DNA of 64,000 nt from Methanosuratincola petrocarbonis (GTDB lineage Archaea; Thermoproteota; Methanomethylicia; Methanomethylicales; Methanomethylicaceae): the NCBI GenBank assembly GCA_030522375.1, contig CP130488.1, positions 442-64,441 on the forward strand, given 5' to 3'. The position numbers and the translations under genes were made by a program. How positions within the stretch are numbered: the first letter of the stretch is position 1; the number at the start of each line of letters is the position of its first letter. Shown piece by piece: positions 1-64,000 of the stretch. The notes below the pieces were generated by a model that did not search any database, was not told where the DNA came from, and was given only the letters and a program-made list of their open reading frames with translations.

Positions 1-1946
1 CCCTTTGAGAGCGGAGGGGACGGGTAGTACAGCAGCGCATTGTAGCTCAGGTTGGCGAAGCCTTCCACAGCCACGCCGTCTATCAGGAGGCTGATCCGGT
101 CCAAGTCGACCCCGTAATTGTCCCCGAATCCGGCATAGACCGAGTCGTTGTAAGGCACTATCATCGCCCTCTCCGGGTGGAAGTAGGATATCGTGGGCGG
201 GGTGAGGTCGACCGTGAACGCCCACGTAAACGCGTATGCGTTGCCAACCCCGTCGAAGACCTCGATTGTGGCGTTGTAAGTGCCCTCTGTGAAGTTGAAC
301 GGGGGTGAGAAGTCTATCGTCTCGCCGGTGCTCGTCGTCGCATCCCATGAATTGATCGTCAGGGCAGCGTGGGAAACCCCGGAAAGGGCGTCCGTGAAGT
401 TGGCCGAGACCCTCGGCCTGGGATCCCCAACATATGAACCATTCAGTGGCAGGTAGCCTGCGACTTCCGGCGGCGTCGTGTCCACAGCGAGCCTCAGCGC
501 GACCACGGCAGTGTTGCCCAGCACATCGCTGACTGTAGCCGTGAATGTGTGCCACCCGTCGTCGAGCGCGCCCGCCGTCGCGTTCACCCAAAGCCCCCTA
601 GGGGACGCTGCCCCGAGCGCTGGGCTGGTCGCCGTGCCGTCGACCCTCAGGACGACGCCCGACTGTGACACCTCCGAGACTGCATCCCTCACGAGGATCC
701 CCACCGTCGGCGTCGGGTCGCCCGTGAATGCCCCTTCCCTCGGCTCGGAATAGGCTAAGTAGGGAGGGTCGCCGTCGGCGGTGTACTCCCCCATCCTGTC
801 GACCTCCAGAGCCAGGGTTCCCGATGTGGCATCCCAAGACAGGGATCTGACTGGTCCGCCCGAGCTCTGACCAGTCCTGACGGCTGGGCTCCCGTCGAAA
901 AGCACTCCGGGCTGGTTCTGGAAGATGAGCCCATACATGCTTATGTTGGCTGGGGCATCAAGCGCCGGGAGGGCCGAGACATTGACCCCTACCGTCCCCG
1001 CGCCGATCCGGATGTGCTCGTTCAACCCGAAAAGCGAATTCGCCGTTACCGGGTCGCAGAGGTTCAGGGCGCCGGCATATGCTATCCTCGCAACCGGATC
1101 GCTCCCACTGAAGAACTCGAGCACGATTCCTGAAGCGTTTGTGAAGTCCCTTATCCCCCTCCAGTCTGTGGTCGCGCCCCCGAGCCTGGCGTCATAGTCT
1201 GCCGGCTGGAAGTTGAGTACTGCCGTGAAGGACGTAGAGTTCAAGGTGATTGTCGGTCCAGCGGGGACTTTAATGTGTATGGGAGTCGAGAATATGCCCT
1301 TGGAGAGGAACCCTGATGGCACCGTGCGGTTCACCAAGAATGCGTACCAGCCCGATCCGTCGGGATTTGTCCCGTTCGCCCAAGTCCCGTTCCCAGCCGG
1401 CGAGAGGCTCAGCGTCCCGTACCCGAGCCAGCCAAGGTCGATCTCGGCGGACACGTGGTCGTTCGGCGCCGAGATGTTCACGATCATGCTCAAGACAGAG
1501 CCATTGAAGTAGTAGTAGGTGGGGACTTGGGTAGATAACTGCTCGCCGGTCTTTGAGACGGCGTAGCATGAGACCCTTCCGAACGGCTGGACCAGCCTGA
1601 AGGCTGCCTGGGCAGTGCCAGCCGTCCCATTCGCGGTGATGTTGTAGGATCCTGTGGGGAGCCCGACCGTGGAGACGTTGACAGTCAACGTCCCGGAAGA
1701 CCCGATGACGAGTGAGTCATTCCTGAACACCTCGCCTGAAGGTCCTGCGACCGCGACCGAGACGAACGATGGGGGCCCTGACACGCTTATGGAGACTGTC
1801 TCCCCCGCTGAGTAGAGGGAGGTGTCTGAATCGACCGTGATCGTCAGCCCGGCTGACAAGACCGAGGGAGAAGCGCAGAGTATGAGCGCGGTTAATAGGA
1901 GAGCTGCGGCAGCCCCCTTAAAAATTCTCAAAACTTTACACCACAA
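1..1946 (-). CDS. Large secreted cell-surface protein, 5'-partial in window (C-terminus lies beyond position 1). It has an N-terminal signal peptide and repeated Ig-like ~95-aa modules ending in VDxTPP. The start is probably a TTG at 1944-1946 or 1929-1931.
   Basis: Reverse-strand translation is open from ~1946 to position 1 with no stop. The N-terminus reads (M)WCKVLRIFKGAAAALLLTALILCASPSVLSAG, a signal-peptide-like sequence. The body contains repeated motifs AVDTTPPEV, TVDLTPPTI and 'DALSGVSH', as in the 51775-56877 protein, plus many N-x-S/T sequons. It is absent from the ORF track only because it runs off the window edge. Confidence 0.7.
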   Translation of the reverse strand, partial: MWCKVLRIFKGAAAALLLTALILCASPSVLSAGLTITVDSDTSLYSAGETVSISVSGPPSFVSVAVAGPSGEVFRNDSLVIGSSGTLTVNVSTVGLPTGSYNITANGTAGTAQAAFRLVQPFGRVSCYAVSKTGEQLSTQVPTYYYFNGSVLSMIVNISAPNDHVSAEIDLGWLGYGTLSLSPAGNGTWANGTNPDGSGWYAFLVNRTVPSGFLSKGIFSTPIHIKVPAGPTITLNSTSFTAVLNFQPADYDARLGGATTDWRGIRDFTNASGIVLEFFSGSDPVARIAYAGALNLCDPVTANSLFGLNEHIRIGAGTVGVNVSALPALDAPANISMYGLIFQNQPGVLFDGSPAVRTGQSSGGPVRSLSWDATSGTLALEVDRMGEYTADGDPPYLAYSEPREGAFTGDPTPTVGILVRDAVSEVSQSGVVLRVDGTATSPALGAASPRGLWVNATAGALDDGWHTFTATVSDVLGNTAVVALRLAVDTTPPEVAGYLPLNGSYVGDPRPRVSANFTDALSGVSHAALTINSWDATTSTGETIDFSPPFNFTEGTYNATIEVFDGVGNAYAFTWAFTVDLTPPTISYFHPERAMIVPYNDSVYAGFGDNYGVDLDRISLLIDGVAVEGFANLSYNALLYYPSPPLSK

Positions 1947-2057
1947 AATAACAATTTGGTATTAATCTCTTTATACTTATCTGAAATTAGCAAAACTTGG
2001 AGGTCCAGACCTATTAAAGATGGTTTATGCGGGACTGGTCGCATGAGGGGGATTTGG

Positions 2058-2882
2058 TCAGCCGCCCCTGGTGAGGAGTTCTTCCCTGTTGAAGTGCCTG
2101 ATCCCCAAGACCAGCACTACCGCATTAACCAGCGCGAACAACCCTATCATGAGGAGTATCATAAGCGGCCCGAAGACTATTGCGCCGCCGACCTCTGCGA
2201 AGACGAGCGCCAAGACTGGCGCGATCAGGATGGCGCTCATCTGCTGCGCCTCCCTGTAGCCCTTTACACGGAGCGAAATTATGACCGTGACCCCTATGCC
2301 CGCCAAGGCCACGAGCGGGGTGACTCCGAATATGAAGAGCATCCAGAGCGTATTGGGTAGCAGCAACTCCCCCCCGAAGTGGAGGACCGACGCAAGGTCC
2401 ACGACCAGGCAGTAGACCGCAAAGGAGGCGAAGGTAACGAGGATCGACGGTATGAACGAGACGAGAACCTTCCCCAGAAGCAGCTCCCCGTCCTTGAGCG
2501 GCGTAGCGAGCAGCGCCTCAAGGGTCTTCCTGTCCTTCTCGCCCGCAAAGCTGTCTGAGGCGAGGACGCTGGAGGCCATGATGGGTATTATGAGGAAGAA
2601 CGGGGCGAAGAAGTAGAGGGCGAATACGTAGACCATCGCCTCCTCCGCGCCCATCCCCGCTACCGCTGCCCTGACCTCCGGGGGGAGGTTCTCGAACATT
2701 GGTCCGATGAGCTGGAAAGCCGTGCCTGGCACCCCGACCACTGAGGGGACTAGGACTAGGATCAGCGGCAGCACGGTGGTGAAGACCAGGGGAACGAATA
2801 TGATCGGCGCCAGGACCTGGTAGTTCCTCCTGATCTCCTTCCAGTCCTTCCGGAATACCAGCATCGCGTTCCCGAAATTCAC
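2058..2882 (-). CDS. ABC-2 family transporter permease, a polytopic membrane protein.
   Basis: The 274-aa ORF is hydrophobic with multiple predicted TM helices. It is translationally coupled to the upstream ABC ATPase (start overlaps stop at 2879-2882). Confidence 0.7.
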   Translation of the reverse strand: MNFGNAMLVFRKDWKEIRRNYQVLAPIIFVPLVFTTVLPLILVLVPSVVGVPGTAFQLIGPMFENLPPEVRAAVAGMGAEEAMVYVFALYFFAPFFLIIPIMASSVLASDSFAGEKDRKTLEALLATPLKDGELLLGKVLVSFIPSILVTFASFAVYCLVVDLASVLHFGGELLLPNTLWMLFIFGVTPLVALAGIGVTVIISLRVKGYREAQQMSAILIAPVLALVFAEVGGAIVFGPLMILLMIGLFALVNAVVLVLGIRHFNREELLTRGG

Positions 2883-3818
2883 CCGCGCATCCCCTCAACT
2901 AACCTCAAGTAGGTCTCCTCGAGGGACGGCAGGAACGGCCTCACTGAGAGGACCTGGCCGCCCTCCTCGACGATCCTCCTGACAATGTCCGGGGTGATCA
3001 GCCCGGGATCCCCGGTACTGACGACCAGCTCCCCTCCATCCGCCTCGACCCCGGAGACGCCTGGGACGCCCTCGATCGAACCCACGAAGTCGGAGGCATC
3101 CCCCAGGACCCTGATCTCCACCTTTGCCTCCCCCGCAACCCTCCTCCTGAGCTCCTCAGGCGTGCCCGCGACCTTCAGCTCCCCCCTCAGTATTATCCCT
3201 ACCCTGTTGCAGATCCTCTCTGCATCCTCGAGCCGGTGGGTGGATATCATAATCGTCCTCCTCTCTATCCTGCTCAGCTTGAGTATGAGATCACGGATTA
3301 GCTTCGACGACTCGGGGTCCAGCCCTGACGTCGGCTCGTCCAGGAAGAGCACCGGAGGATCGTGAATGATCGCCCGGGCAATGGCGAGCTTTTGCTTCAT
3401 GCCCTTGGAGAAGACGGAGACCTTCTCCCCCCCTCCTCTCCCAAAGGTCGAAGAACTCGAGCAGCTCCCTTATCCTGGAGTGGATCCTTGCAGCGTTCCC
3501 CATCCCGTAAGCCTTGGCAAAGAACTCGAGGTTCTCCGACGCGGTCAGGCGCTCATAGAGGCTGGGGCTTTCGGTCTGTACGCCCACCAATGCCCTCACT
3601 GCCGAAGGGTCTCTGTTGATATCCTTCCCGAGGATCTCGGCCGTTCCCGAGGTGGGGGATATGATGCACGTGAGCATCCTGATCGTCGTGGTCTTGCCAG
3701 CGCCGTTCGGCCCGAGCAGTCCGAAGACCTCGCCCTCCTGAACCTCCAGGCTGAGCCCGTTCACTGCGGTGAAGGAGTTGAATTTCTTCGTTAGGCTCTG
3801 GGCAACGATCGCACTCAT
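2879..3818 (-). pseudogene. ABC transporter ATP-binding protein (ABC-2/NosF-like) split into two ORFs (3291-3818 and 2879-3400) by a +1 frameshift in a G7 homopolymer (C7 on + strand at 3427-3433).
   Basis: The upstream ORF has a Walker A motif GPNGAGKTT. The downstream ORF carries the ABC signature region (SKGMKQKLAIARAI) and Walker B (VLFLDEPTSGLD). Deleting one G from the run restores the continuous reading ...FDLWERRGEKVSVFSKGMKQKLAIARA..., matching ABC-2 ATPases. This is either a sequencing artefact or a genuine frameshift. Confidence 0.75.
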
Positions 3819-4045
3819 AACAGACCATTAAAAACGATATTACTCGTCAGAATTCTTAACTCTATTGGATTAAAACCCCGATGGTCTAGTTATATGATGT
3901 CGGATTGGGTTTACGCTGAAAGAACCAAAGCGCGCCTCGGCAGCTCGCGAAACCTAATGCCCGCCGTTACTGTGCCCATCAATCATGGCAAGCTTAAAAA
4001 GCAATATTCCTGTGCATACGGTTTTGTGAAGCGAAGTGGAGTGGT

Positions 4046-5362
4046 GTGGTCGGCGTGAGGTCTTGGGTTCTCTCCGAGTTGGCGATGGCGCTCCTCGCAG
4101 TGCTCTCGATACTCCTACTGCTGGTCGACTTTACCTTCCCCCTTGAGCCAGGATGGAGGCAACTCGTTTACCTCGCAGATCTACTGATATGCATCGTCTT
4201 CGCGGTCGACTTCGCCTTAGAGCTCAGGTCCGAAAAGGACAAGCTGGGGTACCTGAAGTGGCACTGGATCGACCTTCTGGCTATCGTGCCAGCCTATGCC
4301 TTTGTCTTTTTCGAGACCATCACGATCATAGGTGCCGGTCTGCGCTCCTTGCGGTTCATCAGGCTGGCTAGGTTCGTCGCAGTCGTGCTCAGGATGAGGA
4401 GGAGCAAAATGCTGTTGAGCGGGGAGAAGCCATCGAAGCGGAGCCTCCTGACTTACGCCTCAGCCGCAAGTCTCGTTTCGGTCTTATATTTGATATTCCT
4501 TCCAGAACTCGAGTCCCCACCCTACGGACAGTACTTAATCGAATCCATCCTCTCCATTCTAATCCTGCTGGTCGCCCTGGTACTCTCGGAGATAATCTAC
4601 GTCCTCCTGGTTTCAAAGATCGATGACCTCCATTCGAGGGTTTCCGTCGGGAGGCTTGTCAAGGTGTTATTCATCCTCCTGGCGATTGCCGCAATAATCT
4701 CCTTCATATTCAAAGAGCTGATCATCTTTGTGACCTCCTTTGGCATCATAGGTCTCATCCTCTCGTACTCGCTTGCCCCGGTGATATCGAACTTCTTCGC
4801 CTGGGTCTACATCAACGTCAGGAAGACCTATATGATCGGCGACAGCGTGAAGATAGGAGACGTCAGGGGGATAGTCACAGACATCGGATATCTCATGACT
4901 ACCCTGGTTGAGATAGGGGATGAGTCCTCCTTCTGGTCTGTGACCGGCAGGATGCTCATCATTCCCAACTCGACCGTCCTATCCGAAATAGTGGCAGTCT
5001 ACGGCAGCCGCCTCTCCCCTGTCAGAGTAGGCTCGGTGACCTTCAACCTCGCCTATGAGAGCGACCTCGGCGCGGTGAAGGAGATCTTAGTGAGGTGCGT
5101 CAGCGAGTACATCCGACCAGAGGTCGAAAGCATGCTAAAGGCGTGCGAGTCGAGCAACTGTGCTCCCATGTTCAGGAACCTCATCGAGGCGGGGCCACGG
5201 GTCATTTTCACGCCAGAGGCGAGCTGGATCAACGTTACGGTCCTCTACCCGTACCCTCCGTCGAAGCTGGTCAGGTCGATGAGCGATCTCACCGAGATCA
5301 TACTGAAGGAAATGAACAAGAACCCGGAGGTCGTGAAGTTCCCGATCGGCAGGAGCCGGTAA
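4046..5362 (+). CDS. MscS-family mechanosensitive channel with an N-terminal voltage-sensor-like (S1-S4 type) domain.
   Basis: The C-terminal half has the MscS beta-domain signature (IGDSVKIGDVRGIVTDIGYLMTTLVEIGDES...MLIIPNSTVLSEIV). The N-terminus has 4 TM segments, the last with regularly spaced basic residues LRSLRFIRLARFVAVVLRMRR, typical of an S4 helix. The true start may be the internal ATG near 4085. Confidence 0.65.
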   Translation: MVGVRSWVLSELAMALLAVLSILLLLVDFTFPLEPGWRQLVYLADLLICIVFAVDFALELRSEKDKLGYLKWHWIDLLAIVPAYAFVFFETITIIGAGLRSLRFIRLARFVAVVLRMRRSKMLLSGEKPSKRSLLTYASAASLVSVLYLIFLPELESPPYGQYLIESILSILILLVALVLSEIIYVLLVSKIDDLHSRVSVGRLVKVLFILLAIAAIISFIFKELIIFVTSFGIIGLILSYSLAPVISNFFAWVYINVRKTYMIGDSVKIGDVRGIVTDIGYLMTTLVEIGDESSFWSVTGRMLIIPNSTVLSEIVAVYGSRLSPVRVGSVTFNLAYESDLGAVKEILVRCVSEYIRPEVESMLKACESSNCAPMFRNLIEAGPRVIFTPEASWINVTVLYPYPPSKLVRSMSDLTEIILKEMNKNPEVVKFPIGRSR

Positions 5363-5449
5363 CCTCCCCTTCTTCCTCCCTCCAATCGCTCCCAAGCCGC
5401 GATAGAGTTAAAACTTCTCTCTCCACCACTACCTCTGTGGAATCCGCCT

Positions 5450-6523
5450 ATGAAGATCGCTGTGATCCTCGGAACCAGGCCCGAGATTATCAAGATGTCG
5501 CCGATCATAAGGGAGCTGGAGAAGAGGGAAATCGATCACTTTGTGCTACACACTGGGCAGCACTACTCGCATAACATGGACGGAGTCTTCTTCGAGGTTC
5601 TCAAGCTGAGCCCGCCGAAATACAACCTGGGAGTCGGATCCGGGACGCACGGCGAGGAGACTGGAAGGATGCTGATCGGTATCGAAAAAATCCTCGCTGA
5701 GGAGAAGCCCAGGTGCGTTCTAGTGGAGGGTGACACAAACACTGTACTCGCGGGAGCTTTGGCTGCCGCCAAGATGCATATCAAAGTCGGGCACGTCGAG
5801 GCGGGGCTGAGGAGCGGTGACATGTCGATGCCGGAGGAGGTGAACCGTATCGTGGCTGACCACATCTCTGACTATCTGTTCGCCCCGACCCAAGTCTCAG
5901 CGCAAAACCTGATCGGTGAAGGCATCGATATCAAGAAGATAGCAGTTACTGGGAACACCGTTGTGGATGCAGTGCAGCAGAGCCTCTTTCTGGTCGCGGG
6001 GAAGGATCCCAAGTCGATATTCGGATTGGACCGTTACTTGCTGGCGACCATCCACCGGCAGGAGAACGCCGACAACCCTATGAGACTGAGGAAGATCATA
6101 GAGGGGCTCAATCTCGTTTCCGAAGAACTCGGTCTGGAAGTGGTATACCCTGCCCACCCGCGTGCACGGAAAAGGCTTAACGATTTCGGGATACCTCTCG
6201 GGGGCAGGATAAGGGCGATCGACCCTGTGGACTACCTGGGATTCCTGGCTTTGGAAAAGGGCGCAGAGCTCATAATGACCGACTCTGGCGGCGTGCAGGA
6301 GGAGGCGTGCATCTTGGGTGTGCCTTGCGTCACCCTGAGGGACAACACTGAGCGCCCGGAGACTCTAGCGGTAGGCGCCAATATCCTTGCGGGTGCAGAC
6401 CCTTTGAGGATGCTCGAATGCGCGAGGGCAATGCTGCCCAGGAGGGGAGGCTGGGATAACCCCTACGGGGACGGGAGGTCAGCTGAGAGGATAGTCGGTA
6501 TTTTGGAAAATCAATACGCTTAG
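5450..6523 (+). CDS. wecB: UDP-N-acetylglucosamine 2-epimerase (non-hydrolysing).
   Basis: The sequence reads MKIAVILGTRPEIIKMSPI...HTGQHYSHNM...NLGVGSGTHGE...TNTVLAGALAAAKM, which are canonical WecB/MnaA motifs. Confidence 0.85.
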   Translation: MKIAVILGTRPEIIKMSPIIRELEKREIDHFVLHTGQHYSHNMDGVFFEVLKLSPPKYNLGVGSGTHGEETGRMLIGIEKILAEEKPRCVLVEGDTNTVLAGALAAAKMHIKVGHVEAGLRSGDMSMPEEVNRIVADHISDYLFAPTQVSAQNLIGEGIDIKKIAVTGNTVVDAVQQSLFLVAGKDPKSIFGLDRYLLATIHRQENADNPMRLRKIIEGLNLVSEELGLEVVYPAHPRARKRLNDFGIPLGGRIRAIDPVDYLGFLALEKGAELIMTDSGGVQEEACILGVPCVTLRDNTERPETLAVGANILAGADPLRMLECARAMLPRRGGWDNPYGDGRSAERIVGILENQYA

Positions 6524-6612
6524 CTTTGATGGGTTGAGGAAGCGAATAAACAGACTGGTGCCTAAACCCCTCAACCATAAGGTGAGGGTGTCAGTTGCAC
6601 TATTCGCCACAT

Positions 6613-7542
6613 TCATACCCTTGCCTTGTAGTACTCGATCGTCCTCCTTATCCCCTCGCGCAGCGGGACCCTGGCCCTGAAGCCCAGCCTTTCGGCTGCC
6701 TTGGTTGTGTCTGCGAGCGTGCGCCTGACATAGTTCCTGATCGGGTTCTCTACGTAGGTCGCCTTAATATCGACCCCCAGCTCCTCAGCGAGGATCTCGA
6801 CGACCCGGTTGAATGTGGTTTCCACCCCTGTCCCTACATTGAACACCTCCCCGCCCGCGCGGTCTGCATTTTCAATCGCCAGGAGGTTGGCTTCCACCAC
6901 ATCTTCCACGAATACAAAGTCCCTGGTCTGCGTCCCGTCGCCGTAGATGACTGGGCGCCTCCCCTTCATAATCTCCCAGGCGAACTGGGATATGTTGTTC
7001 GCGTACTTCCCCTTGAACTCTTCCCTCGGGCCGTAGACGCTGAAGTACCTAAGCCCGACTGCCCTTACCCCGTATAGCTCACGGTAGAGCCTAGCAGCCA
7101 TCTCCCTTGCCAGGAAAGAGTACTCGTAGAATGACCCTGGGACAACGTGCATATCCTCCCTGTGCGGGGGATCGCACCTGCTGTAAAGCGACGATGTCGA
7201 GGCGTACACGATGGGGAGGTCCCGCTTCCTGGCAGCCTCGAGGGCGTTAATGAACCCCATCACGTTGACCTCCACGCCTTCCCTCGGGTCCGGGTAGAAC
7301 ATCGGCGAGGAGCTCCTGGCGGCGTCGAAGAAGACCCCATCCGCCCTGCTGAACGCCCCCTCAAGGAGAGCCCTGTCCCTCACATCCCCTCTGATGAAAC
7401 TCATCCTCCCGCTCTCGGGCAGGTTATTCGGCTTCCCCAGGCTCGTGTCGTCGATGACCTCCACCTCGTCCCCTCTGGCGATGAGCCTCCAGACGATGTT
7501 CGAACCTATGAAGCCCGCCCCTCCAGTGACAAGAAACCTCAT
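6613..7542 (-). CDS. NAD-dependent nucleotide-sugar epimerase/dehydratase (short-chain dehydrogenase/reductase fold; UDP-hexose 4-epimerase-like).
   Basis: The N-terminus MRFLVTGGAGFIGSN is a Rossmann motif. A YxxxK catalytic pair lies in YASTSSLYS...; length is 309 aa. Confidence 0.75.
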   Translation of the reverse strand: MRFLVTGGAGFIGSNIVWRLIARGDEVEVIDDTSLGKPNNLPESGRMSFIRGDVRDRALLEGAFSRADGVFFDAARSSSPMFYPDPREGVEVNVMGFINALEAARKRDLPIVYASTSSLYSRCDPPHREDMHVVPGSFYEYSFLAREMAARLYRELYGVRAVGLRYFSVYGPREEFKGKYANNISQFAWEIMKGRRPVIYGDGTQTRDFVFVEDVVEANLLAIENADRAGGEVFNVGTGVETTFNRVVEILAEELGVDIKATYVENPIRNYVRRTLADTTKAAERLGFRARVPLREGIRRTIEYYKARV

Positions 7543-7582
7543 GGCTATACGCTAACATCTAAAAAAATAAAAATGCTTCTGT

Positions 7583-10093
7583 TCACTCCCTGAGAATCCT
7601 GGGCTCGATCAGTTTCCTCGCCTCGACCACCAGGAAGGCGAAAGCTGAGAACCCCGCGACGTACGCCCACTGCTCGAGCCCGAGCGGGACGGCACCGAAC
7701 ACCCCGGGCACCGCATAGATCGCGAAGAGCTGGAGGATCAGCCCGAGCCCAACCCCTGCGTATGCATACGGGTTGATCTGGAAGCTCCTCCTTACGTTCT
7801 TGAGGAACGGCTCCCTCTCCTTCTGTGCCTGTATCCCGTTGAACCACTGCGCTGCCGCCACGGCTGTGAATGTTACTGCGACCGCTGACTCGTACCCGTA
7901 CTCGTATGACAGGTACCTGAAGAGCACGAGGGCTGCCACCCCGCCGATGATTCCGAAGAACCCGATCCTGAAGACCTGGAACCTGTCGAAGAACTGGTCC
8001 TTGGGCTTCCGCGGCCTGCGACCCATCACGTCGCCCTCCTCCTTGGCGAACGGGAAGAACTTGTCCTGGACCCCGTCGGCCACTATGTTGATCCACAGGA
8101 TCTGTATCGGGAGCAGCGGGATTGGGTACCCTGCGAAGACGGCGAGCGCAAGGAGCACTATCTGCATCATGTTGGTCGAGAGGAGGTAGTAGATCACCTT
8201 CCTGATGTTGTCCGCGATCACCCTCCCTATCTTTATCGCGTCTACTATCACACTCAGGTTGCTGTCCAGGATGACCATCTTAGCGACGCTCTTGGCAGCC
8301 TCGCTCCCGGATCCCATCGCGATCCCCAGGTCCGCGACCTTGAGCGCAGGGACGTCGTTGACACCGTCGCCAGTCACGGCGACTATCTCGTTCCTTTCCT
8401 GCAGCGTCTTGACTATCCTGTACTTGGTCTCGGGCAGCGCCCTCGCCACCACGGTGGCACTCTTGAGGGCTTCGTACAGCGCGCCCCCGTCCATCGCGTC
8501 CACCTCCGCCCCGGTGAGGACCCTGTCCCCCTCGCGCCATATGCCGACCGCCCCGGCGATCGCCTTAGCCGTGAGCGGGTGATCCCCAGTGATCATCATC
8601 ACCCTGATCCCAGCCCTCTTGGCGGTAGCCACCGCATCCCTCACCCCTTCCTTCGGCGGGTCTAGGAACCCGACGAGGGCGACAACCCTGACCCTCCACT
8701 CCTCAGGGGAATTCGAGGTCCACTCCCCGGCGGCTATCGCGATTATCCTTAGCCCCCTCGAGGCCATCCCTTCCTCCTCCTTGGCGAGCCTCTCTGCCTC
8801 GCCTGCGTCAACCGAGATCTTCCTGATCTCCTCGAACGCCCCCTTGACGAATAGGACTTTGGTTCCCCGCACCTCGTTTGCGGTTGCCATCATCCTCCTC
8901 TTAGTGTCGAATGGGAATGCCCATAGCCTCCTGTGCTCCTCCCTCAGCCTGCAGTACCCCTCGCCGACCCACTTGCTCAGCGCAAGGTCTATCGGATCCC
9001 CTGTCTCCCCGTCGGAGTCGTTGCAGAGGGCTGCCCCGAGCCTGGCGAGCTCATCGTCCAGCACTACCGCCTCCTTGACCTCGAGCTTCCCCTCAGTAAT
9101 CGTCCCTGTCTTGTCAGAGGCTATGACCGTGGCGCTCCCGAGCGTCTCTACCGATGGCAGGTACTTGGTGAGCGTCTTCCTGCGGCTCAGGTTCAACGCC
9201 CCTACGACCATCACGATCGTGATCACGAGCGGCAGGCCCTCGGGCACGGCTGAGACCATCTGGGCTACGAGGAGGTACGCAAGGTTCCCGAGCTCGCGCC
9301 CCTGCGTGTAACCGACTATCCCGACGGCAACGAATACGGCGATGAGCAGGAAGACATACCTCTTGAAGAACTCCCTCACCGCGCATGTCAAGGGGCTGTC
9401 CGGAGAGCTCTCCTTCGCCCTCTCGGCGATCGATGCGAGGTACGTCGCCCTGCCTGTCCTGCAGACGTATCCAGTGCCCGACCCCCTCACCACCGCGGTC
9501 CCTGAGAAGAGCATGTTCGCCATGTCGTATGGCGGGGTGGAAGGATCAAGTACTGCCGTCTCGTCCTTGGAGGCGGGGACCGACTCCCCGGTTATCGTCG
9601 CCTCGTCCACCATGAGCCCCTCGCTCTCGAATAGCCTTATGTCGGCACTGACGACGTCCCCCTCACTGACGACCACCACGTCGCCCGGGACCAGCTCGGA
9701 GGACGGCACCACTGCCTCCTCGCCTCCCCTGACGACCGTCGCCCTGCTCTCTGCCATCTTCTTCAGCGCGCGGATCGATGCCTCAGCCTTCATCTCCTGC
9801 CAGAACCCGAGCACCCCGTTCAGCATCACGATCGATACTATGACGAAGAAGTCCTCAGTCTTGTCTAACACAAGGGCGATCACCGATGCGACGATCAGCA
9901 CGTAGATCAGTATGCTCTTGAACTGCCTTGCGAAGACCCTGAGCCTGGACGGCTTCTCCTCCTCAATCAGATTCTTGCCGTATGCCGCGAGCCTCCTGGC
10001 TGCCTCCTCCCGGGTCAGTCCTGCCCGAGACGTCCCAAGGATCCGCTCTATCTCCTCGATCGGCGCCGCGTGGGGGTGCTCCAGAAGTTCCAT
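7583..10093 (-). CDS. Cation-transporting P-type ATPase (type IIA/IIB-like, Ca2+/Mg2+ class).
   Basis: The 836-aa protein has a DKTGTIT phosphorylation motif, TGDHPLTA, and a GDGVNDVPALKVADLGIAMG hinge motif. An N-terminal cation-ATPase-N-like region and 10 TM segments are also present. Confidence 0.85.
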   Translation of the reverse strand: MELLEHPHAAPIEEIERILGTSRAGLTREEAARRLAAYGKNLIEEEKPSRLRVFARQFKSILIYVLIVASVIALVLDKTEDFFVIVSIVMLNGVLGFWQEMKAEASIRALKKMAESRATVVRGGEEAVVPSSELVPGDVVVVSEGDVVSADIRLFESEGLMVDEATITGESVPASKDETAVLDPSTPPYDMANMLFSGTAVVRGSGTGYVCRTGRATYLASIAERAKESSPDSPLTCAVREFFKRYVFLLIAVFVAVGIVGYTQGRELGNLAYLLVAQMVSAVPEGLPLVITIVMVVGALNLSRRKTLTKYLPSVETLGSATVIASDKTGTITEGKLEVKEAVVLDDELARLGAALCNDSDGETGDPIDLALSKWVGEGYCRLREEHRRLWAFPFDTKRRMMATANEVRGTKVLFVKGAFEEIRKISVDAGEAERLAKEEEGMASRGLRIIAIAAGEWTSNSPEEWRVRVVALVGFLDPPKEGVRDAVATAKRAGIRVMMITGDHPLTAKAIAGAVGIWREGDRVLTGAEVDAMDGGALYEALKSATVVARALPETKYRIVKTLQERNEIVAVTGDGVNDVPALKVADLGIAMGSGSEAAKSVAKMVILDSNLSVIVDAIKIGRVIADNIRKVIYYLLSTNMMQIVLLALAVFAGYPIPLLPIQILWINIVADGVQDKFFPFAKEEGDVMGRRPRKPKDQFFDRFQVFRIGFFGIIGGVAALVLFRYLSYEYGYESAVAVTFTAVAAAQWFNGIQAQKEREPFLKNVRRSFQINPYAYAGVGLGLILQLFAIYAVPGVFGAVPLGLEQWAYVAGFSAFAFLVVEARKLIEPRILRE

Positions 10094-10232
10094 GCTAAGT
10101 ATTCAGGATTGCGGAGAAATATCTTTTTCCGAATCAGTGCAAAATATTAATTGAGGGCTCCCGATCTCGAATAAGCCTTGAAAAGAGCCCAAAAAGTAGC
10201 CAGCAGCTGAAGGAAAAAAGGGTGCTGAAAGG

Positions 10233-11144
10233 GTGGCGGTGCCAAACTTGCCTGAAAGCCGGTACGAACACCTGGAGAGGGAACAGATCCTGCTCAGGGT
10301 GTCCGTTTTCCTCTTGCTTGGGATAGGCTCCGGCGAGGTGATCGCGGGGCTCTACTTCGGGAGCATCGCGCTCGTCGCCGACGGGGTCCATTCATTTGCG
10401 GACAGCGTAGTGTCGCTGCTAGTGCTCGCCGGGATAATGATCTCGAGGAGGCGCCCGGACAGGGCATTCAGCCACGGCTACGCGAGGGCTGAGAACCTCT
10501 TCGGGCTGCTCGCTGCAATGGTGATGATCGCCCTAGGCGGGGTGATGCTGTACGAGTCGTACCTCGCAGCCCTCGACCCTGCCCCGATCAGAAATGCCGC
10601 CCTGGCGATCGCAGTCGCAATCCTGGCAGGCACCACCTCCCTCGCGCTGGCAATTGCGAAGATAATGCTCGCCAAGAAATCTGGGTCGCTCGCCCTCAAG
10701 ATAGACGCCTACAACTCCACCAAGGACGGGCTCGCTTCCTTTGTCGTCGTCGGAGGGGTCGCCCTTTCTTCTTTGGGGCTGCTCTACTTCGACGCAGTAG
10801 CCGGCATAGCAATCTCGGCGATGATAATCGCGGTTGGCTTCGTCTCGATAAGGGAGTCCTCGGTAGTCCTGATGGACGGGTGCCTCTGCCCCGGACTGAT
10901 CGACCGGATATCTTCAATCGCCCTCGGCGTAGAGGGGGTCCAAGGGGTCAGGGACCTCCGCCTCAGGAAGGTCGGTCGGTCGATCGCGGGGCAGGCTAAA
11001 ATCCGCCTCGACGGAACGATTACTGTCGAGGAGGCGCACCGCATCGCAGAGGCCGTAAAGAAAAGAATCATTAATGAGTTCGGGGATATATCTGATATCA
11101 TGCTCGAGATCGAGCCCTCCAAAGGAACTCCATCCCGGGCTTGA
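10233..11144 (+). CDS. Cation diffusion facilitator (CDF) family metal efflux transporter.
   Basis: The protein has 6 TM segments with the HSFADSVVSLLVL motif and a C-terminal cytoplasmic domain. It is divergently arranged from the P-type ATPase. Confidence 0.8.
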   Translation: MAVPNLPESRYEHLEREQILLRVSVFLLLGIGSGEVIAGLYFGSIALVADGVHSFADSVVSLLVLAGIMISRRRPDRAFSHGYARAENLFGLLAAMVMIALGGVMLYESYLAALDPAPIRNAALAIAVAILAGTTSLALAIAKIMLAKKSGSLALKIDAYNSTKDGLASFVVVGGVALSSLGLLYFDAVAGIAISAMIIAVGFVSIRESSVVLMDGCLCPGLIDRISSIALGVEGVQGVRDLRLRKVGRSIAGQAKIRLDGTITVEEAHRIAEAVKKRIINEFGDISDIMLEIEPSKGTPSRA

Positions 11145-12167
11145 ATGCGATTTTGGGGGACATGTGTATTGGGGCTTAGCCGCGTCTACCTTGTCGACGC
11201 CTCCGGGAGCATGGGCGGGACCGTCGGCGTCGCCGATCTGGAAGTCCCGAAGATAGAGCTTGTGAAGGGGGAACTCAAGCAGCTTCTGGGCGAACCCTCG
11301 CACTTTGCCATGGACGACCGGGTGGCTTTGGTCGTCTTCAAGAACAGTAAGGGTAAGCCCCTGGTGAAGACCGTCCTCCCCTTCCAGTACGCGCGCGCGA
11401 TCGACGAGAACTATGCGCACCTTATCGGCGACATATCGACGATAAATGCTGAGGGCGGCACCCCGATCAGCGCGGGGATCAGGGAGGCGCTCTCACTCAC
11501 GGCCTCCGAGCACGGCGATCGCGAGATTCTACTCATCACCGATGCCGACTACAGCCTGGGGGAAGACCCGCGCATCCACATCTACGACGCGCTGATACAG
11601 CACGCCACGATAGATGTGATCTACCTCGGGACAAGCGAGAGGCTCGAGATGCTCGAGGAGCTCGTGCGCAAGACCGGGGGCTTATTGAGGATGGTGCGGC
11701 GGCCGGGGGACCTCCACAAGCACCTGTTCTACCCACCTGACCCGCCCCCTCTGGACCCAGCCACTGAGGAGCTCGTTTCGATGGCATCCTCAAAGATAAA
11801 GGAGTACGACTTGGCAATGTCTGGATTGGACAAGGGCGAGGGCGGCACAGGTGCAGCGCCTCCCCTGGAGCTCGCAAATGGACTCAAGGAGATGCGAACC
11901 AAGATCTTGAAGAGGTACGACAATCTCGGAAAGGAGCTGGCAGTCTTGACCTTGGACAGGCAGGAGCCTTTGCTCAAACTGACGGGGATCAGGCAGATGC
12001 TAGAGAGGCGGCAGATAAGCAAGAAAGAGTACCTTAAGCGGGCATCCGAGACCGAGGAGATCTTGGGCAACCTCGTGAGGGCTGCAAAATCGAAGAGGTA
12101 TGCCACACAGGTGCTTGAAGCCATAATCGCAGACTTGGACTCGAGGATCTGGAATGCAAAGAAGTAG
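11145..12167 (+). CDS. von Willebrand factor A (VWA) domain protein with a C-terminal coiled-coil region.
   Basis: A MIDAS motif LVDASGSMGG sits at the N-terminus. The start overlaps the CDF stop; the C-terminus is charged and helical. Confidence 0.7.
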   Translation: MRFWGTCVLGLSRVYLVDASGSMGGTVGVADLEVPKIELVKGELKQLLGEPSHFAMDDRVALVVFKNSKGKPLVKTVLPFQYARAIDENYAHLIGDISTINAEGGTPISAGIREALSLTASEHGDREILLITDADYSLGEDPRIHIYDALIQHATIDVIYLGTSERLEMLEELVRKTGGLLRMVRRPGDLHKHLFYPPDPPPLDPATEELVSMASSKIKEYDLAMSGLDKGEGGTGAAPPLELANGLKEMRTKILKRYDNLGKELAVLTLDRQEPLLKLTGIRQMLERRQISKKEYLKRASETEEILGNLVRAAKSKRYATQVLEAIIADLDSRIWNAKK

Positions 12168-12205
12168 CCTTTTAGTTTCTGAAACCAAACTTTTTACTTT
12201 ATAAA
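12168..12205. terminator. T-rich tract between convergent genes, a putative archaeal oligo-T terminator.
   Basis: The sequence ccttttagtttctgaaaccaaactttttactttat lies immediately after the VWA stop codon, in a 260-bp convergent intergenic region. Confidence 0.3.
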
Positions 12206-12434
12206 ATAAATCATGGGTGTGTTGGTCTCAGGGCGGATTCCGTAACAGCGCCGACAACCCTGTTAAAGGATGAGGCATGCGGAAGGTACGGCGTATTTGT
12301 GGCTGCCTACGCCCGCCTCTAGCCTCCTTCGCTGGGTTTGCGAACTGGGCGGCTGGAAGCTGAATGCGGATCTCGGAAAGATGAGAAAGAAAGAGAAAGG
12401 GAAAGAAGAAGGGGCAATTGCCCGCTCCTTCGGT

Positions 12435-13997
12435 TCAGACCTTCTTCGGGAATAACCTCGAGAGCCTCTCCTCCGGCACCGGCTTCGTCGCAAGGCTGAC
12501 CGCCACATAGACCGCTGCGCACCCGAGCATCAGCGTCAGCGCCCACACGCCCCAGTGCCCGAATGGCGGGACGAACTTGCCGTAGACGTTCGGGTGGAGC
12601 AGCGCGACCCCCATCCCGTACACTATGGTGGCGACTGCGCCCCACTTCGTAGCCCTCCTCCAGTACATCGAGACCGCCACGACGAAGAAGAATATGCCTG
12701 CCTGCGCGACGGCTGAACCGGACATGAACTCTGATAGCACCGGCGGGGGCGAGGTGTATGTCCACCAGAGCGGTATCAGCACGAACGGGATGACCAGCAG
12801 CCTCGAAAGCATGAGCTGGACCCTCGGGCTCACCTTCGGCGCCCCGTTCTGGATCAGGTCCCTGCTGACGTTCGTGGCCATGATCATGACCATCCCCGCG
12901 AGCGTCGAGACCGCTGCCGAGAAGACTGCCATCGAGAAGACCGCGGCCCCAGCCGAGCCGCCGATCGCCATGCTGACGAGCGATGCCGCTGCGTCGCCGT
13001 ATATCGGGCCCGAACCCATCAGGTCGGCGCCCCAGACCGCCCTCGCGGCGTAGCCCATCGCACCAACCATCAGCGGGGTGACGCAGTTGAGCGCGACAAT
13101 CAACATAATGACGCCGTACTCCTTCTTGGTCACCTTCCTCGTCCCGAGGAACCTTGCGATGTTCTGCGGGAACCCGGTCGCCATCAGCAGGAACATCACC
13201 ATCGCAGCCGTCACACCTAGCCAGTCGTAACCGGGGTAGGACGGGGCGATCGCCGCCGTGTAGCCGCCTATCGGCACCGGGGTTTCCACCCCGCCTGGCT
13301 TCACGAAGTTCGCGGCAGAGATCGCCTCAGCGACCTTCGCCGGTCCCCCTGCCCAGAATATCGAGGCTATCCCGAAAGCCCATCCGATCACCATGAATAT
13401 GCCGCCCTGCAGCGCAAGCGAGAACTGCGTGCCAGCGTACCCCCCGATCATTATGTAAGCCGCGCAGAGGATCGCCGTGATCAAGAGGCTCGCGAGCCAG
13501 TCAGTCCCCGTCGTGAGCTTCCAGACGGATGCCATCGCCTTGTACTGCCCCACGCTGTACACTATCAGCAGGATGACCATCGCCATGCCGGCCAGACCCT
13601 GGACCAGCCTGCTGTCGAACCTGAGCTTCGCCACCTCCGGGACCGTCCTCGCGCCCAGCGCCGCGTACCTCCTCATCCTGTAACCCAGGACGACGCAGAG
13701 CGAGAGCCCCATGAGGTTCATTGCGCCGATCAGCCAGGATCCGGACCAGCCGTAGGTGTAGCCGAGCCCAGCGTTCCCGAAGATCGCCCAGCCGCTGAGC
13801 CAGGTCGCCGTGAGCGCCAGCCCTGTAACCAGCGGACCGACGTCCCCGTGCCCTACTGCCCAGTCGTCGAAGCTCTTGCACCTCCTGTAGAAGTAGACCC
13901 CGATCCCTGCGCTGATCGCCAGCATTATCCCGACTGCAGCCGCCACTGCCACTGCGGACTCCGGCGTCGGGGTAGGTATTGGGACTGCTTCTGACAC
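12435..13997 (-). CDS. Sodium:solute symporter (SSS) family transporter.
   Basis: The 520-aa protein has ~13 TM segments with SSS-family organisation. It is translationally coupled to an upstream small membrane protein. Confidence 0.75.
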   Translation of the reverse strand: MSEAVPIPTPTPESAVAVAAAVGIMLAISAGIGVYFYRRCKSFDDWAVGHGDVGPLVTGLALTATWLSGWAIFGNAGLGYTYGWSGSWLIGAMNLMGLSLCVVLGYRMRRYAALGARTVPEVAKLRFDSRLVQGLAGMAMVILLIVYSVGQYKAMASVWKLTTGTDWLASLLITAILCAAYIMIGGYAGTQFSLALQGGIFMVIGWAFGIASIFWAGGPAKVAEAISAANFVKPGGVETPVPIGGYTAAIAPSYPGYDWLGVTAAMVMFLLMATGFPQNIARFLGTRKVTKKEYGVIMLIVALNCVTPLMVGAMGYAARAVWGADLMGSGPIYGDAAASLVSMAIGGSAGAAVFSMAVFSAAVSTLAGMVMIMATNVSRDLIQNGAPKVSPRVQLMLSRLLVIPFVLIPLWWTYTSPPPVLSEFMSGSAVAQAGIFFFVVAVSMYWRRATKWGAVATIVYGMGVALLHPNVYGKFVPPFGHWGVWALTLMLGCAAVYVAVSLATKPVPEERLSRLFPKKV

Positions 13998-13998
13998 C

Positions 13999-14325
13999 TC
14001 AGTCGCCCTCCCAGAACTCGGTTACCCGCAGCCAGAGCAGCACAGCCGCCCAGGCGCAGCTCAACAGTATGGCGCCCCAGTAGGCGTACCACCCGCCGAT
14101 GGTAGCCGCAATCAAGGGGACTGCAACGAAGCAGAGCGCCAGCGCAACTACCCCTGCCAGAAATTTCGCGGTCGGGCTCAAGCCTTCCCGACCTGCCTTC
14201 ATATTTGCATTGACGCCGCCGGGTCTTATGGAAGAACGAGGGCTAGAGCGCCATCGCCCAGCGGCTGAAAAAAGACTTCTTTCAAAGACGCCTGAAAAGG
14301 CACCCACCTTTGTAAAGACACTCAC
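13999..14325 (-). CDS. Small membrane protein partner of the SSS transporter (DUF4212/YjcH-like). The start may be the internal ATG at 14200-14202, giving MKAGREG...
   Basis: The C-terminal 67 aa form two TM helices (FLAGVVALALCFVAVPLIAATIGGWYAYWGAILLSCAWAAVLLWL). The gene ends 1 nt before the SSS start, a common small-subunit arrangement. Confidence 0.45.
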   Translation of the reverse strand: MSVFTKVGAFSGVFERSLFSAAGRWRSSPRSSIRPGGVNANMKAGREGLSPTAKFLAGVVALALCFVAVPLIAATIGGWYAYWGAILLSCAWAAVLLWLRVTEFWEGD

Positions 14326-14469
14326 CCATATGATAGACCTCCGATGAAAGAGAATGCTCTGGAATAAGCTTTAAGCATGCTGGGCAAGATCCATTGACCA
14401 GAAGCAAAGAACCCGCCGCATTGTGCTTGTTTCAGGAAATCTTAGAATCCATGCCGATCCGGACTAACT

Positions 14470-14516
14470 TTTTATAGTGAATGATCCTAATTTATAAGAA
14501 CTAAGGGGGGATCCTC
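14470..14516 (+). promoter_or_regulatory. Putative promoter and ribosome-binding site for the receiver gene: TATA-like ctaatttataag followed by a G-rich SD (aaggggggatcctc) ahead of the ATG at 14517.
   Basis: An AT-rich TATA-like element lies ~35 nt upstream of the ATG, with GGGGGG 7-12 nt upstream of the start. Confidence 0.35.
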
Positions 14517-14990
14517 ATGGGCGCCCAAGAATACAGCGTGCTTCTGGTTGACGACGATCTCGATCTGCTGGAAACGATGAAGGCAATCCTCGAAGGGAGG
14601 GGGTACCGAGTCGAAACGAGCCAGACTGGCGAGGACGCCCTCGAGAAGATAAAGGAGAAGTACTTCGATGTCATTGTACTGGACCTTGTGCTCCCCGGCA
14701 TATCCGGGATCGAGCTCCTGAGCCGTCTGGAGACGAACAGGATCCCACGGGTGAGGAAGATTATTCTGACTGGTCACTCCACACTCGAGAATGCAGTCCA
14801 AGCACTCAACCTGGGCGCGGACGCATACCTGATCAAGCCCGTCATGCCGGAGGATCTAGTGAAGGCGATCGCCGACCAGATCGATAAGCAGCAGCAGGAG
14901 ATCCTTCTGATCCAGGAGAAGATCAGGTATTTTGTTGAAAGGAATTCCGAAGAAAAGATAAGGCGCATTTCAGAGGAGAAATACCTTTAA
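14517..14990 (+). CDS. Single-domain response regulator (CheY-like receiver).
   Basis: The sequence LLVDDDLDLLETMKAILEGRGYRVETSQTGEDALEKIKEKYFDVIVLDLVLPGISGIELL carries the phospho-acceptor Asp and conserved receiver residues. Confidence 0.85.
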   Translation: MGAQEYSVLLVDDDLDLLETMKAILEGRGYRVETSQTGEDALEKIKEKYFDVIVLDLVLPGISGIELLSRLETNRIPRVRKIILTGHSTLENAVQALNLGADAYLIKPVMPEDLVKAIADQIDKQQQEILLIQEKIRYFVERNSEEKIRRISEEKYL

Positions 14991-15091
14991 ACCCCTCTGG
15001 AATTCCAGGTCTATTGGGTAAGTCCAGAAGCAAAATGTTATCTACTGGGCGCGAAAGATATTAAATATGCGCTGGGAGTTGGCGAGGTGCT

Positions 15092-17140
15092 TTGGGCATC
15101 TCCATGCCCCTTCAGCCCCCAAGTCCAAAACAGCCTCCTGCCAATCCCGTCGGCTGCAATCTCTATTCTGCCTTCCTGGAGGATCTTTACATGTGCACTA
15201 GCGACTGCGTGGAATTGAAATCCCTATTGGCAATCAGGGAGCGGCTGTTTGACATGCCAATCGATACATCGAAAGGGGAGCTCAACTTTTACGAAGAGCT
15301 CTGCAGGAAATTCTTGGGATCGGCAGAGACGGCAGTTTCTGTGTACCCGTCCGACCGTGGCGCAATCAAACCCCTCGCGTCTTCCGTGCCATTCGACCTG
15401 CTCGAGTACTTCGAAGAAACAGCCGCATCGGATCTGCTGCAAAGATCCTTGGATGGTGGACTAGTGAAGGCGACCGCCAGCCTCGCCAGCGCTCATTCCG
15501 GAAAGAGGGTCTTCGTGCTTTGCTGCATACGTGCCTTTAAGAAGCCTTCAGCCGTCCTCGTGCTATCCTCCCCATCCGATTTCGAGTACCTTGCCGAGTA
15601 CACAAAGTCGATCTCGCAGTATGCCTCGATCGCCATATCTCTGATAAGGACCGCCCATCTCGAGCAGACGCTGCTCGACACGATCCCCGCTTATGTCTAC
15701 ATTAAGGATCAATCCTTCAACCTCGTATACTACAACAGACACTTTTCGGAAACCTTCGGGTCCCCGGAGAACAAGAAGTGCTACCAAGCACTGAAGGGCG
15801 CCTCTAAGCAGTGCCCCTCGTGCCCGAGTCTCCAGGCGCTGAGCGGCGGAGAAACCGTGAGGAACGAATGGATTTCCCGCAGAGGGAAGGCATACTTGAG
15901 CATCCACCGGAAGATCCAGTTCCAGGGATCCGAGCATCTCCTCACCATCGGCATAGACGTTACGGATCTGAAGGTCCTAGAGGCGCAGCTGACCGACGCT
16001 CTTTCCGAACTCTCCGAGCTCGAGTTCATAATTAACAAGAGCCCTGCGGTGACCTTCCTCTGGAGAAATGAAGAGGGCTGGTCCGTCGAGTACGTTACGG
16101 AGAACACATCGGTCTTCGGATATTCCCCAAAGGACTTCATGCTTGGGGGGATCAAGTTCACTGAGATCGTCCACCCCGAGGACATTGCGAGGATCTCCTC
16201 GGAGGTTGCAGCACACTCGCTCAAGGGCGAGGACGCCTTCGAGCAGTCATACAGGATAATCACGAAGGACTGCAGGACGAGGTGGGTGAGGGACTACACC
16301 TGGGTGAGGCGTGACAACTCCGGCAAGATAACGCACTACCAGGGCATCTTACTCGACATAACCGATGAGGTGCTTGCGAAGGAGGTCCTGAAGGAGTACA
16401 CATTGAACCTGGAGAAGATCGTGCTCGAGCGGACGAAGGCGCTCCGGGAAGCTGAGAGGATGGCTGCGATCGGAGAGACCGCGCTGATGGTTGGGCACGA
16501 CCTCCGCAACCCGCTCCAGGTGATCGTGAACCTGGCTTACAGCATGCGCGAGAGTGTCCGCTCCTCAGGGATCGAGGAGGCTGAGCGCGCCAGGATCGAG
16601 AAGAGCCTCGACACCCTCGTGAACCAAACGGACTACATGAACAAGATAGTCTCGGACCTAACAGGCTACTCCCGCCCAGTGGAGCCGAAGGTCGAGAGGA
16701 TCGACCTGACCGACTTCCTAGAGAAGCTGGTCAGGGACGCGAAGATACCTCGGAGGATAAGGGTGTCCATCGCGGTCGAGGAGGGGGCTGGAGAGATCCG
16801 GTCCGACCCGTCGATGCTGAGGCGCGCGCTGACCAACCTCATCACGAACGCAGTCCAGGCGATGCCGGGCGAGGGGTGCCTGAGTATAGCTGCCCGCCCG
16901 ACACGGGAAGGGGGCACCGCGATCACCGTCTCGGACACCGGCACCGGGATCTCTCCCGAGATCATGGCGAGGATCTTCCAGCCCTTCGTGACCAGCAAGG
17001 CGAAGGGGATGGGACTCGGGCTTTCTGTGGTCAGCAGGTTCGTCGAGCTGCTCGGAGGCGAGGTCTCATGCGAGAGCGAGGTTGGGAGGGGGTCAAGCTT
17101 CACCGTCAGGCTGCCTCGCTCCGCACTTGGGGCGATTTAA
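15092..17140 (+). CDS. Cytoplasmic sensor histidine kinase with an N-terminal GAF-like region, two PAS domains, HisKA and HATPase_c domains.
   Basis: An H-box HDLRNPLQ is present. The C-terminus carries a G2 box GTGLGLSVVSRFVELLGGEV. No TM segments are predicted. The first PAS region contains the Cys cluster CYQALKGASKQCPSCPS. Start is TTG 15092 or ATG 15104. Confidence 0.8.
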   Translation: MGISMPLQPPSPKQPPANPVGCNLYSAFLEDLYMCTSDCVELKSLLAIRERLFDMPIDTSKGELNFYEELCRKFLGSAETAVSVYPSDRGAIKPLASSVPFDLLEYFEETAASDLLQRSLDGGLVKATASLASAHSGKRVFVLCCIRAFKKPSAVLVLSSPSDFEYLAEYTKSISQYASIAISLIRTAHLEQTLLDTIPAYVYIKDQSFNLVYYNRHFSETFGSPENKKCYQALKGASKQCPSCPSLQALSGGETVRNEWISRRGKAYLSIHRKIQFQGSEHLLTIGIDVTDLKVLEAQLTDALSELSELEFIINKSPAVTFLWRNEEGWSVEYVTENTSVFGYSPKDFMLGGIKFTEIVHPEDIARISSEVAAHSLKGEDAFEQSYRIITKDCRTRWVRDYTWVRRDNSGKITHYQGILLDITDEVLAKEVLKEYTLNLEKIVLERTKALREAERMAAIGETALMVGHDLRNPLQVIVNLAYSMRESVRSSGIEEAERARIEKSLDTLVNQTDYMNKIVSDLTGYSRPVEPKVERIDLTDFLEKLVRDAKIPRRIRVSIAVEEGAGEIRSDPSMLRRALTNLITNAVQAMPGEGCLSIAARPTREGGTAITVSDTGTGISPEIMARIFQPFVTSKAKGMGLGLSVVSRFVELLGGEVSCESEVGRGSSFTVRLPRSALGAI

Positions 17141-17239
17141 TCCGCTTTTTACTGCCGGAACGGCGGATTCCTCTACTTAAAGAGGTTTTTTTGCGGAAAA
17201 AATGCTTTGCATAAAAAAAAATGATGCATGATTGTACAA

Positions 17240-17296
17240 AAGGAAAACTTATAAACAGTTTCAAAACTAATATATCCGGTTGTTGGGGATATCGGA
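17240..17296 (+). promoter_or_regulatory. AT-rich promoter-like region with TATA-like elements (cttataaa at 17248-17255; ctaatatat at 17267-17275) directly upstream of the ATG at 17297. The transcript is probably leaderless.
   Basis: There is a sharp GC drop. The TATA-like box sits ~22-28 nt upstream of the start codon. Confidence 0.3.
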
Positions 17297-17677
17297 TTGC
17301 ATATGATCAAAACAATCGGCTACTCCGACTTGCTCTCGCTTTGGACGAGGGGCACCAGGAACGGTGCGCTGCGGCGGCTGGGCAGCCTAAAGAAGGGGCT
17401 ATTCAGGTGCGCGCTCGAGTACTGCAAAAGGCTCGGGCCAATCACCAATCCGAAGCTCATCGGCATGATCGAAGGGATAGCCGACCGGATAAGGAACACG
17501 ATCGGGCAAAGGATATGGAGGAGGGGGCTCGACCTCGCCCACCAGTGGATCAACGGCAAGGTATCCGCGATCTTCCCGAAGGTGAAGCAGTGGGTATGCG
17601 AGGACCCGTTCCTCTTCTGGCTCGGTACCGACGCCCTAGTGAACCACAGGTTCTGGATAATGGTCCAGCGGAAGTGA
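17297..17677 (+). CDS. Hypothetical small basic protein.
   Basis: The 126-aa ORF sits directly behind the promoter-like element. Its stop overlaps the next start (GTGA). Confidence 0.35.
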   Translation: MHMIKTIGYSDLLSLWTRGTRNGALRRLGSLKKGLFRCALEYCKRLGPITNPKLIGMIEGIADRIRNTIGQRIWRRGLDLAHQWINGKVSAIFPKVKQWVCEDPFLFWLGTDALVNHRFWIMVQRK

Positions 17678-18150
17678 CCGTGGATCGGCTCTCTCCCCTG
17701 CTCGGGCTCGCAATCGCAGCCCTCTTGGCGCTGTCCCCTTTCCTTATGGGTGCACTCTCACCAGCCGTCTCCTGCTCGCCTTCCTTAAGTGAGGATCAGG
17801 AGTCGCTGAAGGCTCGGATAGTGGAGGTCTTCCTCGCGCTCCAGTCAGCGGAGTCCAACGGCGCCAACATATCCGCCCCGCTCCGGATGCTGAACCAGGC
17901 GCTCGCACTCATCCAGGATGGCGACCCCGCGTCACTCGAGCAGGCGGGTTCGATCATCTCGGAAGTGAACGCCTCGATACCGCAGCTCGCCGCTGAGGGG
18001 GAGCAGATGCGCCTCGCCTCGTCAGCCTGGCTCTATTCCTCCTTGGTGATGCTTGCAGTGGTCGGCGTCCTTTCCTACCTGTACCTCCCGAGGCTGATAT
18101 GGCGTTCCTGGGTGAAGGCGAAGCGCAAGTGGGAGGTCGCCGCCAGCTGA
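17674..18150 (+). CDS. Hypothetical secreted or membrane-anchored protein with a signal-like N-terminus, a C-terminal TM helix and a basic tail.
   Basis: A GTG start overlaps the preceding stop. The N-terminus reads VTVDRLSPLLGLAIAALLALSPFLMGAL. The C-terminus reads WLYSSLVMLAVVGVLSYLYLPRLIWRSWVKAKRK. The upstream part of the track ORF (17221-) is low-complexity and overlaps 17297-17677. Confidence 0.35.
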   Translation: MTVDRLSPLLGLAIAALLALSPFLMGALSPAVSCSPSLSEDQESLKARIVEVFLALQSAESNGANISAPLRMLNQALALIQDGDPASLEQAGSIISEVNASIPQLAAEGEQMRLASSAWLYSSLVMLAVVGVLSYLYLPRLIWRSWVKAKRKWEVAAS

Positions 18151-18204
18151 CCGCTTCAGACGGCATACGCGCCAAGGGTTCGTGATAGAGGTGGAGGGGG
18201 AAAG

Positions 18205-18687
18205 ATGATAGACGAGGAGATAAGGGCGGTCGTCCTGGCGGTAATTGTGCTGGGAGCTGCCTTGGCGGTCTCGCAGGCGATCACCGCGGGCAGGGTCGCG
18301 GAGCCCTTCTCAGCCCTCGGCGTTCTCGGGCCGAACATGAAGATAGGCGACTACCCGAAGGAGGTCCTCGCGGGCGAGCCTTTCAGGCTCTACCTGTATG
18401 TCGAGAACCACGAGGGGAAGGCGATGTACTACCGCGTGCTCGAGAAGGTGGGTGACAACTCCACTGTGCTGAACGAGACCGTGCCGGCTGACCTGCCTGT
18501 TCTCGCTTCGTACGACGTCGTCCTGGCTCACGGCGAGAACGCGACAATCCCAGTTAACGTGACCCTTGCGACCCCCGCGCAGGGCGCCAAGCTGATATTC
18601 GAGCTCTGGGCGGTCGGGACGGGCGGCTCCCCATATTACACGGGCAGGTGGAACCACCTTTGGATCAACGTGACGTCGCCGCCGTGA
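18205..18687 (+). CDS. Membrane-anchored extracellular protein resembling the soluble domain of archaeal DUF1616 proteins.
   Basis: An N-terminal TM segment (VVLAVIVLGAALAVS) is followed by YPKEVLAGEPFRLYLYVENHEGKAMYYRVLEK and several N-x-T sequons. The family assignment is from motif recollection only. Confidence 0.4.
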   Translation: MIDEEIRAVVLAVIVLGAALAVSQAITAGRVAEPFSALGVLGPNMKIGDYPKEVLAGEPFRLYLYVENHEGKAMYYRVLEKVGDNSTVLNETVPADLPVLASYDVVLAHGENATIPVNVTLATPAQGAKLIFELWAVGTGGSPYYTGRWNHLWINVTSPP

Positions 18688-18724
18688 AAGAAAGAGTTAT
18701 TTTTGTAGACAAAGTATAATACTT

Positions 18725-20227
18725 ATGCAACAACTTTTTGTGGATCGGGAGGCGGAGCTCGGTTTCCTGGAGAGGAAGTACTCCGAGCAAGGGTCGCAGC
18801 TCATCGTGATATATGGGAGGAGGCGCGTAGGTAAGACTGCCCTCATAAAGAAGTTCCTCGAGGACAAACAGGGCGTCTACCTCATGTGCACCAAGGACAG
18901 CATGAGGGACAATGTGAACGAGCTGAAGAGGAGGTTGGCTGCGATGCTGGGGAAGGAATACCTCGCTTCGGTCGAGGCGAGATCCATCGGCGATGCCCTC
19001 AGCATCCTCGCGAAGGAGGCAGGCGGGCGGCGCCTCATCGTGGCGCTTGACGAGTTCCCTTACCTCATCGAGCTCGACCCTGGCGTCACCTCCAACCTCC
19101 AGCGGGCTTGGGACGAGGATCTCAGCAGGACTGGCATCCTCCTAATACTCTGCGGCTCGAGCGTCGGGATGATGGAGAGGGAGGTCCTGGGGGCACGGTC
19201 GCCCCTCTACGGGAGGCGCACCGGTGCCTGGGAGGTTACGCCGTTCCAGCCCGAGGACTTGCCGAAGATGTTCCCACGGGCAACAGCGGAGGATACAATC
19301 AAGATCTGGGCAGTCTTCGGGGGCACGCCCTTCTACCTCTCGCAGGTTGACCCAAGTGCGAGCTTGGAGGAGAGCATCCGCAGGAGGGTGCTCACCAAGG
19401 GCGAGGTCCTCTACGGGGAGCCCCTGATACTGCTCAGGGAGGAGTTCAGGGAGCCCGCGGTCTACCTCCAGGTGCTGAAGCACATCTCGCTCGGCTACGT
19501 TTCGCTGGGGGAGCTCAGCGGAGTCACTGGGCTCGACCGGGGGAACCTCTCCAAGTACCTCAGCGCCCTCGAGTCCACTAAGATCGTCAGGCACGTGCTC
19601 CCACTGGGGCAGCGCAAGCGCGGCCACTATATGATCGAAGATCCGTTCTTCTGCTTCTGGTTCAGGTTCGTCTACCCGAACATCAGCGACCTGGAGCTGG
19701 GGTTGGCTGACGAGGTGATGTGGAGGATAAGGTCGCGGCTGAGCCACCACTACGGCGAGATGTTCCACAGGGTGGTAATCCACCTGATCAGGAAGGGGGC
19801 AGTGCCGCTGCCATTCCGGCTCAGCGATGTGGGCGTTTGGTGGCACAAGGGCGTCGAGATAGACGTGGTTGGGAAGGGCGAGTCGGGGCAGCTCCTCTTC
19901 TGCGAATGCAAGTGGGAAGACGGGGTAGACCCGTGGAGGCTCGCAGGCTCGCTCCGCGAGAAGGCCGGCTACTTCTTGGGGGCGCGCAGGGTAGCCGTTT
20001 CCGCCTCAAATGCTGGGGCCGGGGAGAAGGACAAGCCCGGGGCAAGGGCAGGGGCTGGGGCTGGATCAGGGACAACGAAGGCTGACTCGCCCGAGGTGGT
20101 TTACTGCCTATTTGCCAAGAGCTTCAGGGATCGCCCGGCAAATGTCTCCACAGAGGGGCTGGGTGACGTGCTTCTTTTCGATCTGGTTGACCTTGGCAGG
20201 CTCGGGCTCGCCGCAGGGGCAGCTTAG
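18725..20227 (+). CDS. Archaeal ATPase family protein (PF01637-like AAA+ ATPase with a C-terminal DUF234-like domain).
   Basis: The N-terminus FVDREAELGFLERKY...LIVIYGRRRVGKTALIKKF carries a Walker A motif. A Walker B motif lies in LIVALDEFPYL. The 500-aa length matches the family. Confidence 0.75.
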   Translation: MQQLFVDREAELGFLERKYSEQGSQLIVIYGRRRVGKTALIKKFLEDKQGVYLMCTKDSMRDNVNELKRRLAAMLGKEYLASVEARSIGDALSILAKEAGGRRLIVALDEFPYLIELDPGVTSNLQRAWDEDLSRTGILLILCGSSVGMMEREVLGARSPLYGRRTGAWEVTPFQPEDLPKMFPRATAEDTIKIWAVFGGTPFYLSQVDPSASLEESIRRRVLTKGEVLYGEPLILLREEFREPAVYLQVLKHISLGYVSLGELSGVTGLDRGNLSKYLSALESTKIVRHVLPLGQRKRGHYMIEDPFFCFWFRFVYPNISDLELGLADEVMWRIRSRLSHHYGEMFHRVVIHLIRKGAVPLPFRLSDVGVWWHKGVEIDVVGKGESGQLLFCECKWEDGVDPWRLAGSLREKAGYFLGARRVAVSASNAGAGEKDKPGARAGAGAGSGTTKADSPEVVYCLFAKSFRDRPANVSTEGLGDVLLFDLVDLGRLGLAAGAA

Positions 20228-20417
20228 CTGGAGGGTCGCTTTGCCGCAGCCAAAGCCGAAAAATCCGAACCCTGCGCCGTCGAGGTGGCTGGAGAAGCTC
20301 AGCGGGAAGCCCAGCCCATCCGGGGGCGGGCGTGGGGAAGATGACGGCGAGCAGGAGGAGGGCGCCGACAGCGGGGATGCTTACGAGCCTGACGAGCTCG
20401 CCAAGAAGATCCTCAAC

Positions 20418-20999
20418 ATGATAAGGAACGGCGGGACGATGAATCTGGGGGAGGCAGTCCATGCGGCATCATCCGCCTTCGGCGCAAAGCCCGAGGAGGT
20501 CGCTAGGCGGATCTACGAGCTCAGCTCAGCCGGCTTGGTGGCGATCAGGGACCCCAACCCGCCGCGATCGCCACTTGGCTTCCTGAGGGATCCCGCCTAC
20601 TCCGCCTGGTACTGGGCGCTGATCGCGCTCGTCGCGGGCACGGTTGCCGTGGTCGCCGCTTCGCCGGGCGCCCCCCTGATCTACATCAGGTACGCACTCG
20701 GGTCGCTCTTCGTGCTCTACCTGCCGGGGGCCGCGCTCATCGAGCTCCTCTACCCGAGGAAGTCCGACCTCTCCCAGCTCGAGCGCCTTGCCCTCTCGCT
20801 GGGCCTCTCCCTGGCGCTGGTCCCGCTCATCGGGCTGGTCCTAAACTACACCCCGTGGGGGATAAGGCTCGAGCCGATCCTGGCTTCGGTCTCGCTGCTC
20901 ACCGTTGGTCTGGCCACCGGAGCACTCGTGAGGAAGCACTCTTATGTCAGGCTCCAAGCCGCCGCGCTCGGCTCATCCGCTGGGAGAGCCAATGCATAG
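20418..20999 (+). CDS. Membrane protein with an N-terminal winged-helix-like segment and a 4-TM region resembling the N-terminal membrane part of DUF1616 proteins. The start is uncertain; alternatives are TTG 20242 and ATG 20142.
   Basis: The track ORF starts at 20010 inside the preceding gene. The first in-frame ATG after that gene's stop gives MIRNGGTMNLGEAVHAA... The TM region reads LYLPGAALIELLYPRKSDLSQLERLALSLGLSLALVPLIGLVLNYTPWGIRL. Confidence 0.4.
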   Translation: MIRNGGTMNLGEAVHAASSAFGAKPEEVARRIYELSSAGLVAIRDPNPPRSPLGFLRDPAYSAWYWALIALVAGTVAVVAASPGAPLIYIRYALGSLFVLYLPGAALIELLYPRKSDLSQLERLALSLGLSLALVPLIGLVLNYTPWGIRLEPILASVSLLTVGLATGALVRKHSYVRLQAAALGSSAGRANA

Positions 21000-21762
21000 C
21001 ATGGCTGACCTGAACAGCGAGAGGGGCAACCCGTACGCAGCCGGGCTCGCCGCCTTCGGGGCGGGTCTCGCAGCCTTCTCCTGGTACCTCCTCCAGAGCA
21101 CGCCGATGACCGCGCTCGGGATAGGCGTTGCAGTCGTCGGTGCTTCGATCGCGATCACGCCGACCGCCCCGATCCCATCGAAAGCCGTGAGGAAGCTCCT
21201 CGAGGGATCCCTGGCGAACATTGAGGCCGTCCTCGAGGACACCGGGGCAGCGGGCAGGGGGTACTACGTCCCCGGGCCTGTAGGGGAGAGATCGGGAGAG
21301 GGCGGAGCCGACGCCAGCCCAGGGGCGGTCAGGGTCTTCGTGCCGATCGGCGGGGGCGGCGAAGCCGGATCCGGCAGCGGGGTTCCGCCTTCAAGGTGGG
21401 AGGCGAAGGGGCTCGTGTCCTCCCTGGACGGGAGGGATTACCTGGTCCTGTACCCGCCCGGGTCGTTCCTGGTCAGCAACGAGGGCATCTCGGGGGACCT
21501 CGAGTCGCTGCTGGGCGAGCTACTTGTCGAGGAGTCCGGCATCGTCGAGTCCGTGAAGGTTGTCGAGGACGGGCGATCCGTCGTCATAGAGCTCAAGCGC
21601 CCCAGGTCGGGGGCGGGCTACGGGAGGGTGAGGAGAGCGCTCGGGTCGCTCGAGGCTGGGACAGCCGCGGTCGTCGTTGCCGCCGCGAAGCGGAGGGTCG
21701 CAATGGTCGCCTCCGAGGAGGACCTAGGGGACAGGAAGAGGGTCGTGATCGACCTGATCTGA
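20992..21762 (+). CDS. Hypothetical membrane-anchored protein.
   Basis: The ATG overlaps the previous stop (ATGCATAG). Two N-terminal TM helices are followed by a Gly/Ser-rich linker and a soluble domain. Confidence 0.4.
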   Translation: MHSMADLNSERGNPYAAGLAAFGAGLAAFSWYLLQSTPMTALGIGVAVVGASIAITPTAPIPSKAVRKLLEGSLANIEAVLEDTGAAGRGYYVPGPVGERSGEGGADASPGAVRVFVPIGGGGEAGSGSGVPPSRWEAKGLVSSLDGRDYLVLYPPGSFLVSNEGISGDLESLLGELLVEESGIVESVKVVEDGRSVVIELKRPRSGAGYGRVRRALGSLEAGTAAVVVAAAKRRVAMVASEEDLGDRKRVVIDLI

Positions 21763-21850
21763 TTGGAGTTGGCTACGGGATCGCTGGTGATTGAAATGCG
21801 GCGCGAGGCATGCTGCATTGCGAACGCGCCCGGGATGGGCATCCGTTGAA

Positions 21851-22096
21851 ATGGACAGGAACGCGCTCTTCAATGCCACCCTCGCGTCCCTGGTCGCAGC
21901 CTCGGTTTGGGCGCTCTCCTCCCTGGGCGAGGCGAGGCTCGACGTCTACGTCAGCGTCCTCGCGCTCGTCTACTTCGTCTGCCTTGCGGTATTCAGGCCC
22001 TCGAGGGGCTTCTTCGACTTCCCGGCGGCTGCGCTGTTCCTGGCATTCGCCGCCATCGTCGCGATGAGGGTCATCAGCATACTCTACGGGGCGTGA
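21851..22096 (+). CDS. Small integral membrane protein (3 TM).
   Basis: The start is MDRNALFNATLASLVAASVWAL. Three hydrophobic segments follow, and the protein is 81 aa. Confidence 0.35.
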   Translation: MDRNALFNATLASLVAASVWALSSLGEARLDVYVSVLALVYFVCLAVFRPSRGFFDFPAAALFLAFAAIVAMRVISILYGA

Positions 22097-22181
22097 TTTA
22101 TTTGCTTAATCGCTTGTTTTCTTGCTCGATCTGCCTTCCAGATCCGCTTCAAATTGAGGACCCGCCCGTTCGTCGAAGAGG

Positions 22182-24158
22182 TTGAGGCGTGATCTTGCTG
22201 TCCTGATCGGCACGATGGCGTTGGTCGCAACGATACTCGGCGGGGCGTCCCTCCTCCCGGCTGCGGAGCGCGCGATGAGGCACTCGGACGCGAAGGCTGC
22301 GCAGCCCGAGCTCCCGTCCCCTGCAGCCCTCCTCTCGGGGTACTCGACTGTCTTCTCGGCAGTCCTCATGGGCGGGTACTCGGACGCATCCGAGCTGATC
22401 CCGTACCTGAACTCGTCGTACGTGCCGGAGAACATTAGGTACATATTCGGGAGGTTCAACTCGCTCCTCGCCTCGGCGGTCTCGGATCTCAACCAGACCG
22501 AGATCCTAGTCGGGGAGGCGCGGGCGGCGATCGGCGTAGGCATGGTCGCTGAGGCGCGGGCGCTCGCCGGCAACGCCTCGGTGAGCCTGTGGAGGGCTAA
22601 CTCCACCGCCTCCCAGCTCAGGGACTCCTCGGCGACCTTGGCTTCGCAGCTGAAGGTGCCCCAGCTCCGCGCGGGGGTGTCGTCGGTCGAGGCGCGGATC
22701 GCGCACCTTTCGCAGGAGCTCTCTGAGGTCCGGTCCGAGATAGCCAGGGTCGAGGCTGGCGAGCTGGCGGGGACGGAGATCACGATCGCGCTCGACAGGG
22801 CTGAGGCGTGGGTCGGGTCCCCTGTCACAGCCTCTGGCTTCCTGTCGGCAGAGGGAAGATCCCCGATCGCCGGCGTCGTGGTGAAGGTGGCGGTCGAGGG
22901 TTCCCCCGCGGAGTACTCTGCGGTGACCGGCGCGGACGGCAGCTACTCCGTGACCTTCCCGGCGCCGTCAACGTACGCAGAGTCCGCCGCTGTATACGCT
23001 TACTTCCCAGCCTCGGGCGGATACGCAGGCTCAAGGTCCTCCGAAGCCAGCCTCAGGCTCCTATGGCTTCAGCCCGTGCTCGGAGCCACGCTGAACGCGA
23101 CGAGTGCGAAGCCTGGCGACTGGATCCTCGTCTCCGGGAGCACCGGGCTCGGAGATGCGCGCGGCGGGACGGTACGGGTCTCAGCCTTCGGGAGAAGCTT
23201 CACGGTGGATCCGTCGGGCGGCGCCTTCTCGCTCGCGGTCCAGGTCCCAGCCAGCGCGCCCAGCGGGCGGAACGCGATCACTGTTAGTGTAGTGCCGTCC
23301 GGGGTCGTCGGTCCCGGCTCCGCGACAGCCTACCTGGAAGTGTACAGGCTGCCGACCGCGGTGACCCTCAGCCTCCCTCCAGCCTCGATATCCGGGACCA
23401 ATTTGACCGTCAACGGGAGGGTGGTCTCGCCCTCCGACGGGGAGCCGGTGCCGAACGCGGCCGTCTCGATCAGGGTGCCAGGCGGCGTGTATGCAGGCGT
23501 CTCGGGCGAGGACGGTTCGTTCCGGGTTGATGTGCCGGTTGGGCTGGCTGTCCCGACAGGCTGGTTCGAGGTGATCGCGACGGCATACCCAGCAGCGGCA
23601 GCCTACCAGCAGTCCTCCGCTTCTTCAGGGCTCTACGCCGTGAACCCGTCCATTGCGGCGATCCCGGTTGCTGCGCTCGCGATCGCGTACTCGGCTGCAG
23701 GCAGGCTCAGGGGTGCCAAGGGCGGGACCAACAAGCCCCAAGGATTGGCGGGGCTCGGCGTTGGGGCTGGATCGGATGGCAAGGCGAGGGCTGGGGCAAT
23801 GAGCGCGGTCGTCTCAGCCTACCACAGGGCAGCGGCTGCAATCGGGCGTCTCCTGGGATCTGCGATCGGGAGGGGCGAGACCCTCCGGGAGTTCCTCCGG
23901 CGGGTGCGCGTGAGGGCTGGCAAGGAGACCGCGGATCCCTTCGGGGAGCTGACTAGAATGGCTGAGGAGGAGCTCTACGCCGGGAGGGTGCACGAGGCAG
24001 CCAGGGCGGAGTCTCTCCTCCATAGGGTGATCTCATCCCTCTCCGCGCTCGGGGGGATCATCACGGGCGCCGCAGATCATGCGGGCGGGGAGGCTGATGG
24101 CTCCGCTGAGGGCGATGCGGGCGGAAAGGGAGCCGGGAATAGGGATGGCGGGGCATGA
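22182..24158 (+). CDS. Large membrane protein with an N-terminal TM, an extracytoplasmic coiled-coil and carboxypeptidase-regulatory/Ig-like domains, a second TM, and a C-terminal cytoplasmic DUF4129-like domain.
   Basis: The extracytoplasmic part contains VNGRVVSPSDGEPVPNAAVSIRVPGGVYAGVSGEDGSFRVDVP, a CarbopepD_reg-like motif. The second TM is AIPVAALAIAYSAAG. The C-terminal region ETLREFLRRV...FGELTRMAEEELYAGR matches the DUF4129 signature. This is the first gene of a 4-gene overlapping operon. Confidence 0.6.
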   Translation: MRRDLAVLIGTMALVATILGGASLLPAAERAMRHSDAKAAQPELPSPAALLSGYSTVFSAVLMGGYSDASELIPYLNSSYVPENIRYIFGRFNSLLASAVSDLNQTEILVGEARAAIGVGMVAEARALAGNASVSLWRANSTASQLRDSSATLASQLKVPQLRAGVSSVEARIAHLSQELSEVRSEIARVEAGELAGTEITIALDRAEAWVGSPVTASGFLSAEGRSPIAGVVVKVAVEGSPAEYSAVTGADGSYSVTFPAPSTYAESAAVYAYFPASGGYAGSRSSEASLRLLWLQPVLGATLNATSAKPGDWILVSGSTGLGDARGGTVRVSAFGRSFTVDPSGGAFSLAVQVPASAPSGRNAITVSVVPSGVVGPGSATAYLEVYRLPTAVTLSLPPASISGTNLTVNGRVVSPSDGEPVPNAAVSIRVPGGVYAGVSGEDGSFRVDVPVGLAVPTGWFEVIATAYPAAAAYQQSSASSGLYAVNPSIAAIPVAALAIAYSAAGRLRGAKGGTNKPQGLAGLGVGAGSDGKARAGAMSAVVSAYHRAAAAIGRLLGSAIGRGETLREFLRRVRVRAGKETADPFGELTRMAEEELYAGRVHEAARAESLLHRVISSLSALGGIITGAADHAGGEADGSAEGDAGGKGAGNRDGGA

Positions 24159-25273
24159 ACGCCAGGGGGGCAGCCGCGCTCGGGGCGTTCTTGGCGCTGA
24201 CATCAGCCGTGGGGATCATGTTGGCTGTGCCGTCCGTTGACGACTTCTCGCTGGATAACCCGTACTGGAACGGGATGTCCTCGGCTGCTGCGGGGCTCGG
24301 GATCTCGGCTCTCCCCCCGGGGGTCGAGCCCGATCCAGCTGGGGACGTGCTGCTGATCGCGGGGCCGGACATGCCGTTCTCCCAGGGAAGGGTCTCCGAG
24401 GTCGCGTCTTTCCTCGAGTCTGGCGGCGTGGTGGTGCTGATGGACGACTTCGGCGAGGGTAACTCGCTCCTGGAGGGGCTCGGCGCCCCGGTCAGGATAA
24501 ATGGGTCGCCCCTGCTCGACCCGCTGTTCATGGAGAAGTCGAGGCATTACCCGAGGGTCTCCGCGCCTGGAGGCTCGGACGCGGACGGCGGCGTGGAGGT
24601 AACGATGGACTATGCCTCCGCCCTCGAGATCGTGCCGGGGGCTGGGCAACACGGGGTTAGGGTGCTGCTCGAGTCGTCAGCCTTCAGCTACCTGGACGCA
24701 GACGGGGACGGCGAGCACGACGCGGGCGAGCCGCAAGGCCCGCTCCCTGTGGCTGCAGAGGTGCCCTACGGCAAGGGGAGGCTCGTCGTGGTCTCGGACT
24801 CGAGCATCCTGATCAACTCGGTCTGTGGCATCTCGGGAGGGAACGCCGAGTTCGTCAGGGCAATCGCCGGAGCCGGAAAGAGGGCTATCCTGATCGACTA
24901 CGGGAACAACGAGGCTTCGCCCTACGGCTCGCTGAGGTCCGGGCTGATCTCGGTTGTGGGCGCGGTCGGCGAGTACCCTGAGCTGAGGTACCTCCTGGCG
25001 GTCCTGGGGGCTTGGGCGATATTCGCGGCTGACCCCCTAAGGCTGCTCTCCAGGCGAGCCGCCGGGGGCTCGAGGGCTTTTGCGGGGGAGGGCGATGAGC
25101 TCATGAGGGTCGCCGAGGCGCACCCGGGGTGGGACTTATCCCTGCTCAGGAGGACGTGGGAGGAAAGGGCGAGATGCGGATCCGGCGCTTCGAGCCGGGC
25201 TGCGGGATCGGGCAGCAAGCATCCGGAGGCAGCCTCCAAATTCCAAGAGGGTGACGGAGGGCAAGCGAAATAA
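24155..25273 (+). CDS. DUF4350-like protein with an N-terminal TM and a C-terminal TM, flanking an extracytoplasmic domain.
   Basis: The start overlaps the previous stop. The segment GGVVVLMDDFGEGNSLLEGLGAPVRINGSPLLD...GKGRLVVVSDSSILIN resembles the DUF4350 core. The protein is in a conserved neighbourhood with MoxR/DUF58. Confidence 0.55.
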   Translation: MNARGAAALGAFLALTSAVGIMLAVPSVDDFSLDNPYWNGMSSAAAGLGISALPPGVEPDPAGDVLLIAGPDMPFSQGRVSEVASFLESGGVVVLMDDFGEGNSLLEGLGAPVRINGSPLLDPLFMEKSRHYPRVSAPGGSDADGGVEVTMDYASALEIVPGAGQHGVRVLLESSAFSYLDADGDGEHDAGEPQGPLPVAAEVPYGKGRLVVVSDSSILINSVCGISGGNAEFVRAIAGAGKRAILIDYGNNEASPYGSLRSGLISVVGAVGEYPELRYLLAVLGAWAIFAADPLRLLSRRAAGGSRAFAGEGDELMRVAEAHPGWDLSLLRRTWEERARCGSGASSRAAGSGSKHPEAASKFQEGDGGQAK

Positions 25274-25308
25274 GGGCTGCCTGGTGAGGATACGGGAGAT
25301 CTTATCTT

Positions 25309-26292
25309 ATGGTGATTGAGATGGAACCAACCAACTTGCTGAATACAAGAGACCCTTCCATGATCAAGGTTCCGCCGGTCTCGGACCTGGTTAAGGAAGT
25401 CAGGGCATACGTCGTCGGGATGGACGAGCAGCTGTGGCTCTCCTGCGTCGCGCTCCTCTCGGGCGGTCACCTGCTGATCGAGGGACCTCCCGGGGCTGGC
25501 AAGACGCTACTCGCGAAGAACTTCACGAGCGCGATCGGCGGCGAGTTCCGCAGGATACAGATGACCCCGGACCTCCTCCCCTCGGACATAGTCGGTGTCA
25601 ACACCTACAACATCGCGACGGGTGGCTGGAGCGTCAGGAAGGGGCCGATATTCGCGAACGTCGTGCTCCTGGACGAGATGAACAGGGCTACGCCGCGCAC
25701 GCAGTCCGCGCTACTCGAGGCGATGCAGGAGGGGCGGGCGACGATAGAGGGCGTCTCCTACGACCTGCCGAAGCCGTCTTTCTTCATCGCCACCCAGATG
25801 GGGGAGGGGTCCGAGGGGACCTACCCGCTGACCGACGTGCAGGTCGACAGGTTCGCCTACAGCACCCTTGTGGATAACCCTAACAGTGACGAAGAGATGG
25901 AAATACTCTCGAGGGTCGACCTGAACGAGGCCTCCCTGGCGAGGCAGGTCACGGACCCGAAGGAGATCGCGTCGCTGCTCGAGGCTGTGAGGAGGGTCCA
26001 CGTCTCCGACAGGGTCAAGGGTTACATCGTCTCGCTGGTGAACGCGGTCAGGGAGATGAGGGAGCTCAGGTGGTCGCCCGGGGTCAGGGCATCCGTAGCG
26101 CTCTACAAGGGCAGCAGGGCTGTGGCTTTCCTCGAGGGGCGTGACTACGTCATCCCTGACGACGTGAAGGCGGTAGCCCCGAGCGTGCTGAGGCACAGGA
26201 TGGTGTTGAGGATGGAGGCTCTCGCAGAGGGGATCACGCCGGAGTCGCTGATCGAGAGGGCGCTCTCGGAGACGCCCGTCCCGAAGGAATGA
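25309..26292 (+). CDS. MoxR-family AAA+ ATPase.
   Basis: A Walker A motif HLLIEGPPGAGKTLLAKNF is present. A Walker B and sensor region VVLLDEMNRATPRTQSALLEAMQEG follows. The 327-aa length is typical of MoxR (AAA_3). Confidence 0.85.
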   Translation: MVIEMEPTNLLNTRDPSMIKVPPVSDLVKEVRAYVVGMDEQLWLSCVALLSGGHLLIEGPPGAGKTLLAKNFTSAIGGEFRRIQMTPDLLPSDIVGVNTYNIATGGWSVRKGPIFANVVLLDEMNRATPRTQSALLEAMQEGRATIEGVSYDLPKPSFFIATQMGEGSEGTYPLTDVQVDRFAYSTLVDNPNSDEEMEILSRVDLNEASLARQVTDPKEIASLLEAVRRVHVSDRVKGYIVSLVNAVREMRELRWSPGVRASVALYKGSRAVAFLEGRDYVIPDDVKAVAPSVLRHRMVLRMEALAEGITPESLIERALSETPVPKE

Positions 26293-27968
26293 GCGGCGCA
26301 CCCGCCCGTCCAGGCTTTGGTCGTGCGGTCGTCGGCGATGCCAGCGTCAGCGCTGAAAGTGTATGGGGAGAACAAGATAGGGTAAGGATTGAGCGGGAAG
26401 ATGATGGGAGTATCCGCCTGAAGATGGTCCGCCTACGCCTGGCTGGGAAGAAGCCCTTCGCGACGAGGAGGGGAACCTCCGCAGCCTGCTCCGGCGCCTT
26501 CCTGGCTGCGCTCGCCGGCATCTCGGGGGACCCTATCCTGGCTGCGGCTGGGGCTTCTGTTCTCGCAGGGTCAGCCGCCGACCTCGCGATCATGCTCTCC
26601 AGGCTTGCGAAGAAGGAAAAAGGAGCGCGTGCAGGGGTCGGAACCGTAGGGTCGGGGGGCAAAGCAGGATTATCGCTGACCTCCATCGCAGGGGAGTCGG
26701 TCGATTTCTTGGTCGATATCGAGGCCCCGGGATTGGGCGAGGTGGAGTCGTTCGCAGCCGATCCGCCGTTCGAGGTGCTCGGGCACTCCAGGGTTGGGGG
26801 CGGGTACAGGGTGGAGCTGCGGGCAAAGCCGGAGCTCTACGGCGACTACGCCCTGGGCGGGATTGAGGCTGTGACCAGGTCGAGGGCGGGATTCTTTGGG
26901 GCGAGGGCAGCCCTTGTGCCCGCCAGGGAGGTTGGAGAGGTTGGCGGTGGGCTGGCTGAGGGGACGGCGCAGCCCGAGAGGGGCGTAGACGTGGGCACAA
27001 TCGAGGCGCGAAGCGAGGGCGGAGCCGGAGCCGGAAAAACGAGCAGAAAAGAAATCGAGACGGCGGTTGATGAGGGGGAGCAGGGTTCAAACGGAAGCTC
27101 AAGCGTGAACGCACCGTGGATCGCGAGGCTGAGGGTCTACCCGAGGTTCTACCCGCTCATGATCGAGGCGCTGTCGCTGCTGGGCGAAGGTCCGTTGGAG
27201 GGAGATGTGGCTGCGGCGGGGAAGAGAAGGATCAGCAGGGGGGCGGAGTACGCTTGGTCGAGGGAGTACGAGCCCTGGGACTCGCCCCGGTTCATAGACT
27301 GGAAGGCCACCGCGAGGAGGGGGAGGCTCTCGGTGAAGGAGTTCTTCGAGGACCAAGGCGGGAGGGGGGCGGTCGTCTTCTTCGACGGTAGGGCGCCCGG
27401 GAGGATCTCGGCGGACGAGATGGCGAGGGACCTGCTCTCGGCGCTCCTGGGGCTGGCTGGCGCCGGGCAGAGGGTCACGCTCTTCCTGAGCCGCGGGGGG
27501 GCGTGCAGGAGGGTTGAGGGCGGTGCGGAGGAGGCTCTGAGGGCAGCCCTCGCGGAGGTCTTCGAGGTGGTGGTGGGCGCGGACCCGGAGGTATTCGCGC
27601 TTATCCCGCCCGCGGTGAGGTCGTCGCTGCTCGGGATGATAAGAAGGGGGAGAGGTGGCGCCGGCAGCGGACTCCCGGAGGACGAGGCTGGCAGGGAAGT
27701 AGTAGCAATGTCGAGGTCGGGCAGGGTCGGCGACTTTGTCTACATCGGGTGCCCGCTCTACGGGGCTTCAGGGGCGCTGGGGATGATCTCCGAGGTCGCC
27801 TCGCACGGCGCCCGGGTCAGGGTACTCCTGCCAACGAGGCCGTGGCTCGACGCCCCGACCCTGGAGAAGGCTTACGAGGTGCGGGTGAGCTGGTGGAAAA
27901 TTTCCAATTTTTTAGCACAATCTAATGTCGCAGAAACGGCGAATCCTATTTTTTCTCTGTTGACTTAA
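26289..27968 (+). CDS. DUF58-domain protein (vWA-like MoxR partner) with an extended N-terminal membrane-associated region.
   Basis: The start overlaps the MoxR stop. The DUF58 signature is AEYAWSREYEPWDSPRFIDWKATARRGRLSVKEFFED. Confidence 0.7.
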   Translation: MSGAPARPGFGRAVVGDASVSAESVWGEQDRVRIEREDDGSIRLKMVRLRLAGKKPFATRRGTSAACSGAFLAALAGISGDPILAAAGASVLAGSAADLAIMLSRLAKKEKGARAGVGTVGSGGKAGLSLTSIAGESVDFLVDIEAPGLGEVESFAADPPFEVLGHSRVGGGYRVELRAKPELYGDYALGGIEAVTRSRAGFFGARAALVPAREVGEVGGGLAEGTAQPERGVDVGTIEARSEGGAGAGKTSRKEIETAVDEGEQGSNGSSSVNAPWIARLRVYPRFYPLMIEALSLLGEGPLEGDVAAAGKRRISRGAEYAWSREYEPWDSPRFIDWKATARRGRLSVKEFFEDQGGRGAVVFFDGRAPGRISADEMARDLLSALLGLAGAGQRVTLFLSRGGACRRVEGGAEEALRAALAEVFEVVVGADPEVFALIPPAVRSSLLGMIRRGRGGAGSGLPEDEAGREVVAMSRSGRVGDFVYIGCPLYGASGALGMISEVASHGARVRVLLPTRPWLDAPTLEKAYEVRVSWWKISNFLAQSNVAETANPIFSLLT

Positions 27969-27981
27969 AGGAGTGAGAAAT

Positions 27982-28953
27982 ATGGACGTTGGCGTAATTG
28001 GCGTAGGTGTGATGGGCAAAAACCATCTAAGAATATACTCTGAAATGAGAGGAGTTGGCGAAGTCTATGCTTACGATGTTGACAAGAATTCCTTGATGAA
28101 GGCTTGCAATGTAACTAATGCAACTCCATGCGACAGCCTGAAATCATTATTGAGGAAAGTTGATGCAGTAAGCATATGCGTCCCTACAAAATATCATTTC
28201 GAAACCGCGAAGAAAGTCTTTGAGTCCAACATCAATTTTCTGCTCGAAAAGCCAGTCACTATGACATTAAAAGAAGGTCTTGAGTTAGTGAAAATGGCAG
28301 AAAGGCTTAGCCATGTTGTTGTAGGGGTAGGGCACATAGAACGCTTTAATCCCATAGTGTCTGAAATAAAGAGCCTTATCGATCAGCCAAAATTAATTGA
28401 GATAAAGCGCCATAATCCGGCATCATCAAGAATAACCGATTCGGACATAACGTCCGATTTGATGATCCATGATATCGACATCATTTGGAATTACTTATTC
28501 GAGAAAAAACAAGAAAAACAACTCCATTCCGTTGGAAACCAGGACGTCAGGAAAGTTGTCGCAGAGTTTGACGACTGCATAGTATCTCTCTCCGCTAGCC
28601 GAATCTCTTGCAAAAAAATCAGAAACATAGTAGTCGAGTGCGACAAATTTACTATTGAGGGCGACTTTATGACTCAGGAGGTCTACCTTTATAAGAAGCC
28701 TGGCAAGTACCAGCAGGATACTACAAAATACACGCAGGAAAACATCATTGAAAAAGTGCTAATCAACAAAGTCGAACCTCTGAAAGAAGAGCTTAAGGTA
28801 TTTTTAGATTCCGTAAGAAATAGCAAAGCGTTCCCTGTGACATTGGAACAAGGCGTATCAAACATTTATTTGGCGAAGAAAATAGAGGGCGGTTCATCGT
28901 TCGCAAATGAAGTTATTCCAAGCCAAAGCCTCATAACAAAGTGCTTTGACTAA
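27982..28953 (+). CDS. Gfo/Idh/MocA-family NAD-dependent oxidoreductase, a WbpB-like UDP-sugar 3-dehydrogenase candidate.
   Basis: The N-terminus MDVGVIGVGVMGKNHLRIYSEM is a Rossmann motif, followed by the EKP motif (FLLEKPV). SD AGGAGTGA lies 8-14 nt upstream of the ATG. This is the first gene of the low-GC block, which starts abruptly at ~27970. Confidence 0.75.
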   Translation: MDVGVIGVGVMGKNHLRIYSEMRGVGEVYAYDVDKNSLMKACNVTNATPCDSLKSLLRKVDAVSICVPTKYHFETAKKVFESNINFLLEKPVTMTLKEGLELVKMAERLSHVVVGVGHIERFNPIVSEIKSLIDQPKLIEIKRHNPASSRITDSDITSDLMIHDIDIIWNYLFEKKQEKQLHSVGNQDVRKVVAEFDDCIVSLSASRISCKKIRNIVVECDKFTIEGDFMTQEVYLYKKPGKYQQDTTKYTQENIIEKVLINKVEPLKEELKVFLDSVRNSKAFPVTLEQGVSNIYLAKKIEGGSSFANEVIPSQSLITKCFD

Positions 28954-28987
28954 TAATTCTATGAGTATACAGAATGGGGAAATTCTA

Positions 28988-30169
28988 ATGGACATTTCAG
29001 TAATAGGCTTAGGAAAAGCAGGGCTGCCTCTTGCTGCAATAATTGCAGACAGTGGCTTTAATGTAACTGGAATAGACCTTGACAGCAAAAAGTGCGAGCT
29101 GATAAACTCTGGTGAAAATCCAATACCCGAAGAACCGGGTCTAGAATCTCTTATAAAAAAATATGGCGGCAAGTCGCTTCGTGCATTTACAGATTACTGT
29201 TCGGCGTCAAATTGTAAGGCATACATAATAATCGTTCCACTTTTCATCAATGAGTTTCGGGAGCCTGACTTCAGGACTCTGAAGGGTGCCGTGAAGAGCG
29301 TAGGAAAGATGCTGAAGAAAGGAGACTTGGTGGTTGTGGAAACCACAGTGCCTCCTCTGACCACAGAGGAACTTGTACTCCGCTGGCTGGAGGAGGAGAG
29401 TGGCATGCATTTAGGCGAATTCTATCTTGCTCACTCGCCAGAAAGAATTATGAGCGGCAATTGCATATCCCGCCTCCGCGAATTTCCGAAGGTTATTGGT
29501 GGCGTTGACAAGAAAAGCGGAATTGTGGCTTTCGAAATGTATAGGAAGTTCATACCAAATCTACATTTAGTCTCCTCGGCTAGGGTGGCTGAGTTCGTAA
29601 AAAATATCGAAGGTTGCTATAGAGATGTAAACATCGCGCTTGCAAATGAACTCTACAAAATAGCCGAAGAGCTGGGCATTGAATTCTACGAATCGCGGGA
29701 GCATGCTAACCACGAGTATTGCCACTTGCTTTTGCCGTCAACGGGCGTAGGGGGGCACTGCATCCCAGTTTATCCTTGGTTTCTGATAAAAGAGATGGAG
29801 CGAAAAGGAAAGGACGAGTTTGCCGACTTGCTCCGGAAATCAAGGGAAATAAACGATAAAATGATTGAATATTGGGCAAATAAAATCGTCATTGCGTGCT
29901 TAAAGATCGATAAACCGTTGAACAAAATCACGATATGCATAAAGGGAATTACTTACCGAAAAGGGGTCAAGGAGCTTTTCCACAGCCGGAACCTGGCACT
30001 CGCAAAACTTTTGGCAGACAAGGGTTTCAGGATCTCCATCTATGACGAAATGTTCACCAGAGAAGAAATTGAAAAGCTTGGCCTTGCATGGGGCGACCCA
30101 GATTTAGCCGACTTGACATTCGATCCATTTGATTTGAAGATTAAACTGAATGCGCAAAAAAATGTATAA
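28988..30169 (+). CDS. UDP-sugar 6-dehydrogenase family protein, a WbpA/WecC-like UDP-N-acetylhexosamine dehydrogenase candidate.
   Basis: The N-terminus MDISVIGLGKAGLPLAAIIADSGFNVTGIDLD is NAD-binding. The catalytic Cys region is STGVGGHCIPVYPWF. An alternative ATG lies at 28961. Confidence 0.75.
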   Translation: MDISVIGLGKAGLPLAAIIADSGFNVTGIDLDSKKCELINSGENPIPEEPGLESLIKKYGGKSLRAFTDYCSASNCKAYIIIVPLFINEFREPDFRTLKGAVKSVGKMLKKGDLVVVETTVPPLTTEELVLRWLEEESGMHLGEFYLAHSPERIMSGNCISRLREFPKVIGGVDKKSGIVAFEMYRKFIPNLHLVSSARVAEFVKNIEGCYRDVNIALANELYKIAEELGIEFYESREHANHEYCHLLLPSTGVGGHCIPVYPWFLIKEMERKGKDEFADLLRKSREINDKMIEYWANKIVIACLKIDKPLNKITICIKGITYRKGVKELFHSRNLALAKLLADKGFRISIYDEMFTREEIEKLGLAWGDPDLADLTFDPFDLKIKLNAQKNV

Positions 30170-30914
30170 AGGTTTCAGAATCGGGGTTTCGGTACCGGCT
30201 TATAACGAAGAAAATTTGATCTTGAAAACTCTCCAAGGGATCCCCAGTTTTGTAGACAAAATCTATGTCGTAGATGATGCCTCAACGGACAGAACCTCCG
30301 AAAAAGTAAAAAACTACGCCGATAGCCGAGTCGTTTTATTGAAACACAGCAGGAATAAGGGGGTAGGCGGTGCCATCGTCACTGCATGGAAGATGGGGTT
30401 GAACGAGGTTGACATTCTTGCAGTGATGGCAGGTGATAACCAGATGGATCCTGGCGATCTTCCTTCTCTCTTGGACCCAATCGTGGAAGGGAAAGTGGAC
30501 TTCACAAAGGGTAACCGGTTTATGAAAAAATATGATTTGAAAATGAGTGCTTGGAGGCGGTTTGGAACAGCGGTTTTGACGGTTTTGAATAAAATAGCGA
30601 CAGGCTATTGGAATATCGGTGACCCCCAAAATGGGTATGTTGCCATTTCTTCCTCCGCACTAAAGAAGATTGATTTAGACGAACTTTACAAGGGATATGC
30701 TTTTGAGAATGACCTGTTGTTGAAGGCTAAGATAGCAGGACTGAGGGTTGTAAGCGTTCCCGTTACGATAAGATACAAAATAGGGGAACAATCGAAAATT
30801 AAATATTCCAAATTCATAGCAAAAATATCTTGGTATATGCTGAGGTCATTCTTATGGCGCATCTATGTCCAGCATTTCAGGAATCTTAAAACTCGGGAAT
30901 ACGATATCATTTAA
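30150..30914 (+). CDS. Family 2 glycosyltransferase (Dpm1-like, polyprenyl-phosphate sugar transferase type).
   Basis: The N-terminus IGVSVPAYNEENLILKTL is followed by VVDDASTDRT (a DxD-type motif) and DAD-like residues. The protein is 254 aa. Confidence 0.75.
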   Translation: MRKKMYKGFRIGVSVPAYNEENLILKTLQGIPSFVDKIYVVDDASTDRTSEKVKNYADSRVVLLKHSRNKGVGGAIVTAWKMGLNEVDILAVMAGDNQMDPGDLPSLLDPIVEGKVDFTKGNRFMKKYDLKMSAWRRFGTAVLTVLNKIATGYWNIGDPQNGYVAISSSALKKIDLDELYKGYAFENDLLLKAKIAGLRVVSVPVTIRYKIGEQSKIKYSKFIAKISWYMLRSFLWRIYVQHFRNLKTREYDII

Positions 30915-30939
30915 AAAATAAAAGCATAATGATCGACCA

Positions 30940-32043
30940 ATGAAACGAATAGCAATCTTTGTGAACACCCCAGCACAGCTGCATTTCTATCGAAACATAG
31001 CCAAGAGGCTTGAGCAAAAAGGAAACCAAGTCAATATGCTGTTCAGGGATTACGGAGAGACTCTGCGATTAGCTCAAGAATTTGGTTTTAATCCACTAAT
31101 CTTCTCAAAACAGCGACCCACTTCGCTACAAAAAATGATTTTTTTCCCAGTCGACATTATGCGTTCGGTTAGGATTTTTCGCGGGCAAAATCCAGATGTC
31201 GTAACAGGATTCGGCATCGACAGCGTATATGCTTCCGCATTTGCTGGATCTAAAAGCATTGTCTTCAGTGATTCCGAGCCTAGATCGCATCGTCTACTGC
31301 ATTTTCAATACGATCTTTTCAAACCCTTAACGGATGTGATTATTACGCCTTCTTCATTCTTGGATGACCTGGGGAGCAAACATATCCGAGTGAACAGCTA
31401 TAAGGAACTCGCCTACTTGCACCCAAATTGCTTTCAACCAAGCAACGACATATTCGATCTCTTGGGCATTTCAAGAAACGAAGACTTCGCTATCCTTAGA
31501 TTCAATGCTTTCGATGCTGTGCACGATCTACAAATCTCAGGCTTCAATTCAGAGCAAAAAGTGAAGCTCGTTGAAACTCTTGACCGTCACGCCCATGTCT
31601 TCGTCTCTGCCGAAGGGAGCGTTCCAAAGCGAATCGAAAAGAACGTCCTCAAAATCCCCAAGAGAAGAATACATGACCTCCTATACTACGCCAAGCTTTT
31701 CGTTACCGATACGCAAACTATGGCTACAGAGGCAGCCATTCTTGGCACGCCCACAATCCGAAGCAACAATTTTGTAGACGAAAAAAGGGAAATGGGTAAC
31801 TTCCTTGAGCTAGAAAAAAAATACGGGCTTCTGTTTAGTATTTGCGATAGAAATAGAGCGATTTCCTTGGCAGAGGAATTGATAAAGTATGATGGTCTGA
31901 AAAAGGAATGGACAAGAAGGCGCGAGGTTTTATTGAAGGATAAAATTGACATTTCGTCGTTCATGACTTGGTTTATCGAAAACTATCCCGAAAGCTGCAA
32001 GGAAATCAAATCCGATTCGAAAATCCAGTTCAAATTCAGGTAA
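30940..32043 (+). CDS. DUF354-family protein, a predicted glycosyltransferase/epimerase-fold enzyme.
   Basis: The N-terminus MKRIAIFVNTPAQLHFYRNIAKRLEQKGNQVNMLFRDYGETLRLAQEFGF matches the DUF354 N-terminal pattern. The 367-aa length also fits. Confidence 0.55.
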   Translation: MKRIAIFVNTPAQLHFYRNIAKRLEQKGNQVNMLFRDYGETLRLAQEFGFNPLIFSKQRPTSLQKMIFFPVDIMRSVRIFRGQNPDVVTGFGIDSVYASAFAGSKSIVFSDSEPRSHRLLHFQYDLFKPLTDVIITPSSFLDDLGSKHIRVNSYKELAYLHPNCFQPSNDIFDLLGISRNEDFAILRFNAFDAVHDLQISGFNSEQKVKLVETLDRHAHVFVSAEGSVPKRIEKNVLKIPKRRIHDLLYYAKLFVTDTQTMATEAAILGTPTIRSNNFVDEKREMGNFLELEKKYGLLFSICDRNRAISLAEELIKYDGLKKEWTRRREVLLKDKIDISSFMTWFIENYPESCKEIKSDSKIQFKFR

Positions 32044-32044
32044 A

Positions 32045-33124
32045 ATGCGGGTTGCGACTGTGGTAGGGGCACGCCCTCAATTCATCAAGATGGCACCCTT
32101 GTCAAGGGAGCTCCGAAAATATTTCGAGGAGATCGTAATACACACAGGTCAGCACTACGATTACGAGATGGACCGCATATTCTTCGAACAGCTAAACATA
32201 CCTCCCCCAGATTACAACCTGGGCGTTGGGTCAGGCTTTCATGGCTACCAAACAGGTGAGATGCTCAAACGAATAGAGGATGTGTTGATAAAGGAAAGCC
32301 CAGATCTGGTCATTGTCTATGGCGACACCAACTCGACGCTGGCAGGTGCCCTTGCGGCCGCGAAGCTTCGAATAAGGGTAGCGCATGTAGAGGCTGGCTT
32401 GAGGTGTTTTGATAGAACGGTTCCTGAGGAAGTAAATAGGGTTCTTACAGATCATATTAGTGATTTGCTATTCGTTCCTACTGAGCGTGCCGTAAAAAAC
32501 CTCTACAACGAGGGAATAAAAAACGGTGTTTATCTGACAGGCGACGTCATGCTTGACGCTTTATTGCATAACATAACAATCGCTGAAAAAGAATCTAAAA
32601 TAATTCAAGAACTTGGCGTTGAGGCGAAATCTTATTTGCTTGTAACAGTTCATAGAGCAGAAAATACTGATAATAGAGCAAGACTTGAAAACATAATTGA
32701 ATGCTTGGTAAAGTGCAAAAGAAAAACAATCTTCCCGATCCATCCGAGGACTAAAGCATTTTTAGAAAAGTATAGCCTGCTTGATAAACTAAAAAACGCG
32801 GATCACATAATCTTGACGAAACCCCTAAGCTATTTTGACATGCTTGTTCTGGAAAAAAACGCAAGACAAATCATAACAGATTCAGGCGGCGTCCAAAAGG
32901 AGGCTTACTCTTTTAAAACGCCATGCATAACTCTTAGAAAAGTGACTGAGTGGCCAGAGACAGTTGAAGACGGGTTGAACATCTTAGTGGGTGATGATTA
33001 CGACCTCTTATTGGATATGATTTGGAAATTTGAGCCAGTCGGCGGGACTTACAGCTTCAGGTTTGGACATGGGGACGCAAGCTCAAGGGTTGTGCAAATT
33101 ATGAAAAATATTTTATGCGCTTGA
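32045..33124 (+). CDS. wecB: UDP-N-acetylglucosamine 2-epimerase, second copy and island paralog of 5450-6523.
   Basis: Motifs MRVATVVGARPQFIKMAPL...HTGQHYDYEMD...NLGVGSGFHG...TNSTLAGALAAAKL are present. SD AGGT lies upstream. Confidence 0.85.
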   Translation: MRVATVVGARPQFIKMAPLSRELRKYFEEIVIHTGQHYDYEMDRIFFEQLNIPPPDYNLGVGSGFHGYQTGEMLKRIEDVLIKESPDLVIVYGDTNSTLAGALAAAKLRIRVAHVEAGLRCFDRTVPEEVNRVLTDHISDLLFVPTERAVKNLYNEGIKNGVYLTGDVMLDALLHNITIAEKESKIIQELGVEAKSYLLVTVHRAENTDNRARLENIIECLVKCKRKTIFPIHPRTKAFLEKYSLLDKLKNADHIILTKPLSYFDMLVLEKNARQIITDSGGVQKEAYSFKTPCITLRKVTEWPETVEDGLNILVGDDYDLLLDMIWKFEPVGGTYSFRFGHGDASSRVVQIMKNILCA

Positions 33125-33305
33125 CTAAGCGTAATTTTATGCGCGCGCAATTGTATGCGATTTGCCAAGATGAAAAGGTTAAAGCTATTGAGTCTCAAAA
33201 TACTTCAGTACTCTATACTCTTTGTGTATAGATTGGTTTTCAAATAAAAATGTTTGATATAAAACTAAACTATGATTATAGTAATAAATAGTAAATAATT
33301 GGAAT

Positions 33306-34511
33306 ATGGGGTGTGTTTATAAAAGCAAAATTATTAAGAAATCTATTTATAATTTATATAATTATGTAAAAAAAGAAAATCATATTGGATTTGATCCTTA
33401 TGATGGCTTAAGCGGAAAAATGCAACGATATTATAATATAAAATATTTAAATATAATTTTATTACAATTTAATTTATATTCATTTGTAAATTTACGAAAA
33501 ATACTTGGCATAAAAAAGGGTTGTGCAAACAAGGCTTTAGCCATTTTTTCAAGATCCTACTTTTTACTATATCTAATTACAAAAGAAAAGGAATTTCTTG
33601 ATAATGCAATTAAATTGTTCGATATTTTAAAGGAAAGAAATCTTTTAAATAATAAAGATAATTATACGTGCTCAAGTCATTATTTTACATACCTTGCACC
33701 AGGCCATTATTTGACCACCTCTGTACCTGACATTATCTGTACCACGGAGTTTGTTAAATCTTCAGTTTTGGCATATGAAGTATTGGGAAAGTCTCAATAC
33801 CTTGAATATGCAGAAAAGGGAATTAATTACTTATTTTACAATTTATTGACTTCAAAAACTGGATATGGTTGTTACTTTAAGTACACTCCATATGAGGAAA
33901 CTAAAATTGTACTGAATGCGTCAGCTGTGGCGCTAGATGCTTTTTCTTATTTTTACAAGCATAGCCAAAATAAGAAATTTTTAGAGCTTGGGAAAAAAGT
34001 TGCAAGAACTCTTCTGCATTACCAGCGTGAAGATGGTGCATGGCCTTATTCTATTTACTTTAAAAATAATTTGCAATATTGGCAGGTCGACTTCCATCAA
34101 GGCTACATTATTGATGGGTTGATACATTTTTTTGATTGCGTGGCAGAATCAGATCTAACCTCAAAAATGAAGACAGCACTAGGAAAAGGAATTGATTTTT
34201 ACTGTCAAAAGCAATACCGAGGCAATGGGACTTTCTATTATAGGTATCCTATTAAGTACCCAATTGACATTCATAATCAAGCGCAAGGCATAATTACATT
34301 TGCCAATCTCTTTGACTTTACTGGAGATTATAAATACTTAGAACTCGCTGAAAGAGTTGCATTATATACTATTGAAAAAATGCAAGATGATGAAGGATAC
34401 TTCTACACGCACAAATATCCTTTATTTACGAATAAAATACCTTACATGCGTTGGGGACAGGCGTGGATGATGTTGGCTTTAACAAATCTTCTAATGGCAC
34501 TAAAAAAATGA
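33306..34511 (+). CDS. Hypothetical protein (401 aa) in the glycan island, possibly a glycan-modifying enzyme. It lies in the lowest-GC part of the island (~27 % GC).
   Basis: The ORF is long, uninterrupted and soluble. No motif could be assigned with confidence. Its context suggests a glycan-related function. Confidence 0.4.
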   Translation: MGCVYKSKIIKKSIYNLYNYVKKENHIGFDPYDGLSGKMQRYYNIKYLNIILLQFNLYSFVNLRKILGIKKGCANKALAIFSRSYFLLYLITKEKEFLDNAIKLFDILKERNLLNNKDNYTCSSHYFTYLAPGHYLTTSVPDIICTTEFVKSSVLAYEVLGKSQYLEYAEKGINYLFYNLLTSKTGYGCYFKYTPYEETKIVLNASAVALDAFSYFYKHSQNKKFLELGKKVARTLLHYQREDGAWPYSIYFKNNLQYWQVDFHQGYIIDGLIHFFDCVAESDLTSKMKTALGKGIDFYCQKQYRGNGTFYYRYPIKYPIDIHNQAQGIITFANLFDFTGDYKYLELAERVALYTIEKMQDDEGYFYTHKYPLFTNKIPYMRWGQAWMMLALTNLLMALKK

Positions 34512-35593
34512 AAGTCTTAATGATCGCACCAATTGGAAAAGCAGGTGGTGTTTCGACTCATTCTCAAGAATTGGTGAGAGAACTTCGGGGTTTAGGGATA
34601 ATGGTTGAAGTCTATAATGTAACGACTTCTATAAAACCAAGATTTATTGCTAATTTTATTAAATTTTATAAAAGAAGTTTCGGGGTCTTCATCAATATTT
34701 TCATTCGTAGGGGTTTTGATATAGTTCATGTACAAGCATCCGGTCCTATGGGTGGTTTCTTGCCTGCAATAAGTGCAGCAATTGTTAGAAAAATCGTAAA
34801 TTTTCCTTTAGTAGTGACTTTTCATTATTCTCGAACATCTGAATTTATTATAAAAAATAAATTTTTTAAATTTGTAATGGAATCATCAAAATTTTTTATT
34901 GTTGTATCTAAAAATCAGAAAAATATCATAATTAATGAAATAAATTATATAGAAAAAGTTAAAGTTATATCAAATGGTTTCAATCCAAAAAATCTTTTCC
35001 CAATTGACTGCATTTTTGCAAGGAAATATTTGAGTCTACCCTATAATAAAAAAGTAATTTTTCATGTTAGTAATCTTCTTCCTGTAAAAGGTCAAAAATA
35101 TTTAATTATAGGAATGAAGAAGATTTTAGAAAAACGCAAAGATGTGCTGCTTTTTATCGGTGGGAAAGGCCCATTAAAACACGAGCTTCAAAAACAAATT
35201 ATCGCACTGAAACTTGAAGATAACATTAAGCTTTTGGGTTTCATTCCAGATGATAAACTGGCACTATGGATGAATGCTGCCGATCTGTTTGTTTTACCTA
35301 GCCTGAGTGAGGGCAACCCCACAGTCATGTTCGAAAGCCTCGGTGTCGGCCTCCCCTTCGTGGGCACAAGGGTCGGCGGAGTGCCTGAGATAATAACCTC
35401 GGACGAATACGGCCTCCTGGCTGAGCCAGGCAACCCCGACGACCTGGCGGAGAAGATATTGGTCGCTCTTGAGAAGGAATGGGACCGTGAGAAGATTCGT
35501 GATTACGCCAGGCAGTTCACTTGGGAAAACATAGCCAAGCAGCTGATTAAAGTGTACGAGGAAGTCCTGAGCAAAAGTCCTTCTGGTGAGTAA
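34508..35593 (+). CDS. Family 4 (GT-B) glycosyltransferase. The last ~100 codons switch to host-like high GC.
   Basis: The ATG overlaps the previous stop (ATGA). A C-terminal EX7E-like region reads SLSEGNPTVMFESLGVGLPFVGTRVGGVPEII. A GC jump occurs near 35290. Confidence 0.75.
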   Translation: MKVLMIAPIGKAGGVSTHSQELVRELRGLGIMVEVYNVTTSIKPRFIANFIKFYKRSFGVFINIFIRRGFDIVHVQASGPMGGFLPAISAAIVRKIVNFPLVVTFHYSRTSEFIIKNKFFKFVMESSKFFIVVSKNQKNIIINEINYIEKVKVISNGFNPKNLFPIDCIFARKYLSLPYNKKVIFHVSNLLPVKGQKYLIIGMKKILEKRKDVLLFIGGKGPLKHELQKQIIALKLEDNIKLLGFIPDDKLALWMNAADLFVLPSLSEGNPTVMFESLGVGLPFVGTRVGGVPEIITSDEYGLLAEPGNPDDLAEKILVALEKEWDREKIRDYARQFTWENIAKQLIKVYEEVLSKSPSGE

Positions 35594-36290
35594 GATGCTC
35601 TTTATATCGAAAAAAGCAAAGGTGTCAGGGTCAATCGAGGGGGAAGCAGTGGTATTGGGCCCCTCCGAGGTGGGCGGTGGATCCGTGATAGGGAACAACG
35701 TGGTCATCGGCTATCCCATCCGTAGAAAGATCCTCCAGGTGCCCAATGCATCGTTTCTGGAGTACGACGCCGCAAGTTCTGGCGCAAAGGTAGGTCCCCG
35801 CTGCATAGTCAGATCCAACTCCACGATATACGAAGGCTCTTCGCTTGAGGAGGCGGTTGAGCTCGGGCACGGAGTCCTTGTGAGGGAAAAATGCGAGATC
35901 GGCGCAGGAGCTAGGATAGGGACTTTTGCTGTAGTCGACGGGAGCGTCTGCATTGGGAGCAGGTGCAGCATCCAGACTGGAGTCTACTTGCCGCCCGGTA
36001 CTGTGGTTGGCTCCGATGTGTTCATGGGTCCTTACGTGACCGTGACCAACGACCGATACCCTCCTTCGCCGAAGACCTCCGGAGTTGTGATCGAGAGCGG
36101 CGCCGTGATAGGGAGCCGTGCCGTCCTGATCGCCGGGATCCGTGTTGGCTCCGGAGCTGTTGTAGGGGCGGGCGCTGTGGTGACGAGGGATGTGCCCCCG
36201 GGCGACGTAGTTCTGGGCGTACCCGCGAGGAGGGTAATGGGAAGGGACGAATATGACAGGAAGCAAAAGGACTTCGTTTCCTTAAAGTAG
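35586..36290 (+). CDS. Left-handed beta-helix (hexapeptide-repeat) acyltransferase, a WbpD/PglD-like sugar N-acetyltransferase candidate.
   Basis: Repeated [LIV]G-x4 hexapeptides occur (VIGNNVVIG, RIGTFAVVDGSVCIGSRCSI, VIGSRAVLIAGIRVGSGAVVGAGAVV). The gene is high GC. Confidence 0.75.
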   Translation: MSKMLFISKKAKVSGSIEGEAVVLGPSEVGGGSVIGNNVVIGYPIRRKILQVPNASFLEYDAASSGAKVGPRCIVRSNSTIYEGSSLEEAVELGHGVLVREKCEIGAGARIGTFAVVDGSVCIGSRCSIQTGVYLPPGTVVGSDVFMGPYVTVTNDRYPPSPKTSGVVIESGAVIGSRAVLIAGIRVGSGAVVGAGAVVTRDVPPGDVVLGVPARRVMGRDEYDRKQKDFVSLK

Positions 36291-36305
36291 CAGGGTGGAA
36301 TTCGT

Positions 36306-37406
36306 ATGATACCGATAAACAAGCCGATTCTGGGGAAGGAAGAGATCGAGGCTGTCGCGAAGGTGATCGAGAGCGGCGCCCTCACCAACCCCGCCCCCGA
36401 GGGGGGGTCAGTCTGCAGGGCGTTCGAGCAGGAGCTTGCCTCTTACTGCAATGCGAAGCACGCTGTCGCATGCAACTCCGGTACCGCCGCGCTCCAGATG
36501 GCGCTTATGGCTGCTGGAGTCGGTCCAGGGGACGAGGTGATCGTCCCGTCCTTCACATTCGTGGCGACCGCAAGCTCCGTGCTCCTGGTTGGCGCCAGGC
36601 CGGTCTTTGTCGACATCGATCCGGATACATACAATATGGACCCAGAGCAATTCAGGAGGGCGATCACCCCGAGGACGAAGGCAGTGGTCCCCGTTGACCT
36701 GTACGGGCTGCCCGCTGCCATGGACGAGATAAAAGAGATCGCCCGCCAAAGTGGCATAATTGTCATAGAGGATGCCTGCCAGGCGCAAGGGGCTTCCTAC
36801 AAGGGCAAGATGGCGGGGACGCTTGGGGACATGGGGTGCTTCAGCTTCTACCCCGGGAAGGTAATGACTACGGGGGAGGGCGGGGCTGTGATCACGGACG
36901 ACGATGAGCTGGCAGAGCGCCTCCGCAGGATTAGGACCCACGGGCAGGTCAAGGGTTACGACTCCGTGATGCTCGGGGGAAACTTCAGGATGACCGAGAT
37001 GGCGGCTGCGATAGGCAGAGTCCAGCTAAAGCGCCTCCCGGGCTTCCTCTCTGTTAGGGAAAAGAACGCGGCGCAGCTTCTGGAGCTGCTTGATGGATCG
37101 AGCCTAAAACTGCCTGAGGTGCCTGGTAGATACAAGCACAACTGGTATTTGTTCACCGTAAAATGCAAAACAAATAAAGAAAGAGAATCCCTAAAATCCT
37201 CGCTGCTCGAGGCGGGTTTTGGAGTTGCCGTCTACTATCCAATTCCGTTGCACAAAATTCCTTTATTTAATGATTATTCGGATGATTTTATCAAAACTGC
37301 TGAACGCTGTTCTGAAGATGTTCTTTCGTTGCCAGTTAATCCTGCAGTTAGTTATGATGATATTATTAATATGGTTAATATAGTAAAATTTAAAGTAATA
37401 TTGTAA
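36306..37406 (+). CDS. DegT/DnrJ/EryC1/StrS-family PLP-dependent sugar aminotransferase (WbpE-like). The 3' ~250 nt revert to AT-rich composition.
   Basis: Family motifs are MIPINKPILGKEEIEAVAKVIESGAL and FSFYPGKVMTTGEGGAV. A PLP lysine context is present. SD GGGTGGA lies upstream. Confidence 0.8.
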   Translation: MIPINKPILGKEEIEAVAKVIESGALTNPAPEGGSVCRAFEQELASYCNAKHAVACNSGTAALQMALMAAGVGPGDEVIVPSFTFVATASSVLLVGARPVFVDIDPDTYNMDPEQFRRAITPRTKAVVPVDLYGLPAAMDEIKEIARQSGIIVIEDACQAQGASYKGKMAGTLGDMGCFSFYPGKVMTTGEGGAVITDDDELAERLRRIRTHGQVKGYDSVMLGGNFRMTEMAAAIGRVQLKRLPGFLSVREKNAAQLLELLDGSSLKLPEVPGRYKHNWYLFTVKCKTNKERESLKSSLLEAGFGVAVYYPIPLHKIPLFNDYSDDFIKTAERCSEDVLSLPVNPAVSYDDIINMVNIVKFKVIL

Positions 37407-37428
37407 TAAAAATTTTTAATTAATAAAT

Positions 37429-39163
37429 ATGAAAAATAGAATTTTATACTTATACATATTAATTAGTTGTACATTTATATTCTTCATTTATGAATCAACT
37501 TTTTTACCACAAAAGTTACCCACTCATGTCTTCTATTTAATTGCCATAATACTTTCATTATCTATTGTTTTATTTGCATTCTTTTCAAAAAATATAATTG
37601 GTTATGTGCTTACAATTTCTTTTATTTCTTTTTTAATAAAAGAAGCATTTTTATCTGTGGTCCCTCCATCAATTATTTCTTTATATTTAGATAATTATGT
37701 TATCTACCAAGTTGCAAATGGTATCGCTACTTATTCTCGTATCCCTCCTATAGATTATTACTCTAATGCTGCAATTTTTGTTGCAAAGCAACCTGTGGCC
37801 CCCGTATTCTCTGTTATTTTTTCAGGGATAACTGGCGTTCCATTAGAATTAAGTCTAAGACATTTAGGCTGCGTTATTGGAGGATTGATTATTCCTATTG
37901 TGATTTGTCTCCTTTATAACCCGCTGGAAAAACAATTTGGTTATCAGTCTTTCAAATTTAGTCACTTGTCTCTATTATTTTCTCCTTGGATAGTTTTCTT
38001 TTTGATATGGGGTCACTATTCAATTTATAGTATCACATATTTTGCAATTATGAGTTTTATAATATTAAGGTATCTCATTATAGAAAGAAGAATTGGTGTA
38101 GGATGCATAATTTTATGGTCAATAACCTCCATTGCGATTTCATTTGCGCATGTTTATTTATCTGTTATTGCATTAGCAATTTTTGGGTTGACGCTGTTTT
38201 GCTTTATTATATTATTGTATGGTGCGAATTACACGAGAAGATTTTTTAACCTTTTATGTATTTATTCGATCAACCTAATCATATATGTTTTGTTTTTTTT
38301 TTGAGGAAACTATAACTTCAATACTGTTTAGTTTAGCATTACTTTTTGAAGCAATAGTTATCGGAGACCCGTCTCGGGGAATCAACTTCTACTTTGCGGG
38401 TGGAGGAATTGAGGTGCCGTTTTATGTTAGGTTTTTGAGATGGGCTGGGGCAATTTCTTGGGCTTTATTGACAGCATTTTCTTTTATTTTGCTCTTAAGA
38501 AAATACCGAAATTCGAGAAAATTTTTAGCATACATAATGTATCTTAGTGTAGGCACGATAGGGTTTATTACTGCTCTACCCTATATTTTGGATCCAAAAT
38601 ATGGAACAGATCTGTTTAATCGATCTCTTTATTTCTTTGGTCTAATGTGTGCAGCCCCGTTTGTAGGTTTTATTTCCAAACATTTTTCAGGAAAATTGAA
38701 GAAAGTAATATATTTCATATTTTTAACTCTGATTATAAATTTTGGAATCACAATGACTCCTGTTGATTTCCAAAGCTGGAATTATCCCATAAGAGGTGGA
38801 GAAGACATTCGTCTTTATCCATCTGAGTGGGCGGCAGCAGGCACATTTACATTAAATTATGCTGATAGCTTGAGTTCGGCCTGCGGTCTTAGGCAAGGTT
38901 TGTCAACAATTGGTTATTTTAGTAGGATAAATTACTATGAAATACAACCGTCTGCCTCAAATCAACTTGTTTTTATTCCACCAGATGAATGGGATGAACT
39001 AAAAAATTATTGGACGGATTGTTGCTTTTTAAGAAAAAGTATTACAAAATACGAGGAAGTGCCGGGATATGTGGTTCAAAATTCTACATTTGATGAGCTG
39101 ATTAGTTCTGTCAAAATTGTTTATACTTGCACTGATGTGTTTATGATTTATTATAGAAATTAA
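37429..39163 (+). CDS. Polytopic membrane protein with ~9-11 TM segments and a C-terminal soluble domain, GT-C-like glycosyltransferase or polymerase candidate. It is split into ORFs 37429-38304 and 38285-39163 by a +1 frameshift in a T10 run (38293-38302).
   Basis: Removing one T fuses the frames to give ...YVLFFFEETITSILFSL.... Both halves are very AT-rich and hydrophobic. A GT-C-like architecture is inferred from the TM domain plus periplasmic-type C-terminal domain. Confidence 0.5.
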
Positions 39164-39164
39164 T

Positions 39165-40277
39165 ATGAAGATTCTTATTATTGGTAATAACATTTCTAAG
39201 CCTTACTTGGGTCCTTCAGCAGTTTTAAACAACACATTAAAAGGTTTTTATAAAATAGATAAAAAACTTGAAAAATATGGTATAAAACTAACTTTTATGT
39301 CAATAAATGAAAATGTTGACAAACTGCTTAGTGAAAATATTAAAATAGTGGGCGTGAAGAGATATCGCTATCCTTTTGTTACTGTCACATATGAAATTCA
39401 GTCTTTATTGTTTTCTCCAAAAGAAAAATTTAATGCCGTTCACTCGCATATATTGTATGAGATTTTTCCTTGGATAATTAAGTTTCCAACATTTTTTACA
39501 CTTCATGGAATTTTTTGGAAAGAAAAGAAATATATGAATAATAAATTTTTATCCGAATATTCAAATTTAGTAAACACTCTAAGACTTACTTTTTACTCTA
39601 GTCATATTGCTGCACTTGTAGCAGTTTCTCCATATGTTATTGAAGAGCTCGAAGCGATGGGATTTGATATCAAAAAGGCGGTAGTGATAGAAAATCCTGT
39701 TTCGGACGAGTTCTTCGAAATAGAGAAAGAACAAGACGATATGATCCTATATCCTGCAGCCCTAAATGCAAGAAAGAACCAACTTGGCTTCCTTAAGGCT
39801 TTCGCTTCAGTTAAGAATGAGCTTAAAGGGTACAAGTTAGTTTTTACAGGCTCCGGGGATTCCGGTTATTATGCAACGCTCAGGCATTTCGCGGAAAAGC
39901 ATGGCTTGAATGCAGCGTTCCTCGGTAAAGTCCCCTATAAAGAAATGGTGCGCCTTTACTCCAGAGCTTCCTTCGTGGCCTTAACTTCATTCCAGGAGAC
40001 GCTCCCAATGGCGGTTCTTGAATCCCTGGCATCCGGCACTCCCGTTCTCGCCTCGCGGGTCGGAGGCTTGCCCTACGTCATCGAAGATAACATTAACGGT
40101 CTTCTAGTGAATCCGTTCAACCATCTAGAAATAGCGGAGAAAATTATCGCTTTGACAGACAAGAGTCTTCGCGAAAAATTGGCTGCAAATGCTAAAAGAA
40201 CTGCCGAAAAATACAGAAGTGATGTGGTCGCAAAAAAGCTTCTTGAATTGTATCTAACTAGAGTAAATATGTATTAA
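39165..40277 (+). CDS. Family 4 glycosyltransferase. Its C-terminal 213 aa are identical to the next gene.
   Basis: The GT-B C-terminal domain reads ...FTGSGDSGYYATLRHFAEKHGLNAAFLGKVPY...ETLPMAVLESLASGTPVLASRVGGLPYVIEDNINGLLV. The N-terminal domain is diverged from that of 40280-41377. Confidence 0.75.
   Translation: MKILIIGNNISKPYLGPSAVLNNTLKGFYKIDKKLEKYGIKLTFMSINENVDKLLSENIKIVGVKRYRYPFVTVTYEIQSLLFSPKEKFNAVHSHILYEIFPWIIKFPTFFTLHGIFWKEKKYMNNKFLSEYSNLVNTLRLTFYSSHIAALVAVSPYVIEELEAMGFDIKKAVVIENPVSDEFFEIEKEQDDMILYPAALNARKNQLGFLKAFASVKNELKGYKLVFTGSGDSGYYATLRHFAEKHGLNAAFLGKVPYKEMVRLYSRASFVALTSFQETLPMAVLESLASGTPVLASRVGGLPYVIEDNINGLLVNPFNHLEIAEKIIALTDKSLREKLAANAKRTAEKYRSDVVAKKLLELYLTRVNMY
39615..40253 (+). 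repeat. Copy 1 of a perfect ~639-bp direct repeat (copy 2 at 40724-41362).
   Basis: Nucleotide-for-nucleotide identity was checked by eye across the whole segment. The antisense track ORFs 39602-39835 and 40705-40944 are near-identical over the shared segment. Confidence 0.9.
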
Positions 40278-40279
40278 AT

Positions 40280-41377
40280 ATGACGATTCTTATAATAGGG
40301 TCAAAAATTTCTAACCCTTATCTTGGTCCTTCAACAGTCCTTAGCAATACTTTGAAGGGATTTTTAAAAATCCAGAAAGAACTTGAGAAATATGGTGTTA
40401 AAATAACTTTTCTATCACTTAATGACAATATTAATAAAAAATTTTCAAAATATATCCGAGTAATCAGCTATAGAACTTACCCTCCAATTACCTTTACAGG
40501 GGAACTCCAAGCAGTGGTTAACAAATCTAAAGAGACGTTCGATATAGTACACGCTCACGGGATTTACGACCTTTTTCCATACATCTTTTCTAATACGCCA
40601 ACCATTTTTACCCTTCATGGAATCTTTTGGAAAGAGATCTTTTTCAAAAGCAAACTGTACTCAAAACTATACCTAAAGCTTGGGGAGTTGCGACTGAGGT
40701 TTTATTACCCAAAGATTACAAGGTTTGTAGCAGTTTCTCCATATGTTATTGAAGAGCTCGAAGCGATGGGATTTGATATCAAAAAGGCGGTAGTGATAGA
40801 AAATCCTGTTTCGGACGAGTTCTTCGAAATAGAGAAAGAACAAGACGATATGATCCTATATCCTGCAGCCCTAAATGCAAGAAAGAACCAACTTGGCTTC
40901 CTTAAGGCTTTCGCTTCAGTTAAGAATGAGCTTAAAGGGTACAAGTTAGTTTTTACAGGCTCCGGGGATTCCGGTTATTATGCAACGCTCAGGCATTTCG
41001 CGGAAAAGCATGGCTTGAATGCAGCGTTCCTCGGTAAAGTCCCCTATAAAGAAATGGTGCGCCTTTACTCCAGAGCTTCCTTCGTGGCCTTAACTTCATT
41101 CCAGGAGACGCTCCCAATGGCGGTTCTTGAATCCCTGGCATCCGGCACTCCCGTTCTCGCCTCGCGGGTCGGAGGCTTGCCCTACGTCATCGAAGATAAC
41201 ATTAACGGTCTTCTAGTGAATCCGTTCAACCATCTAGAAATAGCGGAGAAAATTATCGCTTTGACAGACAAGAGTCTTCGCGAAAAATTGGCTGCAAATG
41301 CTAAAAGAACTGCCGAAAAATACAGAAGTGATGTGGTCGCAAAAAAGCTTCTTGAATTGTATCTTTCCTGCGGTTGA
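40280..41377 (+). CDS. Family 4 glycosyltransferase, tandem paralog with an identical C-terminal half.
   Basis: The same C-terminal GT-B domain is present. The N-terminus MTILIIGSKISNPYLGPSTVLSNTLKGF is ~65-70 % identical to MKILIIGNNISKPYLGPSAVLNNTLKGF. Confidence 0.75.
   Translation: MTILIIGSKISNPYLGPSTVLSNTLKGFLKIQKELEKYGVKITFLSLNDNINKKFSKYIRVISYRTYPPITFTGELQAVVNKSKETFDIVHAHGIYDLFPYIFSNTPTIFTLHGIFWKEIFFKSKLYSKLYLKLGELRLRFYYPKITRFVAVSPYVIEELEAMGFDIKKAVVIENPVSDEFFEIEKEQDDMILYPAALNARKNQLGFLKAFASVKNELKGYKLVFTGSGDSGYYATLRHFAEKHGLNAAFLGKVPYKEMVRLYSRASFVALTSFQETLPMAVLESLASGTPVLASRVGGLPYVIEDNINGLLVNPFNHLEIAEKIIALTDKSLREKLAANAKRTAEKYRSDVVAKKLLELYLSCG
40724..41362 (+). repeat. Copy 2 of the perfect ~639-bp direct repeat.
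   Basis: Identical to 39615-40253; the offset is 1109 bp. Confidence 0.9.
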
Positions 41378-41893
41378 ATTTAGCCACTTCCGTTCCACTA
41401 GTCTATTTTCCTTTAAGTTAAAAATCCGAATTACATCAATATAGAATGCCTAGTTTTGGTGTGATTTGACATTTAATGTGACATAACATCTTCCTTGGAG
41501 AAAAGTTTTCAGCCGCAAAGACTAAGAAATCGTTCCCCCTCCTTTGAATCTGGAATTCCTTTTTATGTAAAGCTTGGATGAACCACTCAGTTTAGGCATT
41601 GGCTTTACTTGGGTATTAGATGCGCCCCCTTCGTCTAGCGAACTATTTTTCGGGATCGAAAGAACAGCTAGGAAAATCAATCAAAACGAAAGATAAGGTG
41701 CCAATGTATGAAATCATCTGCAGTTCGTGGATGCGGTGTTGAGAACTTGGCAACTATCTCGAAACGCACATTTCCACTCGGAACGAAATCAGGGGCATGG
41801 ACGGATCAAATCACATCTGTAGGATCGAATTTACTTTAGAGGCATCGGTTATAAAGCCCGGCCCACAAAACCTTCTGCAATCAGGTGCCCGCG

Positions 41894-42646
41894 AATGAAA
41901 CGCCTGGACCGGAGGGAGAGGAACCGCCTGAAGGGCGAGCGCTTCGAGGAGCTCGTCGAGCTTCTCTTCAGGTCGATGGGTACGCCACGAAGATGAAGAC
42001 CGGCGACAACTTCGTCCAGACAAAGGACTTCGACAAGTTGCAGATCGACATCATCGCCGAGAAGCCAGGCGACAGGGTGCTGGTCGAGTGCAAGAACTAC
42101 TCCCTTTACCCGATCTCGCAGAAGGAAATCCACTACTTCTACTCCGCCCTGGAGGCCGCCGGCAGCGGCTAGAGGGGCGTCTACGTCACGTGGAACGCCT
42201 ATGAGGATCCAGTAAAGAGGAACGCGCATGGCAAGCCGATCGATCTCTGGTACATGTCGACGCTGATGGAGCACGCGAAGCGCAACCCGGAGTTCTTCAA
42301 GGACCTTTTGTCACTCTCCGCCGACGGGCTGGTCGAGCGGTACCGCAACGACCATGCCTTCATCGACACGGTCCTGACACTCGCCGCTGGCAGGGACCCC
42401 CGCTTCGAGGCGCTGAGCCAGACCGAGGAGGAGCTGCCCGCCCCCGAGAACTTCAGCAAGGAGGGCTGGAGGAAGGCGGTCGAATTCGAGGCGTATTGCA
42501 GGGGCCTCTTCAGCAGGAAGTACTTCGAGATAGTGATGTACACGAAGGACCTCCAGGGCGAGGGTGCGGAGAGCGTGGACCGCCTCTACTACCCGGACTA
42601 CGTAATCGAGTATAAGCCGACCAGGGAGAGGTTCAGCGTCGAGTGA
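41894..42646 (+). pseudogene. Decayed Mrr-like (PD-(D/E)xK) restriction endonuclease-domain gene. It has a -1 frameshift near 41975 and an in-frame TAG at 42170-42172.
   Basis: Frame 1 reads MKRLDRRERNRLKGERFEELVELLFRSMG..., an Mrr_cat N-terminus. After the shift the sequence reads YATKMKTGDNFVQTKDFDKLQIDIIAEKPGDRVLVECKNYS, a PD-DxK core. After the TAG stop the same frame continues RGVYVTWNAYEDPV... into ORF 42254-42646. Confidence 0.55.
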
Positions 42647-42661
42647 AAATACCGATCGAAC

Positions 42662-42913
42662 ATGCCAGAAGACGATTCGTCCATCGAATGGACCAGCCAG
42701 AGGCGACTCGAGCAGTACCTGGAGTTCTCAGAGAAGGAGGATTTCCCGCTCTTCGTCGTGATCGGGGTCGGCGGGACGCCCTCTTCCCCGGAGCGGATGT
42801 TCTGCCTGCCCCTCGACGAGGCGGACTCGCCGACAATCGACGCCTGCGTCTACCTCAACAGGGAGCGCGACCCTGCAAAGATGTTCTATTGGAAAGACGG
42901 GTGCCTTGAGTGA
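42662..42913 (+). CDS. Hypothetical small protein, possibly a remnant of the same decayed locus.
   Basis: The ORF is 83 aa and its composition resembles the neighbouring degraded gene. No motif was recognised. Confidence 0.2.
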   Translation: MPEDDSSIEWTSQRRLEQYLEFSEKEDFPLFVVIGVGGTPSSPERMFCLPLDEADSPTIDACVYLNRERDPAKMFYWKDGCLE

Positions 42914-43125
42914 GGACGCCTCGAGGAGAGCAGTTACTGCTGGACTCTTGTGCCTAACAACGGTCTATGCCTGACCAAAAAAGGCTCATAAATCCATGTA
43001 ATACAAACCTCCCAAAGAATCAGCCAACTTCAGTGCTCAATCCTCCCTTGCATTTTCAATACCGCGCAAGGCGCCAACTTTCATATATACTCTAAACCAC
43101 TACTTTGATCCGAGGAGTGCCCCAA

Positions 43126-44184
43126 ATGAAAGCCCTCGTCCTCTCTGGCGGCAAAGGCACGCGCCTCCGCCCCCTGACCTTCACGATAGCGAAGCAGCTC
43201 ATCCCGGTGGCGAACCGCCCAATCCTCGGCTACGTCCTCGACCAGGTGGTCCAGGCGGGGATAAGGGAAGCCGGCATAATCATCGCCCCCGAGACCGGGC
43301 AGTACGTGAAGGAATACGTGAAGGATGGCTCCGAGTGGGGTCTCTCCGTGGAGTACATCCCCCAGGAGCCACTCGGCCTCGCCCACGCGGTGAAGACCGC
43401 CCAGCCGTTCCTCGGAGATTCGGACTTCGTGATGTGCCTCGGGGACAACCTGCAGGGGAAGGGCATCGCTGGGCTCGTCAGGCGCTTCCGCGACGAAAAA
43501 CTGGACTGCCTCATCCTCCTCAAGGAGGTCGCAGAGCCGCAGCGCTTCGGGATCGCAGCCCTATCACCGGACGGGCGCGTCATCAGGGTCGTCGAGAAGC
43601 CCAAGGACCCGCCGAGCAACCTCGCAGTAGTCGGCACCTATGTCTTCTCCCCCAGGGTCCACGAAGCCATAACGCGGATAAAGCCCTCCTGGCGCGGCGA
43701 GCTCGAGATCACGGACGCGATCCAGGCGATGATCGACATGGGTCTCCGGGTCGGCGCAGAGGTCCTTGACTCCTGGTGGCTCGACACGGGCAAGAAGGAC
43801 GACATCCTCACCGCGAACTCGATCGTCCTCGACGAGTACCTGGAGCGCCGGGTCGAGGGCGAAGTCATCGACAGCGTTGTGGAAGGCAGGGTGCGCATAG
43901 CGCCTGGCGCCAAGGTCATCGGCAGCAGGGTCAGGGGCCCGTCGGTGATAGGAAAGGGGGCGGTCGTGGAGCGGTCCTGCGTCGGTCCCTACTCGAGCAT
44001 CGGCGACGGGGCGAGGGTGGCGGACTCCTGCGTCGAGAATGTGGTTCTGATGGAGTGCTCCTCGGTCGAGGGCGTGGAGCGCCTGGAGGACAGCCTCGTC
44101 GGGAAGCACTCGAGGATCAGGAAGAACTGCCGGGGGAGGTCCGTGAAGGTCACGGTGGGGGACTACTCAGAGGTTGATGTTTAA
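43126..44184 (+). CDS. rmlA: Glucose-1-phosphate thymidylyltransferase, long archaeal form with a C-terminal hexapeptide-repeat domain.
   Basis: The N-terminus MKALVLSGGKGTRLRPLTFTIAKQLIPVANRPIL is a sugar nucleotidyltransferase motif. The C-terminus has LbH repeats. SD GGAGTG lies upstream. Downstream are rmlD, rmlC and rmlB. Confidence 0.85.
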   Translation: MKALVLSGGKGTRLRPLTFTIAKQLIPVANRPILGYVLDQVVQAGIREAGIIIAPETGQYVKEYVKDGSEWGLSVEYIPQEPLGLAHAVKTAQPFLGDSDFVMCLGDNLQGKGIAGLVRRFRDEKLDCLILLKEVAEPQRFGIAALSPDGRVIRVVEKPKDPPSNLAVVGTYVFSPRVHEAITRIKPSWRGELEITDAIQAMIDMGLRVGAEVLDSWWLDTGKKDDILTANSIVLDEYLERRVEGEVIDSVVEGRVRIAPGAKVIGSRVRGPSVIGKGAVVERSCVGPYSSIGDGARVADSCVENVVLMECSSVEGVERLEDSLVGKHSRIRKNCRGRSVKVTVGDYSEVDV

Positions 44185-44213
44185 TAATTTACTGTTGGCG
44201 GGCTGGTTCTCTG

Positions 44214-45152
44214 ATGAGGTTTCTGATCTCTGGCGCGGGCGGTCTGCTGGGCTCAAAGCTCGCCGAGGTCGCGATCGCCGCAGGTCATGTTGTCTTCGCC
44301 GGGTACTCCAGCGCCCCGCCTCCCTGCGGCACCCCGGTCCGCCTGGACCTGACCGACCCAGATTCAATCAAGAGCGCCCTGCGCGCATCCGCCCCCGACG
44401 TGGTCTTCCACTGCGCGGCTCTTACGGATGTGGACAGGTGCGAAGCTGAGAGGGAGCTCGCCCTGAGGATCAATGCGGAGGGGACCGAGCGGTTCGCGAA
44501 ATCCGCCTCCGAATTCGCCCCGCTCTTCGTCTACGTCTCCACCGATTACGTTTTCGACGGATCCCGCGGGATGTACTCCGAGTCTGACCAGGTCAGCCCT
44601 GTCAACTTCTACGGGTACACGAAGCTGCTGGGGGAGAGGCACGCCCTCTCCTGCTCGAAAAAAGCCCTGGTGGCGCGCACGAGCGTGATTTACGGCGCCT
44701 GCCCCTCGAGGGGGAAAGTGAACTTCGCCCTCTGGATAACCGAATCCCTCCTCCAATCGAGACCCGTCGCCCTGCTCACCGATCAGTGGGTCTCTCCGAC
44801 CCTGAACTCCAGCCTCGCCAGGATGCTCCTCGAAGCCGCTGAGCGCGGTCTGACTGGGGTCTATCACCTGGCAGGAGCCTCGCGCGTCTCCAGGTACGAA
44901 TTCGGCCTCTCCTTGGCCAGGGCGTTTGGCTTCAAGTTGGGACTAGGGGGGATCAACGGGGGAGGGGACTCGGCGCTTAAGCCGGCACTCATGTCTGACT
45001 TTGTCGGCAAGTGGGTCGCGAGGCGCCCCAGGGACTCTTCGCTGGACGTTTCGAAGGCTTCATCCACCCTCGACGAGAAGCCGCTCCCCTTGGGGCTGTC
45101 AATTGAAGAGTTTAAAAAGGAATACTTGCAGATAAAGCGTGGTGTTCCCTGA
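44214..45152 (+). CDS. rmlD: dTDP-4-dehydrorhamnose reductase.
   Basis: The N-terminus MRFLISGAGGLLGSKL is a Rossmann motif and YGYTK carries the catalytic Tyr/Lys. The gene is in the operon position. Confidence 0.75.
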   Translation: MRFLISGAGGLLGSKLAEVAIAAGHVVFAGYSSAPPPCGTPVRLDLTDPDSIKSALRASAPDVVFHCAALTDVDRCEAERELALRINAEGTERFAKSASEFAPLFVYVSTDYVFDGSRGMYSESDQVSPVNFYGYTKLLGERHALSCSKKALVARTSVIYGACPSRGKVNFALWITESLLQSRPVALLTDQWVSPTLNSSLARMLLEAAERGLTGVYHLAGASRVSRYEFGLSLARAFGFKLGLGGINGGGDSALKPALMSDFVGKWVARRPRDSSLDVSKASSTLDEKPLPLGLSIEEFKKEYLQIKRGVP

Positions 45153-45656
45153 ATGCTTCCTGGCATCGTTGTGAAGCCCCTCAGCCGGCATGTGGACGAG
45201 CGGGGAAACTTTACAGAGATCTTCCGATCGGACATGAAGGATATCTTGGGAGACGACACAATCGTCCAGTCGAACCTCTCCTATTCCTACCCGGGCGTGA
45301 AGAGGGCCTGGCACAGGCACGAGCGGGGTCAGGTCGACTACTTCGTCTGCATAGGTGGGGCAATAAAGATCTGCGCTTACGACGACGCGACCGCCGAGCT
45401 CGACGAGATCGTCTCCTCCGCAGCTTCCCTCCAGGTCGTGAGGATCCCGGGTCATTACTGGCACGGCTTCAAGGTGGTGGGGAGCGAGCCAGCCACGCTG
45501 GTCTACTTCACGACCAGGCTCTACGACTACAAGTCGCCTGACGAGCTGAGGCGCCCTTGGGATGACCCGACCGTTGTCCCGAAGTCGATAAACGGGAAGG
45601 TCAACGACCCCCGCGTCGGGAAGCCCTGGGACTGGGACTTCGTTCTGTACAAGTGA
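45153..45656 (+). CDS. rmlC: dTDP-4-dehydrorhamnose 3,5-epimerase (cupin).
   Basis: The protein is 167 aa. It carries the motif DERGNFTEIFR, a His-containing active-site region (WHRHE) and RIPGHYWHGF. Confidence 0.8.
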   Translation: MLPGIVVKPLSRHVDERGNFTEIFRSDMKDILGDDTIVQSNLSYSYPGVKRAWHRHERGQVDYFVCIGGAIKICAYDDATAELDEIVSSAASLQVVRIPGHYWHGFKVVGSEPATLVYFTTRLYDYKSPDELRRPWDDPTVVPKSINGKVNDPRVGKPWDWDFVLYK

Positions 45657-45670
45657 CGGGCGTGAGTCGC

Positions 45671-46672
45671 ATGCGGCTGCTGGTCACCGGGGGTCTTGGA
45701 TTCATAGGCAGCAACTTCATAAGGCTCTGCCTCCGGATCCCGGAGTGCGAAGTCATAAACCTCGACAACCTCTCATACGGGTCGAATGAGTCCAACCTGA
45801 GGGAGCTCGCCGGCGATCCCCGCTACACATTCGTGAGGGGAGACATCTGCGACCCAAACTCGATCCGCCGGGCTTTGGTCATGGGCGTTGAAGCGGTGGT
45901 CAACTTCGCCGCCGAGACCCATGTGGACAGGAGCATCTCCGACCCCCTTAGGTTCTACAGGACGAACGTGGGCGGGGTTCTGAACATCCTTGAGTGCATA
46001 AGGGAGTGCGGTCGCGACATCCGCTTTCTACAGGTAGGGACTGACGAGAGCTACGGCGACATCCTCGAAGGCTCCTTCTCAGAGGGCGATCGCCTGTCCC
46101 CATCCTCGCCATACTCTGCCTCGAAGGCTTCCGCGGACCTCTTTGTCCTCGCGTACCGACGCACCTATGGTTTGGATGCCCTGGTGACGAGGTGCACGAA
46201 CAACTTCGGCCCGTTCCAGTTCCCGGAGAAGCTTGTCCCCAAGACGATCATACGTGCGCTCAATGGGCTCAAGATACCTATTTACGGCTCCGGGAGGAAC
46301 GTGAGGGACTGGATCTTCGTCGAGGACCACTGCGAGGCGGTCATGGTTGCACTTTTGCGCGGGAAGCCCGGGGAGATCTATAATGTCTCTGCAGGGAACG
46401 AACTCGACAACCTCTCCCTGGTCAAGAAGATCCTCTGCATCCTTGGTCGTGGCGAATCGCTGATAGAGCATGTTGAGGACAGGCCCGGCCACGACCTACG
46501 TTACAGCCTTGACTCATCAAAGGCTAGAAGGGATCTGGGGTGGCATCCGCGCCACGGCTTCGATGAAGCCCTCAAAAAGACTGTGGAGTGGTATGTGAAT
46601 AACGAGTGGTGGTGGCGCCCGCTCGCTGACGAGAGGATGCTCAGCCCTGCGCCTTGGAAATTGAAATGGTGA
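45671..46672 (+). CDS. rmlB: dTDP-glucose 4,6-dehydratase.
   Basis: Motifs MRLLVTGGLGFIGSNFIR and YSASKASAD (YxxxK) are present. The TDE catalytic triad is represented by VGTDESYG. Confidence 0.85.
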   Translation: MRLLVTGGLGFIGSNFIRLCLRIPECEVINLDNLSYGSNESNLRELAGDPRYTFVRGDICDPNSIRRALVMGVEAVVNFAAETHVDRSISDPLRFYRTNVGGVLNILECIRECGRDIRFLQVGTDESYGDILEGSFSEGDRLSPSSPYSASKASADLFVLAYRRTYGLDALVTRCTNNFGPFQFPEKLVPKTIIRALNGLKIPIYGSGRNVRDWIFVEDHCEAVMVALLRGKPGEIYNVSAGNELDNLSLVKKILCILGRGESLIEHVEDRPGHDLRYSLDSSKARRDLGWHPRHGFDEALKKTVEWYVNNEWWWRPLADERMLSPAPWKLKW

Positions 46673-47092
46673 TTGCGAGTTACAAATGACTTTCTACAAT
46701 TGATGGTATGCTATCTTAAAGACGAGCGTTCTCGCAATTTTCATACCGATTGAAAAGCGCCGTTTGGTGCCTGTTGCGTCGCGTGCCGCTGCGAGTGCTC
46801 TTGGTTCGAGTTCGCTGTGCAATATTGAGATTTCTGGTCAAGAAATTTCTCCGAGTATCAGTCCTAGTCAACATATCCGACAAAGGCAAGGCGTCCCGCT
46901 TACTCGGCACTATCGAGCAACAAGCTGGGGAGATGGGGCATAGAGATGCCCCACTAGATGCCTCACTGGAGGGACGCCCTCCGCCGCTACCTGGAAGAGA
47001 AAGGGCACTTGAAGCCTCTTTCTGTCGCTTGATCCCTTCCGAAAGCCTCGGGCACCGTTCGTTTTTTAAGAGGGTCGCCCTCTACATTTTTT

Positions 47093-48130
47093 ATGGCGCA
47101 GCCCAAAGTCTCTGTACTGTGGGTCAACTACAACGGCATGCACATTCGGGACATCCTGCTGGAGTCCTTGCAAGCCATAGACAGTTTGAATTACGAAAAC
47201 TATGAGCTCATCGCAATCGACAACGGGTCCAATGACGGAAGCTACGTGCTTATACGCGACCAGTTCAAAAGGATGCGCTGCGAAAGGCGGTTGATCAGGC
47301 TCGACAGGAACCTAGGTTTCACGGGAGGGAACAATGTTGCCTACAGGGCACGATCGCCCGAAACAAAGTACGTCCTGCTCGTGAACAACGACGCCGTGGC
47401 TTACCCGGACAGCCTTCGCGAGATCGTAGAGAGGATGGACTTAGACAGCACGGTCGGAGCAGCCCAGGGCATCACGGTGGACTACTCCACAGGCGCCGTC
47501 GACACGGCGGGCGAGATGGTGGATGAGGTCTTGGAGGTCCATTCTCTTTTCAACGGCTGTCCGCCAGGATCCGTCAAGTCAGCTATCGAGATCACTTATA
47601 CCAATGGCGCCTTCGCAGTCTACCGCGTGTCGTCTGTACATGCGGCGCAGGGCGACCGACTATTCGACAATATCTTTGCATACTACGATGACAACCTCCT
47701 GGGGTTGAAACTATGGAACTGCGGCTTCAAGTCGGTCTCCTTCCCAGTCTTAGCCGCCAGGCACAGGAAGAGCTCCTCTTTCAGGAGATACAGCGAGGCA
47801 ATGATTTATTTGACGATAAGGAATTGCCTCTTTCTCAATGAGATAGCCAACAGCAGGTACCGCAAATTGAACCGGCTCTTCCCGCTGAAAATCATGCTGA
47901 AGCATATTGGTGGCAACCCTTCTGAGACTTTTTCCCTCTCTTTCAAGGCAGCAAGGGACGGCTTTTTAATGGGCAAGAAAACATTATCGGAGGAAGGCAT
48001 GGTGGACCTATACAAGGCGCCAATCGTGAGCCTTGAGCCCCCTCTGGCACTTTTGCGCCTCCTTCTTCCAGGAAGGTTCACAAGAGGGATCCTGGAAAGG
48101 AGAATAAAAGAAACAATCAATAGCTCATAA
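47093..48130 (+). CDS. Family 2 glycosyltransferase.
   Basis: The N-terminus VSVLWVNYNGMHIRDILLESL...LIAIDNGSNDGS matches the GT2 N-terminal fold, with a DxD-like YYDDN. Confidence 0.7.
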   Translation: MAQPKVSVLWVNYNGMHIRDILLESLQAIDSLNYENYELIAIDNGSNDGSYVLIRDQFKRMRCERRLIRLDRNLGFTGGNNVAYRARSPETKYVLLVNNDAVAYPDSLREIVERMDLDSTVGAAQGITVDYSTGAVDTAGEMVDEVLEVHSLFNGCPPGSVKSAIEITYTNGAFAVYRVSSVHAAQGDRLFDNIFAYYDDNLLGLKLWNCGFKSVSFPVLAARHRKSSSFRRYSEAMIYLTIRNCLFLNEIANSRYRKLNRLFPLKIMLKHIGGNPSETFSLSFKAARDGFLMGKKTLSEEGMVDLYKAPIVSLEPPLALLRLLLPGRFTRGILERRIKETINSS

Positions 48131-48191
48131 ATAACATGAATCCAAATTGTTTCAACCAAACTTAAAATATAAGTTTTACTAATTCTCTGCC

Positions 48192-50136
48192 ATGTTGAAT
48201 CCGCTTGCACGGTTTTTCCCTAGACTCTACGCTTACATCCCGATCTTTTCGAGCATAGGATTTTCAGGCGCAATTCTCTTATTGGCAAAAATCTCTCAGG
48301 CGGCCTCGATGGACTGGTACGCCCTTATCGCGATTGACTATCTTGTTTGGGTAACGGCTGCATTCTCTTTCATTTCAATATATCTTGACTACTCCCGTTT
48401 TTACAATGAATATGGATTCGGTTCGACGCTTTCTCTGAATGTAATCGCCCTTGCCTTGATAATTCTGGGCAGGTTTTCCTCAATCATCCACAGCATGATC
48501 TATACTGGTTTCAAAACCCCATTGATCGGCGGCTGCGCCGCAAGTGCCGAATCTGTTGCCCTGGCTTCCCCGGTCATTTTAGGTGGAATTCTAGCATTCG
48601 TGGTGACAATCGCCCATGCTCTGTTGAAGAAGCCTCTGGTGCTTGCTCACGGGCCAAGCTTTGGCTCGCTCCACGCCTCCATAAAGATTCTTTTTTCAAG
48701 AGCAATTGAATTTATTTCAAGTCATTACCTCGCATTCGCTTTTTTGACATGCTTCATCTTCAGGCTAATCCCAGAGTTGCGTTACCCAGATTTTCCAATC
48801 GGCTACGACACGGTTGAATACATAGCATACCTTCGGGACTATGCACTTTCGCTCAACCCATTCCAGACCTACAACGGAAGGAATGCCCCGCCACTCATGC
48901 CAATCCTCATGACGCCTTTCTTGGCGGCGACGGATCCATGGAACCTCATGAAGGCATGGGGCCCTCTGATGTGCGGTCTTTCTGGGCTTCTCTCGGCTCT
49001 GGTCGCCAGGCGGGTCTTCGGGTTGAGCCGGGGAGTTTCGCTTTTGGCTGGGCTCGTGGGGGGGTTGAACATTATTGCCATCGGCTCTACCCAACAATGG
49101 CACAGGCACATGCTCGGGGTGGTTTTCCTCCTCGCATACATCGCTTCAAATGCCGGCAGTTCGAACATATTCAGGCTTACAACGCTGTTTGGCATGGCGA
49201 TGGCTTACGAGCCCACTGCCGCCATATCGGTCGCCCTCTCGACCTATCATGCTGCCAAGTCCAAAAAAAGGCGTCCGGCTTGCATACATTGCCGTCCTAG
49301 CCCTCTCCTTAATCTTGCTGATCTGGTACATGCGTAGGCCAATCGTGACTAGCCCTATCACAGGCATAAGCGTTGCCGGGATCATTGATTCGGGCTTTCC
49401 CAACACAACAGTCGACCTGATGGTCTGGTGCTGTGTTTTCCTGCTCCCCCTCGCCCCTGCACTCCTGGTTCTCAAGCGAATGCCAGGCGGCTACAGGTTC
49501 TTGTTGCTCATACTCGCGTTGGCAGTAATCCAGCCAGCCCTGATGCCATACACATCGCTGCTCGAGCAGCACAGGTGGGCTTCGATGCTCGTATTCGCCC
49601 TAATCCCTGCCGCCACAGCTGGATACATCATGATCGATCGGAAGTTGCTGAGCGCCTTTTCGGTAGTCGCGCTGCTCATAGGCGCAGTCTATGTAGTCGT
49701 CCCGAATAGCAACTTTTACCTGTCGCCCCTCTCAGGAGCTTGGGAGTACCGATATCAGCAGGGATTTCCTTGGGAGCTAGAACCTGCCTTGAGCGCATAC
49801 GAATACCAGAACCTGAGGGAGATCTCTGCGAAGTTGCAGGAAATAGACGGACCAACTCTAATGTCGATCGGTGTTTACCCTTGGATTCACTTGGACATAC
49901 GCAATCCGAAAAACTTGTTCTGTTTGGGCTATGAGCCCTGCATAGACGATGTTGCAAGATATATGAATCGCAGCGGTGCCAGGAGTGTTTATGTAGTAAC
50001 CGGTGTTGACTTGGATAAAAACATGAAGAATATTCTTAGTCTGAACTTGACATATTCTGAGCTGATCGTGCAAATCAAGTTGGAAACCATTGTACACGGA
50101 TCTCGTGCTCTCTACCATGTATATCTGGAAGAGTGA
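48192..50136 (+). CDS. Large polytopic membrane protein with a C-terminal soluble domain, a GT-C-like glycosyltransferase candidate. It is split into ORFs 48192-49337 and 49075-50136 by a +1 frameshift in an A7 run (49263-49269).
   Basis: Removing one A gives the continuous reading ...STYHAAKSKKGVRLAYIAVLALSLILL.... It has more than 12 TM segments. No WWDYG oligosaccharyltransferase motif was found. Confidence 0.5.
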
Positions 50137-50775
50137 AAACATCAAATTTTTTAGCTATATTTTTAATTTTTCCATAAAAATTTTATACTTAAAAAAATTC
50201 ATTAAGTGCGCTGAATATAATCTTATGTCGATTAAGCAATTTCCCGTTATGTTACAGGTAGAATTTTCATCAAAAACATTCCATTAGCCATATTAATTCC
50301 AAGCTTGGCAGATCTTCAGGCTTATTCGAATCCCAATTTGTACTCCAAGACTCTGCGGCCATCTCGACTTTATCTTTAGCTCAGGCGCCGCAGGTTGCCC
50401 TTTTTTGTTCAGCCACTCTTTCTTGCTTGTGCTTCATTCTTTTCCAAACCAAGTTAAAATTATTAAATTAGTTAAATTTATTAACTAAATTATAATTAAA
50501 TATCCTGGCAGCGAGTTCCTTTCAGGAGGCTAGAAAATGGCTAATGGTCCAAATTTGCTGTTTGAGGGCAATTGCCTTCCTGAGGACGAGTGGTTCCCGC
50601 CCGAGTTGCTACATCGTTTCGGCTATCCTTTTTTGCCGATTCGCGAGTCGCAGTATGAGCCGTGGGGCTAGGGCCCGTGGGCTGAAGAGATCGATTACGA
50701 GTTGGGAGGGCTGATCGAGGATAGTGTTGACCGCAAAAGGGGCGATCCTCCGAAGACATCGACTATCGTGGGGCC

Positions 50776-51480
50776 GTGGAGGATCCGCTGGCCTACTATG
50801 TCCCATACCCGTCTGACGCCTCGAGCCGCAAAGGGTTTGGGATATATTTCAGGGTCAAAAAGATGCTCAGCGACTTCAAGCGGTTCCATTCCAAGCTCCC
50901 GAGGTTCATCCCGCCCGATTTCTCCTGGCGCGTCTATGTGACGACCGTGTTCTGGCACGAGATGGCGCACCATGTGGTCCAAGATGCCTGGCTGATCCAG
51001 GAAGGGAACAAGAGCCAGCGTTCCTCCTCCTCTCCTTCCTCTTCATCCCCTTCAGACTACTCCGGGTACACTCTCATGCCCCGCCAGGACGAGGAAGGGT
51101 TCTGCGAGTACATGGCGTTCACGGCGGTCGAGAGGAACTTGGGTCTGCCCCCGAAGGTAATTCGCAACATCCCGATGCGGCACATGCTTTACGCCAGGAT
51201 CTTCTACCCGCATCCAAGGCCGAAGATCCCCCTGCTCCCCGGGAGGTCGCCGATGAAGCCCGATTACTTCCGCATATACGCCCTCTGCGCCCTGTACGAT
51301 CACTGGGGGAGGGGCTCGGATCCCGTCTATCGCCCTTGCGTCACCAGGACCGCCTCGGGAGCCGTCGGCCCGCTGTGGAACCCGCTGTGGGAAGCCCACC
51401 AGCGCGGAGCCCCGGTTATAACATTGGGGCCGGGCGAAGGGGACCTCATCTGGGACAGGATCTTCGTGACAGAGCGTTGA
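50776..51480 (+). CDS. Hypothetical protein with an HExxH motif (WHEMAHH), a putative metallopeptidase-like protein. Upstream frames (50537-50775) look like decayed 5' sequence.
   Basis: The ORF is 234 aa and has a GTG start. The HEMAHH motif follows a hydrophobic stretch. The near-repeats EEIDYELGGLIED and EDIDYRGAVEDP occur in different frames upstream. Confidence 0.3.
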   Translation: MEDPLAYYVPYPSDASSRKGFGIYFRVKKMLSDFKRFHSKLPRFIPPDFSWRVYVTTVFWHEMAHHVVQDAWLIQEGNKSQRSSSSPSSSSPSDYSGYTLMPRQDEEGFCEYMAFTAVERNLGLPPKVIRNIPMRHMLYARIFYPHPRPKIPLLPGRSPMKPDYFRIYALCALYDHWGRGSDPVYRPCVTRTASGAVGPLWNPLWEAHQRGAPVITLGPGEGDLIWDRIFVTER

Positions 51481-51730
51481 TATCCCCCCATGGCCAGCGC
51501 CTCGCCCAGGCAAGGAGCGTCGAGGAGATCGTCTATATCGAGCCCGCTCATGATCCCATAAAGCGCATCTACCAAGTGATCAGGTCCCCCTCAGACATTC
51601 GACCACCTTGAGGGTGGGATGTTGGGGTCTATGGCGTGGTGGGGCAGAGAGGGGACGGTCTCGAGCCTGGGCGCGGCGTCCCGCATTCGAAGTTGGCTCA
51701 AATAAAAACTAATCAAATCCATATCATAAT

Positions 51731-51774
51731 TTTTAAAAACTGTGAATACTATATTTTTATTGCAGTTGATTGAT
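51731..51774 (+). promoter_or_regulatory. AT-rich promoter-like region (ttttaaaaa / tactatatttttattg) immediately upstream of the giant surface-protein gene.
   Basis: Local GC collapses here. The TATA-like element lies ~20-25 nt before the ATG at 51775, consistent with a leaderless archaeal mRNA. Confidence 0.3.
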
Positions 51775-54700
51775 ATGGATAATTTTTCTCGAAATCTTAG
51801 ACTTTTATGCATTGCTCTTCTTGTTATCGTCGCCTTGTCCGCTTCTTCCCCATCGCCTCTCAAGGCAGGCACCATAGTCGTGGAGGACTACGGGTATTGG
51901 GATGCGGATGGGGTCTACCATAGTTCCTCCACCCCGATCCAGTCCGCAATAAATTCGGCATCATCGGGGGATGTGATCCTGCTGGTGGGCGCCTCTTACA
52001 CAGAGAATGTTGAGGTCAACAAGACAGTCACCATCCGCGGGGCATCTTCCCATGTGATTAGCCCTGCCAACCCGAGCCTGCCCACCTTCAACATCTCTTC
52101 AGCCAACTCGATTCTGTACGATCTGTATGTGAATGGAGGTAGCGTCGCCTTCGCAGTGTGGGGCAACTCCATAACACTCACAAACAACACCGCCATAGGT
52201 GGCGACGTCGGCTTCTACGTGGCGCCTTTTAATACTGGCAACTGCACCCTCACCAACAACAGGGCTTTCAACTCCACCACTACGGGATACCAAGTGTGGA
52301 GCCCAAACAACACCCTCATAGGCAACAACGCCACCTGGTGCAACTACTCCTTCTCGGTCTACAACGACAACACCCTCATAGGCAACCTGGCTGATCAATG
52401 CGAGCACGGCTTCTTTATCTATCAAGGCAGCTCAACACTCACAAACAACACCGCCATAGGTGGCGACGTCGGCTTCTACGTGGCGCCTTTTAATACTGGC
52501 AACTGCACCCTCACCAACAACAGGGCTTTCAACTCCACCACTACGGGATACCAAGTGTGGAGCCCAAACAACACCCTCATAGGCAACAACGCCACCTGGT
52601 GCAACTACTCCTTCTCGGTCTACAACGACAACACCCTCATAGGCAACCTGGCTGATCAATGCGAGCACGGCTTCTTTATCTATCAAGGCAGCTCAACACT
52701 CACAAACAACACCGCCATAGGTGGCGACGTCGGCTTCTACGTGGCGCCTTTTAATACTGGCAACTGCACCCTCACCAACAACAGGGCTTTCAACTCCACA
52801 TACGCCGGCTACTATATCTCTAGCATAAACAACACCCTCAACTCAAATGAGGCTTCTTGGGGAGCGGGGGTCGGCTTCTTCCTGAACCAGTCGATTAACA
52901 ACACCGTCACTATGAATTATGCCTCAGGCAACTCGGGAGGAGGCGTCCGGCTGGAGAACTGCTCCGGCAACGCATTGACATGGAACGACTTTATAAATCC
53001 CCTCAACTCTTACGACGACTCCCTCAACCTGTGGGATTGGAACTACTTCAGCGACTACTCGGGCGTCGACAGGGACGGCGACGGGGCGGGCGACACCCCC
53101 TACAGCGTGCCTGGGGGCTCCAACCTTGATCTGCACCCGCGGATCCATGACAATGACCTCCCAACCGTCGACTCCGTCTTGCCTGCGAACGGGTCCTTCC
53201 ACCCTTACGTCAGCACGATCTCAGCCCAGTACTTTGATACGACCTCCAATGTCAACTTCTCGCTGTGCAGGCTCATCCTGGACAATGTGGATGTAACTCT
53301 GAACGCCTCGTTTGCCACCTACAGCATGTCATTCTCGGGCACCCTGGGTGAGGGCACCCACTCCGTAAGGATGTATCTCGAGGACTTTTATGGGAACGCG
53401 ATGTGGCACAACTGGTCATTTGGAGTCGACGCAACACCCCCCTCCATCCATCCCCTGTCCCCTACGAACGGCACTCTTGTCGCGGATAGCACCCCGGCAC
53501 TGTGTTTTTGCTACTCCGACAGCCTCTCAGGGATCTCCCCCCTGTCCGTAAGGCTGTTCCTCGACGGGGTCAATGTCACTTCTTCTGCGTCGATCAATGG
53601 CACCATCGCATGCTACCTGCCTTCATCCCCTCTAAGCGACGGGTCGCACAACGCCACGATCTCCGTTGCCGACGCCGTAGGCAATAACGCCTCCTCGATC
53701 GTCTTCTTCACCGTGGATGCCACTCCGCCTTCAATTTCCCTGATCTCGCCCACGAACTCCGCCTACCCATCAACCCCTCTCATCAACTCATCAGTTACGG
53801 ATGCCCTCTCCGGCGTCCACACGGTCCTCGCAGAGATCGACGGCTCCTACAACCTCACCCTCGCGCTAGCAGGGGGCTTCTACACCGCCCTTCTCGACCT
53901 GCCCGACGGCCACCACTACGTCCGCATCATAGCCAACGACACCGTAGGTAACACTGCGTCCAGCCCCTCGGTCCACTTCACCGTCGACACCACCCCGCCC
54001 TCGATTGCGATAGCCTACCCCCAGAACTTGACCTATGGTTGCTCGTCAATGAAAATAAATGCCTTGGTCTCGGACGCCTTAAGCCCAGTCCACACCGTCC
54101 TCGCAGAGATCGACGGCTCCTACAACCTCACCCTCGTCCTCGATGACGACTTTTATGTCTCTGCAGATGTCGAACTCGCTGACGGCGTGCACTGCGTCCG
54201 GGTGATCGCAAATGACACGCTTGGGAATGTCGACAGCACCACGCTGGTGTACTTCACTGTGGACACGACCCCTCCGTCAATTGATATCAATCACCCGATC
54301 CCCTCATCTCTGTACTATGGCTCAGCCGAAATGCTGATAAACGCCTCTGTCTCGGATGCCCTCTCCGGCGTCCACACGGTCCTCGCAGAGCTGAACGGGG
54401 CTCAGAATGTCACCCTGCTTCCGGAAGGCGCCTTCTTCGTCTCGAAAGTCACCCTCGCCGAGGGCAATTATACCCTGATGATCATAGCCAACGATACGGT
54501 GGGCAACACTGCCCAGGCTGATTATTGCGGCGTCTTCTACATAGACCTCACACCGCCTTCTATCGCTGTGGAGGCGCCTGCCAACGCCACCTACGCCTCA
54601 AATCAAATAACCATTAACGCCTCCGCATACGATCCTATCTCGGGCACCCATACCGTGATCGCCGAGGTCGACGGGTCGCATAACTACACGATGCTCGTGA

Positions 54701-56877
54701 GCAGCCCACACTACACCGCCCTTCTCGACCTGCCCGACGGCCACCACTACGTCCGCATCATAGCCAACGACACCGTAGGTAACACTGCGTCCAGCCCCTC
54801 GGTCCACTTCACCGTCGACACCACCCCGCCGTCTGTAACCATCAACGCCCCTTCAGACTCGGCTGTCTACGCAAGCAGCGAGGTGCTGATAAACGTCACA
54901 GCGACCGACAGCCTGTCCGCAATCCACGCCGTGGTCGCAGAGCTGAACGGTGATCAGAACGTCACCCTGCTTCCGGACGGTACTGCATTCGTAGGATCGT
55001 GCTCCCTTTCAGATGGAGCGCACGTCCTCCGCATTTACGCGAACGACACCGCCGGAAACACCGACTCCACCCAGTCCGTAAGCTTCGCAATAGACACTGC
55101 GCCACCCTCGGTCTCGATCATCTCTCCGGCAAGCGGCTCGTCCTACCCGTTCTTGCCAAAGATAGGTGTGGTGGCTGACGATGCCTTCTCCGGCGTCCAC
55201 ACCGTCCTCGCAGAGATCGACGGCTCCTACAACCTCACCCTCGCGCTAGCAGGGGGCTTCTACACCGGATCTATACCGCCTCCGCTCCCAGACGGCCACC
55301 ACTACGTCCGCGTGATAGCCAACGACACCGTAGGGAACACTGCTGTCGAGTCTTCTGCATTCTTGCTAGATGCCTCGCCACCAACGCTCACCGTCACTTC
55401 TCCCTCGCCCGCATCGTGCTCGGGGAATGGCTCAGTCACCATATCCGCAACATTCTCGGACGGGGTTTCTGCCGTGTCAGTTGCGAGCATCAGTCTGGAC
55501 GGGACCGAGCTGAGGCCCAGTGCGTCCGTCACGGCTACCGATCTATCAATAGAGGTCGCGCTGAGCGACGGCCAGCATGACCTGTCAATCACAGTCACGG
55601 ATGCGCTCGGGAACTCTGCGACCGCCTCTTTCCGATTCTGCGTCGACACCTGCCCTCCCGTCCTCGCGTCAACCTCGCTTGAAAACGGGACCTTCGTAAG
55701 AGACCAGAATGTCACCATCGACTTCGCGTTCCAGGACGCGGTCTCTGGGGTAGACGGATCGACCGCCTCCGCCTCGATCGACGGCTATCCGGCGGCTCTG
55801 GTCGTAGAGGGAACGCCAGGGGGCGCCAACCTCTCCTTGTCTGCCCTCCTCGATGAAGGCGAGCATCTGATCGAGGTTTCCGTCGCCGACGCTGCCGGGA
55901 ACCGCGCCACCGCCGCCCTAAGGATAACCGTCGACCTATCCCCGCCCCAAGTGGTCGCCCTACAGCCCGAAGCAGGGACGGTTGTCAGCGGGTTCTCTGT
56001 GATATCGGCTGAGTTCATTGATGACCATGGGGTTGACCCGCGCTCGGTGAGGGTTTTTGTAGATGGACTGGACTTGACGACCTTCTGTTTTGCATCCCCG
56101 TCTGGGTTCAGCCTCAACACGGTGCTTCCAGATGGGGAGCACCGTGTGCGAGTGGCGGCAGGCGACCTGGCTGGCAATATCGTATACGAAGAATGGTCCT
56201 TCACTATAGATGCCACGCCCCCCTACGTCTCCATTCTCTCCCCCTTGAACAACACTGCCACCAACAACACCCCCCTGATCTCCTTCTCATTCCACGACAG
56301 CGTTTCCGGAATCAACGCCTCATCTGCATCCCTCTTCCTCGACGGCGCTGATCTGACCCAATACGCCAACATCTCGAGCTCCGCGATCTCGTACGCGCCA
56401 TCCCTGCCACTCTCAGAAGGTATGCATCAAGTGCTCTTCGAGATCAGCGACCTCGCTGGAAACACCAAATCTGTCATGGTCGTTTTTGCAGTGGACACTA
56501 TCCCGCCAGCCCACCCCACCTCCGCCTTGTCAAACTACTCGGCTGTATCGGCTGGCCATTTCCAGTTCACTGCCTCGCTGCCAGGGGAGGCAACCCCGGT
56601 GAATCTCTCCCTGTATGTCGATGGCGTTGACTGCACGCCGAGCGCAGTAGTGGAAGGCGATCGGATCATCTGTACCATCGATCTGACCGAGGGTATCCAC
56701 AGTATTACGCTTGAAGTGGAGGACGCAGCTGGCAATGCCGCCTCCTCGACCTGGATCGTCAATGCAGTATCCCCGACATTCGGATCGGGTCTTGGTCAGC
56801 TCGCTATAGCCGCTGCTGTCGTGGTAGCTGCCGCAATGGGGGCGGTCGCATTGCTGCGGCTGAGGCACAAGAAATAG
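51775..56877 (+). CDS. Giant secreted surface (S-layer or adhesin-like) glycoprotein. It has a signal peptide, NosD-like parallel beta-helix repeats, ~14 Ig-like VDxTPPS modules and a C-terminal TM anchor with a basic tail.
   Basis: The N-terminus is MDNFSRNLRLLCIALLVIVALSASSPSPLKA. PbH1-type repeats read NNTAIGGDVGFYVAPFNTGNCTLTNN. Modules of ~95 aa are each bounded by F(T)VDTTPPS. The C-terminus is LAIAAAVVVAAAMGAVALLRLRHKK. N-x-S/T sequons occur at ~5 per 87-aa repeat. Confidence 0.8.
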   Translation: MDNFSRNLRLLCIALLVIVALSASSPSPLKAGTIVVEDYGYWDADGVYHSSSTPIQSAINSASSGDVILLVGASYTENVEVNKTVTIRGASSHVISPANPSLPTFNISSANSILYDLYVNGGSVAFAVWGNSITLTNNTAIGGDVGFYVAPFNTGNCTLTNNRAFNSTTTGYQVWSPNNTLIGNNATWCNYSFSVYNDNTLIGNLADQCEHGFFIYQGSSTLTNNTAIGGDVGFYVAPFNTGNCTLTNNRAFNSTTTGYQVWSPNNTLIGNNATWCNYSFSVYNDNTLIGNLADQCEHGFFIYQGSSTLTNNTAIGGDVGFYVAPFNTGNCTLTNNRAFNSTYAGYYISSINNTLNSNEASWGAGVGFFLNQSINNTVTMNYASGNSGGGVRLENCSGNALTWNDFINPLNSYDDSLNLWDWNYFSDYSGVDRDGDGAGDTPYSVPGGSNLDLHPRIHDNDLPTVDSVLPANGSFHPYVSTISAQYFDTTSNVNFSLCRLILDNVDVTLNASFATYSMSFSGTLGEGTHSVRMYLEDFYGNAMWHNWSFGVDATPPSIHPLSPTNGTLVADSTPALCFCYSDSLSGISPLSVRLFLDGVNVTSSASINGTIACYLPSSPLSDGSHNATISVADAVGNNASSIVFFTVDATPPSISLISPTNSAYPSTPLINSSVTDALSGVHTVLAEIDGSYNLTLALAGGFYTALLDLPDGHHYVRIIANDTVGNTASSPSVHFTVDTTPPSIAIAYPQNLTYGCSSMKINALVSDALSPVHTVLAEIDGSYNLTLVLDDDFYVSADVELADGVHCVRVIANDTLGNVDSTTLVYFTVDTTPPSIDINHPIPSSLYYGSAEMLINASVSDALSGVHTVLAELNGAQNVTLLPEGAFFVSKVTLAEGNYTLMIIANDTVGNTAQADYCGVFYIDLTPPSIAVEAPANATYASNQITINASAYDPISGTHTVIAEVDGSHNYTMLVSSPHYTALLDLPDGHHYVRIIANDTVGNTASSPSVHFTVDTTPPSVTINAPSDSAVYASSEVLINVTATDSLSAIHAVVAELNGDQNVTLLPDGTAFVGSCSLSDGAHVLRIYANDTAGNTDSTQSVSFAIDTAPPSVSIISPASGSSYPFLPKIGVVADDAFSGVHTVLAEIDGSYNLTLALAGGFYTGSIPPPLPDGHHYVRVIANDTVGNTAVESSAFLLDASPPTLTVTSPSPASCSGNGSVTISATFSDGVSAVSVASISLDGTELRPSASVTATDLSIEVALSDGQHDLSITVTDALGNSATASFRFCVDTCPPVLASTSLENGTFVRDQNVTIDFAFQDAVSGVDGSTASASIDGYPAALVVEGTPGGANLSLSALLDEGEHLIEVSVADAAGNRATAALRITVDLSPPQVVALQPEAGTVVSGFSVISAEFIDDHGVDPRSVRVFVDGLDLTTFCFASPSGFSLNTVLPDGEHRVRVAAGDLAGNIVYEEWSFTIDATPPYVSILSPLNNTATNNTPLISFSFHDSVSGINASSASLFLDGADLTQYANISSSAISYAPSLPLSEGMHQVLFEISDLAGNTKSVMVVFAVDTIPPAHPTSALSNYSAVSAGHFQFTASLPGEATPVNLSLYVDGVDCTPSAVVEGDRIICTIDLTEGIHSITLEVEDAAGNAASSTWIVNAVSPTFGSGLGQLAIAAAVVVAAAMGAVALLRLRHKK
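52180..52800 (+). repeat. Perfect tandem 261-bp (87-aa) repeat inside the surface-protein gene: two identical copies and a partial third.
   Basis: Segments 52180-52440 and 52441-52701 are identical by eye. The third copy begins at 52702 and diverges at ~52800. Antisense track ORFs 52099-52425 and 52432-52686 translate identically. Confidence 0.9.
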
Positions 56878-57168
56878 CCCCCCTTTTTTCCGTCCGGGAG
56901 CGAGCCCTCCGGCAAGAAGCCTGCTGGGGGCGCTCCCCATCGCCTTCCGGTTCCAGGTTGCCGTGCCGAGCGCTCACGCGCCTCCTTTTAAACTGCCTGG
57001 CGTCCCATTCATGCATCCTGTAAGTGTGCTTCGCCTCTCAGGCCCACCGGGGATAGGGTGCAAGGCTCCGCGATTTGCTTGAGCCCCCGCAAGGGATCCT
57101 CCCTCAATTCTGCCCTCCTCCTTCTGGACCGGCGCCTGCTTTAAGAGACCCTCTCGTTCATTGTCCTT

Positions 57169-57750
57169 ATGGGATTGGAACTGCTCGGAGGTCTGTCCTT
57201 GGGTAAGCGTGTATTCCTGATCACGGGCTCGCCTGGGATAGGCAAGACTACCGCCCTCAGGCGGGCTGTCGATCTCGTCAGGGGGCAGGGGTTCGCTGTC
57301 GGGGGGATGGTCACTCAGGAGGTCCGAGGAGCTGGCGGCGAGAGGGTGGGCTTTGAGATCCTTGACCTCTCCACGGGGATCCGGGGGTGGCTAGCCCGAG
57401 CCTGCCAGGGACCAGGTCCGAGGATTGGGAGGTACATCGTGGACATCGGGGCGCTGGAGCGAATAGGCGCAGCCAGCATCCTGGGCGCGGTCGCCAGCTC
57501 GGACGTGATCGCAATCGACGAGATCGGCCCTATGGAGCTCCTCTCCGAAGGGTTCAGGGCAGCCGTGCTGAGGGCAGTCGGCTGCGGGAAGCCCGTTGTA
57601 GCCACCGTCCACTTCAGGTCCAGCGACCCGCTCGTCGGATCCGTCAAGGCGAGGGAAGACTCGTCACTCTTCGTGCTGAGTGCTGAGAACCGTGGCTCGA
57701 TCCCGGGCGTGATCTTGGGGCAGGTCCTCTCCGCCCTAAGGGGCTTCTGA
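57169..57750 (+). CDS. THEP1/NTPase_1-family nucleoside-triphosphatase.
   Basis: A Walker A motif VFLITGSPGIGKTTALRR is present and a Walker B motif VIAIDEIGPMEL follows. The protein is ~190 aa. Confidence 0.7.
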   Translation: MGLELLGGLSLGKRVFLITGSPGIGKTTALRRAVDLVRGQGFAVGGMVTQEVRGAGGERVGFEILDLSTGIRGWLARACQGPGPRIGRYIVDIGALERIGAASILGAVASSDVIAIDEIGPMELLSEGFRAAVLRAVGCGKPVVATVHFRSSDPLVGSVKAREDSSLFVLSAENRGSIPGVILGQVLSALRGF

Positions 57751-57977
57751 TTCCCTCTTTTCCCGCTCATTAAGCCCTATCCTGACAACAAGGGCTCCGC
57801 AGTCCAACCTCTGGATGGTCATAAGCGGTTGGGCAACCCCTCGATGCTGCATTCGTCGAGTTCCAGAAATCGCCTCTATGCTTCAGGGGTTTTCTTAAAT
57901 GCTGAACGCCCGCATGGAGAGCTTCATTTTTACCCAAGATGGCGCAGAAAGCCCGCGCCCTTCAGCGGTGGGCTGTG

Positions 57978-58607
57978 TCACTGGCTGGTCGCCTCCTCGA
58001 GTTCCTTCTCAAACCGCTCTTTAAAGAGTTTGACTTTCCTGAGGTCGGTCATCCCAATGGACGCATACTCCGTACCCCCCCTCTGCACAATCCTCTCCAA
58101 GAAGTCAATATAGCTTTCAAGGGCGTGGCGCTTGCATAAGGAAACGAGCTCGCTGAGGCTCACTGCCCCAGTCGCCAGCAATGCCAATATGTCAATCCTG
58201 TCCTTCTCCCCTTTGACCGACAGCTCGCGGTCCATTGCCGCCCTTAGCTTCAGCACTAGTAGGAGCTCTGGGGCGAGCACCCTAAAGCCCTCGATGCTTC
58301 GGACATTCATGCTAATCAGGTTCGCTGGGATCCCAAAATCCGAATAGTGGAGCACGTATATGTCAACATCCGTAAATCCTTGCTTCAACTCGTATTTTTT
58401 TAAGCGGGGGTTTTTTGCGACCGGGTGCTCTCTCCTGAGCCGGGCGAGCTCCTCGAAGTCGACTATTATATCGATGTCCTTCGACTTGAGCGCCCTCGTG
58501 TAGAGCCAGACCGCCCACCCGCCGATCAGTATGAATGAGTGCTTTCTTCTCAGTTCCAGAAGCACTCTCCAACTTTCCTCTGTTATGTTTGGGTGGTAGA
58601 ATGCCAT
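57978..58607 (-). CDS. Minimal nucleotidyltransferase-fold protein (AbiEii/DUF1814-like).
   Basis: The motif FILIGGWAVWLYTRALKSKDIDIIV matches G[GS]x9-13DxD of the nucleotidyltransferase fold. The gene lies immediately downstream of, and abuts, an HTH gene (58608 vs 58607). Confidence 0.5.
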   Translation of the reverse strand: MAFYHPNITEESWRVLLELRRKHSFILIGGWAVWLYTRALKSKDIDIIVDFEELARLRREHPVAKNPRLKKYELKQGFTDVDIYVLHYSDFGIPANLISMNVRSIEGFRVLAPELLLVLKLRAAMDRELSVKGEKDRIDILALLATGAVSLSELVSLCKRHALESYIDFLERIVQRGGTEYASIGMTDLRKVKLFKERFEKELEEATSQ

Positions 58608-59183
58608 TTAGGTCATCCTGTCTAGCTCGTTGATGAACTCTTGCGCATACCAGGCTGGTATGTTCCAGAGGTCAACATATATCTGCGCTAGGGTTGCCCT
58701 GCCCAGCTTTTTCAGGTGCACGTCTGGCTCCATCACGATCAAGTTGCACCTTTCTTTTGGCGGAGAAGGCTCTCCGAACCTCGATATGAATTGCCCTGCG
58801 TCGCCGTAGACGTAGACTTCGCTATAGTCAGCCGGAACATATCCGAAGCGGAGCTTGAAGGCAGTGAAGGCAGTGAAGATAGCTTCGGGAGGGACCATAC
58901 CTTCTATCTCTTGGACTGGCATCTGAAGACTTTTCCGGTAAACCACTTGCGGTTCTAGCCGCCTGATGCTGCACCAGAAGAGAAGGATCTTTTTCGGGTT
59001 TTTTATATTGATCCCCTTGCGACTAATGTCTATCGCCCCCATCTCCTTAAGCGGCCTCAGGCTATGGCTGACGGTACTGGAAGGTACACCGGTCGCCTCG
59101 GAGAGCGATCTCACATTAAAATGGTAGGCCTTTTCCTCGAAGACCTTCTCCAGGATCTCCCTAAAGACGGGCTCTCCTTTCAT
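58608..59183 (-). CDS. Winged-HTH domain protein, a putative AbiEi-like partner or transcriptional regulator.
   Basis: The N-terminus FNVRSLSEATGVPSSTVSHSLRPLKEMGAI reads as an HTH. The protein is 191 aa and is translationally adjacent to the nucleotidyltransferase-fold gene. Confidence 0.45.
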   Translation of the reverse strand: MKGEPVFREILEKVFEEKAYHFNVRSLSEATGVPSSTVSHSLRPLKEMGAIDISRKGINIKNPKKILLFWCSIRRLEPQVVYRKSLQMPVQEIEGMVPPEAIFTAFTAFKLRFGYVPADYSEVYVYGDAGQFISRFGEPSPPKERCNLIVMEPDVHLKKLGRATLAQIYVDLWNIPAWYAQEFINELDRMT

Positions 59184-59584
59184 AAGTAACCAAAAAAATT
59201 GGACAATATATAAACCTATCTGTTATAAAATTGGACACATTTTTCGAACGTCACTCGTGCCGATGGGCTCTTTTGGACAACCCATATCTCAACCTCAGTT
59301 AGAGACAAAGCGGTCTGTTCTGGTGCAGCTCGTCAAAAGTGCGGCAATTCTTAATGTCCCATGCCCACTTTTTCCGATAACCGCCAATTCTTATTCCCAA
59401 CATAGTCTGGATGCCCTCCTTTCCTCTGGAGGAGAGTCAACTCTGAGCTTTTGGCAACATCTGTTTGCTCTAAGAGCTTTCAGGATCGATTGCGGTCTTC
59501 AGCTTGCTTAATGGGCGTGCATCCAGGCGTCCGTAGCCCTCTAGCATTTATTATAGCTCTTCGAATCAATATCGTGGATAGGCG

Positions 59585-60469
59585 ATGCCCAAATACCTGA
59601 TCTTCTACACATTCCACAGGCTGGACTCCCTCTCGATCAACCGATTGAGGCAGATCTCGGCGCTCAACCCTGGTGCAATAGTCGTCCCATGCTTCGGCGC
59701 AGGTGTGCGCCTGCCCCGCTCCCGGATGCCTCGAAGGATTGCTCTCGAGATCCTGATGCGGCTCCTCCAGTCGTCTGGCTTTGAGTCGGCAATTTCGGAA
59801 CGGAGCCGGAGAATGCTGGGGGATGAAGCCCTGAGGGTGCGGGGTGCGATCCGCGATCTGGGGCTCGAGCCTTACTTCGACTTCACCCCGATGGGCTACT
59901 ACAACCAGGACGAGGTTCTTGCCAATTGGTTCAGGACCGTGGGCAAGAACCAGGACTTTGACTACTTGGTGTACTTGGAGTACGACGTCTTCCTGACCAA
60001 GCCCGTAAACGAGATCTATTCTCCATACACGAACCGCGACGCCTCGTTTGTGAACTTCCGGGAGATCGATCCGTCGGTCTCTTACTGGAAGTGGATCCGT
60101 GCCCCGATAGGGGTCAAAAAGAATTTCGAGAAGTGGCTCCGGGTTAGGGGTTATGAGACCAGGCTATACCTCTGCTTCTTCCCGGGTCTGATCATCTCTA
60201 GATCTGCAATTGAGGCAATATCCTCGGTAAAGTTCCCATCAGCCTTCTGCGAACTCAGGCTGCCGACACTCGTCAAGGCAATGGGCTTCTCGTGCGGGAG
60301 GCTCGAATTCCCATATGTGCGCTTCGAGGGCATCCCGAGGAGCATGATAGTCGAAAATCCTTCGCACGGGATCTTCCACTCGGTCAGGTACGATCTCCCA
60401 CTGGAGGGGGTTCTCAGCTGCGCGCCCCACAGTCCTGGCGAGCCATCCCCAATGAATGCCGCGCCTTGA
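59585..60469 (+). CDS. Hypothetical protein (294 aa), possibly nucleotide-diphospho-sugar transferase-like.
   Basis: The ORF is long and clean. An acidic DYLVYLEYDVF segment is present. No firm assignment is possible. Confidence 0.3.
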   Translation: MPKYLIFYTFHRLDSLSINRLRQISALNPGAIVVPCFGAGVRLPRSRMPRRIALEILMRLLQSSGFESAISERSRRMLGDEALRVRGAIRDLGLEPYFDFTPMGYYNQDEVLANWFRTVGKNQDFDYLVYLEYDVFLTKPVNEIYSPYTNRDASFVNFREIDPSVSYWKWIRAPIGVKKNFEKWLRVRGYETRLYLCFFPGLIISRSAIEAISSVKFPSAFCELRLPTLVKAMGFSCGRLEFPYVRFEGIPRSMIVENPSHGIFHSVRYDLPLEGVLSCAPHSPGEPSPMNAAP

Positions 60470-60760
60470 TCTCGAATCCTGCCCGTCCCAAGAGCGCACT
60501 CCCCTGCCCTTCCCGACACGCCTGGTCCTGTTCTAGCCCCCTGCTTAGTCCTTGGCATTGAAATGCACGCCCTCCGTTATGGGCCCCATCGAAATTTCCC
60601 TTGTGGGTGATCCATCCCTTGAGGCTTGCCCGACCATTGAGGGATATATGGGCTTTGTTTTCGAAACGTGGTCCTGTCAGCCCCCTGGCATATGAATCCA
60701 TGCTGTGCGGCTCGCCGGCTCACACCGGATCGGCTACTGGTTCAAATCGGGCCTTTTCCG

Positions 60761-62101
60761 CTAGCCTCCCCTTCCGGTCCTCTGCCCTCGCACCAGGAGC
60801 CACTTCCACAGCGGCACGAGCCTGACTGTTCGCCCCCCGACGTCCTCCTCCCCCTCGTAGTCCCATGTGATCACGAGTAGGCTCTTGCAGGAGAGTTCCT
60901 CGGAAGCCCTGATCAGCGCCTCGATCTCCCTCCCCATGATCTCATCCCTCGCAGTGGCATATGTCACCTGGATAAGCTCCTCCACTCTTGTGCCTCGCCT
61001 CATAACGAAGTCGACCTCCCTCCCTGCATAGTCTCTCCAGTAGAAGGCCTCGCTTCCCCCGGAGAACTTCTCCCTGAATGTTTCGACAGCCACAGCGCAT
61101 TCCATCAAGACTCCCAAGTCCTCCGAGAACCTCGTGTATATCCCGTAGATGCCGGGGTCGATGGGGTAAACCTTCTTGGGCTGGAGCACCCTTTCCCTCG
61201 CCTTGTTGCCCATCTTCTCCACCGTGAAGAGGAAGAACGCCGACTCGAAGTACCTGAGGTACTCGCTCAGCGTCCTCTTGCTCTTCTTGATCCCCGCAGA
61301 CCTGAAGGACTTCTCCGCCTTGGAGATCGAGAACGCCTTGCCTAGGCTCTCGCCGAGCATCCTAGAGAATGCTTCCAGGGATGAGACATCCCTGACCCTG
61401 AACCTGTCCACCACGTCCCTGTAGAATATCGTGTCCCTGTAGACCCTCAGCAGCTCAGCCTTCCTGTCCTCCCCTGCCGCCTTCGCCACGTCAGGGAACC
61501 CTCCCCACCTCAAGTACTCCCTCAGGAGGCGCAGGATCCTGCCGCGCCCCTCTGGTGTTGATATTGCAGTGGGATCTGTGGGCTCCCCCTTGAGCCGGAG
61601 GAACTCTCTGAAGGAGAAGGGCAGGACCAGCCTGGGGATGTACCTCCCCCTGAGCTGCGTCGCTATCTCGGCAGTCGAGAGCCTCGAGGATGACCCTGTG
61701 ACCGCAATCCAGTACTTCCCGAAGTTGTGGAGCGTCCTGACCCATGACTCCCACCCCTCGACCCTCTGGATCTCGTCCAGCAGGAGCACGATCTTCCTAT
61801 CCCCCTCCTTCTCCTCCAAATGCTCGCTGATCGATTTGAGGAAAACCGAGAAGTGACTGGACCCAAGGCTGCCTAGCCTCACGTCCTCGAAGTCAATGTA
61901 AGCGAGGTTCCTCCTGTTGTACCCCTCCCTCAAAAGCCTCTTTGCCACCTGGTATAGGAGGCTGGTCTTGCCTGCGCGCCTCGGACCAACGAGCGCCACG
62001 ACTTGCCCTCCCTCGATTGGCACATCCATTTCGCGTTCGACCAGCTCCGGAAGGTCCTTGGCAAACCATTCCGAGAGAATCTCGCCAATTGCCTTCTCCA
62101 T
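60761..62101 (-). CDS. COG1373-type AAA+ ATPase (AAA_14 plus DUF4143 architecture).
   Basis: A Walker A motif VVALVGPRRAGKTSLLYQ is present and a Walker B motif VLLLDEIQRV follows. The protein is 446 aa. Confidence 0.7.
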   Translation of the reverse strand: MEKAIGEILSEWFAKDLPELVEREMDVPIEGGQVVALVGPRRAGKTSLLYQVAKRLLREGYNRRNLAYIDFEDVRLGSLGSSHFSVFLKSISEHLEEKEGDRKIVLLLDEIQRVEGWESWVRTLHNFGKYWIAVTGSSSRLSTAEIATQLRGRYIPRLVLPFSFREFLRLKGEPTDPTAISTPEGRGRILRLLREYLRWGGFPDVAKAAGEDRKAELLRVYRDTIFYRDVVDRFRVRDVSSLEAFSRMLGESLGKAFSISKAEKSFRSAGIKKSKRTLSEYLRYFESAFFLFTVEKMGNKARERVLQPKKVYPIDPGIYGIYTRFSEDLGVLMECAVAVETFREKFSGGSEAFYWRDYAGREVDFVMRRGTRVEELIQVTYATARDEIMGREIEALIRASEELSCKSLLVITWDYEGEEDVGGRTVRLVPLWKWLLVRGQRTGRGG

Positions 62102-62925
62102 ATGTATTATCCAGAAAACATTTTTGCTTAAATTTGTTTCCTATGTTATGTTTAGATCCCTATCCCAAAAGCGCAGAGCGTTACCTGTCCAACAAGAGGT
62201 GCAGCGAAGCGCCTGCCCTATAGTTCGCCTCCCCTCCATCCACCTGGAGAAACATCCCCGGCAGCCGCGCCGCCACTTGAGCGCGAGGGGATGTGCGGGC
62301 ACCTCGTAGATGAGGCGGTAAGCAAGCCCGCGTCGTTGAGACACATACGCGCCAAGATCTCAAAAAGCATTTGCCCTGTCCGGGCTCATTACATGTTGTC
62401 TGTAGGGCTTCTGTAGATGCCGAGGGAAGGCGTTTGGTCGCCTCGACTCCTGGCGACCTGCCTAATCCAACCCGTCGTCGTTGCCCCTGCTAGGGCAGTG
62501 GATGGATTGAAGGTAAGCAAGCCTGAAGGTTTACTCGAGAGCCTTCACAACTTTGAGCAGGAATCAGGCCGCCCTCCTTGTTCTCCTAGTCCTTGCAATC
62601 GGAGCGATCTTTGTGAGCTGTGCCGGATACGGCTCCTTCCTGAATGACCCGCTGACGCTTTAGCGCTGTCGACATGCCGCCTGGCTCGAGCACCTCCAAC
62701 TCATGCCGATCCTCTCAATAAGCCTTCCAGGGCGCCCACTGCGGTTGTTTATATAAGCCGAAAGCCCCTTTCACTTGCAAATGCTGCCCTATGTCAACGG
62801 CGTAGCGCGCCAAATTGACCTGGAACGAATTTTTTGGGAATCTATAAATACGAAAAAAAATTATTTTTTTTATAATCTATAGAGGTGCTTCCAAATTCCA
62901 GACTGTAAAAAATCTATTTTTGCCT

Positions 62926-64000
62926 GACTCTCGCGCTACTGATCGCCTTCCAGCTGCCGCCCGGCGCTGTTGCCGCCCCTGCTTCTCTCCAGTACCACAG
63001 CCCAATCGAGATCGTAGGCAACTCTGCCTTCACCTCAGCCAACGGCGTGGTCGGGGGCAGCGGGACAGCCAGCGATCCCTACATAATCGAAGGTTATGCT
63101 ATAAGCGCAAACCTAACCCCGGGGATCGCCATATCAAACACTAACGCCTACTTCGTGATCAGGAACTGCAACATACAGGGCACTTGGCTCTACTCAGGGA
63201 TAATGCTTCAGAACGCCACAAACGGGAGGGTGGAGAACAACACCATCACGGGGTGCCTCGACGGGATTATGATCTACTATTCCTCGAAGATTGACGTCCT
63301 GAACAACTCGGTCTCAGACAGCTCCTACGGCGTCCGGTCCGAGTATTCGGGGAACAACACGATCTCAGGGAACACTTTCACTGACAACGCAATAGGCATC
63401 TTCCTTTCGTCAACAAGCAGTGGTAGCAACGTCTCTTATAATGTGTTTACGAACAGCTCGCAGGGAGTCTACCTCTTCTCGTCAGGCAGCAACACCGTCT
63501 CAAACAACAGGTTGACCTACACTGACGAAGGGATCTCCCTCTTCTACTCGGACAACAACGCTGTCAAAAACAACCTGCTCGTCAGCACAACCGAGGGCAT
63601 CTCCCTCTTCTTCTCCTCCAACAACATAGTGACTGGGAACACCATAGTCGAGGGGCCGAAATCGATCAATGTTGATCCCCTATCGACCGGAAACACTATC
63701 AACAACAACACGTTCTTGGACGAGCTGGTCAAGCAGAACGCGTCCCTTTCACTGCAGTCATCCGCAGCCTCAACGGGCGTGGGGACCGCGGTGACGCTCA
63801 GCGGTTCGCTGGTTCCCGCCCAGGCTGGAACAGTCTCGATCTACTTCTCGATCAACGGATCCGCTGCGACCTTCCTAGCGAATGCGACGCTCTCCGGGGG
63901 TTCCTTCTCCAAAACATTAAACCTTAGCCAGGTAGGCACATACTCGTTTTATGCCTACTGGGCTGGCAACGATAACTACAACCCTGCGACCTCCCCGACG
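62926..64000 (+). CDS. Secreted parallel beta-helix (NosD/PbH1-repeat) surface protein, 3'-partial (continues beyond the window). The start codon is unclear: no in-frame ATG/GTG/TTG, and a TTG lies at 62920 in the +1 frame.
   Basis: The frame is open from 62914 to the window end. A signal-like region reads LTLALLIAFQLPPGAVAAPA. Repeated ...NNTI(T/S)GN... beta-helix turns occur with very many N-x-S/T sequons. An AT-rich TATA-like region lies at 62840-62900. Confidence 0.65.

Follow-up and report, generated by a model that had tools for sequence, protein, structure and literature searches.

A probable hypervariable surface-glycan locus with a predicted diacetamido-sugar route in the archaeon Methanosuratincola petrocarbonis

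Gene content and composition of the locus

The DNA analysed (the window) is a stretch of 64,000 nucleotides of M. petrocarbonis contig CP130488.1, and all coordinates refer to it. Downstream of the DUF58 gene it carries 13 co-directional open reading frames (O1–O13; Table 1), among which all families named in an earlier note on this DNA were recovered (Gfo/Idh/MocA, UDPG_MGDP_dh, GT2, DUF354, Epimerase_2, three GT4s, Hexapep and DegT). The GC content, 0.63–0.68 in 1-kb bins over 19–28 kb, drops to 0.40 at 28,001. The site of the fall, from about 65% to about 40%, is the DUF58 stop codon at 27,968; 200-bp bins spanning 27,600–28,199 gave values of 0.665, 0.525 and 0.405, and the final ~70 nt of the DUF58 gene are already AT-rich. 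The GC collapse reported at this position is thus real, and it does not reflect a uniform genome composition, with 500-bp bins averaging 0.587 (sd 0.059) outside the island and 0.403 inside. Recovery is complete by about 41.8 kb.

The low GC had been described as unbroken for 13.4 kb with a floor of 27%, but the lowest bins reach 0.18–0.20 and a stretch of native composition containing the acetyltransferase and DegT genes (block C, 35,270–37,463) interrupts it. Tetranucleotide distances to the flanks were compared with those of 200 random 2.2-kb flank chunks (mean 0.255, maximum 0.46). Blocks A, B, D and E lie at 0.58–0.92. Block C, with a GC of 0.54 overall and of 0.56–0.645 in 200-bp bins across 35.6–37.0 kb, lies at 0.23, near the null mean, and is therefore compositionally native. 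The spacer at the A|B junction is possibly an internal archaeal promoter. Beyond the last gene, a short Mrr_cat-like restriction-endonuclease remnant is located at 41885–42172, whose orthologue in strain LCB70 (see below) gives an Mrr_cat match.

Table 1. Features of the locus and its borders (window coordinates)
Feature	Coordinates	Strand	Block	Matches and remarks
3' part of DUF58 gene	26400..27968	+		native GC (~65%); left arm of exchanged segment
O1, Gfo/Idh/MocA oxidoreductase	27973..28953	+	A	PF01408
O2, NDP-sugar 6-dehydrogenase (WecC/WbpA family)	28946..30169	+	A	TIGR03026, 305 bits (cut-off 190 exceeded)
O3, GT2, dolichyl-phosphate-sugar synthase-like (DPMS/AglJ/PpgS-like)	30150..30914	+	A	PF00535
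O4, DUF354 protein	30940..32043	+	A	PF04007, 1.2e-12; weak Glyco_transf_4 and GT28_N matches
O5, WecB-family 2-epimerase, UDP-GlcNAc3NAcA-type signature (WbpI/WlbD-like)	32045..33124	+	A	PDB 8sxv
Spacer	33125..33305	.	A|B junction	AT-rich, GC ~0.20 (0.20 at 33200-33399)
O6, 401-aa protein	33306..34511	+	B	weak Pfam matches GH88, C5-epim_C, GH76, AGE
O7, GT4 glycosyltransferase	34451..35593	+	B/C	PF00534, PF13439
O8, left-handed beta-helix (LbH) N-acetyltransferase, QdtC/WlbB class	35586..36290	+	C	Hexapep
O9, DegT/DnrJ/EryC1 PLP aminotransferase	36306..37406	+	C	PF01041, 6.8e-121
O10+O11, one GT-C-fold membrane glycosyltransferase	37429..39163	+	D	577 aa when intact
O12, GT4 (Agl16/PglH-like), first of tandem pair	39165..40277	+		PF00534; NCBIfam best Agl16, 92 bits
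O13, GT4, second of tandem pair	40280..41377	+		C-terminal domain in exact repeat 40725-41364
Right-hand edge	41378..42405	.		GC climbing to about 0.6; end of LCB70 collinearity at 42405

Sugar-nucleotide enzymes

The true start of O1 is likely the ATG at 27984. Its best NCBIfam match is the archaeal UDP-GlcNAc 3-dehydrogenase model NF040723 (1.4e-51, 175.8 bits; cut-off 450 missed), its best PDB match is 7bvj (3.9e-25), and WbpB/WlbA is absent from its best 60 PDB matches at E≤1; its best hits are thus UDP-GlcNAc 3-dehydrogenases. Instead of WbpB-like, as previously labelled, O1 is predicted to be a UDP-HexNAc 3-dehydrogenase of the GnnA/MMP0352 type. Among 79 other archaeal loci with O1 homologues, the combination DegT-Gfo-LbH-NDPDH was found in 31 and the same combination with WecB in 15. 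O2 belongs to the WecC/WbpA family, as the label WbpA-like had implied, but its nearest relatives are UDP-ManNAc dehydrogenases: the archaeal UDP-ManNAc dehydrogenase is its best equivalog (235 bits; cut-off 750 missed), and it matches PDB entry 4r16, a UDP-ManNAcA dehydrogenase (2.1e-56), and Cap5O (3e-48).

The best PDB matches of O8 are 3-amino-sugar N-acetyltransferases (QdtC, 1.4e-32; WlbB, 3mqg, 7e-18); its gene has a GC3 of 0.66, and O8 is 99% identical to its M. subterraneus and 60% to its Methanosuratus homologue. O9 is WbpE-like by role, with PDB bit scores (7b0d 280, perosamine synthetase 263, WbpE 256, QdtB 250) that do not separate C3 from C4 specificity. It is native to the lineage, the identities of its homologues tracking taxonomy (88% in M. 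subterraneus, 68% in Methanosuratus, 64% in Methanomethylicus and 53–57% in Bathyarchaeia). For none of the four enzymes, oxidoreductase, dehydrogenase, acetyltransferase and aminotransferase, did the best hits fall in unrelated pathways.

O5 scores higher against 8sxv, a solved UDP-GlcNAc3NAcA 2-epimerase (390 bits), than against 4neq (372 bits). The order is reversed, with UDP-GlcNAc epimerase preferred, for the other of the two WecBs in the window, a native one at 5450–6523 (306 versus 440 bits). Residues W303, Y92 and Q12 of O5 correspond to Trp307, Tyr96 and Gln14 of the solved enzyme; the native WecB has R, E and E at these positions and thus retains the canonical Arg. Since this Arg binds the 3'-OH of UDP-GlcNAc, its replacement by Trp, together with Tyr at the Tyr96 site, suggests that the substrate of O5 is already 3-N-acetylated. 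The Trp is present in all 18 WecB homologues (18/18) from Gfo-containing operons. M16, which takes the place of Ala18 of the solved enzyme, counts against the explanation favoured below, as the substrate of O5 may or may not be oxidised at C6.

Glycosyltransferases and other proteins

O3 matches AglJ best and PpgS next among the NCBIfam models (5.6e-21 for AglJ), and its sole PDB match is the Dol-P-Man synthase of P. furiosus (5mlz, 8e-16). The LCB70 version is 10 residues longer, owing to a T3/T4 difference at 30910; another relative (L002) has the same T4 run as the window. O4, a putative glycosyltransferase with GT-B-like features, contains a recombination breakpoint at about 31270, where the alignment of the near-conspecific locus L093 to the window begins, and no allele of the locus lacks a DUF354 gene. 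O6 probably adopts an (alpha/alpha)6-barrel fold and is a candidate epimerase, hydrolase or lyase-like enzyme acting on glycans. When the PDB was searched with a profile, weak matches to GH76 and cellobiose 2-epimerase alone emerged (E about 1e-3); the L084 and L086 versions of the locus contain orthologues with 45–49% identity. O7 is chimeric, combining a low-GC N-terminal part from block B with the last ~108 codons from native-GC block C. The GC content within the gene shifts from 0.18–0.33 to 0.49–0.53 at a breakpoint at about 35270, and the alignments to L088 (M. subterraneus) and L092 begin inside it, at 35270 and 35267, respectively.

The GT-C-like membrane proteins noted earlier do have the GT-C fold but represent one frameshifted gene, not two proteins. 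An extra T in the run at 38293–38302 (T10 in the window) splits it into reading frames of 291 (O10) and 292 (O11) codons, whereas two related assemblies have T9 and an intact product of 577 aa. Given this frameshift, the copy in the window may be inactive. The protein belongs to a very rare family. In the tandem GT4 pair, the C-terminal domains lie in an exact 640-bp repeat (39616–40255 for O12) and the N-terminal domains are 50% identical; L084 and L086 have a single GT4 copy only. The repeat shows 0 mismatches within each genome and the same 8 between-genome differences in both copies. Gene conversion may keep the donor domain of the pair identical, and assembly or polishing may account for part of the perfection of the repeat. 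Genes for a flippase, an oligosaccharyltransferase or a phosphosugar transferase were not found inside the island in the window. The window also encodes a sequon-rich surface protein with 60 sequons versus 25.8 expected, a possible target of the glycan.

The locus in related genomes

Consistent with the earlier assignment to an archaeon, the complete Candidatus Methanosuratincola verstraetei LCB70 genome carries a near-identical locus. Identity between this genome and the window rises from 0.81–0.87 (22.5–26 kb) to 0.966–0.994 from 26.5 kb and amounts to about 98–100% over 26.5–42.4 kb; the ANI between species of the genus is about 87% (PMC12244365). The M. subterraneus cluster, which likewise begins in DUF58, is 99.06% identical over 26715–33292 (block A) and 92.9% identical in block C, with no nucleotide match for blocks B, D and E. 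The identity ends within the A|B spacer, at 33292 in M. subterraneus and at 33289 in L002. L093 has a flank identity of 93.9%, a DUF58 protein that is only 72% identical and a divergent left end (Gfo 59%), beyond which, from 31270, identity is 97.2%. In L084, L086/L087 and L093, the site past MoxR-DUF58 is occupied by different sets of low-GC glycan genes. L092 contains the same split gene set, its flank lying off the contig. The lineage's Gfo alleles group with one another (bootstrap 98% and 65%); the deeper node, on which lineage residence is based, reaches only 65%, which counts against the explanation that we favour.

According to this explanation, which we consider likely, the region is a hypervariable, serotype-like surface-glycan locus at a fixed site directly past MoxR-DUF58, a cassette mosaic that is exchanged among congeners and encodes a diacetamido-sugar route. 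Block A (27973–33124) and block C would serve as anchor cassettes and the low-GC blocks B, D and E as variable ones. Homologous recombination would swap cassettes, with breakpoints coinciding with GC steps, and whole alleles would pass between congeneric species. Besides M16 of O5 and the 65% node, several findings weigh against this explanation: the O1 and O2 scores far below their equivalog cut-offs, the ambiguous DegT specificity, the failure to find flippase, oligosaccharyltransferase or phosphosugar-transferase genes in the island, the frameshift in the GT-C gene and the possible artefact in the repeat.

Recent import of the block, as a foreign genomic island, from an unrelated donor of low GC would fit the composition of blocks A, B, D and E, which is strongly unlike that of the flanks in GC and tetranucleotides, and the finding that the nearest O1 homologues outside the genus, in a scan of species-representative genomes, are those of Methanothrix and ANME-type archaea (50–58%). 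We nevertheless consider such an import improbable. Searches for an integrase, a tRNA and flanking direct repeats came up empty, and low-GC glycan genes are located at the same site in every relative found, even where DUF58 is 34–54% identical. Homologues of the B, D and E genes are confined to this archaeal lineage, to which the LbH-DegT pair is native and within which the Gfo alleles group together. Moreover, the split architecture is kept at about 70% identity in L092, and the closest donor found is no nearer than 58–68% protein identity. The horizontal acquisition proposed earlier therefore holds for the exchange of alleles among Methanosuratincola species, but not for the block as an island. 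It is far less probable still that assembly or binning produced a chimeric contig from the DNA of two organisms. Although GC steps are abrupt near gene boundaries and most of the related sequences come from metagenome assemblies, the complete 1.52-Mb chromosome of LCB70 and a 693-kb M. subterraneus contig have the same DUF58-to-Gfo junction, and the match between L002 and the window, which starts at 27864, runs past the DUF58 stop and into block A. In L093, the MoxR-DUF58 flank is independently joined to low-GC glycan genes that differ in their left-hand allele, and native-GC block C sits within low-GC DNA in all of them.

Predicted pathway and glycan assembly

The match and the Trp/Tyr signature of O5, the QdtC/WlbB class of O8 and the operon linkage of Gfo in dozens of archaea bear out the proposal that the five enzymes form a coherent 2,3-diacetamido sugar (acid) route. 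O1 would oxidize UDP-GlcNAc, or the corresponding uronic acid, at C3; O9 would transaminate the resulting 3-keto group and O8 would N-acetylate the newly made amine. With epimerisation at C2 by O5 and oxidation at C6 by O2, which may come first or last, the route is predicted to yield UDP-ManNAc3NAcA or a closely related compound. Alternatively, two separate sugars may be made, with WecB and WecC generating UDP-ManNAcA and Gfo, DegT and LbH a neutral 3-acetamido sugar, e.g. UDP-GlcNAc3NAc, or DegT and LbH may act at C4. In line with this scheme, O2 is most closely related to UDP-ManNAc dehydrogenases and O1 to enzymes acting on UDP-GlcNAc rather than its uronic acid, C4 aminotransferases, e.g. 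perosamine synthetase, are among the top DegT matches, O5 keeps Met16, and the cassette holding LbH-DegT does not include the other three genes. We still regard it as unlikely, because the Trp and Tyr of O5 argue for a 3-N-acetylated substrate, the window already has a canonical UDP-GlcNAc WecB, and in other archaea the five genes make up a single operon whose WecB always has the Trp.

Downstream of the diacetamido-sugar route, soluble GT-B enzymes (DUF354 and the three GT4s) would assemble a lipid-linked oligosaccharide at the cytoplasmic face of the membrane. O3 would load dolichyl phosphate with a sugar, and the GT-C enzyme would pair with it, working outside the membrane on its acceptor from a lipid-linked donor. 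AglD/AglS, ArnC/ArnT and GtrB/GtrC are pairs of this type, composed of a Dol-P-sugar synthase and a GT-C transferase. As in pairs of DPMS and PMT, a comparison that hits obtained here support, a DPMS-like GT2 and a GT-C gene lie in one cluster here, and a GT2 co-occurs with a homologous GT-C in alleles L084, L086/L087 and L093.

Comparison with known systems

The Wbp/Wlb route to UDP-2,3-diacetamido-2,3-dideoxy-D-mannuronic acid is represented by WbpA/B/E/D/I of P. aeruginosa, WlbA-D of B. pertussis and the T. thermophilus HB27 pathway (PMC10622841). The island encodes the same five classes (6-dehydrogenase, 3-dehydrogenase, DegT aminotransferase, LbH N-acetyltransferase and WecB-type 2-epimerase), and O5 shares the two specificity substitutions of the T. 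thermophilus epimerase but not its Ala18. Unlike in the Wbp/Wlb systems, the 3-dehydrogenase is GnnA/MMP0352-like, the 6-dehydrogenase is nearest to UDP-ManNAc dehydrogenases, and the genes are distributed over two cassettes, 6.4 kb apart, that differ in composition and history. The counterpart of the pathway in Methanococcus maripaludis is MMP0350-0353/0357; scores in the island fall short of the NCBIfam equivalog cut-offs for enzymes of the Methanococcus type.

Bacterial O-antigen loci deviate in GC from their genomes, as does this locus. Alternative gene sets at a fixed site between conserved flanks, homologous recombination within or between close lineages and chimeric glycosyltransferase genes are likewise shared with O-antigen and capsule loci and with the serotype-like variable glycosylation clusters or cell-wall genomic islands of Haloferax (PMC5867893) and Haloquadratum walsbyi (PMC4535781). 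Unlike these, the present locus uses two conserved cassettes in its interior, A and C, to anchor recombination, and one allele is 98–100% identical across species with 81–87% identical flanks. A literature search found no earlier description of such a locus in Methanomethylicia (Thermoproteota), so that this is the first of its type that we found described for the group. To judge by its genes, it very probably produces a rare di-N-acetylated sugar acid that would be attached outside the cell.

Composition and block structure of the locus

The glycan gene cluster downstream of the MoxR-DUF58 genes (about 27,970–41,380) comprises 13 co-directional open reading frames (O1–O13). In 1-kb bins, the GC content was 0.63–0.68 at 19–28 kb, dropped to 0.40 at 28,001 and returned to about 0.59 at 42 kb. 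The step was located across 27,800–28,000 using 200-bp bins, with the final ~70 nt of the DUF58 gene being already AT-rich. Mean values for 500-bp bins were 0.587 (standard deviation 0.059) outside and 0.403 inside the locus. The compositional break is real, and the same low-GC trough was present in all loci checked (L084, L086, L088, L092 and L093). Tetranucleotide distances to the flanks were 0.58–0.92 for blocks A, B, D and E, each exceeding the maximum of 0.46 obtained for random flank chunks. Block C, by contrast, was indistinguishable from the flanks (distance 0.23), with individual bins reaching a GC content of 0.645 and a GC3 of about 0.65 in its genes. Of the low-GC block described in the earlier note, the sharp drop at the end of DUF58 was thus confirmed, but its uniformity was not.

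Positions of features in the window
Feature	Position	GC	Remark
Native WecB gene	5450–6523		
Block A	27973–33124	0.43	
T tract in O3	30907–30910		T3/T4 difference from LCB70
Block B	33200–35269	0.30	
Block C	35270–37463	0.54	
Block D	37464–39615	0.31	
O10	37429–38304		5' part of split GT-C gene
T run in GT-C gene	38293–38302		T10
O11	38285–39163		3' part of split GT-C gene
Block E	39616–41377	0.42	
O12/O13 repeat, copy 1	39616–40255		640 bp
O12/O13 repeat, copy 2	40725–41364		640 bp
Short ORF	41885–42172		Mrr_cat fragment
Native-GC segment	42405–46885		~4.5 kb
rmlA-long gene	43105–44184		TIGR01208, 444 bits
RmlD-like gene	44214–45152		
RmlB-like gene	45653–46672		
GT2 gene	47093–48130		
Overlapping ORFs	48192–49337, 49075–50136		
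Second compositional anomaly	50001–51135		0.33 at 50001–50500
Surface protein gene	51742–56877		1711 aa

Breakpoints and alternative gene sets

Breakpoints within the locus were found at positions ~31270, 33290, 35270 and 37463. Identity to the window stops at 33,289–33,292 in locus L002 and in Candidatus Methanosuratincola subterraneus (L088), and alignments restart inside the GT4 gene O7, at 35,270 in M. subterraneus and at 35,267 in the metagenome contig L092. The alignment of block C ends on the right at 37,463 in the former and at 37,267 in the latter, more divergent, locus. For the near-conspecific L093, identity to the window begins at 31,270, inside the DUF354 gene O4. In these alignments, the breakpoints fall at the GC steps.

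Protein look-up and genome scanning showed that the complete chromosome (1.52 Mb) of Candidatus Methanosuratincola verstraetei LCB70 (CP186953.1) carries the locus in collinear and nearly identical form; in the scan of species-representative genomes, LCB70 was the only match of O1 at 99%. The identity between the window and LCB70 was 81–87% at 22.5–26 kb and 96.6–100% at 26.5–42.4 kb, except for a local dip to 95.4%; the near-identical tract takes in 1.5 kb of native-GC DUF58 sequence. Since species within the genus share about 87% average nucleotide identity (PMC12244365) and the flanks are 81–87% identical, the two genomes represent different species of Methanosuratincola (class Methanomethylicia, Thermoproteota). 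Compared with M. subterraneus, the identity was 99.06% at 26,715–33,292 and 92.9% in block C, with most scattered core matches at ~79–80%. Protein-level selection cannot explain this near-identity, because it runs into the neighbouring gene; it is most simply read as the result of recent recombinational transfer among congeners. The dip in identity to LCB70 lies at 36500–37000 in the DegT gene (surrounding island, 98–100%) and suggests a small secondary recombination patch.

Gene contents found at the same site in related genomes
Locus	Source	Genes downstream of DUF58
L084	Metagenome contig	GT2, 680-aa protein without Pfam match, GT4 fragment, NDPDH, DUF354, alpha/alpha protein, GT4, GT-C, GT4
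L086/L087	Thermoproteota MAGs	YdjM, GT2, DUF354, alpha/alpha protein, ADH-Gfo fusion, GT4 (two), GT-C, GT4, NDPDH, WecB, Wzx-like flippase
L088	Ca. M. subterraneus	Block A, Asn-synthase-like gene, GT4, LbH-DegT, unrelated 573-aa membrane protein, reverse GT4
L092	Metagenome contig	Split architecture as in window, ~70% nucleotide identity; contig without DUF58 flank
L093	Near-conspecific	GT2, Gfo (59%), NDPDH (65%), DUF354, WecB, then window-like blocks B, C and D

The site is marked by MoxR-DUF58 in L084, L086/L087 and L093 (93.9% identity to the window in its flank) and by DUF58 alone in L088, and a different glycan gene set lies downstream in each case. A module consisting of the alpha/alpha protein, GT4, GT-C and GT4 was found only in this lineage; its proteins are 44–62% identical between the window and L084, with somewhat lower values for GT4a in L086. 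Neighbour-joining placed the Gfo alleles from the window and M. subterraneus together with that of L092 (98% bootstrap), and the clade enlarged by L093 and one further contig received 65%. The asparagine-synthase-like amidotransferase gene located right after WecB in L002 (5388–6941), L088 (6537–8090) and L092 (5287–6927) replaces the alpha/alpha protein and would fit amidation of the uronic-acid carboxyl group in that glycan type.

The earlier note had regarded the cluster as a horizontally acquired island. A classical integrative genomic island would be expected to encode an integrase or a recombinase and to be inserted at a tRNA target between direct repeats. None of the 13 reading frames contains an integrase or recombinase Pfam domain, and searches with Rfam and ARAGORN returned no tRNA or other RNA genes in the window, so that there is no tRNA-linked integration site. 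Direct repeats of at least 25 nt were limited to the internal GT4 duplication and one T-rich 29-nt family of low identity within the GT-C gene, and these do not flank the cluster. Block C is moreover native, as its DegT homologues track taxonomy (M. subterraneus 88%, Methanosuratus 68%, Methanomethylicus 64%, Bathyarchaeia 53–57%). A conserved flank, alternative gene contents and internal breakpoints are instead the hallmarks of a hypervariable, serotype-type surface-glycan locus. On this comparative evidence, the acquired island gives way to a resident glycan locus that swaps cassettes and whose alleles appear to move between Methanosuratincola species.

Sugar-nucleotide enzymes

The Gfo/Idh/MocA oxidoreductase O1 had NF040723 (archaeal UDP-GlcNAc 3-dehydrogenase) as its top NCBIfam model (175.8 bits, cut-off 450); its homologue in a Methanothrix operon scored similarly (168 bits). 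Its top PDB match was 7bvj (3.9e-25), deposited only as 'Oxidoreductase, NAD-binding', which we take to be GnnA. WbpB and WlbA entries were absent from its best 60 PDB matches at E<=1, so the designation 'WbpB-like' proposed previously was dropped. O1 differs in subfamily from the WbpB/WlbA-type UDP-GlcNAcA 3-dehydrogenase of the bacterial UDP-ManNAc3NAcA (Wbp/Wlb) pathway and is predicted to act as a UDP-HexNAc 3-dehydrogenase-like enzyme. The NDP-sugar dehydrogenase O2 exceeded the cut-off of TIGR03026 (305 bits, cut-off 190), and among characterised enzymes it is most closely related to UDP-ManNAc dehydrogenases (4r16, Cap5O), in line with the UDP-HexNAc 6-dehydrogenase (WbpA) required by the Wbp/Wlb pathway. 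Its score for NF040825 (UDP-ManNAc dehydrogenase) was 235.1 bits (cut-off 750). The Methanococcus-type equivalogs NF040723 and NF040825 are therefore the best-matching models for O1 and O2, yet their curated cut-offs were not reached.

The LbH acetyltransferase O8 matched QdtC (1.4e-32) and WlbB (7e-18) best in the PDB, and the DegT aminotransferase O9 (PF01041, 6.8e-121) has WbpE (256 bits), QdtB and perosamine synthetase as close relatives. Both enzymes clearly belong to these families. The LbH and DegT genes adjoin each other and are linked to Gfo in relatives, which supports a putative role of O8 and O9 at C3 rather than C4.

The Thermus thermophilus UDP-GlcNAc3NAcA 2-epimerase differs from UDP-GlcNAc enzymes by replacement of the 3'-OH-binding Arg with Trp307, of His/Gln with Tyr96 and of Met/Leu with Ala18 (PMC10622841). 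The WecB-family epimerase O5 carries two of these three substitutions (W303 and Y92), retains M16 in place of Ala18, and has Q12 at the position of Gln14. The native WecB encoded elsewhere in the window has Arg and Glu at the Trp307 and Tyr96 positions and Met at the third. The PDB scores followed the same division: O5 scored best with 8sxv (390 bits, versus 372 bits for 4neq), and the order was reversed for the native WecB (4neq, 440 bits; 8sxv, 306 bits). Apart from Ala18, O5 thus has the features of a 2-epimerase specialised for a 3-acetamido uronic substrate, as found in the Wbp/Wlb pathway. Among 79 loci with O1 homologues (Methanothrix, ANME-1, Methanoperedens, Syntrophoarchaeum and others), DegT-Gfo-LbH-NDPDH was present in 31 and DegT-Gfo-LbH-NDPDH-WecB in another 15, and every WecB of these operons contained the Trp residue.

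Taken together, the five enzymes very probably generate a 2-epimerised, 6-oxidised 2,3-diacetamido-2,3-dideoxy sugar nucleotide. O1 and O2 resemble UDP-GlcNAc and UDP-ManNAc enzymes rather than WbpB and WbpA proper, and O5 keeps Met16, so that the steps may follow more than one order. The biochemical reading of the earlier note, a route to a diacetamido-uronic acid, was largely right, with the epimerase now supported at the residue level.

Glycosyltransferases and the GT-C membrane protein

The GT2 enzyme O3 had a sole PDB match, the Pyrococcus furiosus dolichyl-phosphate mannose synthase (DPMS) 5mlz (8e-16, residues 6–236), and scored 75 bits with the AglJ model TIGR04182 (cut-off 325), a match at the family level only; its GT-A catalytic domain is homologous to that of DPMS, as in dolichyl-phosphate sugar synthases. 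A literature search on DUF354, the family of O4, returned only unrelated DUF354x papers. Profile searches with O6 (401 aa) gave just weak (alpha/alpha)6-barrel matches, and the protein probably belongs to this fold. Three further proteins (O7, O12 and O13) belong to GT4. The C-terminal domains of O12 and O13 lie within an exact 640-bp repeat, whereas in the N-terminal domains the two enzymes show just 50% identity. LCB70 contains the repeat with identical boundaries and no internal mismatches, and differs from the window at eight positions that are the same in both copies. This pattern is a signature of concerted evolution by gene conversion, unless it reflects a repeat-polishing artefact.

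O10 and O11 are parts of a single gene, whose 577-residue product is intact in LCB70 and L093. The window copy carries one extra T in a T-run (T10 versus T9). This is one of only two 1-nt indels relative to L093 in 8.4 kb of shared island, the other being intergenic, and no frame-breaking indels were detected in ~7 kb of closely matching flank; sequencing error is hence not clearly favoured as the cause of the frameshift. A further length difference (T3 versus T4) shortens the GT2 enzyme O3 by 10 residues relative to LCB70. Both T-run differences may represent phase-variation-like slippage or sequencing errors.

The GT-C family is very small, with 4 members in a word-indexed search of 5.8 billion proteins and 20 members at E<=1e-3 in a full profile search of 1.84 billion representatives. 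It has no Pfam model, and the window protein gave no Pfam match at E<=1. Among remote members, one matches DUF1616 and one, weakly, PMT_2. The annotation of L093 includes a DUF1616 protein (968–1774, approximately 20.2–21.0 kb in the window) encoded a few genes ahead of MoxR, and DUF1616 and this rare GT-C family may be distantly related. An AlphaFold model was built on a 22-sequence alignment (pLDDT 89.5), and a 4-sequence run (pLDDT 41.9) was discarded. All strong fold matches of the model were OST, ALG, ArnT or PMT-type GT-C enzymes, with AglB/STT3 as the nearest structures, and the model clearly predicts a GT-C membrane fold. A Wzy-type polymerase was set aside on the basis of these matches. 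Residue D88 in a YLDxY motif is invariant in the 4 close homologues and the consensus in the 22-sequence alignment, and is a candidate for the conserved acidic residue in the first external loop of GT-C enzymes.

The likeness to STT3/AglB/PglB oligosaccharyltransferases is structural only: inspection of the translation revealed no WWD[YW]G motif, and the STT3 profile gave no match (no Pfam at E<=1). Lacking both, the protein is a GT-C enzyme outside the oligosaccharyltransferase family. Its occurrence with the DPMS-like O3 suggests a pair of Dol-P-sugar synthase and external GT-C transferase. In M. subterraneus, a 573-aa membrane protein without detectable sequence similarity occupies the GT-C position. 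Together with the AglB/STT3-like structure and the possibility that T9/T10 slippage switches expression, this replacement gives some room to an oligosaccharyltransferase or terminal glycan transferase that is specific to the locus, independent of AglB and possibly T9/T10-switched, a reading that we regard as improbable.

Other features of the window

Where the tract shared with LCB70 ends on the right, a short ORF corresponds to a 92-aa fragment annotated as Mrr_cat (restriction endonuclease) in LCB70. The adjacent native-GC segment with three rml-type genes has no counterpart at this site in LCB70 or M. subterraneus, as the alignments of both pass from 42405 directly to ~46885–46928. Two large overlapping ORFs downstream of a GT2 gene gave no Pfam match at E<=1 and possibly represent a membrane or surface gene that is frameshifted or novel. 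Within the second compositional anomaly, outside the island, 50457–51135 is 94.7% identical to M. subterraneus (other core matches, ~79–80%), and the anomaly may be another exchanged tract beside the surface-protein gene. The surface protein combines a NosD/beta-helix region with many Ig-like domains and contains 60 N-X-S/T sequons, versus 25.8 expected from composition.

Implications

Members of Methanosuratincola were among the earliest methanogens of the Thermoproteota to be cultured, and a literature search returned no report describing their cell surface. The locus allows ManNAc3NAcA, or a near relative, to be predicted as a surface sugar; the prediction can be tested and is backed by the specificity residues of the epimerase. 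The very rare GT-C family and the chimeric GT4 system are candidates for biochemical study; if the AglB-independent transferase existed, it would be a 'private' glycan-attachment enzyme travelling with each archaeal glycan type and would imply a phase-variable methanogen surface. The locus is of the kind described for Haloferax and Haloquadratum (PMC5867893, PMC4535781); current views are not overturned, and a known theme is extended to a new archaeal lineage. These small-genome thermophiles of the genus Methanosuratincola appear to exchange surface-glycan alleles across species, with the locus being 98–100% identical between flanks of 81–87% identity, the pattern that selection on the cell surface by viruses or partners would be expected to produce.

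Follow-up and report, generated by a model that had tools for sequence, protein, structure and literature searches.

The 64,000-nt stretch of Methanosuratincola petrocarbonis DNA analysed here (the window) carries an island of sharply varying base composition (Table 1), whose chromosomal site is fixed and lies just past a MoxR/DUF58 operon. Predicted products of the island include all five types of enzyme in the WbpA/B/E/D/I route to UDP-2,3-diacetamido-2,3-dideoxy-uronic acid, alongside glycosyltransferases and a large membrane protein. Between host flanks of 61% and 56% GC, it comprises an upstream block (27973-33124, 42.5% GC), cassette 1 (33125-35269, 30.2%), a core (35270-37253, 57.6%) and cassette 2 (37254-41377, 35.2%).

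Table 1. Genes, gene parts and motifs of the island, in window coordinates.
Feature	Position (nt)	Strand	Remarks
WbpB-like oxidoreductase	27973-28953	+	Upstream block; Pfam/NCBIfam
WbpA-like UDP-sugar 6-dehydrogenase	28946-30169	+	Upstream block; Pfam/NCBIfam
GT2	30150-30914	+	Upstream block; Pfam/NCBIfam
DUF354	30940-32043	+	Upstream block; Pfam/NCBIfam
WecB/WbpI-like 2-epimerase	32045-33124	+	Upstream block; Pfam/NCBIfam
Cassette 1, gene 1: 401-aa protein	33306-34511	+	Weak GH88/C5-epimerase-like matches only; GC 31%, GC3 0.26
Cassette 1, gene 2, 5' part: GT4 residues 1-254	34508-35269	+	AT-rich, GC3 0.22
Core part 1: GT4 residues 255-361 (last 107 codons)	35270-35593	+	Starts at MNAADLFVLPSLS; GC3 0.60
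EX7E motif EGNPTVMFE (GT4 residues 268-276)	35309-35335	+	Within core part 1
Core part 2: WbpD/WlbB/QdtC-type hexapeptide-repeat sugar N-acetyltransferase, 234 aa	35586-36290	+	Pfam Hexapep; GC 58%, GC3 0.66
Core part 3: WbpE-type DegT aminotransferase residues 1-316	36306-37253	+	Pfam DegT_DnrJ_EryC1 7e-121; GC3 0.73-0.76
YYPIPLH motif of the DegT gene	37233-37253	+	End of core part 3
Cassette 2 start: last 50 codons of the DegT gene	37254-37406	+	AT-rich (GC3 0.14), allele-specific
Cassette 2: ~577-aa membrane protein	37429-39163	+	~13 hydrophobic segments; no family match (Pfam, NCBIfam)
Cassette 2: tandem GT4 glycosyltransferases	39165-40277 and 40280-41377	+	Pfam; GC 37-41%

The enzyme assignments differ in depth. 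The WbpA-like protein contains UDPG_MGDP_dh domains and reaches 305 bits with the NCBIfam NDP-sugar dehydrogenase subfamily model (cut-off 190); its scores with the UDP-ManNAc dehydrogenase and TviB equivalog models lie below cut-off. For the WbpB-like protein, which matches Pfam GFO_IDH_MocA, the best NCBIfam model is NF040723 (archaeal UDP-GlcNAc 3-dehydrogenase) with 176 bits versus a cut-off of 450. The 2-epimerase matches Pfam Epimerase_2 at 4e-108 and the wecB equivalog TIGR00236 with 367 bits (cut-off 210), its putative substrate being UDP-GlcNAc or the diNAc-uronate. The WbpD/WlbB-type and WbpE-type genes are neighbours, separated by 16 nt, and fit the pathway at the family level only. 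Closest to the acetyltransferase among solved structures are QdtC (3fs8, 1e-32) and WlbB (3mqg, 7e-18); the DegT protein matches WbpE (3nu7) at 4e-75, its top structural match being another sugar aminotransferase, 7b0d. The GT4 protein that spans the border of cassette 1 and core has all parts of its class (GT-B fold), namely an N-domain (PF13439, Glyco_transf_4, residues 13-160), a C-domain (PF00534, Glycos_transf_1, residues 175-336) and the EX7E motif, in a frame that is intact over the junction. Pfam and NCBIfam searches of the island returned no recognisable Wzx, Wzy or Wzz, and the sole candidate for a flippase- or polymerase-like export role is the ~577-aa membrane protein. Its gene is read as two open reading frames in the window, where a T10 run stands at 38293 (T9 in the isolate LCB70).

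An earlier, sequence-only reading of this DNA had described a GC-rich segment inside an AT-rich island with both edges within genes, and the steps in GC and in GC3 confirm this. In the GT4 gene GC3 is 0.22 up to nt 35286 versus 0.60 beyond (Fisher p=8e-12), and in the DegT gene 0.76 up to nt 37144 versus 0.43 beyond (p=3e-8), a highly significant codon-level discontinuity in both cases. Maximum-likelihood change points fall at nt 35300 (codon 264, 2dlnL=66) and nt 37158 (codon 284, 2dlnL=69), and the breaks originally placed at 35290 and 37150 were accurate. Compared with host genes in the 64-kb window (GC3 0.77 ± 0.07, n=24), the DegT body is host-like, the acetyltransferase slightly below and the GT4 C-part intermediate. 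Relative synonymous codon usage (RSCU) follows the same blocks: correlated against host genes, the core and its DegT body give r=0.88, the acetyltransferase 0.72, the upstream block 0.04 and the AT-rich cassettes -0.55 to -0.68. The acetyltransferase gene, previously called GC-rich throughout, is so as a whole, but its first ~20 codons are lower (0.43-0.46).

The compositional steps coincide closely with breaks in homology to the related loci, which carry L numbers below. Nucleotide homology to Ca. Methanosuratincola subterraneus (L005) and to L006 starts exactly at 35270, abutting MNAADLFVLPSLSE-x7-E in the GT4 EX7E region, and ends at ~37254, just past the DegT motif YYPIPLH; after 37254-37264, identity to L005 is ~55%. 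The AT-rich DegT end had been put at ~80 codons; it is present, but because of this 3' junction the replaced tail amounts to ~50. GC drops ~100 nt before the junction owing to a Lys-rich stretch common to all alleles. At the protein level, GT4 residues 1-259 are 29% and residues 260-361 97% identical to L005. The N-part is 100% identical to L007 and L001 and 29% identical to L005 and L006, and the C-part is 71% identical to L006. DegT residues 1-319 are ~96% identical to L005 versus 40% for the last 47 residues; the corresponding values for L006 are 84% and 38%, and the tails of L005 and L006 share only 40% with one another. For the proteins P0002 and P0003 the body identities are 96% and 84%, respectively. 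Separate trees of the two GT4 halves, which the sequence-only reading had called for, are incongruent with 100% bootstrap on each side: in the C-part tree the window, L007, L001 and L005 form one clade, whereas in the N-part tree the window type groups with Thermococcales/Archaeoglobaceae-like proteins and L005 and L006 form a separate clade. Both reading frames run intact through the joins. Intragenic recombination breakpoints and two chimeric enzymes had been postulated and are borne out by these identities; judged by sequence, the GT4 and DegT genes are true natural chimeras.

Comparison of close strains visualizes the modular build of the island. Over 16.1 kb the window and Ca. Methanosuratincola verstraetei LCB70 share 98.99% identity, and in L001-L005 and L007, as in the window, the island lies downstream of the DUF58 gene. 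Its downstream flank is common to the window and L007 until 42405 and to L001 and L007 past this point. Alignment with M. subterraneus L004 gives 99.06% identity over the upstream block, nothing alignable at 33292-35270, 92.9% overall at 35270-37463 (98-100% in the central portion) and nothing downstream; conserved modules and non-homologous cassettes thus alternate as 99%/no homology/93%/no homology. Upstream-block identity is 69% to L006 and only ~65% to L001 across WbpB/A. The cassettes differ in content from strain to strain. In place of the 401-aa GH88-like protein, M. subterraneus and L006 encode an Asn-synthase-like amidotransferase. The ~577-aa membrane protein shares only 24-25% identity with its positional counterparts in L005 and L006 (573/574 aa). 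The tandem GT4s are 98% identical to those of L007 and have a single-copy counterpart in L001, and L004 and L006 carry a different GT4 in reverse orientation. The acetyltransferase is 99% identical in L004, 70% in L006 and 60-64% in L032, L033, L035 and L038.

In all relatives sampled, including L006 at only ~70% nucleotide identity, the GC-rich block is found at the same place, and the mosaic is therefore old and shared rather than an event in this genome. In L006 the GC steps fall at the same codons (GC3 0.24/0.49 for GT4 N/C, 0.66/0.30 for DegT body/tail). In L032 and L033 the acetyltransferase-aminotransferase pair is GC-elevated amid AT-rich neighbours, and GC3 falls at the DegT 3' end. 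Across L032, L033, L035 and L038, WbpD/E are 60-71% identical to those of the window, the WbpA-like proteins 34-38% and the WbpB-like proteins 30-33% (54% in L032). The pair is not GC-elevated in one congener (L009/L035, Methanosuratincola/Methanosuratus sp.; GC3 0.38-0.48, host ~0.7), and host GC therefore does not always follow long residence. In the window and L006 alike the upstream block is still at ~43% GC although its nucleotide sequence has diverged by ~31%, which calls for repeated import or selection and weakens simple amelioration arguments. Metagenome-assembled genomes (MAGs) may contain chimeric sequences, and GC steps as abrupt as these would be expected if reads of two organisms, one high and one low in GC, had been misassembled or misbinned. 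However, the same joins recur in the complete genome of the culture-derived isolate LCB70, in three separate Logan runs, in an NCBI MAG and an independent Logan assembly of another run, in a diverged relative and in a JGI contig that spans the GT4 C-part, acetyltransferase and aminotransferase; the frames are intact. For this reason, we dismiss an assembly artefact as practically negligible.

Recombination has also acted within the modules. Among four close alleles the core has 117 variable sites whose patterns come in runs, 89 of 116 adjacent pairs being alike compared with 24 ± 4 after shuffling (p<=1e-5). In L001 a window-type cassette changes at 35287 to a core edge of the L005 type; the WbpB/A alleles of L001 are divergent as well, and a further junction lies within DUF354, at ~31270-31300. 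Together with ~33292, 35270 and ~37254, this places several junctions inside the cluster. Exchange among strains appears from these sequence patterns to be ongoing.

On this basis, we favour, with a probability of roughly 65%, the reading that the GC-rich block is a resident core, belonging to a WbpD/WbpE-type pathway, that has escaped replacement and around which imported, exchangeable cassettes are set. Strains that are otherwise ~99% identical differ in the AT-rich cassettes, not in the block. Relatives of the block lie in the host lineage: all named DegT relatives are Methanomethylicia or other Thermoproteota (Methanosuratus, Methanomethylicus, Methanomethylicaceae, then Bathyarchaeia), and, going by such named database hits, the core seems to track the host phylogeny. 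Relatives of the flanking genes are Archaeoglobi- or Thermococcales-like, with Archaeoglobaceae, Pyrococcus and Thermococcus as the best named matches of the GT4 (55-59%) and Ferroglobus, Archaeoglobus, Methanophagales and Syntrophoarchaeum as the nearest named relatives of WbpA outside the genus (64-67%). The core would be long resident at the locus, and both of its sides would have been replaced repeatedly by AT-rich versions from low-GC archaea, upstream by a sugar-modifying gene with the N-terminal 254 residues of GT4, and downstream by the DegT tail with the membrane protein and further GT4s. The original joins may have arisen where diverged homologous genes crossed over in their best-conserved motifs, the GT4 EX7E region and DegT YYPIPLH. 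Such crossovers inside both genes would explain the chimeras, and swapping of the flanking cassettes in this way would be the reason why the ~2-kb stretch of host codon usage begins and ends within genes. Core and 43% GC upstream block would now serve as shared homology for homologous recombination, by which strains may swap whole cassettes and short conversion tracts. This would generate different glycan types, and surface diversification is a putative selective reason.

The direction of exchange is most likely the reverse of that first suggested, in which a wholly AT-rich island was imported and GT4-3', acetyltransferase and aminotransferase-5' were overwritten by gene conversion from resident host-GC paralogues elsewhere in the chromosome. 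Host codon usage and host-like GC3, ends at conserved motifs that would allow diverged paralogues to pair, and short conversion tracts in the block would all suit such an origin. Yet the search for a high-identity donor yielded no second DegT or acetyltransferase copy in the 64-kb window and a single locus in the complete LCB70 genome, in a scan limited to specific peptide patterns, which by our estimate would overlook a 90%-identical copy with a probability of ~3%. Within a collection of 5.8 billion proteins, every DegT at least 80% identical to that of the window maps to this island, the next best reaching 71%; furthermore, a resident WbpD/E pair lacking a resident WbpA/B would have no substrate. 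As the block is present in a relative at ~70% identity, any paralogue conversion would be ancient and its donor since lost. With the mosaic common to relatives and no donor found in these searches, we hold this origin to be quite improbable.

Recombination is symmetrical, and the moving piece is not directly observable; the data also fit a Methanosuratincola-type GC-rich module that spreads between strains and species by homologous recombination, crossing at the GT4 and DegT motifs and overwriting vertically held AT-rich clusters. The window and L005 share a near-identical block between unrelated flanks, the same junctions are found again beside three cassette sets (window type, L005, L006), the one at the DegT 3' end also in L032 and L033, and tracts from several alleles are pieced together in the block. 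None of the sampled alleles has a GT4 gene or a DegT tail that is GC-rich throughout, which speaks against the resident-core reading, as it predicts such unrecombined ancestral genes. What makes spreading of the module unlikely, although worth keeping in view, is that window and L006 have diverged to a similar degree in the block (71% nucleotide identity) and the upstream block (69%), which fits co-divergence and not recent spread, that non-host phylogenetic affinities belong to the flanks, and that strains with 99%-identical surroundings differ in cassettes alone. A process rather than ancestry might also have shaped the composition, either GC-biased gene conversion in the shared segment that recombines most often or selection that keeps variable glycan genes AT-rich, for instance to hold expression low, with the two sugar-nucleotide enzymes conforming to host usage. 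In its favour, the block is demonstrably a hot zone of recombination, the upstream block has not drifted to host GC, and the acetyltransferase-aminotransferase pair is GC-elevated over its neighbours in several independent contexts. We consider this very improbable: the GC steps lie within a few tens of nt of the homology and phylogeny breaks, as mosaic ancestry predicts and a gene-by-gene process does not, the upstream block is also shared homology (99% to L004) yet has 43% GC, and the cassettes have non-host relatives.

The reading of a resident core can be extended, although we regard the extension as speculative and rather unlikely to hold in full. The GT4 EX7E and DegT YYPIPLH junctions could be recurrent crossover hot spots and the host-GC core a plug-in socket, into which cassettes from distant archaea (Archaeoglobi, Thermococcales), each a sugar-modifying enzyme with its matching GT4 N-part and downstream assembly genes, would be captured, to be exchanged among Methanosuratincola strains; frequent recombination in the socket, possibly with GC-biased conversion, would help to keep GC high. 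If true, functional hybrid glycosyltransferases with new specificities would result.

Mosaic genes of comparable design are known from the penicillin-binding proteins of Streptococcus and Neisseria, which arose by interspecies homologous recombination, consist of blocks differing by ~5-25% in nucleotide sequence and were selected for drug resistance. Here too, recombination with diverged homologues has placed blocks of very different divergence in one intact frame, but for the swapped GT4 part protein identity is down to 29%, and this part travels with a neighbouring gene. With the Wbp/Wlb pathway to UDP-ManNAc3NAcA (Pseudomonas aeruginosa WbpA/B/E/D/I, Bordetella pertussis WlbA-D, Thermus thermophilus; PMC10622841) the island shares the five enzyme types. 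It differs in that the matches are at family level, only WecB passing its NCBIfam equivalog cut-off, and that the genes are distributed over two blocks which differ in composition and origin.

Bacterial O-antigen and capsule loci (Salmonella, Yersinia pseudotuberculosis, Streptococcus pneumoniae, Acinetobacter) have shared regions around a divergent centre and junctions inside the cluster (PMC5399914, PMC7305143). Like these, the island occupies a fixed chromosomal site with atypically low GC, combines conserved nucleotide-sugar genes with variable glycosyltransferase and membrane-protein genes, and exchanges variants by homologous recombination in shared sequence within the cluster. In contrast to them, it belongs to an archaeon (a Thermoproteota methanogen), it yielded no recognisable Wzx/Wzy/Wzz, and its shared host-GC anchor lies in the middle rather than at the edges, with both boundaries inside genes at family motifs, giving chimeric enzymes. 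Among archaea, the S-layer N-glycosylation (agl) clusters of Haloferax show strain variation, horizontal transfer and within-gene recombination in glycosyltransferase genes, discussed in terms of 'serotype'-like surface diversity and virus pressure (PMC5867893). Both are archaeal surface-glycan clusters that vary between close strains, but phylum and chemistry differ, the route here being that to a Wbp-type di-N-acetylated uronic acid. Moreover, the Haloferax events are mostly within clades, whereas the parts joined here differ by ~70% at the protein level and ~30 GC points, a far more extreme chimerism. We therefore regard the island as a clean archaeal example of a mosaic surface-glycan locus, a pattern already well known in bacteria.

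The surface-glycan island, in which every gene lies on the plus strand, stands out by its base composition. At 1-kb resolution GC content is 53-68% as far as 27.9 kb and 30-45% at 28-41.4 kb, save for 49-61% at 35-37 kb; at 100-nt resolution it rises from ~0.38 to 0.60 across 35250-35350, falls from 0.60 to 0.40 across 37050-37150 and reaches 0.11-0.29 by 37350. The step is borne by third codon positions. Split at nt 35286, the GT4 gene has GC3 of 0.22 in its 5' part and 0.60 in its 3' part (Fisher p=8e-12); split at nt 37144, the aminotransferase gene has 0.76 and 0.43 (p=3e-8). Host genes in the window average 0.77 +/- 0.07 (24 ORFs). Maximum-likelihood GC3 change points at nt 35300 and nt 37158, together with the GC values of the blocks (see table), show that the breakpoints and percentages of the sequence-only reading were accurate. 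Amino-acid composition was rejected as the source of the enrichment, as the signal sits in GC3 and RSCU; GC2 is also raised in the block, with its Gly-rich hexapeptide repeats. Amino-acid content accounts solely for one feature: the 3' GC drop sets in early, ~100 nt ahead of the junction, owing to a Lys-rich stretch that every allele has. Minus-strand ORFs in 35.2-36.9 kb were set aside as the spurious ORFs usual in GC-rich coding DNA.

Blocks, genes and runs of variable sites in the island (window coordinates)
Feature	Position (nt)	Strand	Composition, basis or pattern
Surface-glycan island	27973-41377	+	
Upstream block	27973-33124		42.5% GC
AT-rich block before core	33125-35269		30.2% GC
Core block	35270-37253		57.6% GC
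AT-rich block after core	37254-41377		35.2% GC
GFO_IDH_MocA oxidoreductase	island	+	family match
UDP-sugar 6-dehydrogenase	island	+	family match
GT2	island	+	family match
DUF354 protein	30940-32043	+	family match
WecB-type 2-epimerase	island	+	family match
401-aa protein	33306-34511	+	weak GH88 / C5-epimerase-like matches
GT4	34508-35593	+	Pfam Glycos_transf_1 at residues 175-336
Hexapeptide-repeat acetyltransferase	island, core block	+	family match
DegT-family aminotransferase	36306-37406	+	family match
Membrane-protein gene, two ORFs	37429-38304 and 38285-39163	+	no family match
Two tandem GT4s	39165-41377	+	family match
Run of variable sites	35287-35337		window = L007, unlike L001 = L005
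Run of variable sites	36708-36836		17 sites, L007 only
Run of variable sites	36965-37055		window only
Run of variable sites	37101-37247		L005 only

Exact-sequence look-ups of the window's DegT aminotransferase and GT4 found no record, and genomic context was therefore taken from near-identical relatives. The nearest aminotransferases are Logan proteins (98%), then Ca. Methanosuratincola subterraneus (88%), followed by Methanosuratus, Methanomethylicus and Methanomethylicaceae (61-71%). A reference-genome scan found Ca. M. verstraetei LCB70 (L007), a complete genome to which 26313-42405 aligns at 98.99% over 16.1 kb; Methanosuratincola genomes measure about 1.5 Mb, and G+C is 54.4% in M. petrocarbonis, the type species (PMC12244365). 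In related genomes the island occupies the same site, after a MoxR/DUF58 operon. A metagenome scan with the acetyltransferase yielded only three useful loci, two of them short, and confirmed the join of the GT4 C-terminal part to the WbpD-like and WbpE-like genes. Beyond the island, the LCB70 alignment skips from 42405 to 46885, leaving a ~4.5-kb host-GC segment (sugar-1-phosphate nucleotidyltransferase, 43105-44184; RmlD-like reductase, 44214-45152; neighbouring genes) without a counterpart at this position; strains thus differ in a further part of the locus, this time at host GC.

Against the NCBI assembly of M. subterraneus (L004), identity is 99.06% over 26715-33292, nucleotide homology is absent over 33292-35270, and identity resumes at 92.9% over 35270-37463, downstream of which nothing aligns. 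Resolved into 60-nt windows, it jumps from at most 0.58 to 0.87-1.00 at 35286, holds at 0.92-1.00 to 37083 and at 0.83-0.90 to 37263, and then drops to about 0.55. L006, a much more distant relative, can be aligned in two places only, the upstream block and the GC-rich block, with about 69-71% identity in each. At all compared loci the GC-rich stretch has the same position: GC3 of the GT4 N-part, GT4 C-part, aminotransferase body and aminotransferase tail is 0.21, 0.64, 0.70 and 0.25 in L005, an independent Logan assembly of the M. subterraneus sequence type, and 0.24, 0.49, 0.66 and 0.30 in L006. The mosaic is therefore old and shared; the same stretch at the same place in relatives excludes both an event in this genome and an assembly artefact.

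Both the GT4 and the aminotransferase are chimeras. Residues 1-259 of the GT4 are 29% and residues 260-361 are 97% identical to the M. subterraneus allele, and the respective values for L006 are 29% and 71%. Neighbour-joining trees, built separately for the two parts as the sequence-only reading had proposed, are incongruent: in that of the N-part, the window type lies amid Thermococcales/Archaeoglobaceae-like proteins and L005 and L006 stand apart as their own clade (100% bootstrap), whereas for the C-part the window, LCB70, the close allele L001 and L005 form a single clade (100% bootstrap). Identity of the aminotransferase to its M. subterraneus counterpart is 96% for residues 1-279 and 95% for residues 280-319; in the final 47 residues it is 40%, a value not above that of arbitrary family members. 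With 50 residues, a tree of this tail is too short to decide (support 40-63%); its replacement is supported by the contrast of 96% with 40% identity and by the fall-off at the nucleotide level. The alternative that a fast-evolving tail, or purifying selection acting on the C-part of the GT4, mimics chimerism was rejected because the contrast is nucleotide and synonymous (98-100% versus unalignable) and the strains' neighbouring genes are 99% identical. Identity contrasts and GT4 tree incongruence thus support the earlier proposal of recombination that created chimeric enzymes.

Nucleotide homology among all alleles starts with the MNAADLFVLPSLSEGNPTVMFE codons, whose first base is nt 35270; this stretch includes the GT4 EX7E motif (residues 268-276). 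Homology to L005 stops directly past the YYPIPLH codons (nt 37233-37253). The 5' break lies within the C-terminal Rossmann domain and not in the inter-domain linker; its site tracks sequence conservation rather than domain architecture. A break so placed would be expected from crossover between diverged homologous genes.

Recombination in the block is ongoing. Its 117 variable sites among the four close alleles are clustered in same-pattern runs (see table), and 89 of the 116 adjacent pairs share a pattern, compared with 24 +/- 4 after shuffling. L001 carries the window-type cassette upstream of the core, 100% identical up to 35285, and an L005-type block edge from 35287. Its WbpB/A alleles are 59% and 65% identical to those of the window at the protein level, a further junction lies within the DUF354 gene near 31270-31300 (nucleotide identity 50-70% to 80-90%), and the remainder of its island is 97-99% identical. 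Relative to L004, the cassette-side edges of the block are 83-90% and its centre 98-100% identical, as is expected if cassette swaps resolve within the shared block.

Which part is resident was judged from codon usage, named relatives and copy number. The correlation of codon usage with that of host genes is r=0.88 for 35288-37253 as a whole, 0.88 for the body of the aminotransferase and 0.72 for the acetyltransferase; it is -0.55 to -0.68 for the AT-rich cassettes and 0.04 for the 43% GC upstream block. The aminotransferase's named relatives all belong to the host class or phylum. The best named GT4 relatives are from Archaeoglobaceae, Pyrococcus and Thermococcus (55-59%), and the nearest named to the upstream dehydrogenase are from Ferroglobus, Archaeoglobus, Methanophagales and Syntrophoarchaeum (64-67%). 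An acetyltransferase-aminotransferase pair with 60-71% identity to that of the window also occurs at four more distant loci, whose WbpA-like genes are only 34-38% and WbpB-like genes 30-33% identical to those of the window (54% for WbpB at one locus, L032); in L032 and L033 the pair is GC-elevated amid AT-rich neighbours and aminotransferase GC3 drops at the 3' end. No second copy of either gene occurs within the window, a pattern-limited scan of the complete LCB70 genome returned a single locus, and the protein collection has no aminotransferase at 80% identity or more outside this island.

Together, these observations are best explained if the GC-rich block is what remains un-replaced of a resident pathway, its core, and if the flanks are imported, exchangeable DNA. 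This reverses the direction given in the sequence-only reading, in which a resident paralogue had overwritten part of an imported island, and the copy-number results leave such paralogue conversion unsupported. Some room is left for a reading of the block as a mobile module, and for biased conversion or selection contributing in part: none of the sampled alleles is GC-rich throughout its GT4 or throughout its aminotransferase tail, the pair in the congener L009/L035 lacks GC elevation, and the upstream block has kept about 43% GC over about 31% divergence. In five Methanomethylicia/Methanomethylicota relatives (L008, L010, L011, L012, L030) the whole loci are AT-rich, with 28-36% GC over ~20 kb, so that possible donors of AT-rich cassettes do exist among low-GC representatives of this class; none of their DegT genes adjoins a WbpD-like gene.

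Among solved structures, the aminotransferase matches WbpE (3nu7, 4e-75), and the acetyltransferase matches QdtC (1e-32) and WlbB (7e-18). UDP-ManNAc3NAcA is made by a five-enzyme set in P. aeruginosa, B. pertussis and T. thermophilus (PMC10622841); from family-level assignments, the dehydrogenase, oxidase, aminotransferase, acetyltransferase and epimerase of the island would constitute this set, with UDP-ManNAc3NAcA as the predicted product. The cassette before the core occurs in two forms, one with the GH88 / glucuronyl-C5-epimerase-like protein (window 33306-34511, LCB70, L001), the other with an Asn-synthase-like amidotransferase (L005 6537-8090; L006 5287-6927), and each enzyme travels with its own GT4 N-terminal part. 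Speculatively, these forms hint at uronate C5-epimerised versus amidated glycan variants. The GT4 of L004 is annotated in two pieces of 39 and 173 aa (8606-9288), whereas that of L005 is intact at 413 aa (8047-9288), pointing to a frameshift, or an error of assembly, within the AT-rich N-part of L004 or L005. Past the core, a poly-T at 38293 (T10 in the window, T9 in LCB70) splits the 37429-39163 gene (~577 aa, ~13 hydrophobic segments, without a family match) into overlapping ORFs; possible explanations of this indel are a sequencing error, a pseudogene or homopolymer-based on/off switching of a glycan-assembly gene. The tandem GT4s resemble a duplication: GT4c is 78% and GT4b 98.6% identical to the single L001 copy, and window 40277-40438 is 75% identical to the start of that copy.

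The surface-glycan locus of these recently cultured Thermoproteota methanogens is thus a strain-variable mosaic, which may account partly for strain differences in Methanosuratincola virus susceptibility or cell aggregation. It holds unusually clean natural chimeras: the GT4 spanning the 5' junction has a constant EX7E-containing C-terminal third and N-terminal two-thirds only 29% identical between alleles, and could inform glycosyltransferase engineering. Composition-based island calling would split the locus and misassign its foreign part. Divergent blocks between shared regions, with junctions inside the cluster, are known from bacterial surface-polysaccharide loci (PMC5399914, PMC7305143), and within-gene recombination in archaeal glycosylation genes from Haloferax (PMC5867893). 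Like bacterial O-antigen and capsule loci, the Methanosuratincola locus is a strain-variable mosaic from homologous recombination with intragenic junctions; it has its host-GC anchor mid-island, with both anchor boundaries intragenic, and is an unusually clear further case of a mosaic surface-polysaccharide locus, in a Thermoproteota methanogen.

Follow-up and report, generated by a model that had tools for sequence, protein, structure and literature searches.

An exact 640-bp block shared by tandem GT4 glycosyltransferase genes of Methanosuratincola petrocarbonis probably reflects recurrent, domain-restricted gene conversion

We analyzed a 64,000-nucleotide stretch of the Methanosuratincola petrocarbonis genome (contig CP130488.1), referred to here as the window, and number positions from its first letter. 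Methanosuratincola are methyl-reducing methanogens of the Thermoproteota whose first cultures are very recent. Two adjacent GT4 genes, called GT-A and GT-B, stand at the end of a glycan-biosynthesis island. The features of the locus are as follows.

27973 to 41377, plus strand: low-GC mosaic glycan-biosynthesis island with the tandem pair at its end (from the GC profile and gene families)
37429 to 39163, plus strand: multi-pass membrane protein gene, the upstream partner, 577 aa in relatives and split here into two ORFs
39165 to 40277, plus strand: GT-A, an intact GT4 glycosyltransferase gene of 370 aa (ORF; PF00534 and PF13439; AF2 model with the GT-B fold)
39165 to 39615, plus strand: N_A, the diverged N-terminal (acceptor-side) part of GT-A (GC, 27%; GC3, 21%)
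39616 to 40255, plus strand: copy 1 of the probable conversion block, GT-A residues 151 to 364, identical to copy 2
40256 to 40279, plus strand: unique tail of GT-A (TRVNMY and stop) plus the 2-nt gap up to the GT-B ATG, with the same sequence in LCB70 and missing in the single-gene variants L001 and L002
40280 to 41377, plus strand: GT-B, an intact GT4 glycosyltransferase gene of 365 aa (ORF; PF00534 and PF13439)
40280 to 40724, plus strand: N_B, the diverged N-terminal part of the GT-B gene (GC, 34%; GC3, 35%)
40725 to 41364, plus strand: copy 2 of the probable conversion block, residues 149 to 362 of the GT-B gene product, identical to copy 1

Two adjacent GT4 genes had been predicted here, and this was borne out. 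We found that both ORFs are intact, that the GT-B gene starts 2 nt past the GT-A stop codon, and that both products carry both Pfam domains above the gathering scores. PF00534 (Glycos_transf_1, C-terminal) scored 114.8 bits in GT-A and 118.6 bits in the GT-B gene (cutoff, 26.4), and PF13439 (Glyco_transf_4, N-terminal) scored 36.1 and 55.4 bits (cutoff, 28.5). The AF2 model of GT-A (pLDDT, 91; pTM, 0.90) has the GT-B fold, with two Rossmann-like domains and a C-terminal helix crossing back, and its best PDB matches in Foldseek were MshA (3c4q), PglH (6eji), BshA (6n1x), and PglA (8dvz), at TM scores of 0.76 to 0.80. An E-x7-E motif is typical of the GT4 family. We found this motif in the C-domain, the most conserved part of this family, as E278-TLPMAVL-E286, invariant across 23 of 23 aligned members; the alignment showed every family-invariant residue to be retained in both genes. 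Taken together, the sequences and the model indicate that GT-A and GT-B are GT4 enzymes of the GT-B fold, predicted to transfer sugar with retention of configuration. The closest NCBIfam and PDB similarities were to the Campylobacter pgl GT4 enzymes PglA, PglJ, and PglH, plus Sulfolobus Agl16. Against the NCBIfam equivalogs, GT-A and the GT-B gene scored 91.8 and 88.0 bits for Agl16 (NF041010; cutoff, 575) and 84.7 and 86.3 bits for PglH (NF050056; cutoff, 600). These scores lie far under the cutoffs, and the two genes are therefore similar to, not members of, these families. Exact-protein lookups with GT-A, GT-B, and DegT of the window and with P0242 and P0244 matched no record.

By comparing the window with itself, we found that 39616 to 40255 and 40725 to 41364 form an exact direct repeat of 640 bp, with 0 mismatches and an offset of 1,109. 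The two segments are thus identical nucleotide for nucleotide, as the original prediction held, although its coordinates (39615 to 40253 and 40724 to 41362; 639 bp) were 1 to 2 nt off. An exact match of this length against a background of about 60% identity cannot be due to chance. Similarity drops immediately beyond both edges: dS is 0 in the block versus a pS of 0.72 across the neighboring 450 nt, which marks a discrete tract between old diverged sequence. Nucleotide similarity collapses at the 5′ edge, where the family-wide conserved segment FVA(I/V)SPYV starts, and at the 3′ edge, where the conserved LELYL ends. Beyond the latter, the tails are unrelated (TRVNMY in GT-A versus SCG in the GT-B gene, each followed by a stop). 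The block had been described as the whole C-terminal Rossmann domain. That domain is included, but the extent was drawn too narrowly: the block begins within the N-domain strand of residues 150 to 153, takes in the last beta-alpha-beta of the N-domain, and continues through the linker and the entire C-domain into most of the C-terminal helix, up to residue 364.

GC content is 45% in the block, 27% in N_A, and 34% in N_B, in line with the predicted values of about 45% and about 30%. This step is only partly specific to the event, because single-copy relatives and the third GT4 gene of the island have GC-richer 3′ halves too. We found no support for GC-biased gene conversion behind the high GC of the block: the five polarizable changes comprised two AT-to-GC, two GC-to-AT, and one neutral change, and the GC-richer 3′ halves of the unduplicated relatives also disfavor it.

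N_A and N_B share 61% of their nucleotides with gaps counted and 66% without gaps, and the proteins are 51% identical, with saturated synonymous sites (pS, 0.72) and a dN/dS of about 0.16. A previous figure of 65 to 70% was roughly right for gap-free nucleotides and understated the divergence. The nearest relative of N_A is P0005 (57%), those of N_B are P0004 (70%) and P0007 (66%), and in the tree the two parts sit in different subclades. Judging from sequence, GT-A and GT-B belong to one archaeal GT4 family and diverged from each other long ago. The block itself is 64% identical to the B-type P0004 and 58% identical to the A-type P0005. These identities, together with the trees of the two domains, lean weakly to B as the donor copy; the C-domain tree by itself does not decide between A and B.

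The relatives have one GT4 gene behind the same conserved membrane protein gene, so the GT-A/GT-B pair is lineage specific. Two loci, L001 and L002, have a single hybrid gene made up of N_A, the block, and the B tail, on contigs of 22 to 38 kb with no break through the block. A third, L004, follows A from nt 1 to about 110 (the first 39 codons) and then B, with one clean switch at the shared AAATATGGT. We considered a k-mer chimera for L004 and rejected it by reasoning, since A and B have no common word long enough near the switch point. Single hybrid genes of this kind are what a deletion by recombination between the copies is expected to leave.

We then compared the window with LCB70, the complete genome of "Ca. 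Methanosuratincola verstraetei" (CP186953.1), which is an independent assembly from another continent. We found the same gene pair and an exact 640-bp block with boundaries equal to the nucleotide, and the array therefore arose once. Between the window and LCB70, the block differs at 8 sites, with all 8 differences present in both copies; within each genome, the copies show 0 differences. Paralogues within a genome are thus closer than orthologues between genomes, the diagnostic pattern of concerted evolution. Polarizing with the L001 and L004 haplotypes assigned at least four derived changes to the lineage of the window and at least one to that of LCB70. Because the derived changes of each lineage are in both copies, at least one conversion occurred per lineage after the window/LCB70 split. 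The original prediction was of very recent, domain-level gene conversion. Conversion between the adjacent GT4 genes is upheld by the LCB70 pair and the doubled sites; a single recent event is not, since the doubling of 8 of 8 differences in each genome means that conversion was recurrent, with at least two separate events. As only two genomes carry the tandem form, how many conversions took place, and in which direction, is a minimum estimate. A scan of species-representative genomes found LCB70 only, and scans of JGI metagenomes with protein patterns and a 35-nt block probe gave no match. Block divergence between the window and LCB70 is 1.25%, similar to the surroundings at about 1%. Six of the eight block differences are nonsynonymous and two are synonymous, and the former fit weak constraint rather than selection for identity.

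These data make it likely that the pair has undergone recurrent, domain-restricted gene conversion between anciently diverged tandem GT4 genes. A recent tandem duplication of the whole gene, followed by replacement of one 5′ half with a foreign allele by homologous recombination and with no ongoing conversion, would suit an island that is a mosaic recombining with foreign DNA (GC3 of 0.21 to 0.66 from one gene to another and 99.2% identity across species). It would also suit N_A and N_B coming from different subclades and the very low GC3 of N_A, which matches that of the upstream membrane gene. However, the array arose once, and had no conversion followed, each genome should now have two unlike copies, yet all eight block differences are doubled. 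Such a duplication could account for the origin of the array, not for its present state, and we regard it as unlikely. A reading in which a very tightly constrained domain is held identical by purifying selection and nothing else, with no recombination, would draw on the C-domain being the most conserved part of the family. We give it a negligible chance, as it is refuted by the 100% identity of the synonymous sites of the two block copies within a genome, and the block tolerates six nonsynonymous and two synonymous differences between genomes in a family whose members are just 46 to 64% identical in the C-domain.

An assembly or polishing artifact would mean that there is one gene or that similar copies were made identical by repeat collapse, gap filling, or consensus polishing. 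The 640-bp repeat exceeds short-read length, related samples have just one gene in their short-read assemblies, and the membrane protein gene nearby is split by a T10 run at 38284 to 38293 that is T9 in four other loci, a homopolymer frameshift that may be a sequencing error. We nevertheless consider an artifact very unlikely. The 5′ halves are distinct and intact, the 3′ tails are distinct, and the unique junction between the A tail and the B start (40256 to 40279) strongly supports the tandem arrangement. LCB70 has the same structure with a different block haplotype, and polishing of unlike copies should yield per-site mixtures, not two clean genome-specific haplotypes. The single-gene contigs are also distinct from both tandem genomes in the gene content of the island and at sites elsewhere, and they cross the block without a graph break; an unbroken contig through the block is unexpected from k-mer assemblers if the loop is present in the sample. 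The collapse or duplicated contig end once offered as an alternative is likewise not supported, as the copies are internal to the window, keep the invariant residues as well as their different 5′ halves and tails, and recur in LCB70. The evidence for two physical, identical copies is indirect and comes from two independent assemblies, and the perfect identity within an assembly could be slightly overstated if multimapping short-read polishing homogenized near-identical copies. For annotators and assemblers, the locus carries a warning that short-read assemblies may show a single gene in place of two, or two in place of one.

According to the model of recurrent conversion, nonreciprocal homologous recombination would repeatedly overwrite the 3′ 640 bp of one copy with that of the other, and residues ~151 to 364 would therefore evolve as a single sequence. 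The first 150 residues would remain distinct under purifying selection. A crossover in the repeat would instead remove the intervening DNA and leave one hybrid gene, as in other strains. From knowledge of the GT-B fold, we infer, in line with the original prediction, that both enzymes may bind the same nucleotide-sugar donor and transfer to two different acceptors. The two transfers may correspond to two steps in building a single lipid-linked glycan, or the acceptors may be alternatives to each other. If so, losing one front half would alter the glycan. In GT-B-fold enzymes, the N-domain contacts the donor sugar as well, so an identical C-domain is no proof of identical donor specificity.

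The island offers a candidate donor. Its gene families include a GFO_IDH_MocA oxidoreductase, an NDP-sugar dehydrogenase, an AglJ-like GT2, DUF354, a WecB 2-epimerase, the third GT4, a hexapeptide acetyltransferase, and a DegT aminotransferase. All five enzyme classes of the UDP-2,3-diacetamido-uronic acid (WbpA/B/E/D/I-type) pathway are present, namely, the 6-dehydrogenase, 3-oxidoreductase, aminotransferase, N-acetyltransferase, and 2-epimerase, and this gene content suggests the pathway as a possible donor source. Among the pathway models, only WecB (367 bits; cutoff, 210) and a generic NDP-sugar dehydrogenase model scored above the cutoff; the archaeal UDP-GlcNAc 3-dehydrogenase model gave 176 bits (cutoff, 450). 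The pairing of the membrane protein with a GT4 family gene is conserved in L001, L003, L004, and L007 to L009, and the membrane protein had no Pfam or NCBIfam match, even at an E value of 5.

We found that 29207 to 42405 is 99.2% identical to LCB70, whereas the genome-wide ANI of the two species is otherwise about 87%. This is a sign that surface-glycan genes were exchanged laterally, and recently, between a Yellowstone hot-spring lineage and, probably, a Chinese oil-field lineage. A mobile cassette or site-specific system was considered and rejected: the island has no tRNA genes, Rfam matches, flanking inverted repeats, or recombinase.

It is doubtful that the array serves to vary the glycan through recombination instead of simply following from homology, with the block kept because both enzymes must dock to the same partner, such as the upstream membrane protein. 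Crossover and reacquisition of the mobile island would then switch a population among three types of glycans (A plus B, A front only, and B front only). Such a device would give prokaryotes a parallel to the "variable acceptor exon plus constant donor exon" logic of UGT1. At the vertebrate UGT1 locus, variable first exons are spliced to common constant exons (PMC1885805). The likeness, many acceptor-binding N-terminal domains with one identical donor-binding C-terminal domain, is an analogy only: UGT1 relies on alternative splicing of a single constant region, whereas GT-A and GT-B have two physical copies that would be held identical by conversion.

Domain-restricted gene conversion is a known kind of evolutionary process, and the GT-A/GT-B pair is a new instance. 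Concerted evolution in prokaryotes has been surveyed in general (PMC6053082), and long-lasting conversion in one domain only has been described for mtrA-1 and mtrA-2, adjacent paralogues in one operon of Methanococcales and Methanomicrobiales (PMC4632066). As in GT-A/GT-B, these are same-operon paralogues of archaeal methanogens with one domain homogenized recurrently and the other distinct, and the diagnosis is the same, with paralogues within a genome closer than orthologues between genomes. In contrast, the mtrA genes are core methanogenesis genes with a time depth of hundreds of millions of years, while GT-A and GT-B are glycosyltransferases, lie in an island that is laterally mobile and varies among strains, and span the ~1% divergence of two genomes. 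Their block copies are also exactly identical, and the repeat yields deletion hybrids in the population as well.

The Neisseria lgt locus encodes LOS glycosyltransferases in tandem paralogous genes, lgtA/lgtD and lgtB/lgtE, whose number varies by strain, with only lgtA and lgtE in strain 15253 (PMC2192810). Both loci have adjacent paralogous glycosyltransferases for a surface glycan, and in both some strains have a reduced gene set, hybrid in the Methanosuratincola lineage, which would alter the glycan made. The lgt locus differs in being bacterial, in its GT families, and in poly-G phase variation as a further driver of its variants, and as far as checked we found no evidence there of a sharply domain-limited identical block. 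The lgt variants arise by recombination between paralogues, giving hybrids.

The Campylobacter Pgl enzymes are likewise retaining GT-B-fold GT4 enzymes acting on lipid-linked oligosaccharides, the role predicted for GT-A and GT-B. Several Pgl paralogues share UDP-GalNAc as donor and act on successive acceptors, which is the functional model proposed for our pair; we know of no Pgl paralogues with identical C-domains. The Methanosuratincola locus is a clean natural case of conversion confined to one domain of a two-domain enzyme, with the before and after states (tandem, A-type hybrid, and B-type hybrid) visible in the population. GT-A, GT-B, and the natural hybrids provide a ready domain-swap series on which half of a GT-B-fold enzyme sets acceptor choice.

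Self-comparison of the window revealed a 640-bp direct repeat with 0 mismatches (39616-40255 = 40725-41364, offset 1109) in two adjacent GT4 glycosyltransferase genes separated by a spacer of 2 nt.

39165-40277: GT-A, intact ORF, 370 aa
40280-41377: GT-B, intact ORF, 365 aa

With both proteins, the Pfam models Glycos_transf_1 and Glyco_transf_4 scored well over their cut-offs. The original prediction of identical segments in tandem GT4 genes therefore stands as an exact repeat in two intact ORFs; it had placed the repeat correctly, with coordinates off by 1 to 2 nt. Similarity between the copies was gone at once outside either end of this block. We found that the parts upstream of it, N_A and N_B, share 61 to 66% nucleotide identity, near the predicted ~65 to 70%, and just 51% amino acid identity. 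Their synonymous sites are saturated (pS = 0.72), with a dN/dS of ~0.16. As predicted, the block is higher in GC (45%) than N_A (27%) or N_B (34%). This GC step is diagnostic only in part, because GC-richer 3' halves are also present in two protein-level relatives of the pair, P0005 and P0004, and in the third GT4 gene of the surrounding island (GC3 rising from 0.22 to 0.42 toward its 3' half). Apart from this pair, the window has just one long exact repeat, a tandem duplication of 261 bp inside a surface-protein gene.

We then compared the window with the complete genome of Ca. Methanosuratincola verstraetei LCB70 (CP186953.1; loci L003 and L005), in which both GT genes are present as in the window. 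There, the block is again an exact 640 bp (10410-11049 = 11519-12158), with boundaries exactly as in the window. Along the 2236 nt that are colinear, we counted 22 differences between the two genomes: 4 in N_A, 2 in N_B, and 16 in the blocks, the last representing 8 sites, each altered identically in both copies. An assembly artefact had been offered as the alternative explanation. We consider it very improbable that the tandem pair or its exact identity is an artefact, given the same pair and block boundaries in LCB70 with another haplotype. Polishing could hardly yield two block haplotypes, each internally identical, in independent assemblies, and the same two assemblies rule out a duplicated contig end. 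Selection alone is ruled out as the cause of block identity by the identity at synonymous sites; moreover, 6 of the 8 block changes between the window and LCB70 are nonsynonymous, which gives no indication of selection for identity.

In our judgment, recurrent, domain-restricted gene conversion between GT-A and GT-B is likely real. The junctions of the array are identical in the window and LCB70 and thus go back to a single origin. Both copies have since gained 8 identical differences, and this requires gene conversion. When we polarised the block sites with the single-copy haplotypes of two other contigs (L001 and L004), the window lineage received at least 4 derived changes and the LCB70 lineage at least 1. 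Each lineage has therefore undergone one conversion or more, beyond the initial homogenisation of the copies. The genomes diverge by 1.25% in the block, compared with ~1% in the 5 kb around it; the block thus accumulates mutations at a normal level before being homogenised. The edges of the tract match the edges of family-wide conservation (5' FVA(I/V)SPYV…, 3' …LELYL), which fits a conversion tract limited by available homology. Gene conversion, the main reading of the original prediction, is thus supported and sharpened by the 8 sites changed in both copies.

A single gene occupies the position of the pair in three other assemblies. In the Logan contigs L001 and L002 (22.7 and 38 kb), it runs from N_A through the block to the B tail, exactly what a crossover within the repeat would give. 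The block haplotype of these contigs is a mosaic of the window and LCB70 haplotypes, and their island gene content differs from that of the tandem genomes. In the ENA contig L004, the single gene lies immediately after the membrane gene; all of its diagnostic sites are A-type up to ~nt 110 and B-type beyond, with the switch at the common AAATATGGT. K-mer contig assemblers generally break at unresolved repeats and do not skip a loop. In part for this reason, the three single genes are best read as real deletion hybrids. L001 and L002 (1-6431) are also without the AglJ-like GT2 gene of window 30150-30914, and their third GT4 is called as 238 aa versus 380 aa; thus, several glycosyltransferase steps differ between strains.

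Close homologues are from Ca. Methanosuratincola, and database clusters hold members identical to both GT proteins, with shorter gene calls. More distant Thermoproteota MAGs (L007 to L009) encode, as a conserved module, a 513- to 583-aa membrane protein and then a single GT4 of the same family. In trees of the first 150 residues, N_B clustered with P0004 (70% identity) and P0007 (66%), and N_A clustered with P0005 (57%) and P0009 (48%). The fronts therefore come from different sub-clades, through either an old duplication or the acquisition of one gene. The block shares 64% identity with P0004 and 58% with P0005, and we lean slightly toward B as the donor copy.

The AF2 model of GT-A (pLDDT 91) has the GT-B fold, and its best PDB matches are the retaining GT4 enzymes MshA, PglH, BshA, and PglA. 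In this model, the block starts in strand 150-153 with the last beta-alpha-beta unit of the N-domain, continues through the linker and the entire C-domain, which carries the invariant E278-x7-E286, and takes in the C-terminal helix to residue 364. The shared segment, predicted to be the whole C-terminal Rossmann domain, does contain that entire domain and extends into the linker and the end of the N-domain. Enzymes of this fold bind the nucleotide sugar with the C-domain and most of the acceptor with the N-domain. For this reason, GT-A and GT-B likely use the same donor and different acceptors, and we propose a likeness to the PglA/J/H paralogues, which do so. A functional analogy is offered by the variable exons of UGT1 (PMC1885805).

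The GT-A/GT-B pair is a new case of an already known kind of conversion; it comes from a new lineage, its boundaries are unusually clear, and it has population variants. In Neisseria lgt, hybrids form via recombination between paralogues. Gene number in this tandem glycosyltransferase locus is documented to vary by strain (PMC2192810). The mtrA-1/mtrA-2 genes of methanogens undergo recurrent, domain-restricted conversion between adjacent paralogues (PMC4632066), and a survey of concerted evolution covers prokaryotes in general (PMC6053082).

The genome of M. petrocarbonis LWZ-6 is 1.54 Mb long, with a G+C content of 54.42% and an ANI of 87.6% to LCB70 (PMC12244365). The window has a GC content of 54.8%, and the tandem pair is the end of a low-GC, compositionally mosaic island (~27973-41377) in a backbone of ~60% GC. 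The island also contains the following genes.

GFO_IDH_MocA oxidoreductase
NDP-sugar dehydrogenase
30150-30914: AglJ-like GT2
DUF354 protein
WecB 2-epimerase
C5-epimerase-like protein
third GT4
35586-37406: hexapeptide acetyltransferase and DegT aminotransferase
37429-39163: multi-pass membrane protein, unknown family

By gene content, the island looks like a putative di-N-acetylated hexuronic acid pathway feeding a lipid-linked surface glycan; most equivalog cut-offs were not reached by its proteins. The two genes at 35586-37406 are high in GC (GC3, ~0.65) amid the low-GC island (GC3, 0.21 to 0.48), and the island has at least 4 compositional layers.

The membrane protein (37429-39163; L003 8224-9957; L008 6248-7999) is always directly upstream of this GT4 family. 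At least 10 membrane-spanning segments are predicted in it, followed by a soluble C-terminal part of ~130 aa, and it had no match in Pfam or NCBIfam; a polymerase or GT-C-like partner is only a guess. A T10 run at 38284-38293, which is T9 in four other loci, splits the conserved 577-aa gene into ORFs 37429-38304 and 38285-39163. The extra T could be a sequencing error in the homopolymer, or the gene next to the pair could carry a real, possibly phase-variable, frameshift.

L003 begins at window 29207, and the comparison with LCB70 covers the island from there rightward. We found that window 29207-42405 is 99.2% identical to LCB70 (L003 1-13200), versus 80 to 83% for the next syntenic backbone segments (57991-60435). 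L001 represents an LCB70-like strain, with 97.7% identity to LCB70 in the DNA flanking the pair downstream; in the island its identity is 97.5%, which makes it further from LCB70 there than the window is. Together, these values point to a recent lateral transfer of the glycan island between species. Divergence between the window and LCB70 is patchy, at ~0.1% over 29.2-36.7 kb barring 10 clustered differences at 33207-33706, with 27 differences in 500 bp at 36707-37206, where the DegT gene has its 3' end, and ~1% from there rightward. The pattern suggests a recombination breakpoint inside the island.

The ~15.6 kb at 42405-57991 is missing at this position in LCB70 and L001, and LCB70 instead carries a MazE-like gene and an AAA_14/DUF4143 ATPase. 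This region, which contains rmlA-, rmlD-, and rmlB-like genes, a GT2, unknown ORFs, and a giant surface protein, is a strain-variable cell-surface region. The giant protein (51742-56877; 1711 aa) has a beta-helix (NosD) and many Ig-like domains and is a candidate surface or S-layer protein. Its gene has repeats at 52173-52694 and 53772-55388; it includes the exact 261-bp tandem duplication, and nonadjacent repeat modules are 98 to 99% identical among copies otherwise 60 to 76% alike. Genes related to the cell surface thus show repeat homogenisation in a second place.
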